Notes under the pieces: model-generated
Seen by the model: only the letters and a program-made list of their open reading frames with translations
The model's database searches: none
What the model was told of the DNA's origin: nothing
Position numbers and translations under genes: made by a program
Shown here: positions 1 through 64,000 of the stretch, piece after piece
How the letters are laid out: the number at the start of each line of letters is the position of its first letter
Position numbering within the stretch: the first letter of the stretch is position 1
DNA from: Macrostomum lignano
Lineage: Eukaryota
NCBI GenBank assembly: GCA_002269645.1
Contig: NIVC01000906.1
Coordinates: 186,001 to 250,000 of the forward strand
Direction of reading: 5' to 3'
DNA length: 64,000 nt

Positions 1-32
1 CCGTCATTTGGTTCACTTGCTGCTCACAAGCC

Positions 33-65
<33 letters not shown>

Positions 66-1938
66 GCTATCCGTGCAGGCAGTCAGTCTATTTGTGAATT
101 TTCTGGTGGATCTGAAGAAAACCCGTCCGGCACAGGATTAAAGAGAAAGAGACGATCTGTTTTGGGTGAGTATTATCTGCTGTAGAAGTATTGTACACCA
201 GAGTACTTGTGTTACTTGGTAGAGCACAATTCAAAAGCAATGCAACAATCTCAGTGGCATTGTTGGGACACAAGCTACAAACGCATTGAATAGTAAACAC
301 AGCCCAGCCTAGCTCAAGGCTAGTAATTTGTTGGGCATTTATTGGGACATTGCAGCCAGGCCTATTTTTTGAACAGCATTTGTTGGGTCGCACTTATTGG
401 GACAATACTGATTCTAATCGCGACTACTTCTGAGTTCTGACTTTTCAAAACAGACCCAGCATTAGTTGAACACGTTCTATTAAAGGGTTCCTTTATAGCC
501 TATTAATGATTACTAAAGCAAGCCTATCTTAATTGATTTCTTTTCCTCGCAGATTCTGAAGTCAGCCACGCCAGCGACATGCCTAAGAGACAAGAATGCG
601 CTTTAACGATCAGCAGCGAGCATTCTGATCTCGCCGCTGCATCCGTCATTTGGTTCACTTGCTGCTCACAAGCCGCAGCAGCAGCAGCCGCTATCCGTGC
701 AGGCAGTCAGTCTCTTTGTGAATTTTCTGGTGGATCTGAAGAAAACCCGTCCGGCACAGGATTAAAGAGAAAGAGACGATCTGTTTTGGGTGAGTATTAT
801 CTGCTGTAGAAGTATTGTACACCAGAGTACTTGTGTTACTTGGTAGAGCACAATTCAAAAGCAATGCAACAATCTCAGTGGCATTGTTGGGACACAAGCT
901 ACAAACGCATTGAATAGTAAACACAGCCCAGCCTAGCTCAAGGCTAGTAATTTGTTGGGCATTTATTGGGACATTGCAGCCAGGCCTATTTTTTGAACAG
1001 CATTTGTTGGGTCGCACTTATTGGGACAATACTGATTCTAATCGCGACTACTTCTGAGTTCTGACTTTTCAAAACAGACCCAGCATTAGTTGAACACGTT
1101 CTATTAAAGGGTTCCTTTATAGCCTATTAATGATTACTAAAGGCAAGCCTATCTTAATTGATTTCTTTTCCTCGCAGATTCTGAAGTCAGCCACGCCAGC
1201 GACATGCCTAAGAGACAAGAATGCGCTTTAACGATCAGCAGCGAGCATTCTGATCTCGCCGCTGCATCCGTCATTTGGTTCACTTGCTGCTCACAAGCCG
1301 CAGCAGCAGCAGCAGCAGCAGCAGCAGCCGCTATCCGTGCAGGCAGTCAGTCTATTTGTGAATTTTCTGGTGGATCTGAAGAAAACCCGTCCGGCACAGG
1401 ATTAAAGAGAAAGAGACGATCTGTTTTGGGTGAGTATTATCTGCTGTAGAAGTATTGTACACCAGAGTACTTGTGTTACTTGGTAGAGCACAATTCAAAA
1501 GCAATGCAACAATCTCAGTGGCATTGTTGGGACACAAGCTACAAACGCATTGAATAGTAAACACAGCCCAGCCTAGCTCAAGGCTAGTAATTTGTTGGGC
1601 ATTTATTGGGACATTGCAGCCAGGCCTATTTTTTGAACAGCATTTGTTGGGTCGCACTTATTGGGACAATACTGATTCTAATCGCGACTACTTCTGAGTT
1701 CTGACTTTTCAAAACAGACCCAGCATTAGTTGAACACGTTCTATTAAAGGGTTCCTTTATAGCCTATTAATGATTACTAAAGCAAGCCTATCTTAATTGA
1801 TTTCTTTTCCTCGCAGATTCTGAAGTCAGCCACGCCAGCGACATGCCTAAGAGACAAGAATGCGCTTTAACGATCAGCAGCGAGCATTCTGATCTCGCCG
1901 CTGCATCCGTCATTTGGTTCACTTGCTGCTCACAAGCC

Positions 1939-1971
<33 letters not shown>

Positions 1972-3845
1972 GCTATCCGTGCAGGCAGTCAGTCTATTTG
2001 TGAATTTTCTGGTGGATCTGAAGAAAACCCGTCCGGCACAGGATTAAAGAGAAAGAGACGATCTGTTTTGGGTGAGTATTATCTGCTGTAGAAGTATTGT
2101 ACACCAGAGTACTTGTGTTACTTGGTAGAGCACAATTCAAAAGCAATGCAACAATCTCAGTGGCATTGTTGGGACACAAGCTACAAACGCATTGAATAGT
2201 AAACACAGCCCAGCCTAGCTCAAGGCTAGTAATTTGTTGGGCATTTATTGGGACATTGCAGCCAGGCCTATTTTTTGAACAGCATTTGTTGGGTCGCACT
2301 TATTGGGACAATACTGATTCTAATCGCGACTACTTCTGAGTTCTGACTTTTCAAAACAGACCCAGCATTAGTTGAACACGTTCTATTAAAGGGTTCCTTT
2401 ATAGCCTATTAATGATTACTAAAGGCAAGCCTATCTTAATTGATTTCTTTTCCTCGCAGATTCTGAAGTCAGCCACGCCAGCGACATGCCTAAGAGACAA
2501 GAATGCGCTTTAACGATCAGCAGCGAGCATTCTGATCTCGCCGCTGCATCCGTCATTTGGTTCACTTGCTGCTCACAAGCCGCAGCAGCAGCAGCCGCTA
2601 TCCGTGCAGGCATTCAGTCTCTTTGTGAATTTTCTGGTGGATCTGAAGAAAACCCGTCCGGCACAGGATTAAAGAGAAAGAGACGATCTGTTTTGGGTGA
2701 GTATTATCTGCTGTAGAAGTATTGTACACCAGAGTACTTGTGTTACTTGGTAGAGCACAATTGAAAAGCAATGCAACAATCTCAGTGGCATTGTTGGGAC
2801 ACAAGCTACAAACGCATTGAATAGTAAACACAGCCCAGCCTAGCTCAAGGCTAGTAATTTGTTGGGCATTTATTGGGACATTGCAGCCAGGCCTATTTTT
2901 TGAACAGCATTTGTTGGGTCGCACTTATTGGGACAATACTGATTCTAATCGCGACTACTTCTGAGTTCTGACTTTTCAAAACAGACCCAGCATTAGTTGA
3001 ACACGTTCTATTAAAGGGTTCCTTTATAGCCTATTAATGATTACTAAAGGCAAGCCTATCTTAATTGATTTCTTTTCCTCGCAGATTCTGAAGTCAGCCA
3101 CGCCAGCGACATGCCTAAGAGACAAGAATGCGCTTTAACGATCAGCAGCGAGCATTCTGATCTCGCCGCTGCATCCGTCATTTGGTTCACTTGCTGCTCA
3201 CAAGCCGCAGCAGCAGCAGCAGCAGCAGCAGCAGCCGCTATCCGTGCAGGCAGTCAGTCTATTTGTGAATTTTCTGGTGGATCTGAAGAAAACCCGTCCG
3301 GCACAGGATTAAAGAGAAAGAGACGATCTGTTTTGGGTGAGTATTATCTGCTGTAGAAGTATTGTACACCAGAGTACTTGTGTTACTTGGTAGAGCACAA
3401 TTCAAAAGCAATGCAACAATCTCAGTGGCATTGTTGGGACACAAGCTACAAACGCATTGAATAGTAAACACAGCCCAGCCTAGCTCAAGGCTAGTAATTT
3501 GTTGGGCATTTATTGGGACATTGCAACCAGGCCTATTTTTTGAACAGCATTTGTTGGGTCGCACTTATTGGGACAATACTGATTCTAATCGCGACTACTT
3601 CTGAGTTCTGACTTTTCAAAACAGACCCAGCATTAGTTGAACACGTTCTATTAAAGGGTTCCTTTATAGCCTATTAATGATTACTAATGCAAGCCTATCT
3701 TAATTGATTTCTTTTCCTCGCAGATTCTGAAGTCAGCAACGCCAGCGACATGCCTAAGAGACAAGAATGCGCTTTAACGATCAGCAGCGAGCATTCTGAT
3801 CTCGCCGCTGCATCCGTCATTTGGTTCACTTGCTGCTCACAAGCC

Positions 3846-3887
<42 letters not shown>

Positions 3888-3890
3888 GCT
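1..3890. repeat. Tandem array of ~625-643-bp units (exon+intron) with a variable (GCA)n tract
   Basis: Near-identical units; exon-like parts start at 553, 1178, 1817, 2460, 3085, 3724. The only large differences are GCA copy number and a 1-bp intron indel (387/388 bp). Confidence 0.97.
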
Positions 3891-3911
3891 ATCTGTGCAG
3901 CAGTCAGTTAA
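1..3911 (+). CDS. 3' part of a gene made of tandemly repeated symmetric phase-1 exons (DSEVSHASDMPKRQEC...polyAla...LKRKRRSVL)
   Basis: Each unit has acceptor ttttcctcgcag| and donor G|gtgagt. Exons: <1-165, 553-789, 1178-1429, 1817-2071, 2460-2696, 3085-3336 (complete copies are multiples of 3, open, phase 1-1). The last copy 3724-3911 diverges to stop TAA; AATAAA at 4032. Confidence 0.6.
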
Positions 3912-4115
3912 TTCATGAGTTTTTTGGCGGAGCTGGTTATTTTTTTAATTTTCTGAATCGAGAAGCCGATTAACTGCTGTGTGCTTCACTGGAATATTAT
4001 TTAGAGGACGCATTTTTTGCAGTCTGTTTCTAATAAAATCCGGTGCAATGACCGCGGTAGAGCTCTAGCATTTGCTTTTTATAGTATTTGTGTATATTCT
4101 TTTTCAAGCTATGCT

Positions 4116-4365
4116 GGAATTGTTGGGACAGCCCTATCCACACTGGCTATGGTGGAATTGTTGGGACAGCCCTATCCACACTGGCTATGGTTGAATTGTT
4201 GGGACAGCCCTATCCACACTGGCTATGGTGGAATTGTTGGGACAGCCCTATCCACACTGGCTATGGTTGAATTGTTGGGACAGCCCTATCCACACTGGCT
4301 ATGGTGGAATTGTTGGGACAGCCCTATCCACACTGGCTATGGTGAAATTGTTGGGACAGCCCCAT
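4116..4365. repeat. 38-bp minisatellite (~6.5 copies)
   Basis: GGAATTGTTGGGACAGCCCTATCCACACTGGCTATGGT repeated. Confidence 0.95.
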
Positions 4366-6020
4366 ACTGTAGTGTGTGCTGGCTTCTGCTATAGTGTGGT
4401 TCATTTCCGCATCCTTTTACGTAGCATTCTGTGGGTCCGAATAGCTGACATGTACCTTTTGAGTAATTCTAGTGATTGTGTCATAATCAATAAAGTACAT
4501 TTTTATGAACAGTGGAGTTTCGCTACAGAATTGTTTTTTCCCAGTGGCACTAAATGTAGCAAATTTTGTTTATTCAGATCGTAAAATTTTTTTGATATGT
4601 GTCAATGTCGTTTGTCTTCGATAACCTTAAAGTCCCTTGCCATTTACCATCCTGTCTTCTATAATCTATGATCGCTGAAATTATCTGGTGAAATTTGACG
4701 CGCTGATATTATTGCCTTAGTGGAATTCAGCAAGACACCAGGGTTTTTTAATTCTGTTTTAGACAAGTATACATGTACAATCTGTTGTGAGTTCAATGCA
4801 CCTCGAAAAATGCTTTCCAACTGTTTTCAGTAAGCCAAAAGCATATTGTCAATAAAAATCTATTTGGTGGGTTGAAAATTGCCTGTGTGGGGACGTGTGT
4901 GTGTGTGATTTTTCGTGTGTCGGAGCAGTCCCAATATGTGCAAGTTTTTGCACACTTGGCCAATAAGTGCCTCGTGCACGTTTGTGTGCGTATCCGCGCG
5001 CTTGTGTGCCTGCTCAAGGTCACATCGCCTGTCTCCAATAAAAAAGTTCAATTGACTGTTGAAACAGAAATAACCTGAAGTTGCAACCATCTTACCTAAT
5101 CAAAAAGGAAAGTTGAATAAACGGCTCCGCTTTCCTTTTCGTTGCCCATTTCCCTTCGACACTGGTTGTGCACCATCTCAAGTTGTCTGCATGCTTAGTT
5201 TCAGATCTAGCATAACTTGCTTTTTCAGCTACCGTTTTTAAAACTCTTTTGTTTATTTTAAAGCTGAAATATGAAATTCTCCACAACTTACTAATTGAAT
5301 TTACAATACTTCAAAGCGGCAGTCTTTGGATAAGCCCATCTCGAAAATTTGTTGAAGAGTTTTATTCGTAAATGAAGTTTTGAAAACGAAATTTTACATT
5401 AAAGATCTGCTATTTTAAGCGAGACCATTTCTGATGTTGTGTGTAAATTAAAAAACGGTATCACACTAAACAAACATGATCGAAGGTCAAAATGGACCGA
5501 AGGGCTAAATCGAATTCAAGGTTTGAAATAATAGAACTGCACAGCTTAGCAAATCTCTCACTGACTCTTGCGAGTTGTTAAAGCAAATTTTATTTTAATT
5601 TCGTCTCGATCTTGAGTTCAATATTCAGGAAAAAGGGTTTGAATCTAAAAAGAGGTTCAGAATTATTCTTGTCACTGGATTGCAACAGATACGAATTAAG
5701 AATTCCTAAGGCAAGATGAAACTCAGATGAGTTCAGTCTAATGACACCGTTTTACTGAGGGTTTCTTTGCAACTTGCAACTGGTAAATCATGATTTGTGG
5801 AATTAAACTGATTCGAAATCAAAATCGATAAGAATTTGCACGTAAAATCGAGCAATTACGTCACAATAAAACATTGAGTTAACACACACCAATCGGTGGG
5901 CGCAATCAGGTAGACCGCGCAGATAATGACTCTCTAGGTCAAAAAATGTTTAACAAGCACTACGTAATTTCAGACTCATCCATAATCAAGAGCGTGCTCA
6001 AGTCTGACAGTGATCACTGC

Positions 6021-9000
6021 TCAACAATTCTGCCACTTCTTGATTCCCCTCTCGATCCATTCCTCGATGTCGCGGACTTTGCGTTCAGCGGCCGTGTGCC
6101 AGAGGTTCGCGATCGTGTCGGCCGGGATCGGGTCGAGTTCGCGCGAATGCTTCAGACCGCTAATCTGCGACACAATGTAAGCTTTGAACTCGCGGTGACG
6201 CTCCTGCGGGTGCTCACGCTCGGCGATCCGGTCGAGTTCGTCGGGCTCGAACTGTACGGGGCTACGGACCAGGATCATTAAGGTCACCTGCAGCAGGTTG
6301 TTCAACTCCGTTTCCTGCTTTTGGACGCGAACCTCGGACTCGGATTTGGTGAACAGCAGGCCGCCGAATGTGTGGCCCTTCCGCAGGGTCGGCAGCGGGC
6401 TCTCCAGGTAGTCGTAGACAATCGATGCGCCAGGTCGGTGGGACGTCTGGAGTTTGGGGACACAATACGAGAAATTCATATGACAGTTGGACAATAGAAA
6501 CTCTGACATCTAAAAGCCCTAACGACCTTTCTGGTAAACCGTTTACTCTTGACTGAGCATCTGCTTCTCGCAGACTTTCCAGGAAAAATTAAACTACAAA
6601 CCTTGAGATTTTTCGGCGTCAACGACCACGGCAGAGTGGCGGTCTCCTGGCCGAAGAGTTTCCAGATTTGCAGCAAATCTTTTATCATTTTAAAGCCTTG
6701 CAGTTTGGTGTACGCCCGGCCCTGCTCAGCCTCGATGAAATCTTGCAGCGAACTGTTGTACGCGGAATGCAGTACGCACAGCTCGAACTTGTCGTTGAAC
6801 GTGACCATCAGAGTGATGGCCACGCAGCGCTGGTTTCTAACTACATTGCCCTTCATCAGATGGTGATTCGGGATGCCGCCGAGGCAAAGCGTTGAGCCAA
6901 TCCCCGAGTTGTCCGGACCCCCTCCAGCGCTGCTACAAAGCTGCGTCACTGTGACGCCAATGCCGGAGTCCTGTGTGCGCTCAAATTTGGCGTAGCCACT
7001 GGTCAAGTGGCAAAGTTGGCCCAGGCAGGTGGACGCGATTGGCTTCGTCAGGTTCGCGGACGGCAGGTGGCCGTAGGCTTGAACGTTTCGAAGTGCTTCA
7101 GCGGACACTAAGCAGAACTGGACGCTCAGCCACACGCTGCGCGCGGCTGGACTCTCTTTGGCCAGCAGTTTCTGCAGTTTGGCGGCAAACTTGTGCCGCG
7201 ACTGGGACAGGTTGAGCAGACAGGCCTCGGCCTGCTTCAGCGTGTAGTCCACGCCTGCGAACATCCGGCGAACCACTGCGTTCAGATCGATGCTCGAGTA
7301 GAACTCTTTGGCCACTTCGCTCTTCCACTCGGGAGTGTTGGGGTTCACGCCTTTGTTCTTGTTGACCGTGGCGGCCGTCCACAGCTTCCTGACCCATTTG
7401 ATGAAGCCGGCCTCGGATTTCCATTCGACGCTAAAATTAAGCTTAACAATGTTCATGACGAGCTCGTCGGCGTGAGTACGAATTAGATCCTGCCAAGGAC
7501 TTGACGGCTGGTCTTTTGACGCGTTCGAGAACATCTTTTTAAGCTTTTCAACCTCGTTGAACAGCACCGTCCTCAGATCGTTGATCTTTCTTTCAAGCGA
7601 CTCTTGAATCTCCACATTGAGCAGGTGCAACACGTAGTTATTAATCTGCTCCCGGTATTGCTGCTCAACCTCGTTGTTCCTGATCCTGCTGTACAACCGC
7701 AGCGGCCCGAACTCCAGTCGTCGGCACTCGTCAATGATGGCCTTCTCGCTGCGCTTGTGGATATCCGTCAGCTCCTGTAGAAATTTCGATTTGCACTCTT
7801 TCAGCTTGGTTTTGGTGTCTCGGAAGCTCTGCAGGATGCGCTCTTTAGAGGCCTGCTCGGCCAGCTGGGCTCCTTCCTCCGCCTCGGCGCCGGAGTCTCG
7901 AGTGAAGGCGTCGAATGTGCGCACGGACACCAGGAAGAGTGTAGAGAGGGCCAGCTCCATCCGACTTCGTCCAGTCTCCAGTAGGCAGTCCTTGAGCGCT
8001 GCCACCATCGCCTGGTACTGCGCCTCGTAGTCTTTGTTGAGCTGGCTGATCTGCTCCGAGTCGCCATCGAGGGGGAAGCGCTGGCGCAGCACGGACACGG
8101 GATAAACTGTCTGCCTGCCGCTGCCGCCCGTCAGCTTGTACTTGGCCAGCTGGTCCACCACAAGTCTCTGTTTTCTCCGCTGCGTCTGCAAGCCGCTGTC
8201 GTGGAAGCGAGAGTCCGACAGCTCCGAGTCCTCCAGGTCCGAGTCGCCGTCCATCTCCTCGGCCTCGGGATCGTAGTCAACTTTGTTGATGACGAAGAAT
8301 ATGCGAATATCCGGAATGCTGGCTTTGAGAAAGAAGAGAAACTCGCGATCCTGCGTGGGCGGAGGGTGCCAGACAGACACATTTATGGATTTGCCACCAG
8401 TGAATGCTTACGTTGGAAATCTACGAAAAAATCTAATCGCTGCTTAAGCAGCTTAAGTGTACAAAAATGTCTCTCGAGATTCTGGAGATTTTAATGCTCA
8501 AAAATTACGGACGGTTAGATTTATGAATAATCAAATACAGGGGGTCATTAGATAAATACTCTTCAAGGTAATATTGGGTTGTAGCCTGATATTGTTTACC
8601 TTCCAAAGAGTCAGACCCTCTTGCAGATTTAAACCGAAGCGAATTTCCATAGATATTCCATCCGATAAAATTGTTTTACTCTACAAGAACAATACAATTC
8701 AGACCGGACTAGCAGCCCCGGCTGGCAAGGTAGCGAATTAAATTTCCTAATTCTGAAAGTCAAGCGAGCCGAAAAAATATTTTGGAAATCAATAATTTTT
8801 TCTTCAGGGCGCAAAATATAGCGCCTGCGGCGCCAAAATGAGTGCCTGCGGCGCTAAAAGGAATGCCTACGGCGCCAAAATGAGTGCTTGTGGCGCCAAA
8901 ATGAGTGCCTGTGGCGCCAAAATGAGTACCTGTGGCGCTAAAAGGAATGCCTACCGGCGCCAAAATGAGTGCCTGTGGCGCCAAAATGAGTGCCTGTGGC

Positions 9001-12000
9001 GCTAAAAGGAATGCCTACGGCGCCAAAATTAGTGCCTGTGGCGCTAAAAGGAATGCCTACGGCGCCAAAATGAGTGCTTGTGGCGCCAAAATGAGTGCCT
9101 GTGGCGCCAAAAGGAATGCCTACGGCGCCAAAATGAGTGCCTGTGGCGCCAAAAGGAATGCCTACGGCGCCAAAATGAGTGCCTGTGGCGCCAAAAGGAA
9201 TGCCTACGGCGCCAAAATGAGTGCTTGCGGCGCTAAAGTGAGCGCTGACAACACTGATTCTCCAAATAATAAACATGTAGGAATTTTGTCATGTAAATGT
9301 ACATGTTGAATTCTTGGCTTTGTCCCCCCACCATAAAATCCAATGGCGACGCCCCTGGCAACAGTGAGTACTGAAGGCGAAAGTCAAAGCAGTTTGTATT
9401 ACCAGTGGTCAATGAGGGAAGTAAACTCTAAATGCTTTTTAGCCTAGTGGCTAGAGCGTCGGACTCACGACTGAAAGGTCGGGGGTTCGAATCCCGACCC
9501 AACTCGGAACAATTTGTGTCCTTAAGCAAGACACTTAACTCTGCATTGTTTCAGTTCACCCAGCTGAAAAATGGGTATCAGCTTTAGCAGGGGTAATAAA
9601 TTGAGGCTGTGTGGCGACCTCCCCGTCCTTGGACTGAACAGCCGTACGCAGCCTTCAGATGCACCGCGCAATAGCCCATTGAGACAGGTGTCATCAATCA
9701 ATTAATTTATTTATCTGCAACATAAATGTAAAATCTTAAGACCCCAATTAACCAACTTGCATGTACGTGTTGCTCGTGTATGCAGATCAGTTAAAATAAG
9801 ACTATTAAGTGAGCGATTATACGTCGGACTCTCAAAGTCACTCAGTTCGTTTTTCGAACGATTCACGACCGTGAGAGCCAACCCCAAGGCCCAGAGAGTG
9901 TGCACGGCTAACGATTAGAAACTCAGGGCTGTTGCACACTTTAAATGAGCCGCCGGTTGTGCGGTGATGTGGCCAAAAGGGGCTGCGCCAGGGTGACCAC
10001 AACCCTCTTGCGAACTTTAAAAAAATTGAAAATACATTAAAAAACGGACTCACCGAGTTCCCCAAGCCCTTATTGCCGTCGATGATGTACACCACAGTCT
10101 GGTGGTTAAATCCGAACAGCTGTCTCAGCAGCCGTTCCCGCAGCTTAGGATCAAAACAGTCGCCCGGTATCTCTAGGAACTGCACCCGGGTTCTCAATAT
10201 GGGATTCTTGACTCCAATCTCTAGCACACAGTTGTCAAGGCTGCCCCAGGCTGCACGCTCTTCGTCGCTCATCACTTCCTCAATAAACTCGCGCACCTGA
10301 TTCGATGTGCGGTGACGCTACAGTACAAATGATAAAATAGATGTAATAATGTTTAGATAGCAATTATTAATTAATTGTTAGTTCGAAGTAACATATCAGA
10401 TTTGAGAAGAGACACAGCCACGAAAGCCATCAAAAGCCATAGACACAGCCACAAAAGCCATAAACACAGCCACAAAAGCCATAGACAAAGCCACAAAAGC
10501 CATAGTCACAGCCACAAAAGCCATAGACAATAGCACAAAAGCCATAGAAAAAGCCACAAAAGCCATAGACAAAGCCACAAAAGCCATAGACACAGCCACA
10601 AAAGCCATAGACAAAGCCACAAAAGCCATAGACACAGCCACATAAGCCATAGACACAGCCACAAAAGCCATAGACACAGCCAAAAAAGCCATAGACAAAG
10701 CCACAAAAGCCATAGACACAGCCACAAAAGCCATAGACACAGCCACAAAAGCCATAGACACAGCCACAAAAGCCATAGACACAGCCACAAAAGCCATAGA
10801 CACAGCCTCAAAAGCCATAGAAACAGCCACAAAAGCCATAGAAAAAGCCACAAAAGCCATAGACACAGCCACAAAAGCCATAGACACAGCCACAAAAGCC
10901 ATAGACACAGCCACAAAAGCCATAGACACAGCCACAAAAGCCATAGACAAAGCCACAAAAGCCATAGACACAGCCAAAAAAGCCATAGACAAAGCCACAA
11001 AAGCCATAGACAAAGCCACAAAAGCCATAGACACAGCCACAAAAGCCATAGACACTAACACAAAAGCCACAGTCGAAAACTCACCAGCATTTGAGCCGGC
11101 TGTTGTGGGTCGCCCTTGATCTGTTCCAGCTCCAAAGGCCTCTCGGTGGTGCTTTTAGCAATTTTAACGTAGCCGGATTCGTCGTATTTCAAATGCACGA
11201 TTCCGTTGCACGGATGCTTCAGCATCGCGGCGCTGCTAGGCAAAATATCTGCGCCCAGGATCCCATTGATGACGGATGATTTACCGCTGCCTTTGCCGCC
11301 CAGCACCAGCAGTATTGGGTCGGTGCGCAGGACGCTCATGATGGTTTGCTCTTCGCTGTTCGACAGCCAAGCCTCTGTGCCGCGGTCCGTGGCGGACAGT
11401 TCGGCGAGTCCCGAAGCGCTGCTACTGCTGCTGCCAATCAGAAGCTCCTGGATGCCCTGACAAGCCCGCTTGAGCTCGTGATAAGTCTGCTTAACAATGC
11501 GTCTTGTGCTATAGAAATTTTTGAAATAATCGTGCAATTCGTTGATAGATTTCTCGTTGCTGTGGGGCGCCCATGCGCTGGACTGCTCCATCTCGGTCAT
11601 CTCGGGTACGAAGGCTTCACCTTCGGAGAGGTCTCCGTCAATGCTGCCTGCTGGCAATGTTAGAAGCTAGTTGCCATGAATAAGTTATAAAAATTTGTAC
11701 TTTTAGCTAGCACTTTGAGGCGCTCAACTTCAACATACCCGATCTACTGAGAGTAGTTGACGAGCTCAAAATGGCACCATCAGCAGTTCTAGATGTGTTC
11801 GACTGCTCTGCAGCAATCTGACCGTCGGTTCCACCTTCATCAGGAGCGTGAGCAGCTTCATCGCTAGCTTCGGTAGCTTGAGTTGGCGCCTCCTCAGATA
11901 CACGTACTTAAAATTCGGTGAAAGGCAACCATAAACATACTAATTAGTGCAATTTCAGTGTTAGCTAAGTTTCTTGATCTTCTGGCACGCCCAACTACAG

Positions 12001-12832
12001 ATAGTCAGTTTTACTATAATCTTTATATATCTCTCAATCCTTTTTTCTTTCCTTTTGTATCCTTACTCATCTAGCTGCTCTCCCTCTCTCCCCCTTCTCT
12101 CTCCCCTCCTCTCTCTCCCCTTTTCTCTCCCCTTCTCTCTCCCCCTCTCTCTCCCCTTCTCTCTCCCCTTCTCTCTCCCCTTCTCTCTCCCCTTCTCTCT
12201 CCCCTTCTCTCTCCCCTTCTCTCTCCCCTTCTCTTTCCCCTTCTCTTTCCCCTTCTCTCTCTCCTTCTCTCTCTCCTTCTCTCCATCTCACTGTCTTTCT
12301 CACCATCTCACCCCTGTCTTTTCATCTAATCTCACCCCCTGTTTTTCATCTAATCTCACCCCTGTCTCTCCCATCTCCCTCCCTTTCTCTTCATCTCACC
12401 CCTTTCTCTTTATCTCACTCCATTCTCTCCATCTCACTCCCGGTCTCTCCATCTCATTCCCGGTCTCTCCATCTCATTCCCGGTCTCTCCATCTCATTCC
12501 CGGTCTCTCCATCTCATTCCCGGTCTCTCCATCTCATTCCCGGTCTCTCCATCTCATTCCCGGACTCTCCATCTCACTCCCGGTCTCTCCATCTCACTCC
12601 CTTTCTCTCACTCCCCTTCTCTTTTTATGCGATTCAGTTTCTTAGACCAATCTGCCTCTTAGTTCAGATCTCTTGTCTATCATCTCTTTCGTGCTCCAGT
12701 GTACTATCTAACACTATTGCATTGGTTGGGCAATCAGGTTAGATTTTTTTGTGCTGAATCTATTTACTCACCATTTTCGTCGTGATCATCCGGTCCGATT
12801 GTAACAAATCCAGTCTGCTTGCTTAGATTCAT
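6021..12832 (-). CDS. Dynamin-like GTPase-helical-pseudokinase protein (DSTYK-like architecture), ~1077 aa
   Basis: Exons 12832-12772 (putative ATG exon), 11906-11739, 11650-11085, 10317-10054, 8350-6602, 6446-6021; all GT-AG and frame-consistent. G1 GGKGSGKSSVINGILG, G3-like EIPG, G4 FFVINKVD. C-terminal kinase-like region has hinge ..YNSSLQDFI and catalytic-loop-like PWSLTPKNL but no HRD or DFG. Confidence 0.75.
8815..9250. repeat. 21-bp minisatellite with two interleaved variants (intronic)
   Basis: GGCGCCAAAATGAGTGCCTGT and GGCGCTAAAAGGAATGCCTAC units. Confidence 0.93.
9440..9675 (+). mobile_element. tRNA-derived CORE-type SINE
   Basis: A box TAGCCTAGTGG, B box GGTTCGAATCC, then TGTGTCCTTAAGCAAGACACTTAACTCT...TCAGTTCACCCAGCTGAAAAATGGG matching the CORE domain pattern. 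A second copy lies inverted at 38025-38277. Confidence 0.85.
10407..11070. repeat. 21-bp minisatellite (~31 copies, intronic)
   Basis: AGCCACAAAAGCCATAGACAC repeated; starts about 15 bp from the splice donor at 11084. Confidence 0.97.
12075..12610. repeat. CT-rich 12-bp repeat followed by a 20-bp minisatellite
   Basis: CCCCTTCTCTCT (12080-12290) and CGGTCTCTCCATCTCATTCC (12420-12610). Confidence 0.92.
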
Positions 12833-13719
12833 TATTGGGCAATCAGAATCCCGGTAAATACTTGTAGAGTCATTCAAAATTGAGCGACTAAAAGGTCAGT
12901 CAAAAATAATTTGGAAAATATATTTATATGCAGGAGCGATATAGCTTCCAAGCTTAGGTTGAATTTGCAGAATCGTGTTTCGACCGGGGGGGGGGGGTAG
13001 TGGCTGGTGTCACTTGCTTCTCGCTGTCTGTCTTCTTACTGTGCATCTCTGCCCCGCCTGCGGTCTGTGCATTCAGCATTTGTCGGAGGGAGGACGGGGG
13101 GTTGGTTGCACACTTACTTGGGTTGCGCCCGAGCTAGAAGCAGCTTTTCGTAGAGAGCCACACGCAGCACTGAGAGGCACCGGGGGGGGGGGGGTAGGAA
13201 TAGGAACACTCACAGATGTACAAGTCATTCGTAAAACACATTCGTACCCTGGGCCTGTATATATAGGTATAGGAGATAAATATATGTGACTGGGCGCAGA
13301 TATAGATATTAACTGCGGGGCATATCTCGGATGAAATTACTGTAAATTTAATGTCCAATGTAGAAGTCAGTTAGTAGCTACAGCTGTGCAAACTCTTATC
13401 TATGCATTGTACATACAGGTAAATATAGTTTATAAATTTGAATTTTGGTACTATCCAACAGTATAATTATATTGATTAGGCTATAAGATAAACTTTAAGA
13501 CAATACAGTCCAATATGGACACTTATTGCACGACACTGTAAGCTGGGGCACCTCGCGTACATATGCAAGCTTTTGCCAAGGGATATGTATGATCGTAGAA
13601 GTATGGCCTACGGCTAAAGTTTACTCCTTGAGTCCTTAGTTACCCCCTGCAGATTGGGGCCATCATACAATAACTGAAAGTACATTAGTTACCGCTTTAA
13701 CAGCCAGAGCCACCCCCTC

Positions 13720-14085
13720 CGCTCCCCTTGGATCTCTACCCTCCAGAATCCGCCCCCTTGGATCTTTCCCTCCAGAATACGCCCCCTTGGATCTTTACCC
13801 TCTAGAATCCGCCCCCTTGGATCTTTACCCTCTAGAATTCGCCCCTTGGATCTCTACCCTCCAGAATCCGACCCCTTGGATCTTTCCCTCCAGAATCCGC
13901 CCCCTTGGATCTTTACCCTCGAGAATCCGCCCCTTAGATCTCTACCCTCCAGAATCCGACCCCTTGGATCTTTCCCTCCAGAATACGACCCCTTGGATCT
14001 TTACCCTCTAGAATCTGCCCCCTTGGATCTTTACCCTCTAGAATCTGCCCCCTTGGATCTTTACCCTCTAGAATCCGCCCCCCTC
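13720..14085. repeat. 30-bp minisatellite (~12 copies)
   Basis: GAATCCGCCCCCTTGGATCTTTACCCTCTA repeated. Confidence 0.93.
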
Positions 14086-14157
14086 AGCCGCAGCAAATTT
14101 TTGGTTGCGCTACTGAATATTTACGATTTACAAATTCAAGAATATGATGAGGGGTCG

Positions 14158-14310
14158 AGCTGAGAGGAGAGAAGAGAAAAGAGAGGAGGGGAGAGAGGAG
14201 AGGAGAGGAGAGGAGAGAAGAGAAGAGAGGAGAGAGAGGAGATCGAAGAGAAAAGAGAGGAGAGGAGAGAGGAGAGAAGAGAAGAGAGGAGGGAGACAGG
14301 AGAGAAGAGA
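14158..14310. repeat. GA-rich low-complexity tract
   Basis: (GAGAG/GAAGA)n. Confidence 0.9.
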
Positions 14311-14339
14311 TCTTGAGCGGGTCGGATTGCTGTTGTGAA

Positions 14340-14482
14340 GTTTCAAAGGACATGCGAGGGCCGGATAAAGAGGCTTCGCTATCTGGCCGCCCGGCGGGAA
14401 ATTTGAGGGCTGAGTGAGCTTTCTGTGTGAGCTAAGTGCACATACCAATGGGGCCCACGGGCCGGAGTTTGCCGTCCCTTAT
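14340..14482 (+). mobile_element. Probable hAT-derived MITE remnant (terminal part)
   Basis: GCGAGGGCCGGATAAA...GGGCCCACGGGCCGGAGTTTGCCGTCCCT resembles hAT/Charlie-type terminal sequence; no partner TIR or TSD found. Confidence 0.4.
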
Positions 14483-15971
14483 GACATGACTAATTAATAA
14501 ATACAACTAAAAAACAAGTTAAAATGACATAATGTACACTAAACTAACAAAAGCACGAAAATGATTTGCGATATAATGGGAAATGCTATAACACGAAATG
14601 TTTTTAGTTAAATAAAAAGGAAGAAAGTATTGGCATAGTTTGGTTTATAATTTCTGCACATAAGTTAGTGTGATTACCTTTGAGACACGTGGCAATTATG
14701 CAAATTACGATGGAGATTCAAGCACTGAATTCACCGGCTGTTGGGTTCACCGGATTTTTAACTTTATTTTTAGGGCTTAAAAATATGCATAATCAATAGC
14801 GCAAGTAAAACTAGAGATGCGCCTAGATTTTTGGCTCTGCGCGTTGCCCCTGGACATCAGGAGGGCGATTTTTGTTATTTTTTGGGGGGTGAAACCGGCG
14901 GTGAACCCAATAAATCCTTCCAGAGAGCTGAAAACCTGTCATGCAATATTTCAAAGCAAAATATAGGCAGATTTCGACGTGCGCATAAAATTTTAGCGTT
15001 GCGCGTTGCTCCTGAACTGCAGGAGAACGTTTTTTGTTAAATTCCGGTGTTGAATGACTGCCGCTGAACTCCGCGGTGAACGAAATTAAGTGCGTTTCCC
15101 GAGTCGAAAAATAGTAAATTTTCCTATTAAAAAAGTTACAAAGTAAAGTTTTATCACTTTCATCAGCATTTTTGCACTCACTTTTGTGTTGTTGACTGTT
15201 AAGCTATTTATTTTAATGCAAAGCGAAAACATTAAAAAATATTTCGAACTGCGAGTCTTTATTGCGCAACGTTGCAGCAGGCAGTTACAGCGCACTTGCG
15301 CATAAAAAATACATTATACGAGCGTATTTATACGCCGTGTGGTATTTTTGTGGCCATACTTAATAATGAAGCCTTTTATGCTGTTTTACTTCCTATATTT
15401 TTAGATTTATTTTTCAATTACGTCTTGAAACATGCAGTCAAAGTGTTAATATCAGTATAGGCAATAAAATAAAATTGGCATTTCTTGGCTTGATGCTTTT
15501 TACAACTTGTTAAAACCTCTATTTTAATATTTCTTCTCTTCTAATAAGTCAAATTATAAACATAATATCTATTTAAGATTCCATAGTGCTTTTCCATTAA
15601 GTATAAATTCAATTAAATCAGGCAGGCACTAAGTATACTTTTATAAAATAATAACTATAACATGCAGTAAAAATATTGACTATACTAGCCTATTTAATTA
15701 CTTGTAATTTTATGTAATATTACTAGCCAATAAATATTTTTTATATTTGATTTCATTGTAATTATAAAAAAATGTAAATAATTCTGTATATTTATAACAT
15801 TGTTGACTCATAAAATTCTTTCTTGTTTTTTCTCCTAACCATAATTAATATTTCAAAAAATATACATCAAGAATTATTAATTTTTCTTGATTTGTAAATA
15901 AAAATATTACTCTGCAATTTCCAATATTTTTCATGTATTTTATGTAAAATGCCCAATTTCATGTGTTTTTT

Positions 15972-16400
15972 GTGTTTCCATCAGTTTAGCTTGGGCTAAC
16001 TAGAAACTGCAGACTGACAGAGTGCATTTCTTTCTCCGGGATATTGCTTCTTTCTAAGTTAAAGAGACCAATATGCTCATTAGGAGTAGCTTTATGCCCA
16101 GAAGCACAGTACGCACAATAAATTGTGTTTTTTGTGTTTCCATCAGTTTAGCCTGTTATTGGGCTATCTAGAAACTGAAGACTGACAGAATGCATTTCTT
16201 TCTCCGGGATATTAATTGCTTCTTTCTAAGTTAAAGAGATCAATATGCTCATTAGGAGTAGCTTTATGCCCAGAAGCACAGTACGCACAATAAATTGTGT
16301 TTTTTGTGTTTCCATCAGTTTAGCCTGTTATTGGGCTATCTAGAAACTGAAGACTGACAGAATGTATTCCTTTTTCAGGGATATTGCTTCTTTCCAAGTT
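15972..16400. repeat. ~170-180-bp tandem subrepeats at the inner end of the left TIR
   Basis: CATCAGTTTAGC...CACAATAAATTGTGTTTTTTGTGTTTC about 2.5 times; mirrored at 19270-19500 and 20903-21085. Confidence 0.9.
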
Positions 16401-16584
16401 AAAGAGACGAATCTGCTTCATACCAACGTCTTTATCGCTAAAATCACAGTAACACAATAAATTCGGAACCCACTTTCCCTTTTTACTCGCGTTTATTAAC
16501 GATGCGTACACTGTTTTCGAAGCGCAAGGTCCTCTACCTGCGAATGCTGCTTTTTGTCGGCGTTTGAGTTGAGGCTACTGATGT

Positions 16585-16857
16585 TCAAGAAGCGACAGCT
16601 CTAGGACCAGATGGACAAGATGTCTATACGCCACGTTTCCTACTGCGAAAGTGAAAAAATACGAGGATTTGATCAAGAAGTTTGATGTCTACTGCCAGCC
16701 TCTCTCCAACGAGACATTTGAAAGCTATCAGCTGCGCACCAGAATGCAAGGAGAAGCGGAGGACTTCGACCAGTTCATGGGTTCTCTACGCCAGCTCGTG
16801 AAGCGCTGCAACTACAGCAAACCTGACAACGACGAGATCAAGAACAGCATCTTCGAT
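16585..16857 (+). pseudogene. Ty3/Gypsy gag fragment
   Basis: ALGPDGQDVY (frameshift) KKYEDLIKKFDVYCQPLSNETFESYQLRTRMQGEAEDFDQFMGSLRQLVKRCNY, a typical Gypsy gag capsid motif pattern. Confidence 0.8.
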
Positions 16858-16873
16858 ATCTTCGATAGCTTAC

Positions 16874-17170
16874 AGCCTGGCCTTCTGGCTGTTGGGGTGA
16901 AGCGCGAGAAGCGCGGGCCCGCTCACGATACGCCCGAAGGTTCTTGGCCTGGTCCAGCGCGCGCTGGATCAGGCCGGACCTCCGGGTGCTCCTGGCGGGT
17001 CTGCGATTGCGATTTCCGGTTTCAGCAGCGCGAACTGCCCTACCAGGCATAGGATCGGCCGTTTGCCTCGGCTTCTTTGCCGGAGGAGCCTGGGCCCCAG
17101 TTCCGGTTTCGGAAGCCTTGGCATTCTTGGCTTCATCAGCTTTCCGCTCCTCGCAACGGAGGATGGTCAG
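16874..17170 (-). other. Orphan exon-like fragment (297 nt, phase 0-0) inside the TIR element
   Basis: Acceptor tgactcag| at 17171, donor |gtaagc at 16873. Open frame LTILRCEERKADEAK...PEGQA, basic and low-complexity. Confidence 0.45.
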
Positions 17171-17515
17171 CTGAGTCAGACTGTAAAGGCTTTGGCAGTT
17201 GAATGCTCTGTTTATTTGGGTCAATCGAGTGATTGAAAAGGACTTAAAATAATTGCATTTCTGGTTTCGTGTATTTATAGATGAAATTGGGGTTTCCGGA
17301 AAGTTCTGGAAAAACGTGCATCGTTATAACAAAACTAAGTTGTATGTACGTATTGCTCAAATAGTGACTAAGTGTTACAGTACAAGAATTCATGTAAATT
17401 AATAATTAACTATGCATAATCGGTGTAGAAATAATATTGTGAACTTGATGGTAATTTCAGGAAAAGCGTAGAATATTTAAAATTACCATATCGGGAAATT
17501 TCTATTATTCATACG

Positions 17516-18389
17516 CTAAAGAAAGTTCGCGAAGGTCACTACAAGACCAATATGGATTGTGGACTTAGGCGGCAAGTGCTCAGCCCAGTCATTAGAGAGC
17601 CCTAGGATCACCGTAGCCCCCCTCTCCTTGCGGGAAGTGGCGTGGTGTAGGAGCCCGTTGACCTCAAGGTCAGGGTGCAGCTTTAGCAATACTCGTATTT
17701 GCCTAAGCTGATCTCCGGACTTAATGGCACTGCCGGCCGGGATCCAGACGCGAAAGCGCTGGCGAAGACGAGCTTGCCGAGCTTCTTGGGCCAGTTCAGC
17801 TTTGGCAGAAGCTCGCGTAGACTGCGGCTGCTCTCCTCCGAGCTGCACCAGATGAAGATGCAGCCGTCGGTCTTGGCGGACTTGACCACGCTCACAGGGC
17901 GGCCCGCCAGGAGCTGGTCGATGAGCGCAGCATCGATGGTGCGCCAGGCACTGTCGAGCTCGTCGGCCGTGAGGTCTTGCTCTTCCCCGAAGACGATGAC
18001 CGCCGGTTGGAGCTTGACCTTTGAGGCGTAATTAGTGCGGCGGTTCCCCAGCTCACCAGCGGGGGTTGTATCCTTGGGGGCAGGGGTTACTGTGGCTCCT
18101 TTCGGGCCAACAGCAGCCTCGTCCTCCCTAGGTTCCCCCTCCGCCGGTGGTCGGCCCGCAGTCGCCGTCGCCGCTCGTTGCGGCGTTGGTTGCGGGCGCG
18201 TCGGGCTTCAGCGGAGGGCCCGGTTGCGCGTGCGGGCATGTCACCGGCCGAGCCGGCGGCAAGCCCATCTGCCCCCAGTGGGGCGGCGCTCGTGCCAGAG
18301 TCACCGGCCGGAGTTGCCGGGGCCCCGGCTTCAGCGGGGTTGAAAGAGGCGGATAACGCCATAGCTGAAAGCGGGAAGGATGAGATGAG
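17516..18389 (-). pseudogene. Non-LTR retrotransposon ORF1 (DUF4780-like) fragment with two frameshifts
   Basis: ..NYASKVK..AWRTIDAAL..CIFIWCSSEESSRSLRELLPKLNW..RFRVWIPAGS..LLKLHPDLEV..GATVILGLS..HIGLVVTF matches the DUF4780 pattern as recalled. Confidence 0.6.
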
Positions 18390-18995
18390 GCACGGTGCTG
18401 ATGAGATGAGACGCTTCGCTTCGCTGAAGGCCATCTCGCATTTTGCGTCCCAGTTCCATGGCGTGTCCTTGCGCAGGAGCGCTGTTAGCGGCTCGGCGAC
18501 GTGAGACAGGTTCTTGATGTAGAACTGGAAGAACTTTGCAAAGCCAAGGAATGAGGCTAACTTTGCCGTATTTGTGGGTGCCTTGAGTCCCGATACGGAC
18601 CCGGTGTGCGACTGGAGAGGTTGAATTCCCGCTGCGCTGACGCGGTGCCCAACGAACTCGATCTCCGACGCCTTGAAGGTTGCACTTCTTGAGGTTGACG
18701 GTTACTCGATGCTGCAGCAGCTTGTCCAGTACCTGAAGTACGCGACTTTCGTGCTCAGCTTCAGTACCGGCGTGAACGGCGATGTCGTCTTGATAGTGAA
18801 CGACGCCTCTGATGCCTTGGAGGATCTTGCCGACGACCTTCTGGAAGGCCGCCGGATCCGAGCTGATGCCGAACGGCATGCGTCTGAAACGGTAGAGGCC
18901 GAATTCGGTGTGGAAGCAGGTCAGATTCTTGGCGTCATCGTGCAGAGGCAGCTGTAGATACGACTGGTTGAGGTTGATTCGTGAGAAAAACTTCG
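18390..18995 (-). pseudogene. Ty3/Gypsy reverse transcriptase fragment with one frameshift
   Basis: FSRINLNQSYLQLPL..FHTEFGLYRFRRMPFGISSDPAAFQ..HYQDDIAV..KKC/FKASEIEFVGH..SFLGFAKFF..EPLTALLRKDTPWNW..AFSEAKRLISSAPCL. Confidence 0.93.
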
Positions 18996-19501
18996 AATTG
19001 TAAACCTCAAATATATTACTAATTTAAAATTTTAAAACACGTTTCCATTCTTTTGAATTAGAATAGCAGGTATGTTCAGAGCTAAAATAATTCTGGTTTA
19101 ACAATTTCATGCCTTACTTTATTTCATTCACAACTCTCGCTGCACTACTCATAGTAAAGTAGTAAAGATGTATCAATGTTGCAACAACATTGCCAATTTT
19201 GACAATGGCACGACAAAAAATCTCTTGTGACAACATTGATGTCAACAATTCAGCAACACAAGGAATATCCGTAAAAAGGAATACATTCTGTCAGTATTCA
19301 GTTTCTAGATAGCCCAATAACAGGCTAAACTGATGGAAACACAAAAACACAATTTATTGTGCGTACTGTGCTTCTGGGCATAAAGCTACTCCTAATGAGC
19401 ATATTGATCTCTTTAACTTAGAAAGAAGCAATTAATATCCCGGAGAAAGAAATGCATTCTGTCAGTCTTCAGTTTCTAGATAGCCCAATAACAGGCTAAA
19501 C

Positions 19502-20902
19502 CACAGAATATAGACAGAATGCCCGATCGGCTGTCGCGGGATATTTGGAAATTAATATGCAAACAAACTACTTTTGTGGTGAAGCGGAGCAGTAGTTATG
19601 AAAATTCGATATGCACATATATATATTTATAATATATGTAGACTCTGCGTATGATTCTATAAACTTAGACACTGCTTCAGAATTAAAAAATAACAGGTTT
19701 GGCAGTGCCCAAATTGGAATAAAACCGTAGACGTTGTCACCAATCATTTATTTGAAAGAAATAACATATTTGAAACATTTTAATTATTATTATTAACAAT
19801 TCACCAATTTACTCCAATTTGTATTCGCTGCTCCAGTTCAAATTACATTGTAAACTTTCCCCAATCAATTAAATTCCTCAATCAGCGTTCAGTCGCCTCA
19901 GCTTTCTCTGCACTGGTACAAGTGCAGTCCCTCTTCCGCTTTTCCTCTTCTGCGCCAGAATTCGCTGACTGTTGCACCAATGGTGGAGCCTCAGATTGGT
20001 GTACAGCGTTGCTAAACCAATAGTACAGCGTTCGCTGTGCTCATCAGAATGAGTTCGTATGAGACTTCGAGCTGAACTGAGAAACGCAGCTCTAACACTG
20101 GCCCTAACACGCGGCTCGTGGAATTTATCTGACGGCGCTTCCTGAAAGCTCGCTTCCATTTCTGCAACAGCCGCCACCACTGCATCACTGGGCACTACTA
20201 GGCTGGCTTCTTCGTAGCTTTTCAGGTGAATAAAAGTCTTGCCTTCCACGGAGGCTGAAGTGAGGTCGCAGCGACAGTTCTCACAGTGGGCATCAGTCTG
20301 ACCCCAGGCTCATGTCTCTGGTCAGGACACACGTACATGCTGTCGGGAAAATGGTGGCTGCACACGACAGCGTTCTACCACGTCGCTTCGTTTTTCTTGC
20401 CCAAGAGGTCTGATCGGAAAATGCGCCGAGCCCAATCTTCACACCTACAGTAGTTAGGTTTCAGTGAATGACTGTGTGGCAATAGCAGGCAAGTCATGCA
20501 TGTACATGAACATACCTTTCACGGTTTGCTGGGAAACGATGAAATCTCGTTTGTGCAGGACATTTGTTTGCGTAATTCTGGCAGCCATAAGCAGCGCATT
20601 GCCTTCTTGATGCTGTCATAATGTTACAGTTGTCTCTGTTAATGCCTTCGTTGCTGCCAATCACTGCCTTATTAATGTCAATAGCAGCAGCCGCTGCCAC
20701 GGAATATACTGTATATTCTATGGCATCGGCTGCTGCTACTCGCAGTCTCAGTCGTCTATGACAGAACCTTTCCGAGCCGCATACGAGTAAGTATAAGTGA
20801 CTACTATCTTCATTCACCACAAAAGTAGCTAAATATGCAAATACTTTTTGCGGCAGATTTTTCTGCGAGAGGGCTGATCGGCCATTCTGTCTATCTTCTG
20901 TG
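19502..20902 (-). mobile_element. Internally deleted P-element-like (THAP) DNA transposon, 1401 bp
   Basis: TIRs CACAGAA(T/G)ATAGACAGAATG(C/G)CCGATC (25/27 identical); 8-bp TSD GGCTAAAC at 19494-19501 and 20903-20910. Spliced THAP domain CAAYGC..FHRFP..W..VVCSHHF with an in-frame TAG, joined to a transposase C-terminus (CENC..LVVPS..YTNLRLHH). Confidence 0.85.
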
Positions 20903-23900
20903 GGCTAAACTGATGGAAACACAAAAAACACAATTTATTGTGCGTACTGTGCTTCTGGGCATAAAGCTACTCCTAATGAGCATATTGGTCTCTTTAACTT
21001 AGAAAGAAGCAATATCCCGGAGAAAGAAATGCACTCTGTCAGTCTGCAGTTTCTAGTTAGCCCAAGCTAAACTGATGGAAACACAAAAAACACATGAAAT
21101 TGGGCATTTTACATAAAATACATGAAAAATATTGGAAATTGCAGAGTAATATTTTTATTTACAAATCAAGAAAAATTAATAATTCTTGATGTATATTTTT
21201 TGAAATATTAATTATGGTTAGGAGAAAAAACAAGAAAGAATTTTATGAGTCAACAATGTTATAAATATACAGAATTATTTACATTTTTTTATAATTACAA
21301 TGAAATCAAATATAAAAAATATTTATTGGCTAGTAATATTACATAAAATTACAAGTAATTAAATAGGCTAGTATAGTCAATATTTTTACTGCATGTTATA
21401 GTTATTATTTTATAAAAGTATACTTAGTGCCTGCCTGATTTAATTGAATTTATACTTAATGGAAAAGCACTATGGAATCTTAAATAGATATTATGTTTAT
21501 AATTTGACTTATTAGAAGAGAAGAAATATTAAAATAGAGGTTTTAACAAGTTGTAAAAAGCATCAAGCCAAGAAATGCCAATTTTATTTTATTGCCTATA
21601 CTGATATTAACACTTTGACTGCATGTTTCAAGACGTAATTGAAAAATAAATCTAAAAATATAGGAAGTAAAACAGCATAAAAGGCTTCATTATTAAGTAT
21701 GGCCACAAAAATACCACACGGCGTATAAATACGCTCGTATAATGTATTTTTTATGCGCAAGTGCGCTGTAACTGCCTGCTGCAACGTTGCGCAATAAAGA
21801 CTCGCAGTTCGAAATATTTTTTAATGTTTTCGCTTTGCATTAAAATAAATAGCTTAACAGTCAACAACACAAAAGTGAGTGCAAAAATGCTGATGAAAGT
21901 GATAAAACTTTACTTTGTAACTTTTTTAATAGGAAAATTTACTATTTTTCGACTCGGGAAACGCACTTAATTTCGTTCACCGCGGAGTTCAGCGGCAGTC
22001 ATTCAACACCGGAATTTAACAAAAAACATTCTCCTGCAGTTCAGGAGCAACGCGCAACGCTAAAATTTTATGCGCACGTCGAAATCTGCCTATATTTTGC
22101 TTTGAAATATTGCATGACAGGTTTTCAGCTCTCTGGAAGGATTTATTGGGTTCACCGCCGGTTTCACCCCCCAAAAAATAACAAAAATCGCCCTCCTGAT
22201 GTCCAGGGGCAACGCGCAGAGCCAAAAATCTAGGCGCATCTCTAGTTTTACTTGCGCTATTGATTATGCATATTTTTAAGCCCTAAAAATAAAGTTAAAA
22301 ATCCGGTGAACCCAACAGCCGGTGAATTCAGTAGTTAGTCCAAGCAAGCTCCTCTTCTCCACCTGCGGTCTGCGGACTCCAATGGCTGAAAAAAACCACA
22401 TTAGCTTACCTAGATTCTAGATATTGGCCTAATGACTGCTTTTTTGGCTAGGCCTTAAGGCCTAAGGGCATAAAGCTTAGCCATGGCTCCTAGGCCTATC
22501 CTATTAAAAATGAACACCAAACCAAATAAGTATTTTTGGTAGGCAGTAGGCTTAGGCCCTACGCTTAGGAATATGGCCTATATAGCTAAGGACCATGTCC
22601 TATCCTGTGTAAGATTCTGAAATTTAGTAAAAAAAGTAGGCCTATAAGCCTAGGCATACTTATACATATAGTTATATTATTTTATTTTTAATGCTAGGTC
22701 TAATTTTGTAGCTATATAATTATAAGAGTAATAAATAATGCCATGGTGATATATGATGCAATACAATCAAAATTTTGTTCAATATTAATTTTTTATATAG
22801 GCCCTATCAGTCCAACAATTTCAATGGCTAGGGCCTAATATTTAAGTTTCTATTGATAGATAAGACAAACATTTGTCTTAAGACTAGGCCTAGGTCATAT
22901 TTTTGATCAAAACTAAATTGCATAATTAGGCCTAATGTAGGCCCTAATATTAAAGGTTTCAATATCAGGCCTAAGCCTAATAGATTAAATGGTTTTTACA
23001 AAAGGTTAAATTGGATAGACCCATAATATAGGATTGAATTAGCCCTTAGACTTTTAATGGCCTATATTTTTTAATTTATTAAGATATTTTATCTTTTATA
23101 AAGTACCTAGGCTTTATCTTTGATTTAAAACTATGTTAATATATGAATATCTAATTAATAGCCTAATAATAAACATTTACTAAATAAAAGTTTAGGGCTA
23201 GTAATTGGATAGTTATACAACTAATAGACTTAAGATACCATTGAAACCTTTGTTAGCATTTTGTTCTGCTATCATAGGGGCCAGATTGATTCATGTACTA
23301 TATACTAATATATATATAGATATTAAGCATCCAATATTAATAGATAAGCTGGCAGAGATTCTCAAGCCTAAAATTTTTAGAAAGGTCTAAGTTTGGGCTA
23401 TGGCCTAAGGAAAATAAGCCTGTCCTATATAAAGACAGCCTAATTGCAATGCTTATAGCATTATGCCTTCTATTAATAATATATAGGGCCTAAATAAGTA
23501 AAAGTTGCCTAAGCCTAAGCATTCATAGCCTAAGCATTCATAAATAAAAAGCTTTATATTCTTAACACTAAAAAGGCAAGATAGGTATATCTTACTATAA
23601 TATAGATTTTGCCTAGAAATAACAATGCCTAGCAAAATATCCATGAGTTGAGAGGGCCATGATCATTATCAAAGGATAGATAATAGCCATGAAGAATTAT
23701 TGCAAATTAGGATAATCCACCTGGCACCTTTTCCCATAAAAGATCATAGAAGATACTTATATGCTAGAAAATTTGAACTAGTAACAATAAAGTTATATAT
23801 AGTTAACATGATCTTCTTATTCACATAATGTTTAAAATAATTATAATAAAAACTTGGCATTAGTTAGCATAAAATTATGACTTAGTTACTTTTTATTCTG

Positions 23901-24237
23901 AGTATATTTAGCATGATCTCTAAAAGGGTTTCATTTTTAGAATTGAATTTTTAGTATATAAGATTGAATTTTCTGCACTTACTATATTGACTGTTTCTAG
24001 TTCTAGTGCTTTAGGCAATTTTTTAAATTGCCATATTTCTGCACTCATAGCATTTAGAGTAGTTTTCTTTACTGCATTATTTTTACCTTCAATCTATCAA
24101 TCATCAATCTATACTACTGGTTTGAGTATTTATTTTTGTATTAAACTTTAAGATTATTATAATTTGAAAATGATGACCTATGGAAAATTGCAAGAAATGC
24201 TTTATTTAAACTACTAAATTTATAAAGTCATTAGAGA

Positions 24238-24558
24238 CAGGGGCTGTGTGTACCCTGGCGCACTTTAACAAGCAATATTGTCACAACTGGCAATAGGCAT
24301 TATTGCATATTCTACCAACTCCCTGAGCAAGCACAAGCCCTTTTTACTTTATTAAGGCACTTTATTAATCGTTAGGCATGTACACTTCACTGTTCCTTGG
24401 GGGTTGGCCGGTTGGCCCTCAAGCTGGGCGTTAATTGCACGAGCAGAGCCAAGCCAAGATTCCAATTCAGCCCCAAATTTAATGTGACTGCACTTGGAAT
24501 CGAGCCTGGGCTGCTGGCACAGCAGAGCGCCACCCTGGAACACTGGGCTACTGCTCCC
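24238..24558 (-). mobile_element. tRNA-related SINE, second family
   Basis: Homologous to 54345-54698. Minus-strand head GGGAGCAGTAGCCCAGTG...GGCTCGATTCC. Confidence 0.7.
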
Positions 24559-24640
24559 ACTTTACATAGGCATAGCCATCTCAGTTTTTGCCTACAAAAA
24601 TGCCATTAACTAAGCTATCTATCTGTATCTGTTTAACTTC

Positions 24641-27600
24641 ATGCAATCCCAACCATTGCCCACTGCCGGCCCCTCTCCTGTGCCAGCGGAGCCGCCCAAG
24701 GACACCAGCCAAGACTCCGCAGCCATCCCTGAGGACGAATGGATTCGCACTGGGGCGCAGTACACAGCTATGCAGCGCCTGTCCATGACCATGCTGGGTC
24801 AGGGACCCCTGCCGAACCACCTGGCCATTATCATGGACGGCAATAGGCGATTCGCCAGATGTCACGGCCTGCAGAAATCGCAGGGCCATCTGCGCGGCTT
24901 TCAAAAAGTTGGCGAAGTGCTGGAATGGTGCCGCGACCTGGGCATTAACGAAGTGACCGTCTACGCTTTTAGCATCGAGAATTTCAACAGGAGCGCCGAG
25001 GAGGTGGCCGGCCTCTTGCAGCTGGCCAGGCAGAAATTCGACCGACTATTGCAGGAGTTAGACCGGCTCCGGGCCTACGGGGTCTGCGTCCGGGTGCTGG
25101 GCAATCTGCAACTGCTGCCTGCCGATCTGAGGGCCGCTGCAGCCAGGGTCATGCAGGCCACCAGGTCTGCGGCCTGGCGTCATTCTGGTTTGGGAGATTG
25201 TGGCTTGGGGTCACTCTGGGTTGGGAGATTGTGGCTTGGGGTCACTCTGGGTTGGGAGATTGTAGCTTGGGGTCATTCTGGGTTGGGAGATTGTAGCTTG
25301 GGGTCACTCTGGGTTTGGATATTGTAGCTTGGGGTCATTCTGGGTTGGGAGATTGTGGCTTAGGGTCACTCTGGGTTGGGAGATTGTAGCTTGGGGTCAT
25401 TCTCGGTTGGGAGATTGTAGCTTGGGGTCATTCTGGGTTGGGAGATTGTAGCTTGGGGTCATTCTGGGTTGGGAGATTGTAGCTTGGGGTCATTCTAGGT
25501 TGGGAGATTGTAGCTTGGGGTCATACTGGGTTGGGAGATTGTAGCTTGGGGTCATTCTGGGTTGGGAGATTGTAGCTTGGGGTCACTCTGGGTTTGGATA
25601 TTGTAGCTTGGGGTCATTCTGGGTTGGGAGATTGTGGCTTAGGGTCACTCTGGGTTGGGAGATTGTAGCTTGGGGTCATTCTGGGTTGGGAGATTGTAGC
25701 TTGGGGTCATTCTGGGTTGGGAGATTGTAGCTTGGGGTCATTCTGGGTTGGGAGATTGTGGCTTAGGGTCACTCTGGGTTGGGAGATTGTAGCTTGGGGT
25801 CATTCTGGGTTGGGAGATTGTAGCTTGGGGTCATTCTAGGTTGGGAGATTGTAGCTTGGGGTCATACTGGGTTGGGAGATTGTAGCTTGGGGTCATTCTG
25901 GGTTGGGAGATTGTAGCTTGGGGTCATTCTGGGTTGGGAGATTGTAGCTTGGGGTCATTCTGGGTTGGGAGATTGTAGCTTGGGGTCATTCTGGGTTGGG
26001 AGATTGTAGCTTGGGGTCATTCTGGTTTTGGGAGATTGTAGCTTGGGGTCCTTCTGGGTTGGGAGATTGTGGCTTGGGGTCACTCTGGGTTGGGAGATTG
26101 TAGCTTGGGGTCATTCTGGGTTGGGAGATTGTAGCTTGGGGTCACTCTGGGTTTGGATATTGTAGCTTGGGGTCATTCTGGGTTGGGAGATTGTAGCTTG
26201 GGGTCATACTGGGTTGGGAGATTGTGGCTTGGGGTCACTCTGGGTTGGGAGATTGTAGCTTGGGGTCATTCTGGGTTGGGAGATTGTAGCTTGGGGTCAC
26301 TCTGGGTTTGGATATTGTAGCTTGGGGTCATTCTGGGTTGGGAGATTGTAGCTTGGGGTCATACTGGGTTGGGAGATTGTAGCTTGGGGTCATTCTGGGT
26401 TGGGAGATTGTAGCTTGGGGTCATTCTGGGTTGGGAGATTGTAGCTTGGGGTCATTCTGGGTTGGGAGATTGTAGCTTGGGGTCATTCTGGGTTGGGAGA
26501 TTGTAGCTTGGGGTCACTCTGGGTTGGGAGATTGTAGCTTGGGGTCATTCTGGGTTGGGAGATTGTAGCTTAGGGTCACTCTGGGTTGGGAGATTTTAGC
26601 TTGGGGTCATTCTGGGTTGGGAGATTGTAGCTTAGGGTCACTCTGGGTTGGGAGATTGTAGCTTGGGGTCATTCTGGGTTGGGAGATTGTAGCTTGGGGT
26701 CATTCTAGGTTGGGAGATTGTAGCTTGGGGTCATACTGGGTTGGGAGATTGTAGCTTGGGGTCATTCTGGGTTGGGAGATTGTAGCTTGGGGTCATTCTA
26801 GGTTGGGAGATTGTAGCTTGGGGTCATACTGGGTTGGGAGATTGTAGCTTGGGGTCATTCTGGGTTGGGAGATTGTAGCTTAGGGTCATTCTGGGTTGGG
26901 AGATTGTGGCTTAGGATCACTCTGGGTTGGGAGATTGTAGCTTGGGGTCATTCTGGGTTGGGAGATTGTAGCTTGGGGTCATTCTGGGTTGGGAGATTTT
27001 AGCTTGGGGTCATTCTGGGTTGGGAGATTGTAGCTTAGGGTCACTCTGGGTTGGGAGATTGTGGCTTGGGGTCATTCTGGGTTGGGAGATTGTAGCTTAG
27101 GGTCACTCTGGGTTGGGAGATTGTGGCTTGGGGTCATTCTGGGTTGGGAGATTGTAGCTTGGGGTCATTCTGGGTTGGGAGATTGTAGCTTAGGGTCACT
27201 CTGGGTTGGGAGATTGTGGCTTGGGGTCACTCTGGGTTGGGAGATTGTAGCTTGGGGTCACTCTGGGTTGAGAGATTGTAGCTTGGGGTCACTCTGGGTT
27301 GGGAGATTGTAGCTTGGGGTCACTCTGGGTTGAGAGATTGTAGCTTGGGGTCACTCTGGGTTGGGAGATTGTGGCTTGGGGTCATTCTGAGTTGGAAGTT
27401 TGTCGTTTGGGAGATTGAGTTAGGATATTCTGGGTTTGGTGATCTTGGTTTGGGAGGTTGTGGGTTGGGAGATTGTGTGTTTCTTCAGTTGAAACAGTTC
27501 AAGAATGACACATAGAGTGGAGAAATTCAAACGAATCAGGTCTGCAATGTTTACTTCAGCGGCAGAATTAGAAGTCAGCACTCATCAAGAATACTGCTAT

Positions 27601-28628
27601 CACCTCCCCGTATCCGCACCTCGCCGCCCTCAGCTCGCACAGCAAGGCCCGCCTAAACGTGTGCTTCGCGTACACCTCGCGCGACGACATGGCCCACGCG
27701 GTGTCCTTGGCAGGCCAGGCTGTCCGGTCCGGCCTCCTGCTCCCAGATGACGTCACGCCGCGCCTGCTAGACCGGTGCGCTCGCACCTACCTGTCCCCGG
27801 GGCCGCCCGACCTGCTGATACGAACCTCTGGCGAAACCAGACTGTCTGACTTTCTCCTGTGGCAGGTATGGCTGCTGGTTAAGTTATAAAAAGAACTAGC
27901 ATTTTTACTAGTAGTAGTGCATTGTAGACATCTGATGATAAATAATTCCAGGGCTGCTAAACAGTATACACTGCTGTGTGAGTGTTTGCCTTGTGCCCTT
28001 GTGTATGCTATGGAGTCAATGAAATGAAGATAGCTGCTTCAAACTTCTCGTATTCGGAAACAATGCTCAGTGTATATTGTTTTTTTCGATACATATCGGC
28101 ATTAGTACTCAATTTTAGATAACAGCAAAATAACTACGTAGAAGACCTGTAGGCACCCAGCGCAACGCCTTCGGCGACCGTGCACATACAAGCCGAACCA
28201 GGAATCTAACCAGGGGTCACGTTTACCTCAGACTTTGAGCTGGCTCTGCTCAATTTCAAGTTCAATTTCGTTAATCCAATTGCAGACCCAGTTCACCTGC
28301 GTGCACTTTGTTAACGCAATGTGGCCAGACTTCTCCGTTTGGCACCTGATGTGGGCGGTGTTTAATTATCAGAGAAATTATGCAACCATGCAGGTGAGGA
28401 GCTCAGTTGATTAATCTTAAATCTTAATGACGATTAGTCATCAATAAGGCAGATATTTTCTGTTCTGTATTGCAGAGCGGCCTGGCGGCGCTGGCAGCTG
28501 AGGAGGCTGATGATGATGATGAGACTCAAAGCGACCCGCAGCGTCATCAACGCTTGCAGGCGTTTGATAAGTTTGTCCACGATCAGGAGGATGCCGAGCT
28601 GCGCCGCTACTTGGCCGCCGAGACCTAA
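24641..28628 (+). CDS. DHDDS: Dehydrodolichyl diphosphate synthase (cis-prenyltransferase), 338 aa
   Basis: Exons 24641-25164, 27634-27865, 28286-28393, 28476-28628. Motifs HLAIIMDGNRRFA, VTVYAFSIENFNRS, LNVCFAYTSR, PDLLIRTSGETRLSDFLLWQ, WPDFS. Confidence 0.96.
25180..27400. repeat. 31-bp G-rich minisatellite (~70 copies) in DHDDS intron 1
   Basis: TTCTGGGTTGGGAGATTGTAGCTTGGGGTCA repeated. Confidence 0.98.
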
Positions 28629-29184
28629 AAAATAGTTTAATATAAAATCAGTCACCGACTTCTAAATTTGCTAACTGCACTACTTTTAGCAACTTGGCGT
28701 TTGGAAGTAGAATTATACGCATATTGTCAGCATTAATGTTTCCTCTCTTCAATGGTTTTTCCGGTCGACTGTCAATTTGAATAAAAATACAGTATACTCT
28801 ACTGCTATCTATAATTTAAGTAGGCTTTGACGTTTATTATTCGACATATTCGCTTGGTTATGAAGAAATACACGCGAAGAAAAAATAACTATTGATTTTG
28901 TGTCTTCTATATATGACTCTATGAGAGCGATTTTGCAATAAAACAATCTCAATTTGTTACATAAAACCGTTATTGTTTTGTTTGTTACTTTTCAACGTTT
29001 ATTTAGTAGGAATAATATGGTTAAAAATAGTTTAAAAAAAATAATGGATTAAGTGCAGAATTACACGAGCTGGTCAGGTAATTGTTGTTTTCATAGAATA
29101 ATATCAGTCATTTTCAAATCACGAATTGTAATTTTTGGCTGTAAAAATGTGAATAGTTGTTACAAAAGTGTCTTCCATTAGTGC

Positions 29185-29523
29185 TTAGTTCTTCGTCTGG
29201 CTCAGATAGTCGTTGTAGTACGGGCTGCGGCCCATGGCCTGGCTGCCGCCGGTCCCAACGTCTCCCTGATCCTGGTAGGGCTTGCCCTCCAGCAGCTTGT
29301 CCTCCTGGTGCACCTTGTGCTGCACCACGCAGCCGATTATTACACCGATGATGATGATGATAACCAGGGCAACTGGGATCCCGATGAGCACGCCCAGCTG
29401 GTCGCTGGTGAAGCCACCGATATTCGGCGTGGTTGTAGCCTCCATCGGCTTGGTGGTGGTTTCCATGGTGCTCTGGGCAGCCGCCAAGGACGGCAGCAAC
29501 AGCGAGATAAGCAGCAGCTGCAT
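29185..29523 (-). CDS. Small single-pass type-I membrane protein (112 aa)
   Basis: Signal peptide MQLLLISLLLPSLAAA, Thr-rich stalk, TM LGVLIGIPVALVIIIIIGVIIGCVV, Tyr-containing tail. Confidence 0.75.
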   Translation of the reverse strand: MQLLLISLLLPSLAAAQSTMETTTKPMEATTTPNIGGFTSDQLGVLIGIPVALVIIIIIGVIIGCVVQHKVHQEDKLLEGKPYQDQGDVGTGGSQAMGRSPYYNDYLSQTKN

Positions 29524-31710
29524 GGCTGATGGGAGTTGCACTGTAAGAAGTCTGAGCTGTGGCTGCAAGTGAAGGCACAGAGTCAGGGGGGAGCTTATTG
29601 CGCTCTGGAGCGGTGGGGGCTTACTTAAATAAAATCGTTCGTGCAACTGTGTGAAGGCGAAGGAGTTGTTTTCGCTGTCCTTCTATCCACCCTTTCTCAT
29701 GTTTCTCTCTGACTGTACATTGACCCTATTGTGTGCAGTGAACGCAGAGTTGGCACGGTGTGAGCTGGTGCGGTGCCCCCCCCCCCTGCAGCCAGCGGCT
29801 CATCTCTGTGCCCAAATTGCATCGTTGCAACGTGGAAAACTTTATTAGTGGCAGCTGGTCTGCATGCCGCAGTTTTAATGGGGCGAGCGAGTGGACGGAA
29901 AACTCCATGCGAGACAGTTGAGTTGCTGTCTGTTTTTTTTCACCGAGGAATGATGAGGCAGAAAAATATAGGGTTTCTAAATTTTTGCATACCCACACTC
30001 CAGTTGAGTGTGTGGGAAGCAGCCATTGGCTAGGGTAGATTTCTTGTGAGTCAATGAACAAAAGCTTTTCTATATTGTCTATTGTGAGTTTCTCCTATAT
30101 GAAATACGTGAAGAACAATCTATTTGTGCCAAGGGCTACAAATGATGCTGAGAGCTACACAAGATGCAGCTGCTGCAGGGGCCGCCCAAAACTGCTCAAA
30201 ATTGTAACACCCACCGAATTTCAGTTTCAGCTCTATATTTTACCCTGCTAGTGCATGCATTCTGTGCAGAAAAGTTCTTCACATTTTCTTTGAAGTTTCG
30301 AAACCCAGCCCTGCAGGGTAATTTGGTAGATGCTGATGGATCTCTGCACCCTTCACTCGGTAGATGCTGATGATTTACATGTATAAATGCACATAACGTT
30401 CCACAGTAAGCATATCAACATAGAGAAAACAAGTCTAATAACTAGAATTAAAATTGAATTTTAAGACAACAGACTTCAGAACACCTGGTGATTCTGATGA
30501 CGCTTGCGGGTGGGTTATTTGAGGAGTTGGTCTCGCGCACACCTGGGTTGGTGCGACGGCGGCTGTAAATGTACATGTAGCTTTCGACATCATCACCTTT
30601 TCGCCGTCGGACTGCGAGCAACGTAGGGTTCTCGAGTTGAAGCTGCAGGCCTGTTGATAAGTATCTATAGCACGATTTTTGCCATGATGTTGCGCTAGAA
30701 TTAGCTCCGTATGGGCTGGCTGGCCATAGACTATAATAATCACTGGAAGGTTCCACTTCAACTGCGGCCATGGATTAAAGTAATGCTTTTTCGACCCATA
30801 CAGTGAGCAATCCAGTTATTTTCTTTCATGTATGACAGCGGCTGATATTTTAATGTCTATGGTCTTTTTGCGCCAGAAAGTCGCTCTAATGGGTTCAATA
30901 CACAATAGGTTCTAACATAGTCTAACTCGATCAAGGAGAGAAATAAAAAGGCTGTTCAGAGCAAAAATGTTTGCTTCATTGTGACATTCTAAGATTCAGA
31001 AGGTAAGGCACATCAAATTTGAATCCCAGAACATCCTTCTTCAATGAAATTTGTGGCTAAAATTTGCCTGCCTCCACTGAAATTTGTACAATCTCTCTCT
31101 CTTTTGTGCTTTGAACATTATCTTAGGTTTCAAACTTCTTGATAGAACTAGCTCGAATATACTCGTATATCTAGTCGTGTTCGAAGATGTGCCGAAATAA
31201 TGCACATCGACACTGAACTTTAGAATGGAACCCACACACTGCAATTACACACTATTATTTATGTAAAAAACTAGCGCATAAAAAGCACGTTCAATTTCTA
31301 TGGTGAAGATCAGAAACGACCAAATTCAAGTCGGCGGGAATTCACGCAAAGCATATATTTTTGCTGCACATTTTTTGCACTACCAAAATCCAAAGTGGCA
31401 AAATACGAGCTAACATTGAAACCGGCAAAAAATAACTGTTACCATGACAACTACAGGAAGGGCCGGCGACTGAGGGACGAACTCATTGTTATTATTCTAC
31501 ACACAGCATAAAATAAATCAATAAGTAAATCCTGTAGGATTCGCAGAATACTAGTAGAGGCATAGCTACTAATTAAAATAGCCCAAAACAATTATTGCGG
31601 TGGAGAAATTAATCAGAGATTTGCTTAAAGCAGTCAGTAGGGATTGTTTTCCTAACACACTACTTACTACTGAGATAAGAGTATGTGCTAACTTTTAAAG
31701 AAGCCAGGGT

Positions 31711-32175
31711 GAGGCTTATCAGTTCTCTAGCCGACCATTTGACACCCACCACCCCATTTCCTACTCCAGCTACCCTCACTTTATCACTGCTGTGCGCAGT
31801 GGGGCGAGGCTTATCAGTTCTCTAGCCGACCATTTGACACCCACCACCCCATTTCCTATTCCAGCTATCCTCACTTTATCACTGCTGTGCGCAGTGGGGC
31901 GAGGCTTATCAGTTCTCTAGCCGACCATTTGACACCCACCACCCCATTTCCTACTCCAGCTACCCTCACTTTATCACTGCTGTGCGCAGTGGGGCGAGGC
32001 TTATCAGTTCTCTAGCCGACCATTTGACACCCACCACCCCATTTCCTATTCCAGCTATCCTCACTTTATCACTGCTGTGCGCAGTGGGGCGAGGCTTATC
32101 AGTTCTCTAGCCGACCATTTAGCACCCACCACCTTATTTTCTACCCCAGTTAAACTCCACTTTATCGCTGCTGTG
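31711..32175. repeat. 95-bp tandem repeat (~5 copies)
   Basis: Units start at 31711, 31806, 31901 (GAGGCTTATCAGTTCTCTAGCCGACC...). Confidence 0.95.
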
Positions 32176-32538
32176 TTGTACAATGCTGGAAGCTATATTG
32201 GTTTTACTACGAGCGTAGTCAAATCCGAGATATCAAACTTTATATCTTTTTAATAATTATTCTACTTAGTCGTACTGACCATAACTTAATACATTTTTAA
32301 CAACGATAAATGGAATTGAAAAACTCTACACAATTACCAGATGTTTCTACTTTAAAATAGTTGCCCAAAACAGAGTTGTTGAGGTGGGGATTCGAGGAGC
32401 AATACGACCAGTTAGTATATTCATATAGATAGTTAATAACATTCAGGCACAATGTCATGCTAATCTCGGCATCAAAAAAATTTGCAAAACCCAATTAAAA
32501 ATACATACAGCGAAACAAAAACTAGATTTAGTTAATCT

Positions 32539-32815
32539 TTAGAACACAGTGAGCAGTGCGAATACTCCGTAGACCAGAGCGCAGGGATAGGCCACTAGCA
32601 GGCGTTGATGATCCATTGATAGGGCATTGACGAATAATTTACTAGACGAGTAAGCGCACCAGGCCACCGTCAAGCTGGTGAGTATGATGCCCGCAAGGCT
32701 GCTGCAGAGTTTAAATAGATGATTTCTACTGTTATAATCTGTCCACCAATAAACCAATCAATCAATCAATAAATAAATCAATCAATCAATCTATCTATCT
32801 ATCCATCTATCTATC

Positions 32816-32848
<33 letters not shown>

Positions 32849-34384
32849 ATCTATCTATCTATCTATCATCTATCAATCTATCAATCTATCAATCTATCTA
32901 TCTATCATCTATCTATCTATCTATCATCTATCTCTGTATCTATCTATCTATCTTTCTATCTATCTATCATCTATCAATCTATCAATCTATCAATCTATCA
33001 ATCTATCAATCTATCTATCTAACTGTCATTCAGAAACCCAACAGGCTGCAGAACAGCAGCGCCACTAACCGCAGAGACACCACAACAGCCATCAAAGACA
33101 GCAGACACATTGGCAGCAGACAATAACCAAGGGTGGACATGACGGATGTCAGCTGCACAGTCGTGGTGTTCATCATGTTGAGCAGCATGTACAGAGCTAG
33201 ACAGCCGGTGACGCCAATGCCGTAGATGTAGCCAAAATGCAGTTTGCCCGTCTGACAATTTTAGCGGTTTTATAAATTAAAATCAAATTTTTTTACTACT
33301 AGCATTGTTATTACTGTAAGTAGAGAAGTGAGGATTTAAAAACATGAAATTACCAGTAGCAAAGCGCCACCAAAGGCCAAACAGAACACCAAAGGGCCAG
33401 CCAAGTCCGTGTCTTTCACAGCCTCCATATCGGCTTGTTTTAACGGATTCAGCACCATCAGGGTCTGCAAGGCGGACAAATATACGACGCGGCTACTTAA
33501 AGTAGGCAGTTGAAAACACGCAAAAGTGTTGATTTAAATGAGTCTTTTTTCTTAATCGAACAAACCTGTCTACACTGACTAACCAATCTACCTGTCTGTT
33601 CAGAGCCTGTCTAACCAATCTACCTGTCTGTTCAGAGCCTGTCTAACCAATCTACCTGTCTGTTCAGAGTCTGTCTAACCAATCTACCTGTCTGTTCAGA
33701 GCCTGTCTAACCAATCTACCTGTCTGTTCAGAGCCTGTCTAATCAATCTACCCGTCTGTTCAGAGCCTGTCTAACCAATCTACCTGTCTGTTCAGAGCCT
33801 GTCTAATCAATCTACCCGTCTGTTCAGAGCCTGTCTAACCAATCTACCCGTCTGTTCAGAGCCTGTCTAACCAATCTACCCGTCTGTTCAGAGCCTGTCT
33901 AATCAATCTATCTGTCTGTTCAGAACCTGTCTAATCAAGTATAAAAGGTCTAAAAAACACCCACCTTTTGAGTAATATGATCAAAATTAATGCCCAGCTC
34001 CTCCAGTAATGGCGGCTCATCTTCGAAGTTGTCGCCACCAGATGAGGGTCCTTTGTCGCCTGGTGGGCCGCCGCTGGCACTCCCAATGCTGCTCGGGACG
34101 AACATCTGGCCAGAGTAGGCCGGGTGATTAGCATACGGATCGAATACAGCTGTAGGCTGCGGCTGATATGGCTGATGGCCGCTGCCGTAAAACTGCTGCT
34201 GCTGCTGCGGCTGCGGCTGACTGCCGGCTCCGTAGTCATACGAGGCGAAGTTCCTTTTGAAAAGAAGAAAGAAAGACATTGCACAGGACAAGAAAAGTAA
34301 GAAGTGCAAAGTATTTTTGTTATATTCTTACATATCCTGCTGGCCATAGTAAACTGGCGCCTGATGCTGCTGCTGATCATCCAT
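32539..34384 (-). CDS. YIPF5: Yip1-domain family protein (YIPF5/7), 265 aa
   Basis: Exons 34384-34332, 34253-33965, 33464-33354, 33251-33070, 32701-32539. Motifs [58 protein letters not shown]. Confidence 0.95.
32758..33020. repeat. (ATCA)n/(ATCT)n microsatellite (intronic)
   Basis: Direct inspection. Confidence 0.95.
33575..33935. repeat. 32-bp minisatellite (~11 copies, intronic)
   Basis: CCTGTCTAACCAATCTACCTGTCTGTTCAGAG repeated. Confidence 0.95.
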
Positions 34385-34952
34385 CTGGAATCCTCCCGAC
34401 CAATCAGACGGGTTGTAGGGCGCGCTGCACATGTTCTGTTGCCTCTGTCTGTCTGTCTTCGGAAACTTTCGGTTTGCACTTTTATATTAATCACCGAATA
34501 GAAGGTTATAGGGAACGCTGCAATTTTGTACAAAATCAAGTTCTATTGTAGTTGTTACGGCATTTGGTCGGATATTGAAACTACGCAACTTTAGGAATCG
34601 AACTCTGGACCCTCTAGACCTCCCCTGAATTAGTCTCCCATCGCATTTAACTAATACATTTCAAATTCAGATATCAAGGGACACCATCGAATTCGCGACC
34701 TCTGACTATAGTTTGGTTGTAAAATAAACGCTTAGACACGCTACAAGTAGTACTGTGGCAAAATACAATGCTAAAATATATTTATTAAAAATTTGCAAAT
34801 CATAATTAAATTGAATGCAAATTGATGCAACAAATCGAGAGAAGGCATTTCAAACAGGTCGAGTTGCTATATGCTTGATAGCTCGGTACTAATAGTGGAT
34901 TGCTAATCTAACCTCGGAACTACGATTAAACAATACTACGCCATAGAAGCGA

Positions 34953-36639
34953 TCAGCGAGAGTCAACGGTCCACACTTTGACCAGGCAGTCGTCGCCAAC
35001 ACTGACAAACAGGTTGTCAATTGTTGGATGCCATTTCACATCGTTGACATCTTCGCAGTGCGCGTCGGCGACTCGTTCGACGAGATCCCAGCAGCCGGAG
35101 TCGGTGTTGGCTGTCCACAGGCAGATGGAGTTGTCCTGGGAAGCTGACAAGAGCCAGTCCCGCGACGGGTGCCTGCGGATTGGGGCATGAGAATGAGCAG
35201 TGTGTTTGTTGCTGCAGAGATAGCTGTAGATAGAGTAGATAACTGCAGATAGAGAGTAGATAACTGTAGATAGAGTAGGTAACTGTAGATAGGGAGTAGA
35301 TAACTGTAGATAGAGAGGAGATAACTGTAGATCTAGGACGTAGATAATTGTAGATAAAGAGTAGATAACTGTAGATCTAGGAAGTAGATAACTGTAGATC
35401 TAGGAAGTAGATAACTGTAGATAGAGAGTAGATAACTGTAGATAGAGAGTAGATAACTGTAGATAGGAAGTAGATAACTGTAGATAGGAAGTAGATAACT
35501 GTAGATGGAGAGTAGATAACTGTAGATGGAGAGTAGATAACTGTAGATGAAGAGTAGATAACTGTAGATAGGGAGTAGATAACTGCAGATAGAGAGCAGA
35601 TAACTGTAGATAGAGAGTAGATAACTGTAGATAGATAGTAGATAACTGTAGATGGAGAGTAGATAACTGTAGATAGAGAGTAGATAACTGTAGATAGGAA
35701 GTAGATAACTGTAGATGGAGAGTAGATAACTGTAGATGGAGAGTAGATAACTGTAGATGGAGAGTAGATAACTGTAGATGGAGAGTAGATAACTGTAGAT
35801 AGGGAGTAGATAACTGCAGATAGAGAGCAGATAACTGTAGATAGAGAGTAGATAACTGTAGATAGAGAGTAGATAACTGTAGATGGAGAGTAGATAACTG
35901 TAGATGGAGAGTAGATAACTGTAGATAGGGAGTAGATAACTGCAGATAGAGAGCAGATAACTGTAGATAGGGAGTAGATAACTGCAGATAGAGAGCAGAT
36001 AACTGTAGATAGAGAGTAGATAACTGTAGATAGAGAGTAGATAACTGTAGATAGGGAGTAGATAACTGTAGATAGAGAGTAGATAACTGTAGATAGGGAG
36101 TAGATAACTGTAGATAGAGAGTAGATAACTGTAGATATGGAGTAGACAGCCGAGGAGAGGCTAGACAGTAGACACTTGCATAGAGAATAGATACCTGCAA
36201 AGAGAGTAGAAATCTGCAGAGAGACCAGAGACCTATAGACGCTAGATATCCAGCGTAAGAAAAGATACCCGCAGAATGAACAGACAGATACCAATTCAGT
36301 ATTCTTTACAGGAAATAACCATAAACTAAAAGTAGCCAAACCCACCAGCTGCAAGAGAAAATCGGCAGCTCGTGTCCGCCCGTCAGCGTTGCCTCGCACC
36401 GCCAGGTTGTCGGACCATCCGTAGGCGCGCCAGCCGCTGACCAGACGCGCAGAGTTCGATCTGCGCTACACGAAGCCAGCCGCTTGCCGTCCGGGCTGAA
36501 GGCCGCCCGCCACACCGTGGACTCGTGGCCGGACAGGGTGGCGAAGCTGCACCAGTCGTCGCCGTCCTCTCGGTGTAGCTTCAGCGTGTCATCGTAGCTG
36601 GCCGTGGCCAGGATCTGGCGGTAAGGGGGCGGACAGGTG

Positions 36640-36684
<45 letters not shown>

Positions 36685-36685
36685 C

Positions 36686-36735
<50 letters not shown>

Positions 36736-37103
36736 TAAGACAGATAGACAGACAGACAGACAGACAGACACAGAGACAGACAGACACTAAAACAGAAAAA
36801 GCAGATGCTCACCTCGGACTGTGGATGCCAGACCACGCATTTGATGTCCTGACTGTGCGGCTGAGTGACGCTCAGGCACTGAAAGTCCGAGTCGTCGTCC
36901 ACTGCAAAAAATTGAAAAGATTAGCTTAGCTAATAAATAATCTGATAAGTACATTCGATAGGGCAAATGCGCGTCTGTTTGTTTGGTTGTCTGTCTGCCT
37001 GTCTGTCTTAGTGTCTGTCTGTCTGCCTGTGTGTCTGTCTGCCTGTCTGTCTTAGTGTCTGTCTGCCTGTGTGTCTGTCTGTCTGTCTGTCTGCCTGCCT
37101 GCC

Positions 37104-37153
<50 letters not shown>

Positions 37154-37865
37154 CCTGTCTGTCTGTGTGTGTCTGTCTGTCTGTCTGTCTGTCTGCCTGT
37201 CTGTCTGTCTGTGTGTGTCTGTCTGTCTGTCTGTCTGTCTGCCTGCCTGTCTGTGTGTGTCTGTCTGTCTGTCTGTCTGTCTGCCTGTCTGTCTGTGTGT
37301 GTCTGTCTGTCTCTCTGTCTGTATGCCTGTCTGCCAGTCTGTCTCAATCAATTCAATCATTCTCAACCAATAGCCTAGCCAGCCGATATGTAGCGAAAAA
37401 TTCATTGAAGCAACACGAACGCAGGCGAGAAAACTCACTTTCCCACACCCACAGACTCTTGTCCCGTCCGCACGTGGCCAGATAGTGACCCGACGGGGAC
37501 CAGGCCACGTCCTTGACCTCGTTCTCGTGACCCTCCAGCTTGGCCACGGATTCGAATCGACTCCCAACCTCGCCGTCCTGCCTGCTATAAACTGTAATAG
37601 TTGCATCGAAGCTGCCGCAGGCCAATCGTCTACTGCAGGGCGAGAAGGCGACAGATCGAATGGTTCGGTGGTGCTCGCCACTCAGGGTGTCGCAGTGACT
37701 CAAGCGCCTGTTGTTGCTTTGATCTGTGCTCAGCTCGCACTGCCACAGGCGAATAGTTTTATCCCCGCCGCAGGTGGCCAACAATCGGCCGTCGGGTGAC
37801 CAAGCGACGCACCACACCCTGTCCGAGTGGCCGTCTAGGGTCTGCGCTAATGATACTACTGAGGC
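34953..37865 (-). CDS. CIAO1: Cytosolic Fe-S assembly WD40 protein; initiator ATG not in the first visible exon
   Basis: Exons 37865-37439, 36901-36813, 36614-36346, 35172-34953. Motifs [69 protein letters not shown]. Confidence 0.95.
35220..36140. repeat. 21-bp minisatellite (~44 copies, intronic)
   Basis: TAGATAACTGTAGATAGAGAG repeated. Confidence 0.97.
36640..37345. repeat. (AGAC)n and (GTCT)n microsatellites in opposite orientation in adjacent CIAO1 introns
   Basis: AGAC at 36640-36787, GTCT at 36975-37345. Confidence 0.95.
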
Positions 37866-38024
37866 CTGCGGGGTGAGTAGCACGTTACAAGTATTTTTTC
37901 CAAATATATATTCCGGAAAAAAATTCTAGGTAACATTCGTTAAGAAGTAAAATGGATTGCTAATCTAGCCATAATAATAATAACAATTGACAACACCTGC
38001 CTCAATTCAGCCAGATGTGCAACC

Positions 38025-38277
38025 GACAGCTCAGCCACAGCTATTGCGCGGTGCATCTGAAGGCTGCGTACGGCTGTTCAGTCCAAGGACTGGGGGGAGG
38101 GGTCGCCACGCACACCCTCAGTTATCCCAGCTAATGCTGGCACCCATTTTACAGCAGGGTGAACTGAAGCCATGCAGAGTTAAATGGCTTGCTCAAGGAC
38201 ACAAAATGTTCCAGTGGGATCAGGAATCGAACCCCCGACCTTCAAGTCATGAGTGCGACACGAACCACTAGGCTACA
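38025..38277 (-). mobile_element. tRNA-derived CORE-type SINE (same family as 9440)
   Basis: 38040-38090 is the exact reverse complement of 9625-9675; A box, B box and CORE segments recognisable. Confidence 0.85.
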
Positions 38278-38309
38278 ACCCCTAGCCAGCTATCCAGCCA
38301 ACATCAATG

Positions 38310-38940
38310 AAGGAATAGAATGGATTGCTAATCTAGCCAACATCACTGGAGGAATAAAATGGATTGCTAATCTAGCCAACATCACTAAAGGAATATAATG
38401 GATTGCTAATCTAGCCAACCAACATCACTGGAGGAATAAAATGGATTGCTAATCTAGCCAACATCACTAAAGGAATAGAATGGATTGCTAATCTAGCCAA
38501 CATCACTAAAGGAATATAATGGATTGCTAATCTAGCCAACATCACTGAATGAATTTAGAATGGATTGCTAATCTAGCCAACATCACTGGAGGAATAAAAT
38601 GGATTGCTAATCTAGCCAACATCACTAAAGGAATAGAATGGATTGCTAATCTAGCCAACATCACTGAATGAATTTAGAATGGATTGCTAATCTAGCCAAC
38701 ATCCCTGAAGGAATAGAATGGATTGCTAATCTAGCCAACAACACTGAATGAATTTAGAATGGATTGCTAATCTAGCCAACATCCCTGAAGGAATAGAATG
38801 GATTGCTAATCTAGCCAACAACACTGAATGAATTTAGAATGGATTGCTAATCTAGCCAACATCACTGAAGGAATTTAGAATGGATTGCTAATCTAGCCAA
38901 CACCACTAAAGGAATAGAATGGATTGCTAATCTAGCAAAC
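38310..38940. repeat. 39-41-bp minisatellite (~16 copies)
   Basis: AATGGATTGCTAATCTAGCCAACATCACTAAAGGAATAG repeated. Confidence 0.95.
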
Positions 38941-39528
38941 TTTTTTAATCGAGTACACGTTATAAACCTGATTTAAAATAGAAAGAAGTTAATAAACCTC
39001 TACGATAATTTTAATAAAACTGATCACTTAAAGCAATGCACTTATTTTAGTCTGAATAAAATGATGGGGCAAAATTATTATTAAAAAAGCAGACGCAAAC
39101 AGAGTAAATAAATATTGAACAGAATAAATATTTTTGCTACAAACAAAAGACAGGGACTCATTTGAAATTTGAACCATTCACTTTAGACAGCAAATAGCAG
39201 AAGTATGTCACATTCACATCCGGATAGATTTAGTTTAATTGGACTCAGACACTCGCTTGAATAAATGATAGTGAAACATGAAATCACAGATTTTATCAAA
39301 TATTCTACACCACCAGCAGTTTGCGAGCAGTTATGTGTTTTGGTTAGAAAACGGCGCAAAGGCTGCTTTTATTTAGAATATTTTCCGACCGAAAATAGCG
39401 CGGATTTATGCTCAATACTACTTATAGCAGACAAAAAGTAAATTGCTATTTAAATTTTATACAAAATATTGATTTGAAAAGGCAGCCTTTGCTTCTAGAC
39501 CTGAGTCCATCGAGCAAAAACACTGTTC

Positions 39529-41197
39529 TCAAGGTGCGGAGAGTCCGGCCAGCCTTTTCAGCATCTCTTCGTCATCGTCTTTGCTAGATGAGGCTGCGGC
39601 TGCCCCCGGCGTTGCTGCCGACGTAGACGGCGCCTTGGACATCTGGGCATTCATGTCGATGCCGATTTCATCTAGGACTTGGGCCACTACCTGGCGGGAG
39701 TTGGTTGATGGGTATGGGAGTCATGTGCAATATGATAGGGAACTCGATTTTGAGTGGGATAAATATGGATTCTGAATGGGGATAAATATGGATTCTGAAT
39801 GGGGATACCGGATAAATATGGATTCTGAATGGGGATAAATATGGATTCTGAATGGGGATAAATATGGATTCTGAATGGGGATAAATATGGATTCTGAATG
39901 GGGATAAATATGGATTCTGATGTAGAGAACTGTAAATCATATCAGAACGCACTACCTAATATAATATTCTAATAAAATTAATTTAAACTCGCAATCTAAT
40001 TTTAGAATGAGTCATGATGAGTCATATCTATTTTTATAAATTCTATTTTTAGAATGAGTCACGTGCAAACAGAAGTGACTCAGAGCCCTACGTAGGACCG
40101 ACGTTTATTTGATCAAGGAACCGGTTCTCGGGAGTTGTATTTGCTTAATTCCATATATGGAAACGATCAAACATGCATGACCCCTTCAGACTCAGAGAGG
40201 TCTCAAGGAATACCTTGGAATACGTCAACTAAGAAGACCCATCTCTGAGAGAAGAAATCCGGACCGATTCGTAAGCGTTTACCCGATTTAGTTATTTGTT
40301 ACTAGCGCTAATAAGTTGATTAATTGAGATTACGAGAGCCATTGATTGTCGACACATTTGAGACAGGCCTCCTTGTTTCCTAGGATACATTCCTAGAGGA
40401 TTATTGATTTGAATTGAGTTATCCGTTACGTTTCGGACGTAGGGAGTTATTGAGTGACTCATCACCACCCAATAAACTCTTCACTGAATAAGGATAAATA
40501 TGGATTCCAAATCGGGATAAATATGAATTCTGAATAGGTATAAATATGGATTTTCAATTGGGATAAATATAAATTTTTAATTGCGATAGATATGGATCCT
40601 GAATGTGGAAAAATATGGATTTTCCATTGGGATAAATATGAAATCTAATAGGAAAAACATGAAATCTATTGCTAATAATCCTATGGGATTACTATTGATC
40701 ACAGTCCAGCCTCTCACCTTATCCTGCTCAGCTTCATCATCCGAGCCGGCAAAAATGTCGTCCAAAGCTTCGTTCATAGTCTCCTCGGACATCTCCATCT
40801 TCATGTTGGACTCCTGAAACTGACGCATAGTTTTCATGGTGTCCTCCGGCGAGATCGCTTTATTCATCTGGCCCATAGTCTTTGTCGTGGTCTTCATAGC
40901 GTCGGCCATTTTCAAATTGGCGCCCATCACTTTCTGTTGAGTGCCAACAGCGGACACTTTGCTGCCCATAGCGTAGCTGCGGGTCTTCTGCTGCCGCAGG
41001 CGGACCAGCTGTTTCGCCAGCACCGAGCAGGCCTCCTTGTTGCCCTGCTTTGCTGCTTTTTTAATCTCCCCTTCGATGCGTTTCTCCTCGCGCTCCAGAT
41101 GGCCCCGGTCGCGTTCCAGATCTCGCTGGGTCTTCTTCAGCTCCCGATCGTTGGCCCGCATCTGCTCCTGCACTGTTGGCTTCTTCCAGAATGCCAT
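39529..41197 (-). CDS. CHMP2B: ESCRT-III subunit CHMP2B, 213 aa
   Basis: Exons 41197-40718 and 39690-39529. Snf7 pattern ..AKQLVRLRQQKTRS..MEMSEETMNEALDDIF..VVAQVLDEIGID and C-terminal MIM-like EEMLKRLAGL. Confidence 0.95.
39755..40640. repeat. 24-bp minisatellite split by the solo LTR
   Basis: GGGATAAATATGGATTCTGAATGG; homogeneous at 39755-39920, degenerate at 40484-40640. Confidence 0.85.
39921..40483 (+). mobile_element. Solo LTR (563 bp), probably Gypsy
   Basis: TG...CA ends (TGTAGAG...CTCTTCA), 4-bp TSD CTGA at 39917-39920 and 40484-40487, AATAAA at 40471. Confidence 0.75.
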
Positions 41198-41339
41198 GCT
41201 GAGTAGCTGTCAGTTAATTTCTGCATCAAAGAAGTTTTTTTCGAAGCGAATGTTGCAATGGCAGCTCTGTGAAATTCAATGCCTAATCCAGCTTTTTTAC
41301 AAAAAAAACTATGAGGCCGCTCTAAGGGACCGACAATTC

Positions 41340-42985
41340 TGAGATGTCCGGAGATTCTTTCGGACGGATTCTGGGATGTCCGGGGATTTTTTCGGGCGGA
41401 TTTTGGGTGTCCGGAGATTCTTTCAGGGAGATTTTGGGATGTCAGGAGATTCTTTCGGGCGGATTCTGGGTGTCCGGAGATTCTTTCGGGCGGATTCTGG
41501 GATGTCCGGAGATTCATTCGGGCGGATTCTGGGTGTCCGGAGATTCTTTCGGGCAGATTCTAGGATGTCCGGAGATTCTTTCGGGCGGATTCTGGGATGT
41601 CCGGAGATTCTTTCGGGCGGATTCTGGGATGTCCGGAGATTCTTTCGGACGGATTCTGGGATGTCCAGAGATTCTTTCGGGCGGAGTCTGGGATGTCCGG
41701 AGATTCTTTCGGGCGGATTCTGGGATGTCAGAAGATTCTTTCGCGGAGATTTTGGGATGTCCGGAAATTCTTTCGGACGAATTCTGGGATGTCCGGAGAT
41801 TCTTTCGGACGGATTCTGGGATGTCCGGAGATTCTTTGGACGGATTCTGGGATGTCCGGAGATTCTTTGGACGGATTCTGGGATGTCCGGAGATTCTTTC
41901 GGACGGATTCTGGGATGTCCGGGGATTTTTTCGGGCGGATTCTGGGTGTCCGGAGATTCTTTCGGGCGGATTCTGGGATGTCTGGAGATTCTTTCGGGCG
42001 GATTCTGGGATGTCCGGGGATTTTTTCGGGCGGATTCTGGGATGTCCGGAGATTCTTTCGGGCGGATTCTGGGATGTCCGGAGATTCTTTCGGGCGGATT
42101 CTGGGATGTCCGGGGATTTTTTCGGGCGGATTCTGGGTGTCCGGAGATTCTTTCGGGCGGATTCTGGGATGTCCGAAGATTCTTTCGGGCGGATTCTGGG
42201 ATGTCCGGAGATTCTTTCGGGCGGATTCTGGGATGTCCGGAGATTCTTTTGGGCGGATTCTGGGATGTCCGGGGATTTTTTCGGGCGGATTCTGGAATGT
42301 CCGGGGATTCTTTCAGGGAGATTTTGGGATGTCCGGAGATTCTTTCGGGCGGATTCTGGGTGTCCGGAGATTCTTTCGGGCGGATTCTGGGTGTCCGGAG
42401 ATTCTTTCAGGGAGATTTTGGGATGTCCGGAGATTCTTTCGGACGGATTCTGGGATGTCCGGAGATTCTTTCGGGCGGATTCTGGGATGTCCGGAGATTC
42501 TTTCGGGCGGATTATGGGATGTCCGGAGATTTTTTTGGGCGGATTCTGGGATGTCCGGGGATTTTTTCGGGCGGATTCTGGAATGTCCGGGGATTCTTTC
42601 AGGGAGATTTTGGGATGTCCGGAGATTCTTTCGGGCGGATTCTGGGTGTCCGGAGATTCTTTCGGGCGGATTCTGGGTGTCCGGAGATTCTTTCAGGGAG
42701 ATTTTGGGATGTCCGGAGATTCTTTCGGACGGATTCTGGGATGTCCGGAGATTCTTTCAGGGAGATTTTGGGATGTCAGGAGATTCTTTCGGGCGGATTC
42801 TGGGATGTCCGGAGATTCTTTCGGGCGGATTCTGGGTGTCCGGAGATTCATTCGGGCGGATTCTGGGTGTCCGGAGATTCTTTCGGGCGGATTCTGGGTG
42901 TCCGGAGATTCTTTCGGGCGGATTCTGGGATGTCCGGAGATTTTAGGGTGTCCGGAGATTCTTTCGGGCGGATTTTGAGGTGTCC
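41340..42985. repeat. 32/33-bp CpG-rich minisatellite (~50 copies) upstream of CHMP2B
   Basis: CCGGAGATTCTTTCGGGCGGATTCTGGG(A)TGT repeated. Confidence 0.97.
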
Positions 42986-44108
42986 AGACATTTTTGAGGG
43001 TGGATTAATATACAAATTATCTTGTATAAAATTCATCTCTATACATTGAAATAAGAATTATCTAGAAATGAAACTACCTGGCAAGATTACAATGAATGAG
43101 AAACAAAGTTTATTTAACACAAATTTTTTTTAAACAAACACGCGCTTTACACTGATAGATAGTTGTTAGAGTCACCTAAGAGTCACTTTGAAGCGTTTTA
43201 TTGCCTGCAACTCTGAAACGACTCTGGGACAAGGCAAGTGACGCTTGTGACGAGTTAAGAAGCAAATAGAATAAAGACAGGTTCGGCCATAGACAACACG
43301 CAACTTTTAATTGTGTGTACCAGATTAAACAAGGCATGCCTAATCTCATAAAACATAGACAAAGATTCGATGATATACGTCCTCCTCGAATAGTTTCACA
43401 CCGAAACTCTTAGAAACATGAGAATAATTAAAAGCATTAGAAAAAGTGGCACTATGCTAGTGGCACACAGACCAGCATCTAGGGTGAGGCCATAGACGAC
43501 CAATATTTTTTTGAATACTTTCATATGAAGAGATTTGATATTGGGGGCTCACCGCCCCCTTAACAACGCAATGCAGTGCCATAGACAAACGTCACATGTT
43601 CCGGAATTTACGAGCATTAGGTTAAATCCTAGAAAAGGAAGGAATTTAAGTGAGATAACGCATGCCTTTTAACGGGTTGCATTATCTTCTACATAAAATG
43701 TTGATATCGATGTTTTGTTGATAAGTTTGGCTATCGAATCCAGAGAATATCAAGTATACATAGAATGACAATAGAGAGGAGAGAGGTCTAAAGTGAAGCC
43801 GATTTTCGTTCCTTCCGGTACTCTACTGTTTGGCCATAGACACTGAGTTTAAACTCGATATTCTCTGGTCGAATCCTAGGTTTGCTGGCCTCTAAGTCAG
43901 AAATTTGAGTGTGCTGTCAATGGACAAATCTGTCTCGCAAGTCAGGCAGGTAAATGCAGCAATGTATTCTAGTATGGATAGTATATACGAATATATAACA
44001 GCTGCAGTAGATATTTTGGAAAATTTGTACACTACAGGGTCAAACACAAAACAAACACATCCCGCAAGCATGGAGTCTAATGACCAATACGCTAAACTGA
44101 TCTTCAAG

Positions 44109-44828
44109 TCACAGAAAGATGGAGCGCAAATCCAAGTCGGAACGCAGCTGCTCCATCAAGTCCTCAATTTCAACAGCTCGGACATCCTCATCGCTAAATC
44201 CCAACTGCCGCAGGCGGCGGCTGATTCTGCCTGGGATGTTGCGATTCAACATATTGCGCCAGCGATCTTTAATCTGGACATTGGTGCGAGCGGCGTGGCT
44301 CAGCAGCCGGTTGCGAATGTTTACCCAGTCAGATCCGTAGCGCGCGTGCCCGATGTACAGCAGAAACGAGTCGCGCTCGTTCCAAGGCCGGCGCTGCCTG
44401 ACTGAGGAGGCGGAGCTGGTGAATCGGCCGCGCATCTCCTGCGACAGGTCCAGGACTGGGCGACGGCTGGCGCCGGGTCTGGCGGCCGCTGCTGACGAGG
44501 CATTTGGTGAGCTCTGGACAACCTGGACATCGTCGGGATCTGAGCTGATGCCATCCGAGCTGATGCTGCTACTGCTGCTGCTGTTGTTGTTGTTGTTGTT
44601 ACCTGAACCTGCTGGCTTGTCTGAGTTGCTACGATTGGTGCTATTGCCTTTGTTCTTGCTGCTATTTCTGTCATTGGCACTGTTGTCAATAACAACTACG
44701 GGTGGATTGCTGTTAATTGCAGTTTCCTGCGGCTGCTGCTGCTGCTGCTCGGGCTGCAATGAGATTAGCAACCAGTGTGACATTTGGGCATCAGGCAGAC
44801 AGACACAGACAGACAGAGGCAAGTAAAA

Positions 44829-44861
<33 letters not shown>

Positions 44862-44919
44862 AGAGACAGACAGACAGACAGACAGTATAGATAAACAGAC
44901 ATACAGACAGAAGAGACAA

Positions 44920-44976
<57 letters not shown>

Positions 44977-45009
44977 AGAGACAGACAGACAGACAGACAG
45001 TATAGATAA

Positions 45010-45088
<79 letters not shown>

Positions 45089-45106
45089 TACAGACAGAAG
45101 AGACAA

Positions 45107-45143
<37 letters not shown>

Positions 45144-45144
45144 A

Positions 45145-45191
<47 letters not shown>

Positions 45192-45260
45192 AGAGACAGA
45201 CAGACAGAAGAGACAGACAGACAGACAGACAGTATAGATAAACAGACAGACAGATAGGAG

Positions 45261-45311
<51 letters not shown>

Positions 45312-45364
45312 AGAGACAGACAGACAGACAGACAGTATAGATAAACAGACAGACAGATAGGAGT

Positions 45365-45440
<76 letters not shown>

Positions 45441-45469
45441 GTATAGATAAACAGACAGACAGATAGGAG

Positions 45470-45558
<89 letters not shown>

Positions 45559-48500
45559 GTATAGATAAACAGTGCTCACAGCAGCATTCTGTCGCAGCAT
45601 CGGCTGCTTCCTAGGCGACGGGGTGCTGGTAGCATCGACTCCAATGTCCATTAACGACTCGCTGACGGCAGGAGTGTTCATGCTGCAGCGCAGCAGGCGT
45701 CGATAAACGCCGCTGCCGCCGCTGCCGCCGCTGCCACCGCATTCTTCGCTCGTGGCTGCCGCTTTTTGCGGCTGCTGGCAGCTACGAGAGGCCGCCGGAT
45801 GGACGCTGCGCTTGGTGGCAGCTGCCGTGGGCAGAGGAGCCGCAACAACAGCAGGCTGCTCAGGCGCCTTGATTAAGGAGTAAGCAGTGCATTTAGTTAA
45901 AAATCATAGTAATGTATTATTTGGCGATATGTATCGATCCGACATTTAACAGCCAATTGATATAAACGTAAAGTAAATAAAACCTTTGATGGCGCTGTAG
46001 AGTTATTACCCGATATGTATCGAAGCAAATATAACCTTCAATGGTAGGGGAGAGCTATTACCCGATATGTATCGAAGTAAATAAAACCTTCGATGGCAGG
46101 GTAGAGCTATTACCCGATATGTATCGAAGTAAATAAAACCTTTGATGGCAGGGAGGAGCTATTACCCGATATGTATCGAAGTAAATAAAACCTTTGATGG
46201 CAGGGAGGAGCTATTACCCGATATGTATCGAAGTAAATATAAGCTTCGATGGGAGGGTAGAGCTCTTACCCGATATGTATCGAAGTAAATATAAGCTTCG
46301 ATGGCAGGGTAGAGCTATTACCCGATATGTATCGAAGTAAATAAAACCTTCGATGGCAGGGTAGAGCTATTACCCGATATGTATCGAAGTAAATAAAACC
46401 TTTGATGGCAGGGAGGAGCTTTTACCCGATATGTATCGAAGTAAATAAAACCTTCGATGGCAGGGTAGAGCTATTACCCGATATGTATCGAAGTAAATAA
46501 AACCTTCGATGGCAGGGTAGAGCTATTACCCGATATGTATCGAAGTAAATAAAACCTTTGATGGCAGGGAGGAGCTTTTACCCGATATGTATCGAAGTAA
46601 ATAAAACCTTCGATGGCAGGGTAGAGCTACTACCCGATATGTATCGAAGTAAATAAAACCTTTGATGGCAGGGAGGAGCTATTACCCGATATGTATCGAA
46701 GTAAATATAAGCTTCGATGGGAGGATAGAGCTATGCCTATCACTCGATATGTATTGAAGTAAATATAAGCTTCGATGGCAGGGTAGAGCTATGCCTATCA
46801 CTCGATATGTATCGAAGTAAATATAAGCTTCGATGGCAGGGTAGAGCTATGCCTATCACCCGATATGTATCGAAATAAACATAACCTTCGATGGCAGGGT
46901 AGAGCTATGCCTATTACCCGATATGTATCGAAATAAACAACCTTCGATGGTAGGGTAGAGCTATGCCTATTACCCGATTAATTACCGCAGCAGGTTCAGT
47001 TGGAGATGCAGCAGCAGATGAAGCAGCAACAATGGCCTTCAAAGCCGTCGCCTCCAGTTCGTCAAGCGCAGTTCGCAAGCCCGATTGCAGCTTATTAGCG
47101 CAGTTGCGAAACAGCTCGCAGTCTGTATCGCTGGCTTCAGTTCCAGCTGACAGACAGCGCAGAAACTGCTCCATGCCGTTGCCTAGAGACGCTGACGCTT
47201 CCTGCAGGTTCCTGACGCCCAGGTGTTCGAACAGCTGACGGGCCTGACAGAGCTGACGCTTCTCCAAGTCTGGCGTTGAGTCCAGTGCTCCGGCCCGGGC
47301 CGTCTGTGCGCTGAGCAGAGCCAGACCGCTGGAGCCGATCCTGTTGAACCAGGCTGTCAGCTGGTTGTCGAGCTCGCCGAGCTGAGGTGCAAAATTCAGG
47401 TTGCTAATAAATTGCGTCTGTTGAGGTGACGTCATTTAAAGGAGTGACCGAACATTAGGGATTGGCGAGTGACAGACGCTAGATGACAGGCAGTGACAGA
47501 TTTGAGAGAGTGCAAGATGACAGGGAGTGACAGATTTGAGAGAGTGCAAGATGACAGGGAGTGACAGATACAAGAGAGTGCAAGATGACAGGAAGTGACA
47601 GATACAAGAGAGTGATAGATGACAGGAAGTGACAGATACAAGAGAGTGATAGATGACAGGGGAGTGACAGATGTCAGAGTGCTAGATGACAGGGGAGTGA
47701 CAGATACAAGAGAGTGATAGATGACAGGGGAGTTGCAATCTGTCACTACTTGTCATCTAGCACTCTCTTGTATCTGTCACTCCCTGTTATCTTGTACTCT
47801 CTTGTATCTGTCACTCCCCTGTCATCTAGCACTCTGGTATCTGTCGCGAGTGCTAAATGACAAGTAGTGACAGATAAAGTACTAAATGAGAAGGAGTGAC
47901 AGATAGAGTACTAAATGACAAGGAGTGACAGATAGAGTACTAAATGAGGAGTGACAGATAAAGTACTAAATGAGAAGGAGTGACAGATAGAGTATTAAAT
48001 GACAAGGAGTGACAGATAGAGTACTAAATGAGGAGTGACAGATAGAGCACTAAATGAGGAGTGACAGATAGAGTACTAAATGACAAGTAGTGACAGATAG
48101 AGTACTAAATGACAAGTAGTGACAGATAGATTGCTAAATGACAAGGAGTGACAGATAGATTGCTAAATGACAAGGAGTGACAGATAGATTGCTAAATGAC
48201 AAGGAGTGACAGATAGTGCTAAATGACAAGGAGTGACAGATAGATTGCTAAATGACAAGGAGTGACAGATAGTGCTAAATGACAAGGAGTGACAGAGAGA
48301 TTGCTAAATGACAAGTAGTGACAGATAGATTGCTAAATGACAAGGAGTGACAGATAGATTGCTAAATGACAAGGAGTGACAGATAGAGTGCTAAATGACA
48401 AGTAGTGACAGATAGAGTGCTAAATGACAAGGAGTGACAGATAGAGTGCTAAATGACAAAGAGTGACAGATACAAGAGAGTGCCAAATGATAGCAAGCGA

Positions 48501-48933
48501 AAATAGTGTGAGACATGACAAACAGTGCCAGCGAAGAGTGACAGACAGAAAGTCTCACATTAACGGATTCCCCAGCAGAGGACAGCAGTTTCCAGGCGGC
48601 CACCAGCTCCGGACTAGGATTGCGCAACACCCTATTCAGTTGAGTTAATCCTTCTATCACTGCTCGACGAATCTTGCTCAAATGAGACTTGGAAATGTGC
48701 GGCCAAGCTGACTGGGCTGCAGTCCTTGAGCACAGCGCAAACAGACGACAAGCGGCCAACAGAGCCGACTGCAAATATTCCAGCCATTGGGCTCGAGTTG
48801 AAAAACCCAACTCATCGTTACATTCTAACAGGTGTCTCAGACTGAGCACATATTGATGCAGATACTTCGGACTGTCGGGCTGCTTCAGCAAAGGCTCAAA
48901 ACAGATTCGAAACAGGCACCTGGGTGCCTGCAT
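44109..48933 (-). CDS. Telobox Myb protein with TRF1/TRF2-like layout, at least 579 aa; 5' end uncertain
   Basis: Exons 48933-48559, 47417-46986, 45867-45580, 44753-44109 (all phase 0). Helical N-terminal half, low-complexity linker, Myb domain RPWNERDSFLLYIGHARYGSDW...RTNVQIKDRWRNM. Confidence 0.75.
44790..45570. repeat. (AGAC)n microsatellite with higher-order interruptions (intronic)
   Basis: Direct inspection. Confidence 0.95.
45990..46975. repeat. 52-bp minisatellite (~19 copies, intronic)
   Basis: TTACCCGATATGTATCGAAGTAAATAAAACCTTCGATGGCAGGGTAGAGCTA repeated. Confidence 0.96.
47470..48480. repeat. Composite 27-35-bp minisatellite with an internal inverted block
   Basis: GACAAGGAGTGACAGATAGATTGCTAAAT-type units; inverted units at ~47738-47843. 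Confidence 0.9.
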
Positions 48934-49079
48934 TTTTTATATTATATTTTTCTTTGTGTTTTTTCACAGGTACACACCGACAAGATACTTCCGCTAGGAG
49001 GCAGACAGTTGCGGCAGCATGCAACAAACATTGTAAAAAATATTATATGTCAATTCCGGTCCACGGGAATTTCCCTCTG

Positions 49080-50386
49080 TAGCTGGTGCCCCAACCACCT
49101 CTGTAGCTGGTGCCCCAACCCCTCTGTAGCTGGTGCCCCAACCACCTCTGTAGCTGGTGCCCCAACCACCTCTGTAGCTGGTGCCCCAACCCCTCTGTAG
49201 CTGGTGCCCCAACCACCTCTGTAGCTGGTGCCCCAACCACCTCTGTAGCTGGTGCCCCACCACCTCTGTAGCTGGTGCCCCAACCCCATCTGTAGCTGGT
49301 GCCCCAACCCCCTCTGTAGCTGGTGCCCCAACCCCCTCTGTAGCTGGTGCCCAACCACCTCTGTAGCTGGTGCCCCAACCACCTCTGTAGCTGGTTCCCC
49401 AACACCCTATGTAGCTGGTGCCCCAACCACCTCTGTAGCTGGTGCCCCCACCCCATCTGTAGCTGGTGCCCCCACCCCATCTGTAGCTGGTGCCCCCACC
49501 CCATCTGTAGCTGGTGCCCCCACCCCATCTGTAGCTGGTGCCCCAACACCCTCTGTAGCTGGTGCCCCAACACCCTCTGTAGCTGGTTCCCCAACACCCT
49601 ATGTAGCTGGTGCCCCAACCACCTCTGTAGCTGGTGCCCCCACCCCATCTGTAGCTGGTGCCCCAACACCCTCTGTAGCTGGTGCCCCACCCCATCTGTA
49701 GCTGGTGCCCCAACACCCTCTGTAGCTGGTGCCCCAACCCCATCTGTAGCTGGTGCCCCAACACCCTCTGTAGCTGGTGCCCCCACCCCATCTGTAGCTG
49801 GTGCCCCAACACCCTCTGTAGCTGGTGCCCCAACCCCCTCTGTAGCTGGTGCCCCAACACCCTCTGTAGCTGGTGCCCCAACACCCTCTGTAGCTGGTTC
49901 CCCAACACCCTATGTAGCTGGTGCCCCAACCACCTCTGTAGCTGGTGCCCCCACCCCATCTGTAGCTGGTGCCCCAACACCCTCTGTAGCTGGTGCCCCC
50001 ACCCCATCTGTAGCTGGTGCCCCAACACCCTCTGTAGCTGGTGCCCCAACCCCATCTGTAGCTGGTGCCCCAACACCCTCTGTAGCTGGTGCCCCCACCC
50101 CATCTGTAGCTGGTGCCCCAACACCCTCTGTAGCTGGTGCCCCAACCCCCTCTGTAGCTGGTGCCCCCACCCCATCTGTAGCTGGTGCCCCAACCCCCTC
50201 TGTAGCTGGTGCCCCAACCCCATCTGTAGCTGGTGCCCCAACACCCTCTGTAGCTGGTGCCCCCACCCCATCTGTAGCTGGTGCCCCAACCCCATCTGTA
50301 GCTGGTGCCCCAACCCCATCTGTAGCTGGTGCCCCAACCCCCTCTGTAGCTGGTGCCCCAACCCCATCTGTAGCTGGTGCCCCAAC
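49080..50386. repeat. 24-bp minisatellite (~54 copies)
   Basis: TGTAGCTGGTGCCCCAACACCCTC repeated. Confidence 0.97.
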
Positions 50387-50646
50387 GCAGCAAGTTTTTT
50401 ATCATCAAATCTCCTATAAAAGTTGAGAGGGATACAAAAAAGATAATTAAAGGACGCATTTATAAAGAAAGTGCTGTATATTTACAGATTTTTATAAGTT
50501 ACTGGTACATAATTAATAAGAATACTAAAATTACACGAAACGCACACTTTCTTCTACTTAGAGTAGGTTTTATCGAAAATGCAAACCCAGCCAAGCTCGG
50601 AAAGGCATTATACTTGAACAATATTTCTAAGAAACGAATTTTTTAT

Positions 50647-52193
50647 TCAGTCATCGCCTTCCTCTTCATCAAACGATAGCAACTTTTTGTTGCAGACGCT
50701 TGAAGAAGACCTAGAATTTGAGCCAGATGTGGCGGAATTGGACTGCTGACGAGGCCGCTTGGCTGAGCTGACCTCACTGTCGGCGGCAGAGGCTCCAGCG
50801 CCGGACCCGCTGCTAGCTGAGATCACTCCACCGCCCAGCTTGGTCTTCCTGCTGCCGCCGCTGTCGCCGCCAATGGCTGGCCGAACGAAGCGAACCCGGC
50901 TGCGGGCCTCCTCGAATTTGGCCTCCTCGCCGGCCTCACGGATTCGAGCCTAGCGGGGGGGGGGGGTTAAGACGCTTTGTTTGAAAAAGAAGGCAATTTT
51001 ATGAGCTGCAACTGAGACTAATTAAGTTATATTTGAGACTAGCTGGTATTTCTACTGGAGTTCTAATTGAGACAAGTGGAGTTCTAATTGAGACTAGTGG
51101 AGTTCTAATTGAGACTAGTGGAGTTCTAATTGAGACTACTGGAGTTCTAATTGAGACTACTGGAGTTCTAATTGAGACTACTGGAGTTCTAATTGAGACT
51201 ACTGGAGTTCTAATTGAGACTACTGGAGTTCTAATTGAGACTACAGGAGTTCTAATTGAGACTACAGGAGTTCTAATTGAGACTACTGGAGTTCTAATTG
51301 AGACTACTGGAGTTCTAATTGAGACTACTGGAGTTCTAATTGAGACTACTGGAATTCTAATTGAGACTACTGGAGTTCTAATTGAGACTACTGGAGTTCT
51401 AATTGAGACTACTGGAGTTCTAATTGAGACTACTGGAGTTCTAATTGAGACTACTGGAGTTCTAATTGAGACTACTGGAGTTCTAATTGAGACTACTGGA
51501 GTTCTAATTGAGACTACTGGAGTTCTATTTGAGACTACTGGAGTTCTAATTGAGACTACTGGAGTTCTAATTGAGACTACTGGAGTTCTAATTGAGACTA
51601 CTGGAGTTCTAATTGAGACTACAGGAGTTCTAATTGAGACTACTGGAGTTCTAATTGAGACTACTGGAGTTCTAATTGAGATTACTGGAGTTCTAATTGA
51701 GATTAGTGGAGTTCTAATTGAGATTAGTGAAGTTCTAATTGAGATTACTGGAGTTCTAATTGAGACTAGTAGAGTTCTAATTGAGATTAGTGGAGTTCTA
51801 ATTGAGATTACTGAAGTTCCAATTTGGACTACCGGAGCAAGTCTCAGAAACAAGCAAGAGATTCCATAACCTTACCTGCACAACTGCCAGCTCAGATTCA
51901 GAGATGCCGCTATCAGCTGACAGCACAATCTGCGGCATCTCTTCCTCATTCCTAGCTGCAGGCTCTCGACCTTCATCAGCACCATCATCTCTTGGCTTAG
52001 CCTTCCCAAGCCCTTTACCACTGCTGCTGTTATCATCGCTATTGGCAAATTTGTCAGCTAATTTGGCATCGGGCAGGATCCCAGCTCGCTGCTTGAATTG
52101 CCGAATGAAAGCTGGCTCTGAGCGGCCTTGGCCATCCTCATTTGAGTGGCCTCCTCCGCCAGTGTACTCAACTGTGTAGCGGGCACCACTCAT
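50647..52193 (-). CDS. KIAA1143: KIAA1143-like (DUF4604) protein, 206 aa
   Basis: Exons 52193-51876 and 50949-50647. Motifs EPAFIRQFK, EEEMPQIV, RVRFVRP, KKLLSFDEEEGDD parallel human KIAA1143. Confidence 0.8.
51050..51815. repeat. 21-bp minisatellite (~36 copies, intronic)
   Basis: ACTGGAGTTCTAATTGAGACT repeated. Confidence 0.97.
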
Positions 52194-54344
52194 TGTTGTT
52201 AGCAAGTTTTTATACAAATAGACTTAAAAGGCTATGAGACTTCGACTATTTAATGCTGGCTGTCTGTAGTGGAAGATACAAAAATGATTACATTAACATC
52301 TAACTGTTATATTGTAACTGTTATAGTAACTGTTATTGTAACTGTTATCTAACTGTAACTGTTATAGTTATATAAAACTTTATTCTGAATATACTACACT
52401 ACACTGCAGACAAACTGAGTTATTTAAGAATACAAAAATCACAGTGCCAATTGGCATTAGTGAAAAATTTCAACATCAAATAAATTTTTTTAATATCTCT
52501 ACCCATTTAAATGACCAAACAAATTTTCACCAAAATACAAAGCCCAACCTCTTTTGCTCTCCTTCTTGGGTCTTAACCCTCTGGAATCTATCCCCCCCTC
52601 GTCAACAAAGGGCCCATCAACTTAAACTCATAGAGTGGAGCCTGAATAATATTTGTACACAAATGATGTTATTCTGCTCATAGTGACACCAGGAAGCTAG
52701 ATTTGGTAAAAAAGATACAAAAATTGAACCTGGGATAGGAGTGAACAAGCAAGGGGACAATTAGTGGATTCCACCTTAAGAGCTTAAGTTGACCACCAAC
52801 CACCCTGTGCTCAATAGGGGTTGGATAAGATCTTGATCTTGATTTTGATTGTCAAGGTCTTGGCACTTTTTTCAATTTTGATTTTGGTTTCAAGATCTTG
52901 AAAAAAAGTCAAGATTTATGATTATAGTGATATTCTAGTTTGTTTCCTAATACTATTTTCAAGTTTGAATTGGTGCTACAACATAGTGCAATGGTAGAAA
53001 TTGATGTCTATGGCCAAAAGGGATAGGAAAGGGCATCAAAAAATGTTCTAGCCTCTAGCTTTTATTTGAAACTGCTCTATCACTTTATCTACTGCTTGAT
53101 CTACTGCTCTATCTATTGCTACTTTTATTATACTATCGATTGCTCTATCTAACACTTTAGCTACTGCTCTATTTACTATCTTTAAACTGCTTTATCTAGT
53201 ACTCAGAGACACTATGCTGTGGCACTGCTTCAAACTTAAAAATAATATCACAAAAATCTGGAAACTACCAATGTTATTCAATATCATATTTAAATTTGAT
53301 ATATATATATCAAGTTATAAACAATATTAAATAATCATAGCTTTTTCTATGAACATCATTGTATACATTTAACAAGTAACAATATTAACATTGATAGATA
53401 AAATAGTGTAAATAATACTAGAAGCAAATTAGGCTTAATCTTGAATCTTGATCAAATCTTAAATTTATCTTGAAAGTATAGATTTTGCATCTTAAAAATC
53501 TTAAAAATTTGATATTGTCAAACCCTTAATGCTCAAGTGTCATTTATCAATTCATTGGTTTATTGTGCAAAGCTATTATTACAGTAGTAAAACAAAACAA
53601 TATTTGTTTACTAGGATAGGGCCTAATTGAACACTATACCAAGGCCAGCGAAATACAAGATCACCTACTTATATATGCAACCATTGTGCTAATATAAACC
53701 TTATTCACAAATTTAATATGATAAATTGCACAAAGCACCATAATTAACTATTTATATTCGAAGCCTTGCATATTAAAGACTATAAACCCTCTCCTAATAT
53801 TAAATTAGCAGGGAGAAATAGCAGTGTGTACCTTAAAATTTTCAAGTTCTATTGACTTTATTAAATAATCACTAATTTTACATTGGCAAAAATAAAAAAC
53901 ATGAATTTTCATTTTGACATACACCTACCATGATCTGGACTATGGCCAAAGGCTTAATTTAATTTGATTAAATTAAGTTGATTAAATTAAATTATTAAAT
54001 TAATTAATTATTAAATTAATTATATAGTCTTATTAATTACAAATTATTAATTAAATTAATTAAATTAATTTGATTAATAATTTGATTAAATTATTTTTAT
54101 TTTAAATTAAATTAAAATAAAATAAAATAAAATTAATGCCTTAAATTAAATTAAAAACCTTGTTACCAAGGTTTTTTTTTGCATTGGGCATTTTTATTGT
54201 AAGAATAATAGATTTATTTTTTCAACAGACAGTATAGCCATAGAATAGAAGATAAAAAGCTAAACTAAAAATGATAATATAATATTAGGCTAAGTAGGCC
54301 CTATAAAGCCTAGAAATGGTATAGGCTATTATTTTTTATTAGAG

Positions 54345-54698
54345 GCAGGTGGGTTGTGTGCACTCTGGCACACTTTAAGCAACATAGGCACACAACCAGC
54401 AAGAGGCATTACTGCCCATTTTGCCAACTTCCCTGAGCAGGCATACAAGCGTGCGGATATGTATGCAGACACACACACAGGAGTATATAAATTATAATGG
54501 CCCTAACTTTATATTATTGTTAAGCATGTACACTTCATTGCACCTTGGGGGGTTAGCTTTCAAGGCCATTAATTGCACAAGCAGAGCCAAGCCGAGATTC
54601 CATTTTAGCCCCAAATTAAATTAATGTGACTATACTTGGAATCAAGCCTGGATTGCTGGCACACCAGAGCAGCTACACTACCACTAGGCTACAGCCCC
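54345..54698 (-). mobile_element. tRNA-related SINE, second family
   Basis: Minus-strand head GGGGCTGTAGCCTAGTGG...GGCTTGATTCC. Body homologous to 24238-24558; a short related fragment at ~4985-5020. Confidence 0.7.
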
Positions 54699-55509
54699 TC
54701 GGTAGTGTAGGCTAGTGTTCTGCCATAAGGAAGGTCCATATACCATAGCTATAGCCATAAGCAAAACTATGGCTTATTCCATCTATTTCTCTATATTCTG
54801 TAGCCGTAAGGACCCCAATGTACCATATTCCCATAATTCCCATAGCCATAGCCATAGTTTTAACAAAAAGTCTAGAAAACAAAATATTTTGAATCAAAAA
54901 GATAACCTAGTGCTTAAATAACTACAAATTAACTTATATTAAGTTAGAAAATAAAAGAAACACTCAATTGCCTTTGTAAGATTATATTTCATCTTTTTTC
55001 AGAGCAACAATACTTAATTGTTAGCCTACTGAAAGTACTAATGGCAAAATGCTGAACATTTTCACATTAATAAAAATTAGAGTTTGCTAGTAACCTAGTT
55101 TTATTGTAATTTTTTTAATTTTTAGCCAATTTAGGTATATTTTAAAAGTTTCTAAGTTGATAATACAGTTTATTAAAAGTAGGCCCCTATCTTAATTTTA
55201 CTCCACCTTTTTACTCCATCTACAATATATATAGAAGTTTTTTGTCAAATCATCATAGTGCTTAAGCCTTAGGGTTAGGCCTAAAAGTGCTAGAACACAT
55301 TTGCTAGCCTAGCTATCTGGGCCTAAATGGGCCTCATATAGATTCTAGTAGTGCTAGGCCTATGGCCTGGGCAATATGAAATATGGCTGGAATATTATAG
55401 TTTTACACGTGGCAGTAAAATATTAAGATTCTGTTTAAGATGATAGATATTCAAGACTATATATTTAAATACGAGATAGCGTAACGACATAGACTAGGCC
55501 TACCCTACC

Positions 55510-55610
55510 GGGGTTGACGGTCGTTTCGTCTTATTTTGCTGCTTATTTTTAAAAAGTCGTTTCGTCTGCCGGCAGACGAAAAAGCGGCAGACGAAATGAC
55601 CGCGCACCCC
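55510..55610. mobile_element. 101-bp MITE-like element
   Basis: Imperfect TIRs GGGGTTGACGGTCGTTTCGTCT / AGACGAAATGACCGCGCACCCC, flanking TACC duplication, central perfect palindrome TTCGTCTGCCGGCAGACGAA (55561-55580). Confidence 0.6.
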
Positions 55611-57064
55611 TACCGGTACCCTACATCAAACCTCTCGAGGAGTCTAGGCTCTAATATTTAGTTGCTGACCAATTCGGCGACAGAGATTCCCATCAAGGAC
55701 TACTTAAACTTACTCAAGTCGACTTAAGTAGTCCTTGTTCACCAATCACTATATTTCTTATGATTTATGTCGTTTATGTATGATTTAATGTTATTCATTA
55801 ATTCTCTGCTTGATGTGCTTTCCAAGAAATGTTCGTTCATTTTCGAAGACGCGCGATGTTCAATTTATTCGATCAAACGCAATTTTTCTATTAGTAGGCT
55901 TTTCATATGCCTCTGCCAAGCCTCAGTCACGCCACTCTACTGTCTGTTCGAGCTCTCGCTGCGAGCACCGCCGCCACACGTTCACTGTCATCACGCTGTT
56001 ACCATTGCCTCAGGCTCCTCGACTCGTTCTTTCGCCTACCAGAATTTATCCATCTTATTGTTGTGTAACCGCCAGTGCATTTCTTCCGGATTCAGCAATT
56101 ACTCTGCCCTATCGCTGTTGGCCGCCCAGGCAGAACTGATAATAGCAAGCTTAACTATCCTCTTATAAGACTGCGGCCATTGCCCGCATCAGTTGTACTA
56201 TCATCAAGTCTCAAGTGCTACCGCTACAAATTGTGCCTCTGCCGTGTTGTCTCGTTAACCATTTTCGAGTCTGCCAAATAAATCGTCACAATATCACAAT
56301 AGCTTGTGAATGTGCGTGTTGAATGAATGTGGAGTGTCACATCGACGGTCACACTTGTGACAGCTTATTTGACTGTCACATCGACGGTCACAGTGGTGAC
56401 AGTTTATTTGACTGTCACATTTGAGTATCACAATGAAGGGTCACATGTGATACCGTCATTTGAGTGTCTCACAAAACTGTCACATAGTCAAAAGTGACAG
56501 TCCCACTTTTATACGGGTTATATATAAGAAGCCATAATATATTCAAATTAAATTATAATAAAATACCAAGCCATGCTTAAGTCAAAGGCACAGTTTGACC
56601 GTTTATTTGAGCACGCAGTATACACGAGACAAATAAAAAATATTTTATAGCCCTATTAATGAGCAAAAGAATTTTAGAAAGTTTCTGAATAATGCGCGCG
56701 TTGGATGCATAATTTGCGTTGGCTTTGGGCACAATTAGAAAAACAATTTATAAAGCGTACAAGATTAGAGAATAAAATTTTACTAAAACAAATTATAAAA
56801 GTATTGGAGTTTTGTTCAATAAATTGATTGCTAAAGTCCAACAGCGCTACTGCTAGTAGCAAAACTAGTACATTCATGGGCGATGAGACAGGCGCCATTC
56901 TGGAATAATTAAACTTAAACCAATTTAAAAAGTTGTGGGTGATGGCTTTAGCTAAATTAAAGTACACAAATAATTGATTTGGAGAAAATTTTAATGATCA
57001 ATTTTAGCTCGTACTTTCGACTGTATTTTCGGTTCCCTTCGGTTTCATTTCGACGATTCTTTAA

Positions 57065-57760
57065 GTTTCTGTCTCATTACCGAGAATGTCTTCAGCTTCT
57101 GTTTCATTTCTAATGTCTTCAGCTTTTATCTTGTTACCAAGGATGTCTTCAGCTTCCGTTTCATTACCAAGAATGTATTCAGCTTCTGTTTCATTTCTAA
57201 TGTCTTCAGCTTTCATCTCATTACCAAGGATGTCTTCAGCTTCCGTTTCATTACCAAGAATATATTCAGCTTCTGTTTCATTTCTAATGTCTTCAGCTTT
57301 CATCTCATTACCAAGGATGTCTTCAGCTTCCGTCTCATTTCCAAGGATGTCTTCAGCTTCCGTTTCATTACCAAGAATGTATTCAGCTTCTGTTTCATTT
57401 CTAATGTCTTCAGCTTCCGTCTCATTTCCAAGGATGTCTTCAGCTTCCGTCTCATTACCAAGGATGTCTTCAGCTTCCGTCTCATTACCAAGGATGTCTT
57501 CAGCTTCCGTCTCATTTCCAAGGATGTCTTCAGCTTCCGTCTCATTTCCAAGGATGTCTTCAGCTTCCGTCTCATTTCCAAGGATGTCTTCAGCTTCCGT
57601 CTCATTACCAAGAATGTATTTAGCTTCTGTTTTACTTCCAATGGGTTTAGCTTCTGTCTCATCACCAAGAATGTATTCAGCTTTTGTTTTATTTCCAAGG
57701 ATGTCTTCAAGCTTATGTCTCATTTCCAAGGATGTCTTCAGCTCATGTCTCATTTCCATT
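57065..57760. repeat. 30/27-bp minisatellite with an open frame on the minus strand ((NETEAEDILG)n)
   Basis: ORF 57061-57759; unit variants are all multiples of 3. Confidence 0.9.
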
Positions 57761-58186
57761 AATGTCTTTAGCTTGTCTCATTTACTTTAAGTACAAATAT
57801 TCCTTCAGCTTATGTTTCATTTCCAAGGAAGTCATCAGCTTCTGTTTCATTAATAAGGATTCTTTAAACTTGTCTATTTGCAGTCTGATTTTTTAATATC
57901 GTGCATTTTTAAAAATATCTTTTCGGCGATTCTTTCAATTCCAAGACCACGATTTCAGTTCCAGTCTTTTTTCTGACGATTTTTTTCCATTACTGCCTTT
58001 TTTCAGAGAATGTTGTTTTCAGCTTCTGTCCCATTTTCGAGGATGGCCTCCATTTAACTTTCGTTACCGATATTTTTACTGTCTTTTATTACTTCTATTA
58101 ATATTATTATCACTTCTAAACTTCACTTTAGAAATTAATTGCAAATGACGCTTCAAGCTTCGATTCTGATTCCTTTGTATTTCCAG

Positions 58187-61100
58187 CTAATCTTGATGTT
58201 CCGACGCCAATTCCAGTTGACTTTCCGGCTGATTTCCACTTGTTGGCACTTCCACATCCATGGCTACGTGGGGTGCAGGTTCCATAGGATCGGATTCCAC
58301 TAGTTCAGTCTTGGCTGACGCGGCGGCCGCGGTCTCGTCCATGCTGAACGTTGGCAGAGCGGAGTCCGGATGGGGCTCGATCCGGGGCAGCAGCTCCGGT
58401 ATGTCGTAGAATTTTCCTTTAAACTGCGGTCCGTATTCGGTCCAGTTCCGGCCGAGTTCGCGCAGTTTCCGTCGAAGCATGTCCAGCAGGCCCTTCTTTA
58501 GAGTGCCTCGGTCTGAGCTCTTCAGCTGCTCTTGGACCTGAAGTTTCATAAATACTATTACAGAATAGACATTTGAAATATAATAAACGAGACAATTATG
58601 ATAAAATAAGGAGAGGAAAGGTTGTGCAGCCATTTCGTGTGCCGCCTTATTGTCTGCTGGAGTCAATTAACTATATTTGAATTTGACATCCAGATATATA
58701 CATTGCCAATTTACAGCGACAAGCAAAAGTTTTTAAATTTGACCGTGTGGTCATGAAAATTGATGTCTAACTTTGACATTTTTCTATTTTTTATGCTCGA
58801 TGCAGAATGGGGTACATGAAGGACGGGAGACTGGGGTAGATGAACGACGGGAGACTGGGGTAGATGAAGGACGGGAGACTGGGGTAGATGAAGGACGGGA
58901 GACTGGGGTACAGGGGGATGGGAGACTGGGGTAGATGAAGGACGGGAGACTGGGGTAGATGAAGGACGGGAGACTGGGGTACAGGGGGATGGGAGACTGG
59001 GGTAGATGAAGGACGGGAGACTGGGGTAGATGAACGACGGGAGACTGGGGTACAGGGGGGATGGGAGACTGGGATAGATGAAGGACGGGAGACTGGGGTA
59101 GATGAAGGACGGGAGACTGGGGTACATAAAGGACGGGAGACTGGGGTAGATGAAGGACGGGAGACTGGGGTACATAAAGGACGGGAGACTGGGGTACAGG
59201 AAGGACGGGAGACTGGGGTACAGGAAGGACGGGAGACTGGGGTACAGGAAGGACGGGAGACTAGGGTAGAGGAAGGACGGGAGACTAGGATAGAGGGGGA
59301 TGGGAGACTGGGGTAGAGGAGGGATGGGAGACTGAGGTAGAAGGTAGAAGGACTGGGGGACTGGAGTAGAGTAGGGAGAAGTAAAGGAGAGAGAGAGATA
59401 GAGTAGGAGAGTAGATATAGAGGGTGAGGCAGAGGAAGGATATAGGGGCAGAGAAAGGAAAGGTATGTAGCGAAAAATGAGTTCTATCTTTTGTCGGCAT
59501 TTAAAAATGAAACAAAAGGCCAAAAAGCGAAAATCCAGACAAGAGAAGATCTGGGCAAAAGAAGTGTTGACAAACCTCGGCAAATTCATTTTTCTGACCA
59601 GCCAGAGCGGCAGCGTGACTCAAAGGCCCGACCAGTTTCAATATGGAATAGAAGCTGCCAGCCATGGGATAGGCTTGGGCCAGCAGGCGCTGCGCCGCCA
59701 AGTCGTAGGCTGCCGCTTTGCTGCGGCCGACGCACTGGCCGGACTGACTGCCGCGCAGGGTCAGGCAGCAGGTGTGCTGCTGATGCGGCCGGTGATGATG
59801 ATGATGATGCCGACCGGATGCTGGATTATTAGTTGCCGGGGCGCAGGTGGAGTATTCGATTCTTAATTCGCTTTCCTCTATGCAATAGCGGCGCATATAG
59901 TCGCTTAATAGGCAGCGCATTCTGGGCAGTTTGTGCCGTTTCAACAGCTCAACCGCTCTGGGATCCGAGCTGCCAATCGATTTGAAATCGTCGGGCACCT
60001 CGGCTGGCTGATCCGACGAATCCGCGGAGGCGGCGGCTGTCGACGAGGGCGACGGAGGCTGCTGCTGCTGCGGGCGGCCGGTGTTTTGCACCGACTTGTT
60101 GCCGACGTCTGGTCGCCCGCGATTCTGCTGTGATTTTTTATCCGATTTTGTCTGATCCACTGAGCTGCCGCCGCCTGCGGATTGTCAAATTAATGGGTGC
60201 AGGTTGGGATTGGAATTTTGTCGATTTTGATTGCAACTCGTAGCTACTCGTAGTTATAGGTAGACTTTAGTGGTAAAAAATATGCAATCAGAAGCGTCAA
60301 TGCTGTATCTGAAAGATGGGATTCAGGTAGCCTAAGTAGGTTAAAGATGGATTCGGGTAGCCTAAGTAGGTTAAAGATGGATTCGGGTAGCCTAAGTAGG
60401 TTAAAGATGGATTCAGGTAGCCTAAGTAGGTTAAAGATGGATTCGGGTAGCCTAAGTAGGTTAAAGATGGATTCGGGTAGCCTAAGTAGGTTAAAGATGG
60501 ATTCAGGTAGCCTAAGTAGGTTAAAGATGGATTCGGGTAGCCTAAGTAGGTTAAAGATGGATTCGGGTAGCCTAAGTAGGTTAAAGATGGATTCGGGTAG
60601 CCTAAGTAGGTTAAAGATGGATTCAGGTAGCCTAAGTAGGTTAAAGATGGATTCGGGTAGCCTAAGTAGGTTAAAGATGGATTCGGGTAGCCTAAGTAGG
60701 TTAAAGATGGATTCAGGTAGCCTAAGTAGGTTAAAGATGGATTCGGGTAGCCTAAGTAGGTTAAAGATGGATTCAGGTAGCCTAAGTAGGTTAAAGATGG
60801 ATTCAGGTAGCCTAAGTAGGTTAAAGATGGATTCGGGTAGCCTAAGTAGGTTAAATATGGATTCGGGTAGCCTAAGTACCAGTAGGTTAAAGATGGATTC
60901 AGGTAGCCTAAGTAGGTTAAAGATGGATTCAGGTAGCCTAAGTAGGTTAAAGATGGATTCAGGTAGCCTAAGTAGGTTAAAGATGGATTCAGGTAGCCTA
61001 AGTAGGTTAAAGATGGATTCAGGTAGCCTAAGTAGGTTAAAGATGGATTCAGGTAGCCTAAGTAGGTTAAATATGGATTCGGGTAGCCTAAGTACCAGTA

Positions 61101-62774
61101 GGTTAAAGATGGATTCAGGTAGCCTAAGTAGGTTAAAGATGGATTCAGGTAGCCTAAGTAGGTTAAAGATGGATTCAGGTAGCCTAAGTAGGTTAAAGAT
61201 GGATTCAGGTAGCCTAAGTAGGTTAAATATGGATTCAGGTAGCCTAAGTAGGTTAAAGATGGATTTCGTGCTGTCGCGTTGGTTAAGGATAGATTGAAAT
61301 ACGAGCTGGGTCAATCAGAATCAAGTGAGTCAATCAGACTCAAGTGGATCAATGAGATTCAAGTAGGTCAATCAGTCTCAGGTAGGTCAATCAGAATCAA
61401 GTGGGTGAATCAGACTCAAGTAGGTCAACAGACTCAAGTGGGTCAATCAGTCTCAGGTAGGTCAATCAGAATCAAGTGGGTGAACCAGACTCAGGTAGGT
61501 CAACAGACTCAAGTGGGTCAATCAGTCTCAGGTAGGTCAATCAGAATCAAGTGGGTGAACCAGACTCAGGTAGGTCAACAGACTCAAGTGGGTCAATCAG
61601 ACTCAAGTGGGTGAATCAGACTCAGGTAGGTCAACAGACTCAAGTGGGTCAATCAGACTCAAGTGGGTGAACCAGACTCAGGTAGGTCAACAGACTCAAG
61701 TGGGTCAATCAGTCTCAGGTAGGTCAATCAGAATCAAGTGGGTGAATCAGACTCAAGTAGGTCAACAGACTCAAGTGGGTCAATCAGTCTCAGGTAGGTC
61801 AATCAGAATCAAGTGGGTGAACCAGACTCAGGTAGGTCAACAGACTCAAGTGGGTCAATCAGTCTCAGGTAGGTCAATCAGAATCAAGTGGGTGAATCAG
61901 ACTCAGGTAGGTCAACAGACTCAAGTGGGTCAATCAGACTCAAGTGGGTGAACCAGACTCAGGTAGGTCAACAGACTCAAGTGGGTCAATCAGACTCAAG
62001 TGGGTGAACCAGACTCAGGCAGGTCAACAGACTCAAGTGGGTCAATCAGTCTCAGGTAGGTCAATCAGAATCAAGTGGGTGAATCAGACTCAGGTAGGTC
62101 AACAGACTCAAGTGGGTCAATCAGACTCAAGTGGGTGAACCAGACTCAGGTAGGTCAACAGACTCAAGTGGGTCAATCAGTCTCAGGTAGGTCAATCAGA
62201 ATCAAGTGGGTGAACCAGACTCAGGTAGGTCAACAGACTCAAGTGGGTCAATCAGTCTCAGGTAGGTCAATCAGAATCAAGTGGGTGAATCAGACTCAGG
62301 TAGGTCAACAGACTCAAGTGGGTCAATCAGACTCAAGAGGGTGAACCAGACTCAGGTAGGTCAACAGACTCAAGTGGGTCAATCAGACTCAAGTGGGTGA
62401 ACCAGACTCAGGTAGGTCAACAGACTCAAGTGGGTCAATCAGACTCAAGTGGGTGAACCAGACTCAGGTAGGTCAATCAAACCCAGGCAGATCAAATATC
62501 AACCAAACTCACCAGACTCTTTATCCGCAGAGGTGGCGGCAGCGGCGGACCCAGTCCCGACCAAAGAAGGATGCTTCAACAAGTCGTCCTTGAACTGATC
62601 GAAGTTCGGCGCCAGAGTTTCCAGGCCGCTGAGAGCAGCCATGTGCCTGGCTAGGCGCTTGTTCTTGCCAACTCCGGTGCCCAGCTGGCGGCCGTCGTGG
62701 CTGAGCAGGTTGCAGCGGAGCTCCGTGTCGGATATGCGCTGGTACTCGTAGCGAAATTGTCGGTCGGGTGCGAC
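58187..62774 (-). CDS. DGCR8: Microprocessor subunit DGCR8/Pasha, 3' part (two dsRBDs plus C-terminal tail)
   Basis: Exons 62774-62513, 60174-59576, 58537-58187. dsRBD1 GTGVGKNKRLARHMAALSGLETLAPNF, linker FKSIGSSDPRAVELL, dsRBD2 GRSKAAAYDLAAQRLLAQAYP, tail ..LLDMLRRKLREL align with DGCR8. 5' exons lie beyond the window. Confidence 0.85.
58815..59345. repeat. 24-bp minisatellite (intronic)
   Basis: GATGAAGGACGGGAGACTGGGGTA repeated. Confidence 0.95.
60315..61265. repeat. 30-bp minisatellite (~31 copies, intronic)
   Basis: AAGATGGATTCAGGTAGCCTAAGTAGGTTA repeated. Confidence 0.97.
61310..62480. repeat. 18-19-bp subunit minisatellite with 75-bp higher-order units (intronic)
   Basis: AATCAGACTCAAGTAGGTC / AACAGACTCAAGTGGGTC / AATCAGTCTCAGGTAGGTC / AATCAGAATCAAGTGGGTG. 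Confidence 0.93.
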
Positions 62775-63009
62775 CTGGAACGCGCGGGGTGCAGGCAGTT
62801 TTTTGTTAACATTTCAACAAACTCTTAATAACTTAGGTTTGGGGAGCAATGCTTTCTCATCCTTACTATCGATCGACTTCCTTTGCCGGTGTCTATGTCT
62901 CTATCTCCATCTATTTCTCAGCATCTCTCCTGTTATCTCTTAATGCCCCTCCCCGACTCTCCAACTCTTCTCTATACCCCTCTTCGCCAAAAACTATTTC
63001 CGCCTACCC

Positions 63010-64000
63010 CTCAATCTCCCTCACTGCCTACCCCTCTATCTCCATCACTGCCTACCCCTCTATGTCACTCACTGCCTACCCCTCTATCTCCCTCACTGCC
63101 TACTCCTTCATCTCCCTCACTGCCTACCCCTCTATGTCACTCACTGCCTACCCCTCTATCTCCCTCACTGCCTACCCCTTCATCTCCCTCACTGCCTACC
63201 CCTCTATCTCCCTCACTGCCTACCCCTCTATCTCCCTCACTGTCTACCCCTCTATCTCCCTCACTGCCTACCCCTCTATCTCCCTCACAGCCTACCCCTC
63301 TATCTCCCTCACAGCCTACCCCTCTATCTCCCTCACAGCCTACCCCTCTATCTCCCTCACTGCCTACCCCTCTATCTCCCTCACTGCCTACCCCTCTATC
63401 TCCCTCACAGCCTACCCCTCTATCTCCCTCACAGCCTACCCCTCTATCTCCCTCACTGCCTACCCCTCTATCTCCCTCACTGCCTTCCCCTCTATCTCCC
63501 TCACAGCCTACCCCTCTATCTCCCTCACTGCCTACCCCTCTATCTCCCTCATAGCCTACCCCTCTATGTCACTCACTGCCTACTCCTCTATCTCCCTCAC
63601 TGCCTACCCCTCTATCTCCCTCATAGCCTACCCCTCTATGTCACTCACTGCCTACTCCTTCATCTCCCTCACTGCCTACCCCTCTATGTCACTCACTGCC
63701 TACTCCTTCATCTCCCTCACTGCCTACCCCTCTATGTCACTCACTGCCTACTCCTTCATCTCCCTCACTGCCTACCCCTCTATGTCACTCACTGCCTACT
63801 CCTTCATCTCCCTCACTGCCTACCCCTCTATGTCACTCACTGCCTACTCCTTCATCTCCCTCACTGCCTACCCCTCTATCTCCCTCACTGCCTACTCCTT
63901 CATCTCCCTCACTGCCTACCCCTCTATGTCACTCACTGCCTACCCATCTATCTCCCTCACTGCCTACCCCTCTATCTCCCTCACTGCCTACCCCTCTATC
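63010..64000. repeat. 24-bp C-rich minisatellite (runs off the window)
   Basis: TCCCTCACTGCCTACCCCTCTATC repeated. Confidence 0.96.

What the first reader, a model, noticed from the sequence alone, without database searches (positions are those of the whole stretch)
1..3911. Protein repeat built by tandem amplification of a whole exon+intron cassette, with polyAla length varying per exon
Seen: every ~630-bp unit keeps a strong acceptor and donor around an open, symmetric phase-1 exon (G|AT gives Asp at each junction). It encodes a Cys-containing segment, a (GCA)n polyAla tract and an NLS-like KRKRR. The final copy diverges to a stop followed by AATAAA. Inference: this is an expanding modular gene rather than plain satellite, and any copy could be skipped without frameshift.
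Basis: partly seen in the sequence, partly recalled or inferred. Interest (0 to 1): 0.72.

Follow-up and report, generated by a model that had tools for sequence, protein, structure and literature searches.

The report
Spliced exon-cassette array inside a flatworm transposon
The 630-bp tandem repeat really is a run of spliceable exon-plus-intron cassettes, but it sits inside one copy of a many-copy, probably mobile element of the flatworm Macrostomum lignano and not in an ordinary expanding host gene.

Summary
Window 1-3911 holds 6.3 tandem units of 625-643 bp, more than 99% identical. Each unit has a GT-AG intron and a phase-1/phase-1 exon of 237-255 nt. The exon encodes DSEVSHASDMPKRQECALTISSEHSDLAAASVIWFTCCSQ(A)7-13IRAGSQSxCEFSGGSEENPSGTGLKRKRRSVL. 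The last copy ends at TAA (3909-3911), and AATAAA follows at 4032.

The organism is Macrostomum lignano. Public RNA-seq-derived protein models from sister copies contain exactly these exon junctions, so splicing is supported.

The "expanding host gene" reading is only partly right. The array belongs to an element of about 8 kb. At least five copies share fixed left and right ends and have unrelated flanks.

A 14.3-kb relative (three copies, 99.8% identical) carries homologous 655-bp cassettes with the same intron position and phase. There they lie inside a continuous 1741-aa ORF. That ORF has a basic N-terminus, no signal peptide, two zinc-finger-like motifs and a C-terminal region with tyrosine-recombinase-like motifs, which no profile search confirmed.

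If circularised, the ends would form a 17-6-17 inverted-repeat site. A TTGGGAC motif marks both ends, every cassette intron and a 38-bp minisatellite.

In the window's subfamily the first exon has no ATG and carries a stop, and the catalytic part is deleted. It is probably a non-autonomous copy. I found no purifying selection on the repeat.

The parts
1..165 (+). 3' part of a cassette exon cut by the window edge; poly-Ala 13
   Evidence: Frame 2 translation VIWFTCCSQ(A)13IRAGSQSICEFSGGSEENPSGTGLKRKRRSVL; donor at 166
553..789 (+). Cassette exon, 237 nt, phase 1-1, poly-Ala 7, SQSL variant
1178..1429 (+). Cassette exon, 252 nt, poly-Ala 12
1817..2071 (+). Cassette exon, 255 nt, poly-Ala 13
2460..2696 (+). 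Cassette exon, 237 nt, poly-Ala 7, SQSL variant plus S->I
3085..3336 (+). Cassette exon, 252 nt, poly-Ala 12
3724..3911 (+). Terminal exon coding part, poly-Ala 16, ends ICAAVS-TAA (stop 3909-3911). It is shortened by a 1-nt deletion relative to the L001 copy.
790..1177 (+). Representative cassette intron, 388 nt, GTGAGT...CAG. The others are 166-552, 1430-1816, 2072-2459, 2697-3084 and 3337-3723. Each carries three exact TTGGGAC motifs, further variants, and a branch-point-like GATTACTAA.
4032..4037 (+). AATAAA poly(A) signal, 121 nt after the stop
4108..4362 (+). 38-bp minisatellite, 6.7 copies, each with ATTGTTGGGACA. It is shared with the long relative of the element.
4926..4944 (-). Subterminal copy of the motif in inverted orientation (CAGTCCCAATATGTGCAAG)
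4962..4984 (+). Right terminus of the element: 17-nt arm AATAAGTGCCTCGTGCA plus CGTTTG. Homology to the other copies stops here, at about 4988.

Best explanation
The array is the internal repeated-exon region of one probably non-autonomous copy of a large multi-copy element of Macrostomum lignano.

Shown:
- Each unit of about 630 bp is a true exon+intron cassette that is spliced GT-AG in phase 1.
- The whole structure is bounded by fixed termini and present in several copies with unrelated flanks. It runs from a 5' region through degenerate 5' exons, the cassette array, a terminal exon, a poly(A) signal, a 38-bp minisatellite and a 3' terminal region.
- A 14.3-kb relative has the same ends and homologous cassettes inside one 1741-aa ORF.

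Inferred:
- The array grows and shrinks by unequal recombination or slippage between cassettes. Because every exon is 3n and phase 1-1, any change leaves the frame intact, so copy number drifts. The (GCA)n tract slips independently in each exon.
- The long relative is the autonomous form. Its C-terminal region is a tyrosine-recombinase-type enzyme. The element moves Crypton-like through a circle, using the 17-6-17 site formed by its joined ends and the crossover TTTG in TG-rich DNA.
- The window's subfamily has no start codon in exon 1, a premature stop, and the catalytic part deleted. It is probably carried along in trans.
- The poly-Ala ORF here is a young relic that is still transcribed and spliced, and is not a selected host protein.
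- The TTGGGAC motif at both ends, in every intron and in the minisatellite is probably the binding site of the element's own protein. An intronic splicing enhancer is the alternative.
For: Cassettes and splicing:
- Anatomy.
- RNA-seq-based CDS with these junctions at sister copies. The annotation method is described in PMC5730564.

Dispersed element:
- Copies L001, L003, L004 and the window share homology only between fixed boundaries.
- fam3 copies L005-L007 are 99.8% identical over at least 12.6 kb with unrelated flanks.
- fam1 and fam3 share the left 440 bp at 73% and the right 820 bp at 97%. Both have the same terminal 17-mers and the same spacer.
- Young copies are flanked by (TG)n on both sides.

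Relative (fam3):
- Cassettes of 655 bp with identical intron position and phase.
- Continuous 1741-aa ORF in L006.
- The RNA-seq-based model P0040 covers two cassette junctions and the C-terminal part.
- No reverse transcriptase or other enzyme ORF in the element.

Recombination-type features:
- Inverted arms match 13/17, with chance about 2e-5 per random pair.
- Crypton properties from PMC3212892: short terminal direct repeats, non-autonomous derivatives sharing both ends, and YR sites of two inverted repeats around a 6-8-bp spacer.

Decay of fam1:
- No ATG and a TGA stop in the exon-1 homologue in four copies.
- Exon diversity is close to intron diversity: pi 0.0052 against 0.0068.
- fam1-fam3 DNA identity is 69% in the exon and 66% in the intron.
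- Only 2/16 exons in L002 and 1/4 in L004 are intact.

Motif: 25 TTGGGAC on the + strand at 1-4400 and none in the remaining 59 kb of the window. In L005 there are 34 inside the element and 0 outside.
Against: - No profile or sequence search recognises a recombinase or any transposase in the long ORF. Pfam, NCBIfam, PHROGs and PDB sequences were tried.
- The AlphaFold model of that region is unusable, with pLDDT 36.6.
- The YR assignment therefore rests on motifs I recognise from knowledge (NRRRSSE, GKRGRSVPI, FLRKHCAT, HLGHDITVHRQFYRL) and on the architecture of the ends.
- No empty site, excision footprint or circle was seen.
- M. lignano is a neopolyploid with a redundant assembly, so some copies may be homeologues and not transpositions.
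- The open frame is kept across three subfamilies at 31-51% protein identity. Some selection for an open frame has therefore acted, at least in the long form.
- The window's own five complete exons are all intact, so translation from the internal AUG (MPKRQ...) is not excluded.
- The frameshifts counted in the sister copies could partly be PacBio assembly errors.
Confidence: 0.6

Rival explanations
1. An ordinary or domesticated host gene. It would be a lineage-specific modular protein with acidic Ser/Ala-rich 80-aa modules punctuated by KRKRR. Its dosage or length would be tuned by cassette amplification. The protein could be nuclear with repeated NLS-like patches, or a polyprotein cut at R-K-R-R.
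For: - RNA-seq-based CDS models exist.
- The frame, unit length and junction are kept in three diverged subfamilies, and KRKRRS is invariant.
- All window exons are intact.
- A poly(A) signal follows the stop.
Against: - The locus is one of at least five dispersed copies with fixed ends and unrelated flanks.
- The upstream exon has no ATG and has a stop.
- No signal peptide exists in the full-length relative.
- There is no excess conservation of exon over intron.
- Sister arrays are degenerate.
- The unit is predicted disordered apart from one helix, with pLDDT 55.7.
Confidence: 0.2
2. A dispersed segmental duplication, not a transposon. The 8-14-kb block would have been copied by the rearrangements of a neopolyploid, repeat-rich genome, for example recombination at (TG)n microsatellites, with no dedicated enzyme.
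For: - (TG)n lies at both ends.
- No recognisable transposase was found.
- Assembly redundancy is documented (PMC5730564).
Against: - The boundaries are identical to the base in two subfamilies whose interiors are only about 67% identical.
- The right 820 bp is kept at 97%.
- The joined ends form a 17-6-17 inverted site.
- The same motif is at both ends in inverted orientation.
Confidence: 0.1
3. An operon-like array of mini-genes. Each acceptor would be a spliced-leader trans-splice site, and each unit would encode its own 84-aa pre-peptide: MPKRQ..., with the hydrophobic Ala-rich stretch as signal peptide, ending ...SVLGEYYLL* if unspliced.
For: - M. lignano trans-splices about 30% of its genes and has operons with spacers of about 100 bp (PMC8629364).
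- Each unit has an ATG 27 nt after the acceptor.
- The unspliced ORF closes 6 codons after the donor.
- ATTAAA lies about 75 nt before the next acceptor.
Against: - Every unit has a consensus GTGAGT donor, and RNA-seq models show cis-splicing.
- The stretch that would be 5' UTR (SEVSxASD) is conserved as protein across subfamilies.
- fam3 units contain no Met at all.
- Maximum Kyte-Doolittle 19-residue hydropathy is only 1.51 in fam1 and 0.6-0.7 in fam2 and fam3.
Confidence: 0.05
4. Non-coding satellite or assembly artefact. The ORF and splice sites would be accidental and multiplied by copying, or the array would be an assembler expansion.
For: - Units are more than 99% identical, so the six exons are one observation.
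- No selection is detectable within the family.
Against: - Arrays with different copy numbers occur on five or more independent contigs of another assembly.
- RNA-seq-derived spliced models exist.
- A homologous cassette, 31% identical as protein, keeps the ORF, intron position and phase.
Confidence: 0.05

Closest known systems
Crypton DNA transposons (tyrosine-recombinase elements) and their non-autonomous derivatives (Kojima & Jurka 2011, PMC3212892)
   Same: - One long intron-containing ORF and no reverse transcriptase.
- No long TIR or LTR.
- A constant short direct repeat at both ends (TTTG).
- The joined ends form inverted arms around a 6-bp spacer, like a YR site.
- A shorter derivative shares the 5' and 3' ends with the long form.
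   Different: - No detectable similarity to Phage_integrase or DUF3504 profiles, which animal Cryptons do match.
- The element is 8-14 kb.
- The ORF contains 9 to at least 17 in-frame exon+intron cassettes.
- The ends are embedded in (TG)n.
- Many internal copies of the terminal motif are present.
Copy-number-variable exon cassettes in host genes, e.g. the kringle IV-2 repeat of human LPA (from general knowledge)
   Same: - Whole exon+intron units are amplified in tandem.
- Symmetric phase keeps the frame.
- Copy number is variable.
   Different: - Here there is one exon per unit.
- The unit encodes a disordered low-complexity module, not a folded domain.
- The array is carried by a multi-copy element.
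Treacle (TCOF1) and Nopp140-type proteins (from general knowledge)
   Same: - Alternating acidic Ser-rich and basic stretches.
- In TCOF1, one repeat per exon.
- Basic N-terminus and nuclear-type signals.
   Different: - No sequence homology was tested or found.
- Function and localisation here are unknown.
Furin-processed polyproteins such as nematode polyprotein allergens (from general knowledge)
   Same: Tandem units separated by R-X-K/R-R motifs (KRKRR|S).
   Different: - No signal peptide in the full-length relative.
- Units are not folded and not conserved apart from the basic block.
DNA transposons with reiterated subterminal binding motifs, such as En/Spm (CACTA) and Ac (from general knowledge)
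   Same: A short motif is present at both ends in inverted orientation and repeated many times inside the element.
   Different: - Here most copies lie in introns of the element's own gene and in a 3' minisatellite.
- No DDE transposase is present.

Membership tests
Tandem exon-cassette (symmetric-exon) repeat gene | Consensus GT-AG splice sites around each repeat | tested here: met
   TTGG|GTGAGT donor and polypyrimidine+CAG acceptor in every unit. They match the M. lignano consensus.
Tandem exon-cassette (symmetric-exon) repeat gene | Exon length 3n with the same phase at both ends | tested here: met
   Exons are 237, 252 and 255 nt, phase 1-1. The phase and position are the same in the fam3 relative.
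Tandem exon-cassette (symmetric-exon) repeat gene | Transcripts that join consecutive exons | tested here: met
   Met at sister copies only. P0004 equals the canonical splice of L002, and P0002, P0008 and P0040 also carry the junction. It cannot be tested for the window's own copy.
Tandem exon-cassette (symmetric-exon) repeat gene | Purifying selection on the encoded protein | tested here: not met
   Pi is 0.0052 in exons and 0.0068 in introns. Between subfamilies, DNA identity is 69% in the exon and 66% in the intron. Only the open frame and KRKRRS are kept.
Crypton (YR DNA transposon) | Encodes a tyrosine recombinase with the R-H-R-Y tetrad | tested here: inconclusive
   Candidate motifs lie at P0040 residues 694, 743, 818 and 843. 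There was no hit in Pfam, NCBIfam, PHROGs or PDB sequences. The AF2 model has pLDDT 36.6.
Crypton (YR DNA transposon) | Similarity of animal Cryptons to DUF3504 | tested here: not met
   No PF12012 hit even at E<=10.
Crypton (YR DNA transposon) | [quoted passage not shown] | tested here: met
   TTTG is found at both ends of all copies, and only 17-nt imperfect inverted arms are present.
Crypton (YR DNA transposon) | No reverse transcriptase or second enzyme | tested here: met
   ORF scan of L006 2832-17780 followed by Pfam. The only extra domain is a nested mariner-type HTH insertion in one copy.
Crypton (YR DNA transposon) | Multiple copies with unrelated flanks; non-autonomous derivatives sharing the ends | tested here: met
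Crypton (YR DNA transposon) | Excision as a circle and reintegration | not testable with these tools
   Needs reads or PCR across the joined ends and across empty sites.
Secreted furin-processed polyprotein | N-terminal signal peptide | tested here: not met
   The fam3 N-terminus is MRQKAAKKLKAQRKVRKRP.... The fam1 exon-1 homologue has no ATG. No in-phase upstream ATG exon was found within 3 kb.
Secreted furin-processed polyprotein | R-X-K/R-R sites between units | tested here: met
   KRKRR|S is invariant in three subfamilies.

The most novel reading that the evidence does not exclude
This would be an undescribed type of tyrosine-recombinase-like DNA transposon in flatworms, with these properties:
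- It is too divergent for the current profiles to detect.
- It integrates at TTTG within TG microsatellites through a 17-6-17 site formed by its joined ends.
- Its transposase gene contains an expandable array of in-frame exon+intron cassettes.
- The cassette introns carry the same motif as the element's termini, so amplifying cassettes multiplies both a disordered KRKRR-bearing protein module and the element's own binding sites.
Probability: 0.3. Interest if true: 0.7.

Novelty: new variant of a known kind. Interest (0 to 1): 0.5.

Why it matters
For genome annotation: what looks like a fast-expanding modular protein gene is part of a mobile-element family. The public models of it are partial "hypothetical proteins", and many mix reading frames. 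Counting these arrays as host genes inflates lineage-specific gene families in M. lignano, a regeneration model with a repeat-rich neopolyploid genome.

For transposon biology: if the long form is an active recombinase element, it would add a divergent lineage with a microsatellite target. It would also have an unusual gene architecture, with 9 to at least 17 symmetric exon cassettes and the terminal motif reiterated in its own introns. It would be a natural case for studying how symmetric exon cassettes let a coding repeat change length freely.

Tried and rejected
- Pfam on the repeat protein gave only sub-threshold noise.
- Rfam on the whole window gave nothing.
- I looked for an upstream ATG exon in phase 1 within 3 kb of the first array exon. 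There was no conserved candidate. A weak one, ATGGGCG|GTCAGC, would give MGGSSAFKLAAAS.... I dropped it because the homologous exon C in fam1 carries a stop.
- The spliced-leader AUG would read the poly-Gln frame and stop inside the first exon.
- Homology between the region upstream of the array and the cassette intron was not significant: score 14.5 against shuffles of 11.9 +/- 1.4.
- Gene IDs of the sister copies were not found in papers or in two sets of supplements.
- Neuropeptide-precursor literature gave nothing relevant.
- Satellite and Crypton literature for Macrostomum gave no description of this element.
- P0023, P0025, P0028 and P0037 could not be located on contigs.
- The fam2 subfamily (P0037) has no genomic locus available here, so its cassette structure is untested.
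- The poly-Gln and poly-Ser frames in UniProt models were judged artefacts of indel-rich ML2 sequence plus ORF-maximising prediction.
- I did not run fold search, because the only relevant model had pLDDT 36.6.
- The 'Kazal-like' label on fam3 proteins was not reproduced by Pfam.
Full report
**1. The observation**

Window 1-3911 is a tandem array of 6.3 units of 625-643 bp. Six acceptors (TTTTCCTCGCAG|) and six donors (TTTTGG|GTGAGT) delimit these exons:
- 1-165, cut by the window edge
- 553-789, 1178-1429, 1817-2071, 2460-2696 and 3085-3336
- 3724-3911, the terminal exon

Complete exons are 237, 252 or 255 nt, so all are 3n. They are phase 1 at both ends, and the junction codon G|AT encodes Asp. 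The exon encodes DSEVSHASDMPKRQECALTISSEHSDLAAASVIWFTCCSQ(A)nIRAGSQS[I/L]CEFSGGSEENPSGTGLKRKRRSVL.

Poly-Ala lengths run 13, 7, 12, 13, 7, 12, 16, and unit lengths run 625, 639, 643, 625, 639. The last expansion step was therefore a duplication of a three-unit block. Units differ at only a few positions.

The last exon ends ICAAVS-TAA (3909-3911). AATAAA is at 4032-4037. A branch-point-like GATTACTAA precedes each acceptor.

**2. Organism and transcript support**

[quoted passage not shown] Three are NCBI models of assembly GCA_002269645.1: P0002, P0004 and P0008. That annotation was built from RNA-seq with StringTie/TACO and cut at trans-splice and poly(A) evidence (PMC5730564).

The models contain the junction ...KRKRRSVL|A/D|SEVS... 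My canonical splice of locus L002 reproduces P0004 residue for residue. It cannot be assigned to this particular copy.

Many UniProt models from the older ML2 assembly mix the poly-Ala, poly-Gln and poly-Ser frames. I regard these as artefacts of indel-rich sequence and ORF-maximising prediction.

**3. Sister copies**

| Copy | Structure | Intact middle exons |
|---|---|---|
| Window | partial exon, 5 middle exons, terminal exon | 5/5 |
| L001 | first exon, 6 middle exons, terminal exon | 5/6 |
| L003 | first exon, 9 middle exons, terminal exon | 8/9 |
| L002 | first exon, at least 16 exons, runs off a contig end | 2/16 |
| L004 | first exon, 4 exons, then interrupted | 1/4 |

- In L002, eleven exons share a TGG->TGA stop and several have frameshifts.
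- Some frameshifts may be PacBio errors. The shared stop is not.
- Among 36 exons and 39 introns, diversity is the same. There are 9/221 against 16/375 variable columns, and pi is 0.0052 against 0.0068.
- The terminal exon of the window and of L003 is shortened by a 1-nt deletion relative to L001.

**4. Diverged subfamilies**

An exhaustive HMMER search found two diverged M. lignano subfamilies. Both have the same unit length and the same junction.
- fam2 (P0037) has 80-aa units and is 51% identical to fam1.
- fam3 (P0031, P0035, P0036, P0040) has 80-aa units and is 31% identical.

Only S22, D26, SQ, G61, S67 and KRKRRS are invariant. Poly-Ala and the cysteines are specific to the window's subfamily.

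AlphaFold on one unit with this small alignment gives pLDDT 55.7 and a single helix over residues 30-50. The unit is therefore largely disordered. Its maximum 19-residue hydropathy is 1.51 in fam1 and 0.6-0.7 in the others.

**5. The fam3 loci change the picture**

L005, L006 and L007 each carry 9-10 cassettes of 655 bp, with a 240-nt exon and a 415-nt intron. The splice reads ...CGA TCT GCT CAA G|gtgagc...cacag|CT TCT GAA GTC. That is the same codon position and phase as in the window.

Upstream are four further GT-AG exons that begin at an ATG. In L006 the whole chain reads as one ORF of 1741 aa. In order, the ORF contains:
- a very basic N-terminus (MRQKAAKKLKAQRKVRKRP...), which is not a signal peptide
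- about 60 residues of unknown fold
- three small exons
- nine cassettes
- an 890-codon terminal exon

The terminal exon holds a Cys-rich stretch and two C2H2-like motifs. It also holds a region in which I recognise tyrosine-recombinase-like boxes: NRRRSSE, GKRGRSVPI, FLRKHCAT and HLGHDITVHRQFYRL, at P0040 residues 694-857.

That last assignment is from knowledge only. Pfam, NCBIfam, PHROGs and PDB sequence searches find nothing, and a single-sequence AlphaFold model is unusable at pLDDT 36.6. The N-terminal 141 aa also have no hit.

**6. A dispersed element with fixed ends**

- L005, L006 and L007 are 99.8% identical from one sharp point to another, over 12.6-14.3 kb. They are unrelated outside.
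- The fam1 copies likewise share homology only between L001 positions of about 4427 and 12458. The window's homology to them stops at about 4988.
- fam1 and fam3 share the left 440 bp at 73% and the right 820 bp at 97%, although their cassettes are only about 67% identical.
- All copies begin ...TTTG|TGCATTAGGCATTTCTTGGGAC and end ...AATAAGTGCCTCGTGCA CG TTTG.
- The three young fam3 copies are embedded in (TG)n on both sides.
- Joined head to tail, the ends read AATAAGTGCCTCGTGCA-CGTTTG-TGCATTAGGCATTTCTT. These are 17-nt inverted arms matching 13/17, with chance about 2e-5 per random pair, around a 6-bp spacer.
- This is the layout of tyrosine-recombinase sites. Together with the constant short terminal direct repeat, it is the layout described for Cryptons (PMC3212892).
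- No reverse transcriptase or other enzyme ORF is present.

**7. The TTGGGAC motif**

Exact TTGGGAC occurs 25 times on the + strand within window 1-4400. That is three per intron plus one in each copy of the 38-bp minisatellite at 4108-4362. It occurs nowhere else in the 64-kb window on that strand. One inverted copy lies 40 nt from the right end.

In L005 there are 34 copies inside the element and none in the 9.9 kb of flanks. The left end also carries the motif.

GGCATTTATTGGGAC and GCACTTATTGGGACAA are identical in fam1 and fam3 introns, although the exons encode proteins only 31% identical. I infer a cis-acting role. The first candidate is binding of the element's own protein, as with subterminal repeats of DNA transposons. 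The alternative is an intronic G-run splicing enhancer.

**8. Status of the window's subfamily**

- The homologue of fam3 exon 1 is present in L001-L004 at 42-44% protein identity. It has no ATG, and a 4-nt insertion brings a TGA 33 nt before the GTAAGT donor in all four copies.
- The exon-C homologue also has a stop.
- The first array exon has no ATG and no in-frame upstream continuation.
- The ORF ends right after the array, so the zinc-finger and recombinase-like part is missing.

This is what a non-autonomous derivative that shares ends with an autonomous partner looks like. Such derivatives are known for Cryptons. The intact poly-Ala frame in the window is best explained by youth and homogenisation of the array. 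Translation from the internal AUG (MPKRQ...) is not excluded.

**9. Mechanism, with shown and inferred parts separated**

Shown:
- cassette anatomy and splicing at sister copies
- variable copy number
- fixed element ends and unrelated flanks
- the homologous long ORF in the relative

Inferred:
- The array length changes by unequal recombination. Symmetric phase-1, 3n exons make every change frame-neutral.
- The (GCA)n tract slips independently in each exon.
- The element moves by a recombinase encoded by the long form, through a circular intermediate, into TTTG in TG-rich DNA.
- KRKRR acts as a basic or NLS-type patch in a disordered linker, not as a convertase site. This follows from the full-length protein lacking a signal peptide.

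**10. Verdict**

The exon-cassette reading is right, and the "expanding host gene" reading is mostly replaced by [quoted passage not shown].

It is not filed as a Crypton, because the defining recombinase similarity was tested and not found. It resembles one in the architecture of its ends, its single long ORF and its autonomous/non-autonomous pairing.

Noticed in passing
window 4108-64000: The window is extraordinarily rich in minisatellites, with 75 TRF rows. Examples are 31 bp x72 at 25175-27411, 32 bp x51 at 41336-42942 and 24 bp x55 at 49073-50386.
   Followed up: no
window 6476-8380 (-): A 634-aa open frame in a 55% GC stretch with no Pfam match. In sister locus L003 the element lies antisense inside a 981-aa TIR_2-domain gene model.
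   Followed up: partly
window 18331-18879 (-), 24641-25327 (+), 40577-41197 (-): A reverse-transcriptase fragment (RVT_1), a cis-prenyltransferase exon (Prenyltransf, E=9e-34) and an Snf7/CHMP ORF (E=1e-32).
   Followed up: no
window 263-4351 and 4928; L005 2877-17098: The TTGGGAC motif is confined to the element. It occurs three times per cassette intron, once per 38-bp minisatellite unit, at the left end, and inverted near the right end. Two 15-16-nt versions are identical between subfamilies whose exons are only 31% identical as protein.
   Followed up: partly
L005 2834 and 17160; L006; L007: Young copies of the long element are flanked on both sides by (TG)n runs at three unrelated loci. 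This suggests insertion into TG microsatellites.
   Followed up: partly
L006 15477-16690: One copy of the long element carries a nested insertion of about 610 bp. It contains an ORF with a Mos1-type HTH (HTH_48/HTH_32).
   Followed up: no
L001 4483-4704 / L005 2901-3065: The conserved left 440 bp of the element is open on both strands (PVLLGPKMCWARPN... on +). It is unclear whether this is coding or a cis-acting terminal region.
   Followed up: no
window 553-789 etc.: Inside each exon there is an alternative in-phase donor (GGCA|GTCAGT) and an alternative acceptor (CAGCAG|CG). UniProt models use them. They may be real minor isoforms or prediction artefacts.
   Followed up: partly

What the first reader, a model, noticed from the sequence alone, without database searches (positions are those of the whole stretch)
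14724..22332. Transposase-less element with 1.65-kb inverted arms carrying a mosaic of unrelated retroelement pieces
Seen: near-identical arms (only scattered mismatches noticed) with ~170-bp inner tandem subrepeats and recurring GGTGAAC/GTTCACC motifs. They enclose 2.9 kb made of Gypsy gag (+), an orphan exon (-), a DUF4780-like LINE ORF1 (-) and Gypsy RT (-). None of these has its own LTR or ends. Knowledge: Pack-MULE/Pack-TIR elements capture gene fragments, and Foldback elements have long, internally repetitive TIRs. Inference: a foldback-like vehicle that collects fragments of several retrotransposon classes. Read-through would fold into a long hairpin and could feed siRNA/piRNA silencing of those families, i.e. 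a mobile TE trap.
Basis: partly seen in the sequence, partly recalled or inferred. Interest (0 to 1): 0.85.

Follow-up and report, generated by a model that had tools for sequence, protein, structure and literature searches.

The report
Foldback-like inverted repeat around dead retroelements
In a flatworm (Macrostomum) genome, two almost identical 1.66-kb inverted arms built like the ends of a known "foldback" transposon enclose 2.9 kb of broken retroelement pieces. Nothing shows that the structure moves, collects fragments or silences anything, so it is a fairly ordinary repeat structure.

Summary
The inverted arms are real: 14724-16153 pairs with 20903-22332 (1430 bp, 1 mismatch) and 16146-16389 pairs with 19260-19501. 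With that insert removed the arms are 1666 and 1664 bp and differ at 6 positions.

Each arm has end motifs (TTCACCGG twice), a diverged subterminal duplication, an AT-rich unique domain and an inner 172-bp tandem array. This is the published foldback architecture (Tetris, Galileo).

The 2.9-kb middle holds three dead fragments, not four: a Ty3/Gypsy gag piece (+), a LINE ORF1 piece (-) that includes the "orphan exon", and a Ty3/Gypsy RT piece (-).

Points against a proven mobile element: no target-site duplication, no second copy in the window, and no host genome reachable for a copy-number or empty-site test.

The "TE trap" idea has no support. The cargo would sit in the single-stranded loop of any hairpin, and both neighbouring genes transcribe away from the element.

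Best reading: a non-autonomous foldback-type element or its relic (about 0.45). Main rival: a local inverted duplication (about 0.28). Interest is low to moderate.

The parts
14724..16389 (+). Left arm of the inverted repeat (1666 bp)
   Evidence: It pairs with 22332-20911 plus 19501-19260. There are 6 differences in total, 5 of them in the innermost 90 bp.
14724..14753 (+). Outer terminus ACTGAATTCACCGGCTGTTGGGTTCACCGG, with TTCACCGG twice 16 bp apart
   Evidence: It occurs only at the two arm ends in the window. The reverse motif CGGTGAA recurs at 14899 and 15074.
14818..15089 (+). Diverged subterminal duplication: two copies 162-175 bp apart, about 78% alike, each ending in CCG(C)GGTGAAC
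   Evidence: families D4, D6; local alignment z = 16 against shuffles.
15962..16463 (+). Inner 172-bp tandem array, about 2.9 units. The last 77 bp (16387-16463) are diverged and lie outside the inverted homology.
16464..19259 (.). Middle segment (2.8 kb, 53% GC against 31-37% in the arms) made of retroelement debris. 16464-16617 and 19024-19259 are unassigned.
16618..16872 (+). Ty3/Gypsy gag fragment, corresponding to about residues 60-140 of gag-pol polyproteins. It has no start codon and no LTR.
   Evidence: 631 relatives, best E = 2.6e-14; the seven long relatives tested all have RT and RNase H domains, six of them also integrase. Pfam alone gave no match.
16868..18127 (-). LINE ORF1 fragment (5' part of a LINE, no ORF2), frame-shifted.
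   Evidence: It is 65% identical at protein level to ORF1 of metagenomic LINE L001, whose ORF2 has endonuclease and RT domains. The DUF4780 match of that ORF1 is only weak (E = 0.008).
17171..17542 (-). 372-bp AT-rich extra segment inside the LINE ORF1, bounded by GT...AG and absent from L001
18390..19023 (-). Ty3/Gypsy-type reverse transcriptase fragment (middle of RT to connection domain). It has one frameshift near 18690 and is truncated at both ends.
   Evidence: RVT_1 1.1e-14; Ty3 RT, PDB 7q5b and 4ol8, E = 3.6e-27 and 5.5e-26.
19260..19501 (-). Inner part of the right arm (172-bp units). It carries one copy of the 8-bp duplication GGCTAAAC at 19494-19501.
19502..20902 (-). Nested non-autonomous P-like DNA transposon. 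Inverted ends are at 19502-19531 and 20873-20902 (CACAGAAKATAGACAGAATG...). THAP exons are at 20619-20516 and 20444 to about 20290, separated by a 71-bp GT-AG intron, with an in-frame TAG. The catalytic part is deleted.
   Evidence: (I15); (THAP 1e-12, 49 bits against a 23.9-bit cut-off).
20903..22332 (-). Outer part of the right arm (1430 bp, 1 mismatch to the left arm). Its first 8 bp (20903-20910) are the second copy of the duplication GGCTAAAC.

Best explanation
The structure is most likely a non-autonomous foldback-type DNA transposon, or the relic of one, in a Macrostomum (flatworm) genome.

Shown:
- Two 1.66-kb terminal inverted repeats, each with the same layout. The outer end has a doubled TTCACCGG motif. 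The same motif appears in reverse orientation 175 and 350 bp further in, inside a diverged subterminal duplication. Then come an 860-bp AT-rich unique domain and an inner array of 172-bp tandem repeats.
- A non-coding 2.8-kb middle domain made of old fragments of a Ty3/Gypsy gag, a LINE ORF1 and a Ty3/Gypsy RT.
- A P-like non-autonomous transposon that later inserted into the tandem array of the right arm and made an 8-bp duplication.

Inferred:
- The end motifs are binding sites for a transposase supplied in trans by an autonomous relative elsewhere in the genome.
- The arms stay nearly identical either because the copy is young or through gene conversion between the arms.
- The retroelement debris is a passive passenger. 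It is either old genomic DNA bracketed by two foldback ends or a decayed middle domain, not an actively assembled collection.

No silencing function is shown or needed.
For: - Arms of 1666 and 1664 bp with 6 differences.
- Homology stops sharply at both outer ends, with no residual similarity beyond them.
- The CGGTGAA/TTCACCG motif is concentrated at the termini: 8 of 10 window occurrences lie in the outer 350 bp of the arms, starting 7 bp from the end.
- The subterminal duplication is significant (z = 16).
- There is an inner 172-bp array.
- No protein homologues were found for any arm reading frame, and there are no RNA genes.
- The layout matches Tetris: TIRs up to 1735 bp made of a flanking domain plus about 220-bp tandem repeats, with a variable non-coding middle.
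- Galileo also has long, internally repetitive TIRs, and some of its copies lack matching TSDs.
- The P-like insertion with its own duplication in only one arm shows that the arms are two physically distinct DNA segments.
Against: - No target-site duplication of any length from 4 to 12 bp flanks the ends. The best candidate is a 6-mer that needs an 8-bp offset, which is expected by chance.
- No second copy, solo arm or stray 172-bp unit lies anywhere else in 56 kb of a repeat-rich window.
- Exact-match scans of public metagenomes with the terminus and the 172-bp unit found nothing.
- The termini match no recognised superfamily signature. Tc1, CACTA, hAT, P and piggyBac were checked by eye.
- The left arm runs in phase into a further diverged 172-bp unit, as expected if it lies in its native context. 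That also fits a local duplication.
Confidence: 0.45

Rival explanations
1. This is a local, recent inverted segmental duplication and not a mobile element. About 1.67 kb of native intergenic DNA (the left arm) was copied in reverse orientation 2.9 kb downstream, by template switching or fold-back repair. The retroelement debris is simply the native DNA between the two copies.
For: - There is no TSD.
- The arm is single-copy within the window and no copies were found elsewhere.
- The arms are 99.6-99.9% identical, while the enclosed retroelement pieces are old and broken.
- The left arm continues in phase into a diverged extra repeat unit, as a native array would. The right arm stops abruptly within a unit.
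Against: - The outer boundary coincides with the start of a cluster of end-like motifs and a subterminal duplication. An arbitrary breakpoint would not be expected there.
- The overall layout is the textbook foldback TIR layout.
- No microhomology was seen at the two junctions this model predicts (19259/19260 and 22332/22333; checked by eye).
Confidence: 0.28
2. The arms are two separate copies of one repeat family that landed about 3 kb apart in opposite orientations and do not form a unit. They could be solo foldback TIRs, a long non-autonomous element, or the LTRs of two convergent truncated Ty3/Gypsy copies.
For: - The flanks do not match as a TSD, as expected for independent insertions.
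- In Galileo, solo TIRs were the largest structural class, 64 of 170 copies.
- Reading inward from each arm, the first coding fragment is in sense orientation: gag from the left arm and RT from the right arm. This loosely resembles two facing 5' LTRs.
Against: - The two copies end at different internal points, and there is no similarity beyond them.
- No TGG-type primer-binding site follows the left arm. Only about 155 bp separate the arm from a gag fragment that already lacks about 60 N-terminal residues.
- The near-identity of the arms would need two almost simultaneous insions followed by large deletions, while the internal parts look old.
- LTRs with inverted subterminal motifs would be unusual.
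Confidence: 0.12
3. This is an assembly artefact: a false inverted join of two haplotypes or homeologues, or a chimeric long read, in a redundant neopolyploid assembly.
For: - The published M. lignano assembly is described as still quite redundant, and the species is a hidden tetraploid.
- The arms are almost identical.
Against: - A missed-adapter palindrome would have no 2.9-kb unique loop, and both arms would be identical, including the insertion.
- Here one arm carries a transposon with a clean 8-bp duplication and the other does not.
- The arms end at different internal points.
- The structure lies in the middle of a gap-free 64-kb window, with genes on both sides.
Confidence: 0.05
4. One reading: the element is a mobile 'TE trap'. 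Its read-through transcript folds into a hairpin and feeds siRNA or piRNA silencing of the Gypsy and LINE families it carries.
For: - M. lignano has an active piRNA pathway, with 436 clusters of median length 9.7 kb made of transposon fragments.
- The locus is 7.6 kb of transposon fragments and could in principle be one such source.
Against: - In a hairpin only the arms are double-stranded. The retroelement pieces are in the loop, so Dicer products would not target them.
- Both neighbouring genes transcribe away from the locus.
- The cargo is three fragments of two classes, no more than ordinary intergenic debris.
- There is no evidence of mobility.
- No small-RNA data could be consulted.
Confidence: 0.05

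Closest known systems
Tetris (foldback transposon of Drosophila virilis; PMC4079207)
   Same: Long TIRs (up to 1735 bp there, 1666 bp here) built from an outer unique flanking domain plus an inner array of tandem repeats (about 220 bp there, 172 bp here). A middle domain of variable content with no transposase. Non-autonomous.
   Different: Structurally complete Tetris copies have 8-10-bp TSDs, and the family has many copies and satellite-like expansions. Here there is no TSD and only one instance could be seen. There is no sequence similarity, and the host phylum is different.
Galileo (foldback-like member of the P superfamily, Drosophila; PMC3573991, PMC4168063)
   Same: Long, internally repetitive TIRs that vary in length. 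Many two-TIR copies lack the transposase. Some copies have non-matching flanks.
   Different: Galileo copies without matching TSDs have divergent, chimeric TIRs. Here the arms are nearly identical. Galileo has 7-bp TSDs and a P-type transposase in full copies. No partner is known here, and the nested P-like element has unrelated ends.
Drosophila FB elements and FB-flanked composite transposons (FB-NOF, Ising's TE); from my own knowledge
   Same: Two foldback ends can bracket unrelated DNA and carry it along, which would explain retroelement debris between the arms.
   Different: FB arms are made almost entirely of short (10-31 bp) tandem repeats and give 9-bp TSDs. Neither feature is seen here.
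Pack-MULE / Pack-TIR elements (from my own knowledge)
   Same: TIRs enclosing captured, non-transposase DNA.
   Different: Pack-MULEs carry host gene fragments with exon-intron structure and have 9-10-bp TSDs and many copies. Here the content is transposon debris, there is no TSD, and no capture junctions can be recognised.
Mu killer of maize and animal hairpin-RNA (hpRNA) loci (from my own knowledge)
   Same: A natural inverted duplication whose transcript would form a long double-stranded RNA.
   Different: In Mu killer the silenced transposon sequence is itself the stem. Here the retroelement pieces are in the loop, so only the arm family could be targeted. No transcription is shown.
P element / THAP9-type transposons (for the nested insertion 19502-20902)
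   Same: 8-bp target duplication, about 30-bp terminal inverted repeats, and an N-terminal THAP DNA-binding domain (Pfam 1e-12).
   Different: Only 1.4 kb long. The catalytic domain is deleted and the THAP domain contains an in-frame stop, so it is non-autonomous. The C-terminal reading frame matched nothing.

Membership tests
Foldback-type TIR transposon (FB / Tetris / Galileo-like) | Very long terminal inverted repeats that make up most of the element | tested here: met
   1666 and 1664 bp with 6 differences. The arms are 3.3 kb of the 6.2 kb that remain once the nested insertion is removed.
Foldback-type TIR transposon (FB / Tetris / Galileo-like) | TIRs that are internally repetitive (tandem subrepeats) | tested here: met
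   172-bp array of 2.4-2.9 units at the inner end, plus a diverged subterminal duplication.
Foldback-type TIR transposon (FB / Tetris / Galileo-like) | Target-site duplication flanking the element (7-10 bp) | tested here: not met
   No matching flanks for k = 4-12 with end offsets of +/-12 bp, apart from a chance-level 6-mer.
Foldback-type TIR transposon (FB / Tetris / Galileo-like) | Multiple copies in the genome sharing the same termini | not testable with these tools
   None elsewhere in the window. Host genomic DNA is absent from the reachable collections.
Foldback-type TIR transposon (FB / Tetris / Galileo-like) | An autonomous partner that encodes the transposase | not testable with these tools
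   No transposase lies in the arms or middle. The genome could not be searched.
Pack-MULE / Pack-TIR | Captured host gene fragments between the TIRs | tested here: not met
   The content is Ty3/Gypsy gag, LINE ORF1 and Ty3/Gypsy RT fragments. The 'orphan exon' is part of the LINE ORF1.
LTR retrotransposon (arms as LTRs) | Direct terminal repeats, with a primer-binding site next to the 5' LTR | tested here: not met
   The repeats are inverted. There is no TGG-type primer-binding site in the 155 bp after the left arm.
DIRS-like retroelement (inverted terminal repeats) | Tyrosine recombinase plus RT in one orientation between the inverted repeats | tested here: not met
   No recombinase. gag and RT lie on opposite strands. 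The gag relatives carry integrase, so they are Ty3/Gypsy.
P superfamily (nested element 19502-20902 only) | 8-bp TSD, about 31-bp TIRs, THAP domain | tested here: met
   GGCTAAAC duplicated. 30-bp ends with 3 mismatches. THAP at 1e-12 after removing a 71-bp GT-AG intron.
P superfamily (nested element 19502-20902 only) | P-type catalytic (RNase H-like, GTP-binding) transposase domain | tested here: not met
   No match for the remaining reading frame. The element is internally deleted, so non-autonomous.
Small-RNA source locus (hpRNA or piRNA cluster) | Small RNAs that map to the locus; a transcript spanning both arms | not testable with these tools
   No expression or small-RNA data are available here. 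The neighbouring genes point away from the locus.

The most novel reading that the evidence does not exclude
The arms belong to an undescribed flatworm family of foldback transposons. Its copies carry retroelement fragments and are transcribed into precursors that feed piRNA or siRNA production, making it a mobile small-RNA source locus.
Probability: 0.05. Interest if true: 0.7.

Novelty: new member of a known kind. Interest (0 to 1): 0.25.

Why it matters
If the arm proves to be multi-copy, this would be a first description of a foldback-type long-TIR element in a free-living flatworm. No paper in the searched library links foldback elements to Platyhelminthes.

Long, near-identical inverted repeats are also hot spots for inversions and for assembly errors, which matters in a neopolyploid genome that is hard to assemble.

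It would not change how transposon silencing is understood unless small-RNA data show that the locus is a source. If the arm is single-copy, the structure is just a local inverted duplication in an intergenic junkyard.

Tried and rejected
1. Looking for other arm copies through spurious reading frames. A chimeric query of five arm ORFs found no homologue.
2. Exact-match scans of JGI metagenome contigs with the 24-nt terminus and with a 28-nt stretch of the 172-bp unit.
3. Fetching allelic or homeologous loci for an empty-site test through the RT ORF and the DHDDS exon. Neither is on record. The closest DHDDS proteins are UniRef entries of M. lignano with no contigs held.
4. nhmmer searches of the arm, the middle, the P-like element and both flanks against the rest of the window. 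Nothing was found.
5. TSD scan with end offsets. Only chance-level matches were found.
6. Weaker inverted or direct homology beyond the arm ends. None was found.
7. Arms as LTRs (no primer-binding site, wrong orientation), DIRS (no recombinase) or Penelope (the RT is Ty3-like). All rejected.
8. Superfamily signatures at the termini (Tc1 CAGT/TA, CACTA, hAT, piggyBac, P), checked by eye. None fits.
9. A relationship between the outer subterminal repeat and the inner 172-bp unit, as seen in Tetris, or between the arm and the nested P-like element. None was found.
10. Rfam and tRNA scans of the window. Nothing was found.
11. An argument that the boundary of high identity between 172-bp units coincides with the end of the arm homology, which would imply long-term concerted evolution. 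I dropped it because divergence already starts about 20 bp inside the arm.
12. Supplementary transposon libraries of M. lignano papers. None is held as text.
Full report
**Observation**

The window holds one outstanding inverted repeat. Positions 14724-16153 pair with 20903-22332 over 1430 bp with a single mismatch, and 16146-16389 pairs with 19260-19501 over 244 bp at 98%. No other large inverted repeat exists in the 64 kb apart from microsatellite arrays.

The two homology blocks overlap by 8 bp on the left arm. On the right arm they are separated by 1401 bp (19502-20902). That segment is flanked by a perfect 8-bp direct duplication, GGCTAAAC, at 19494-19501 and 20903-20910. It ends in about 30-bp inverted repeats (CACAGAAKATAGACAGAATG...) that occur nowhere else in the window.

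On the minus strand the segment carries a two-exon remnant. After removal of a 71-bp GT-AG intron it gives a THAP domain at E = 1e-12, above Pfam's cut-off, with an in-frame stop codon. The rest of its reading frame matches nothing. It is therefore an internally deleted, non-autonomous P-like transposon nested in the right arm.

With the insertion and one duplicated copy removed, the arms are 1666 and 1664 bp and differ at 6 positions, 5 of them in the innermost 90 bp.

**Anatomy of an arm**

- The outer 30 bp read ACTGAATTCACCGGCTGTTGGGTTCACCGG, with TTCACCGG twice.
- The reverse motif (CCG(C)GGTGAAC) recurs 175 and 350 bp further in, at the end of each copy of a diverged subterminal duplication (about 78% identity, z = 16 against shuffles).
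- Counting both strands, 8 of the 10 CGGTGAA sites in the whole window lie in the outer 350 bp of the two arms.
- Next comes about 860 bp of AT-rich unique sequence (31% GC). It has no protein homologue and no RNA family match.
- Last comes an array of 172-bp tandem repeats at 15962-16463.
- On the left the array continues in phase for 77 diverged bases beyond the inverted homology. On the right the homology stops inside a unit.
- No similarity, inverted or direct, continues beyond either end of the arms.

**The middle (16464-19259, 53% GC)**

- *gag fragment.* A gag-like fragment lies on the plus strand at about 16618-16872. Pfam does not recognise it. An exhaustive search found 631 relatives. 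The fragment aligns near the N-terminus of the seven long ones tested (from about residue 35 to residue 205, depending on the protein). All seven carry RT and RNase H domains, and six also carry integrase (zinc-binding and core), in that order. This is the Ty3/Gypsy architecture.
- *LINE fragment.* On the minus strand, 18127 down to about 16868 is a frame-shifted fragment of a LINE ORF1. It is 65% identical to ORF1 of a metagenomic element (L001) whose ORF2 has AP-endonuclease and RT domains. The DUF4780 match of that ORF1 is weak (E = 0.008). It is separated from the rest by a 372-bp AT-rich, GT...AG-bounded segment that L001 lacks.
- *RT fragment.* Also on the minus strand, 19023 down to about 18390 is an RT fragment (RVT_1 1e-14). 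Its best solved relative is the Ty3 RT (3.6e-27).
- *What this adds up to.* The cargo is three end-less fragments of two classes. The LINE piece keeps its 5' part and lacks its 3' part, the opposite of a fresh LINE insertion. All three pieces are decayed, while the arms are 99.6-99.9% identical. The debris therefore predates the last duplication or homogenisation of the arms, which argues against piece-by-piece collection.

**Host and surroundings**

The DHDDS exon at 24641 is 97% identical to two Macrostomum lignano UniRef proteins. A LINE-antisense stretch is 90% identical to another M. lignano entry. The window therefore comes from M. lignano or a close relative or homeologue.

The element lies in a 13-kb interval rich in microsatellites. 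On the left is a dynamin-family gene on the minus strand (Dynamin_N), and on the right is DHDDS on the plus strand. Both transcribe away from the element.

**What could not be tested**

The decisive tests are copy number of the arm, an empty site, and small RNAs. All need the host genome or its libraries.

M. lignano DNA is not in the reachable collections. Arm reading frames found nothing. Window ORFs are not on record. Both metagenome scans were negative. The M. lignano proteins found have no contigs attached.

**Interpretation**

The arm layout is that of published foldback transposons. Tetris has TIRs of up to 1735 bp made of a flanking domain, about 220-bp tandem repeats and an inner domain, around a variable non-coding middle. 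Galileo shows the same dynamics, and some of its copies lack matching TSDs.

Three features make a foldback-type non-autonomous element, or a pair of its ends bracketing old debris, the best single explanation (about 0.45):
- the homology boundary coincides with a cluster of end-like motifs;
- there is a subterminal duplication;
- there is an inner tandem array.

It is not proven. There is no TSD and no second copy was seen.

The rivals rank as follows:
- *Local inverted duplication (about 0.28).* It explains the missing TSD, the single-copy status and the native-looking continuation of the left array. It does not explain why the breakpoint sits at an end-like motif cluster.
- *Two independent insertions of one repeat, including an LTR reading (about 0.12).* It is disfavoured by the lack of a primer-binding site and by the different inner ends.
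- *Assembly artefact (about 0.05).* It is unlikely because one arm carries a clean transposon insertion that the other lacks, and because the loop is 2.9 kb of unique sequence.

**The "TE trap" idea**

M. lignano does have piRNA clusters built from transposon fragments, so the locus could in principle be a source. The proposed hairpin route does not work for the cargo, though. Only the arms would be double-stranded and the retroelement pieces would form the loop. In the classic precedent (Mu killer, from my own knowledge) the silenced sequence is the stem. No neighbouring gene reads into the locus.

I rate this reading at about 0.05.

**Verdict**

This is a real, well-defined foldback-like inverted repeat with a nested P-like transposon. 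At best it is a new member of a known kind. Its mobility and any function remain untested. Interest is low to moderate.

Noticed in passing
It has an 8-bp duplication (GGCTAAAC), about 30-bp inverted ends, and a THAP domain split by a 71-bp GT-AG intron with an in-frame TAG. The catalytic region is deleted. Its insertion in only one arm shows that the arms are separate DNA segments and that a P-type transposase was active after the inverted repeat formed.
   Followed up: yes
window 17171-17542 (- strand): A 372-bp AT-rich segment bounded by GT...AG interrupts the LINE ORF1 fragment exactly where the related element L001 is continuous. It could be an intron-like acquisition or a small insertion. 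No TSD or inverted ends were noticed.
   Followed up: partly
locus L001 (JGI metagenome 3300038379, 4148 bp): A LINE with an intact ORF1 and the start of an ORF2 (endonuclease plus RT), about 80% identical in DNA to the window's ORF1 fragment. That environmental sample therefore contains DNA of a Macrostomum-like animal or a closely related LINE family.
   Followed up: partly
window 10396-14310, 35377-37350, 41344-43049, 44109-45681, 48994-50459, 50999-51869, 57061-57790, 60244-61314, 62883-63554: The window is packed with minisatellite and microsatellite arrays (periods 12-59 bp in the one stretch scanned, 12084-14310). They produce long spurious open reading frames on both strands, some directly next to or inside gene regions.
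   Followed up: no
window 22333-23500 and 55001-55500: AT-rich stretches that are unusually dense in GGCCTA / TAGGCC / AAGCCT motifs. The first starts exactly at the right end of the inverted repeat. No alignable similarity links the two stretches.
   Followed up: partly
window 24641-25327: The DHDDS first exon is only 97% identical to the M. lignano UniRef proteins. The window may therefore represent the other subgenome (homeologue), another line, or a sibling species.
   Followed up: no
UniRef A0A1I8FTS7 (P0002): The C-terminus of this M. lignano 'GYF_2 domain-containing protein' gene model is the antisense translation of a LINE ORF1. This is a likely annotation artefact in the public proteome.
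   Followed up: no
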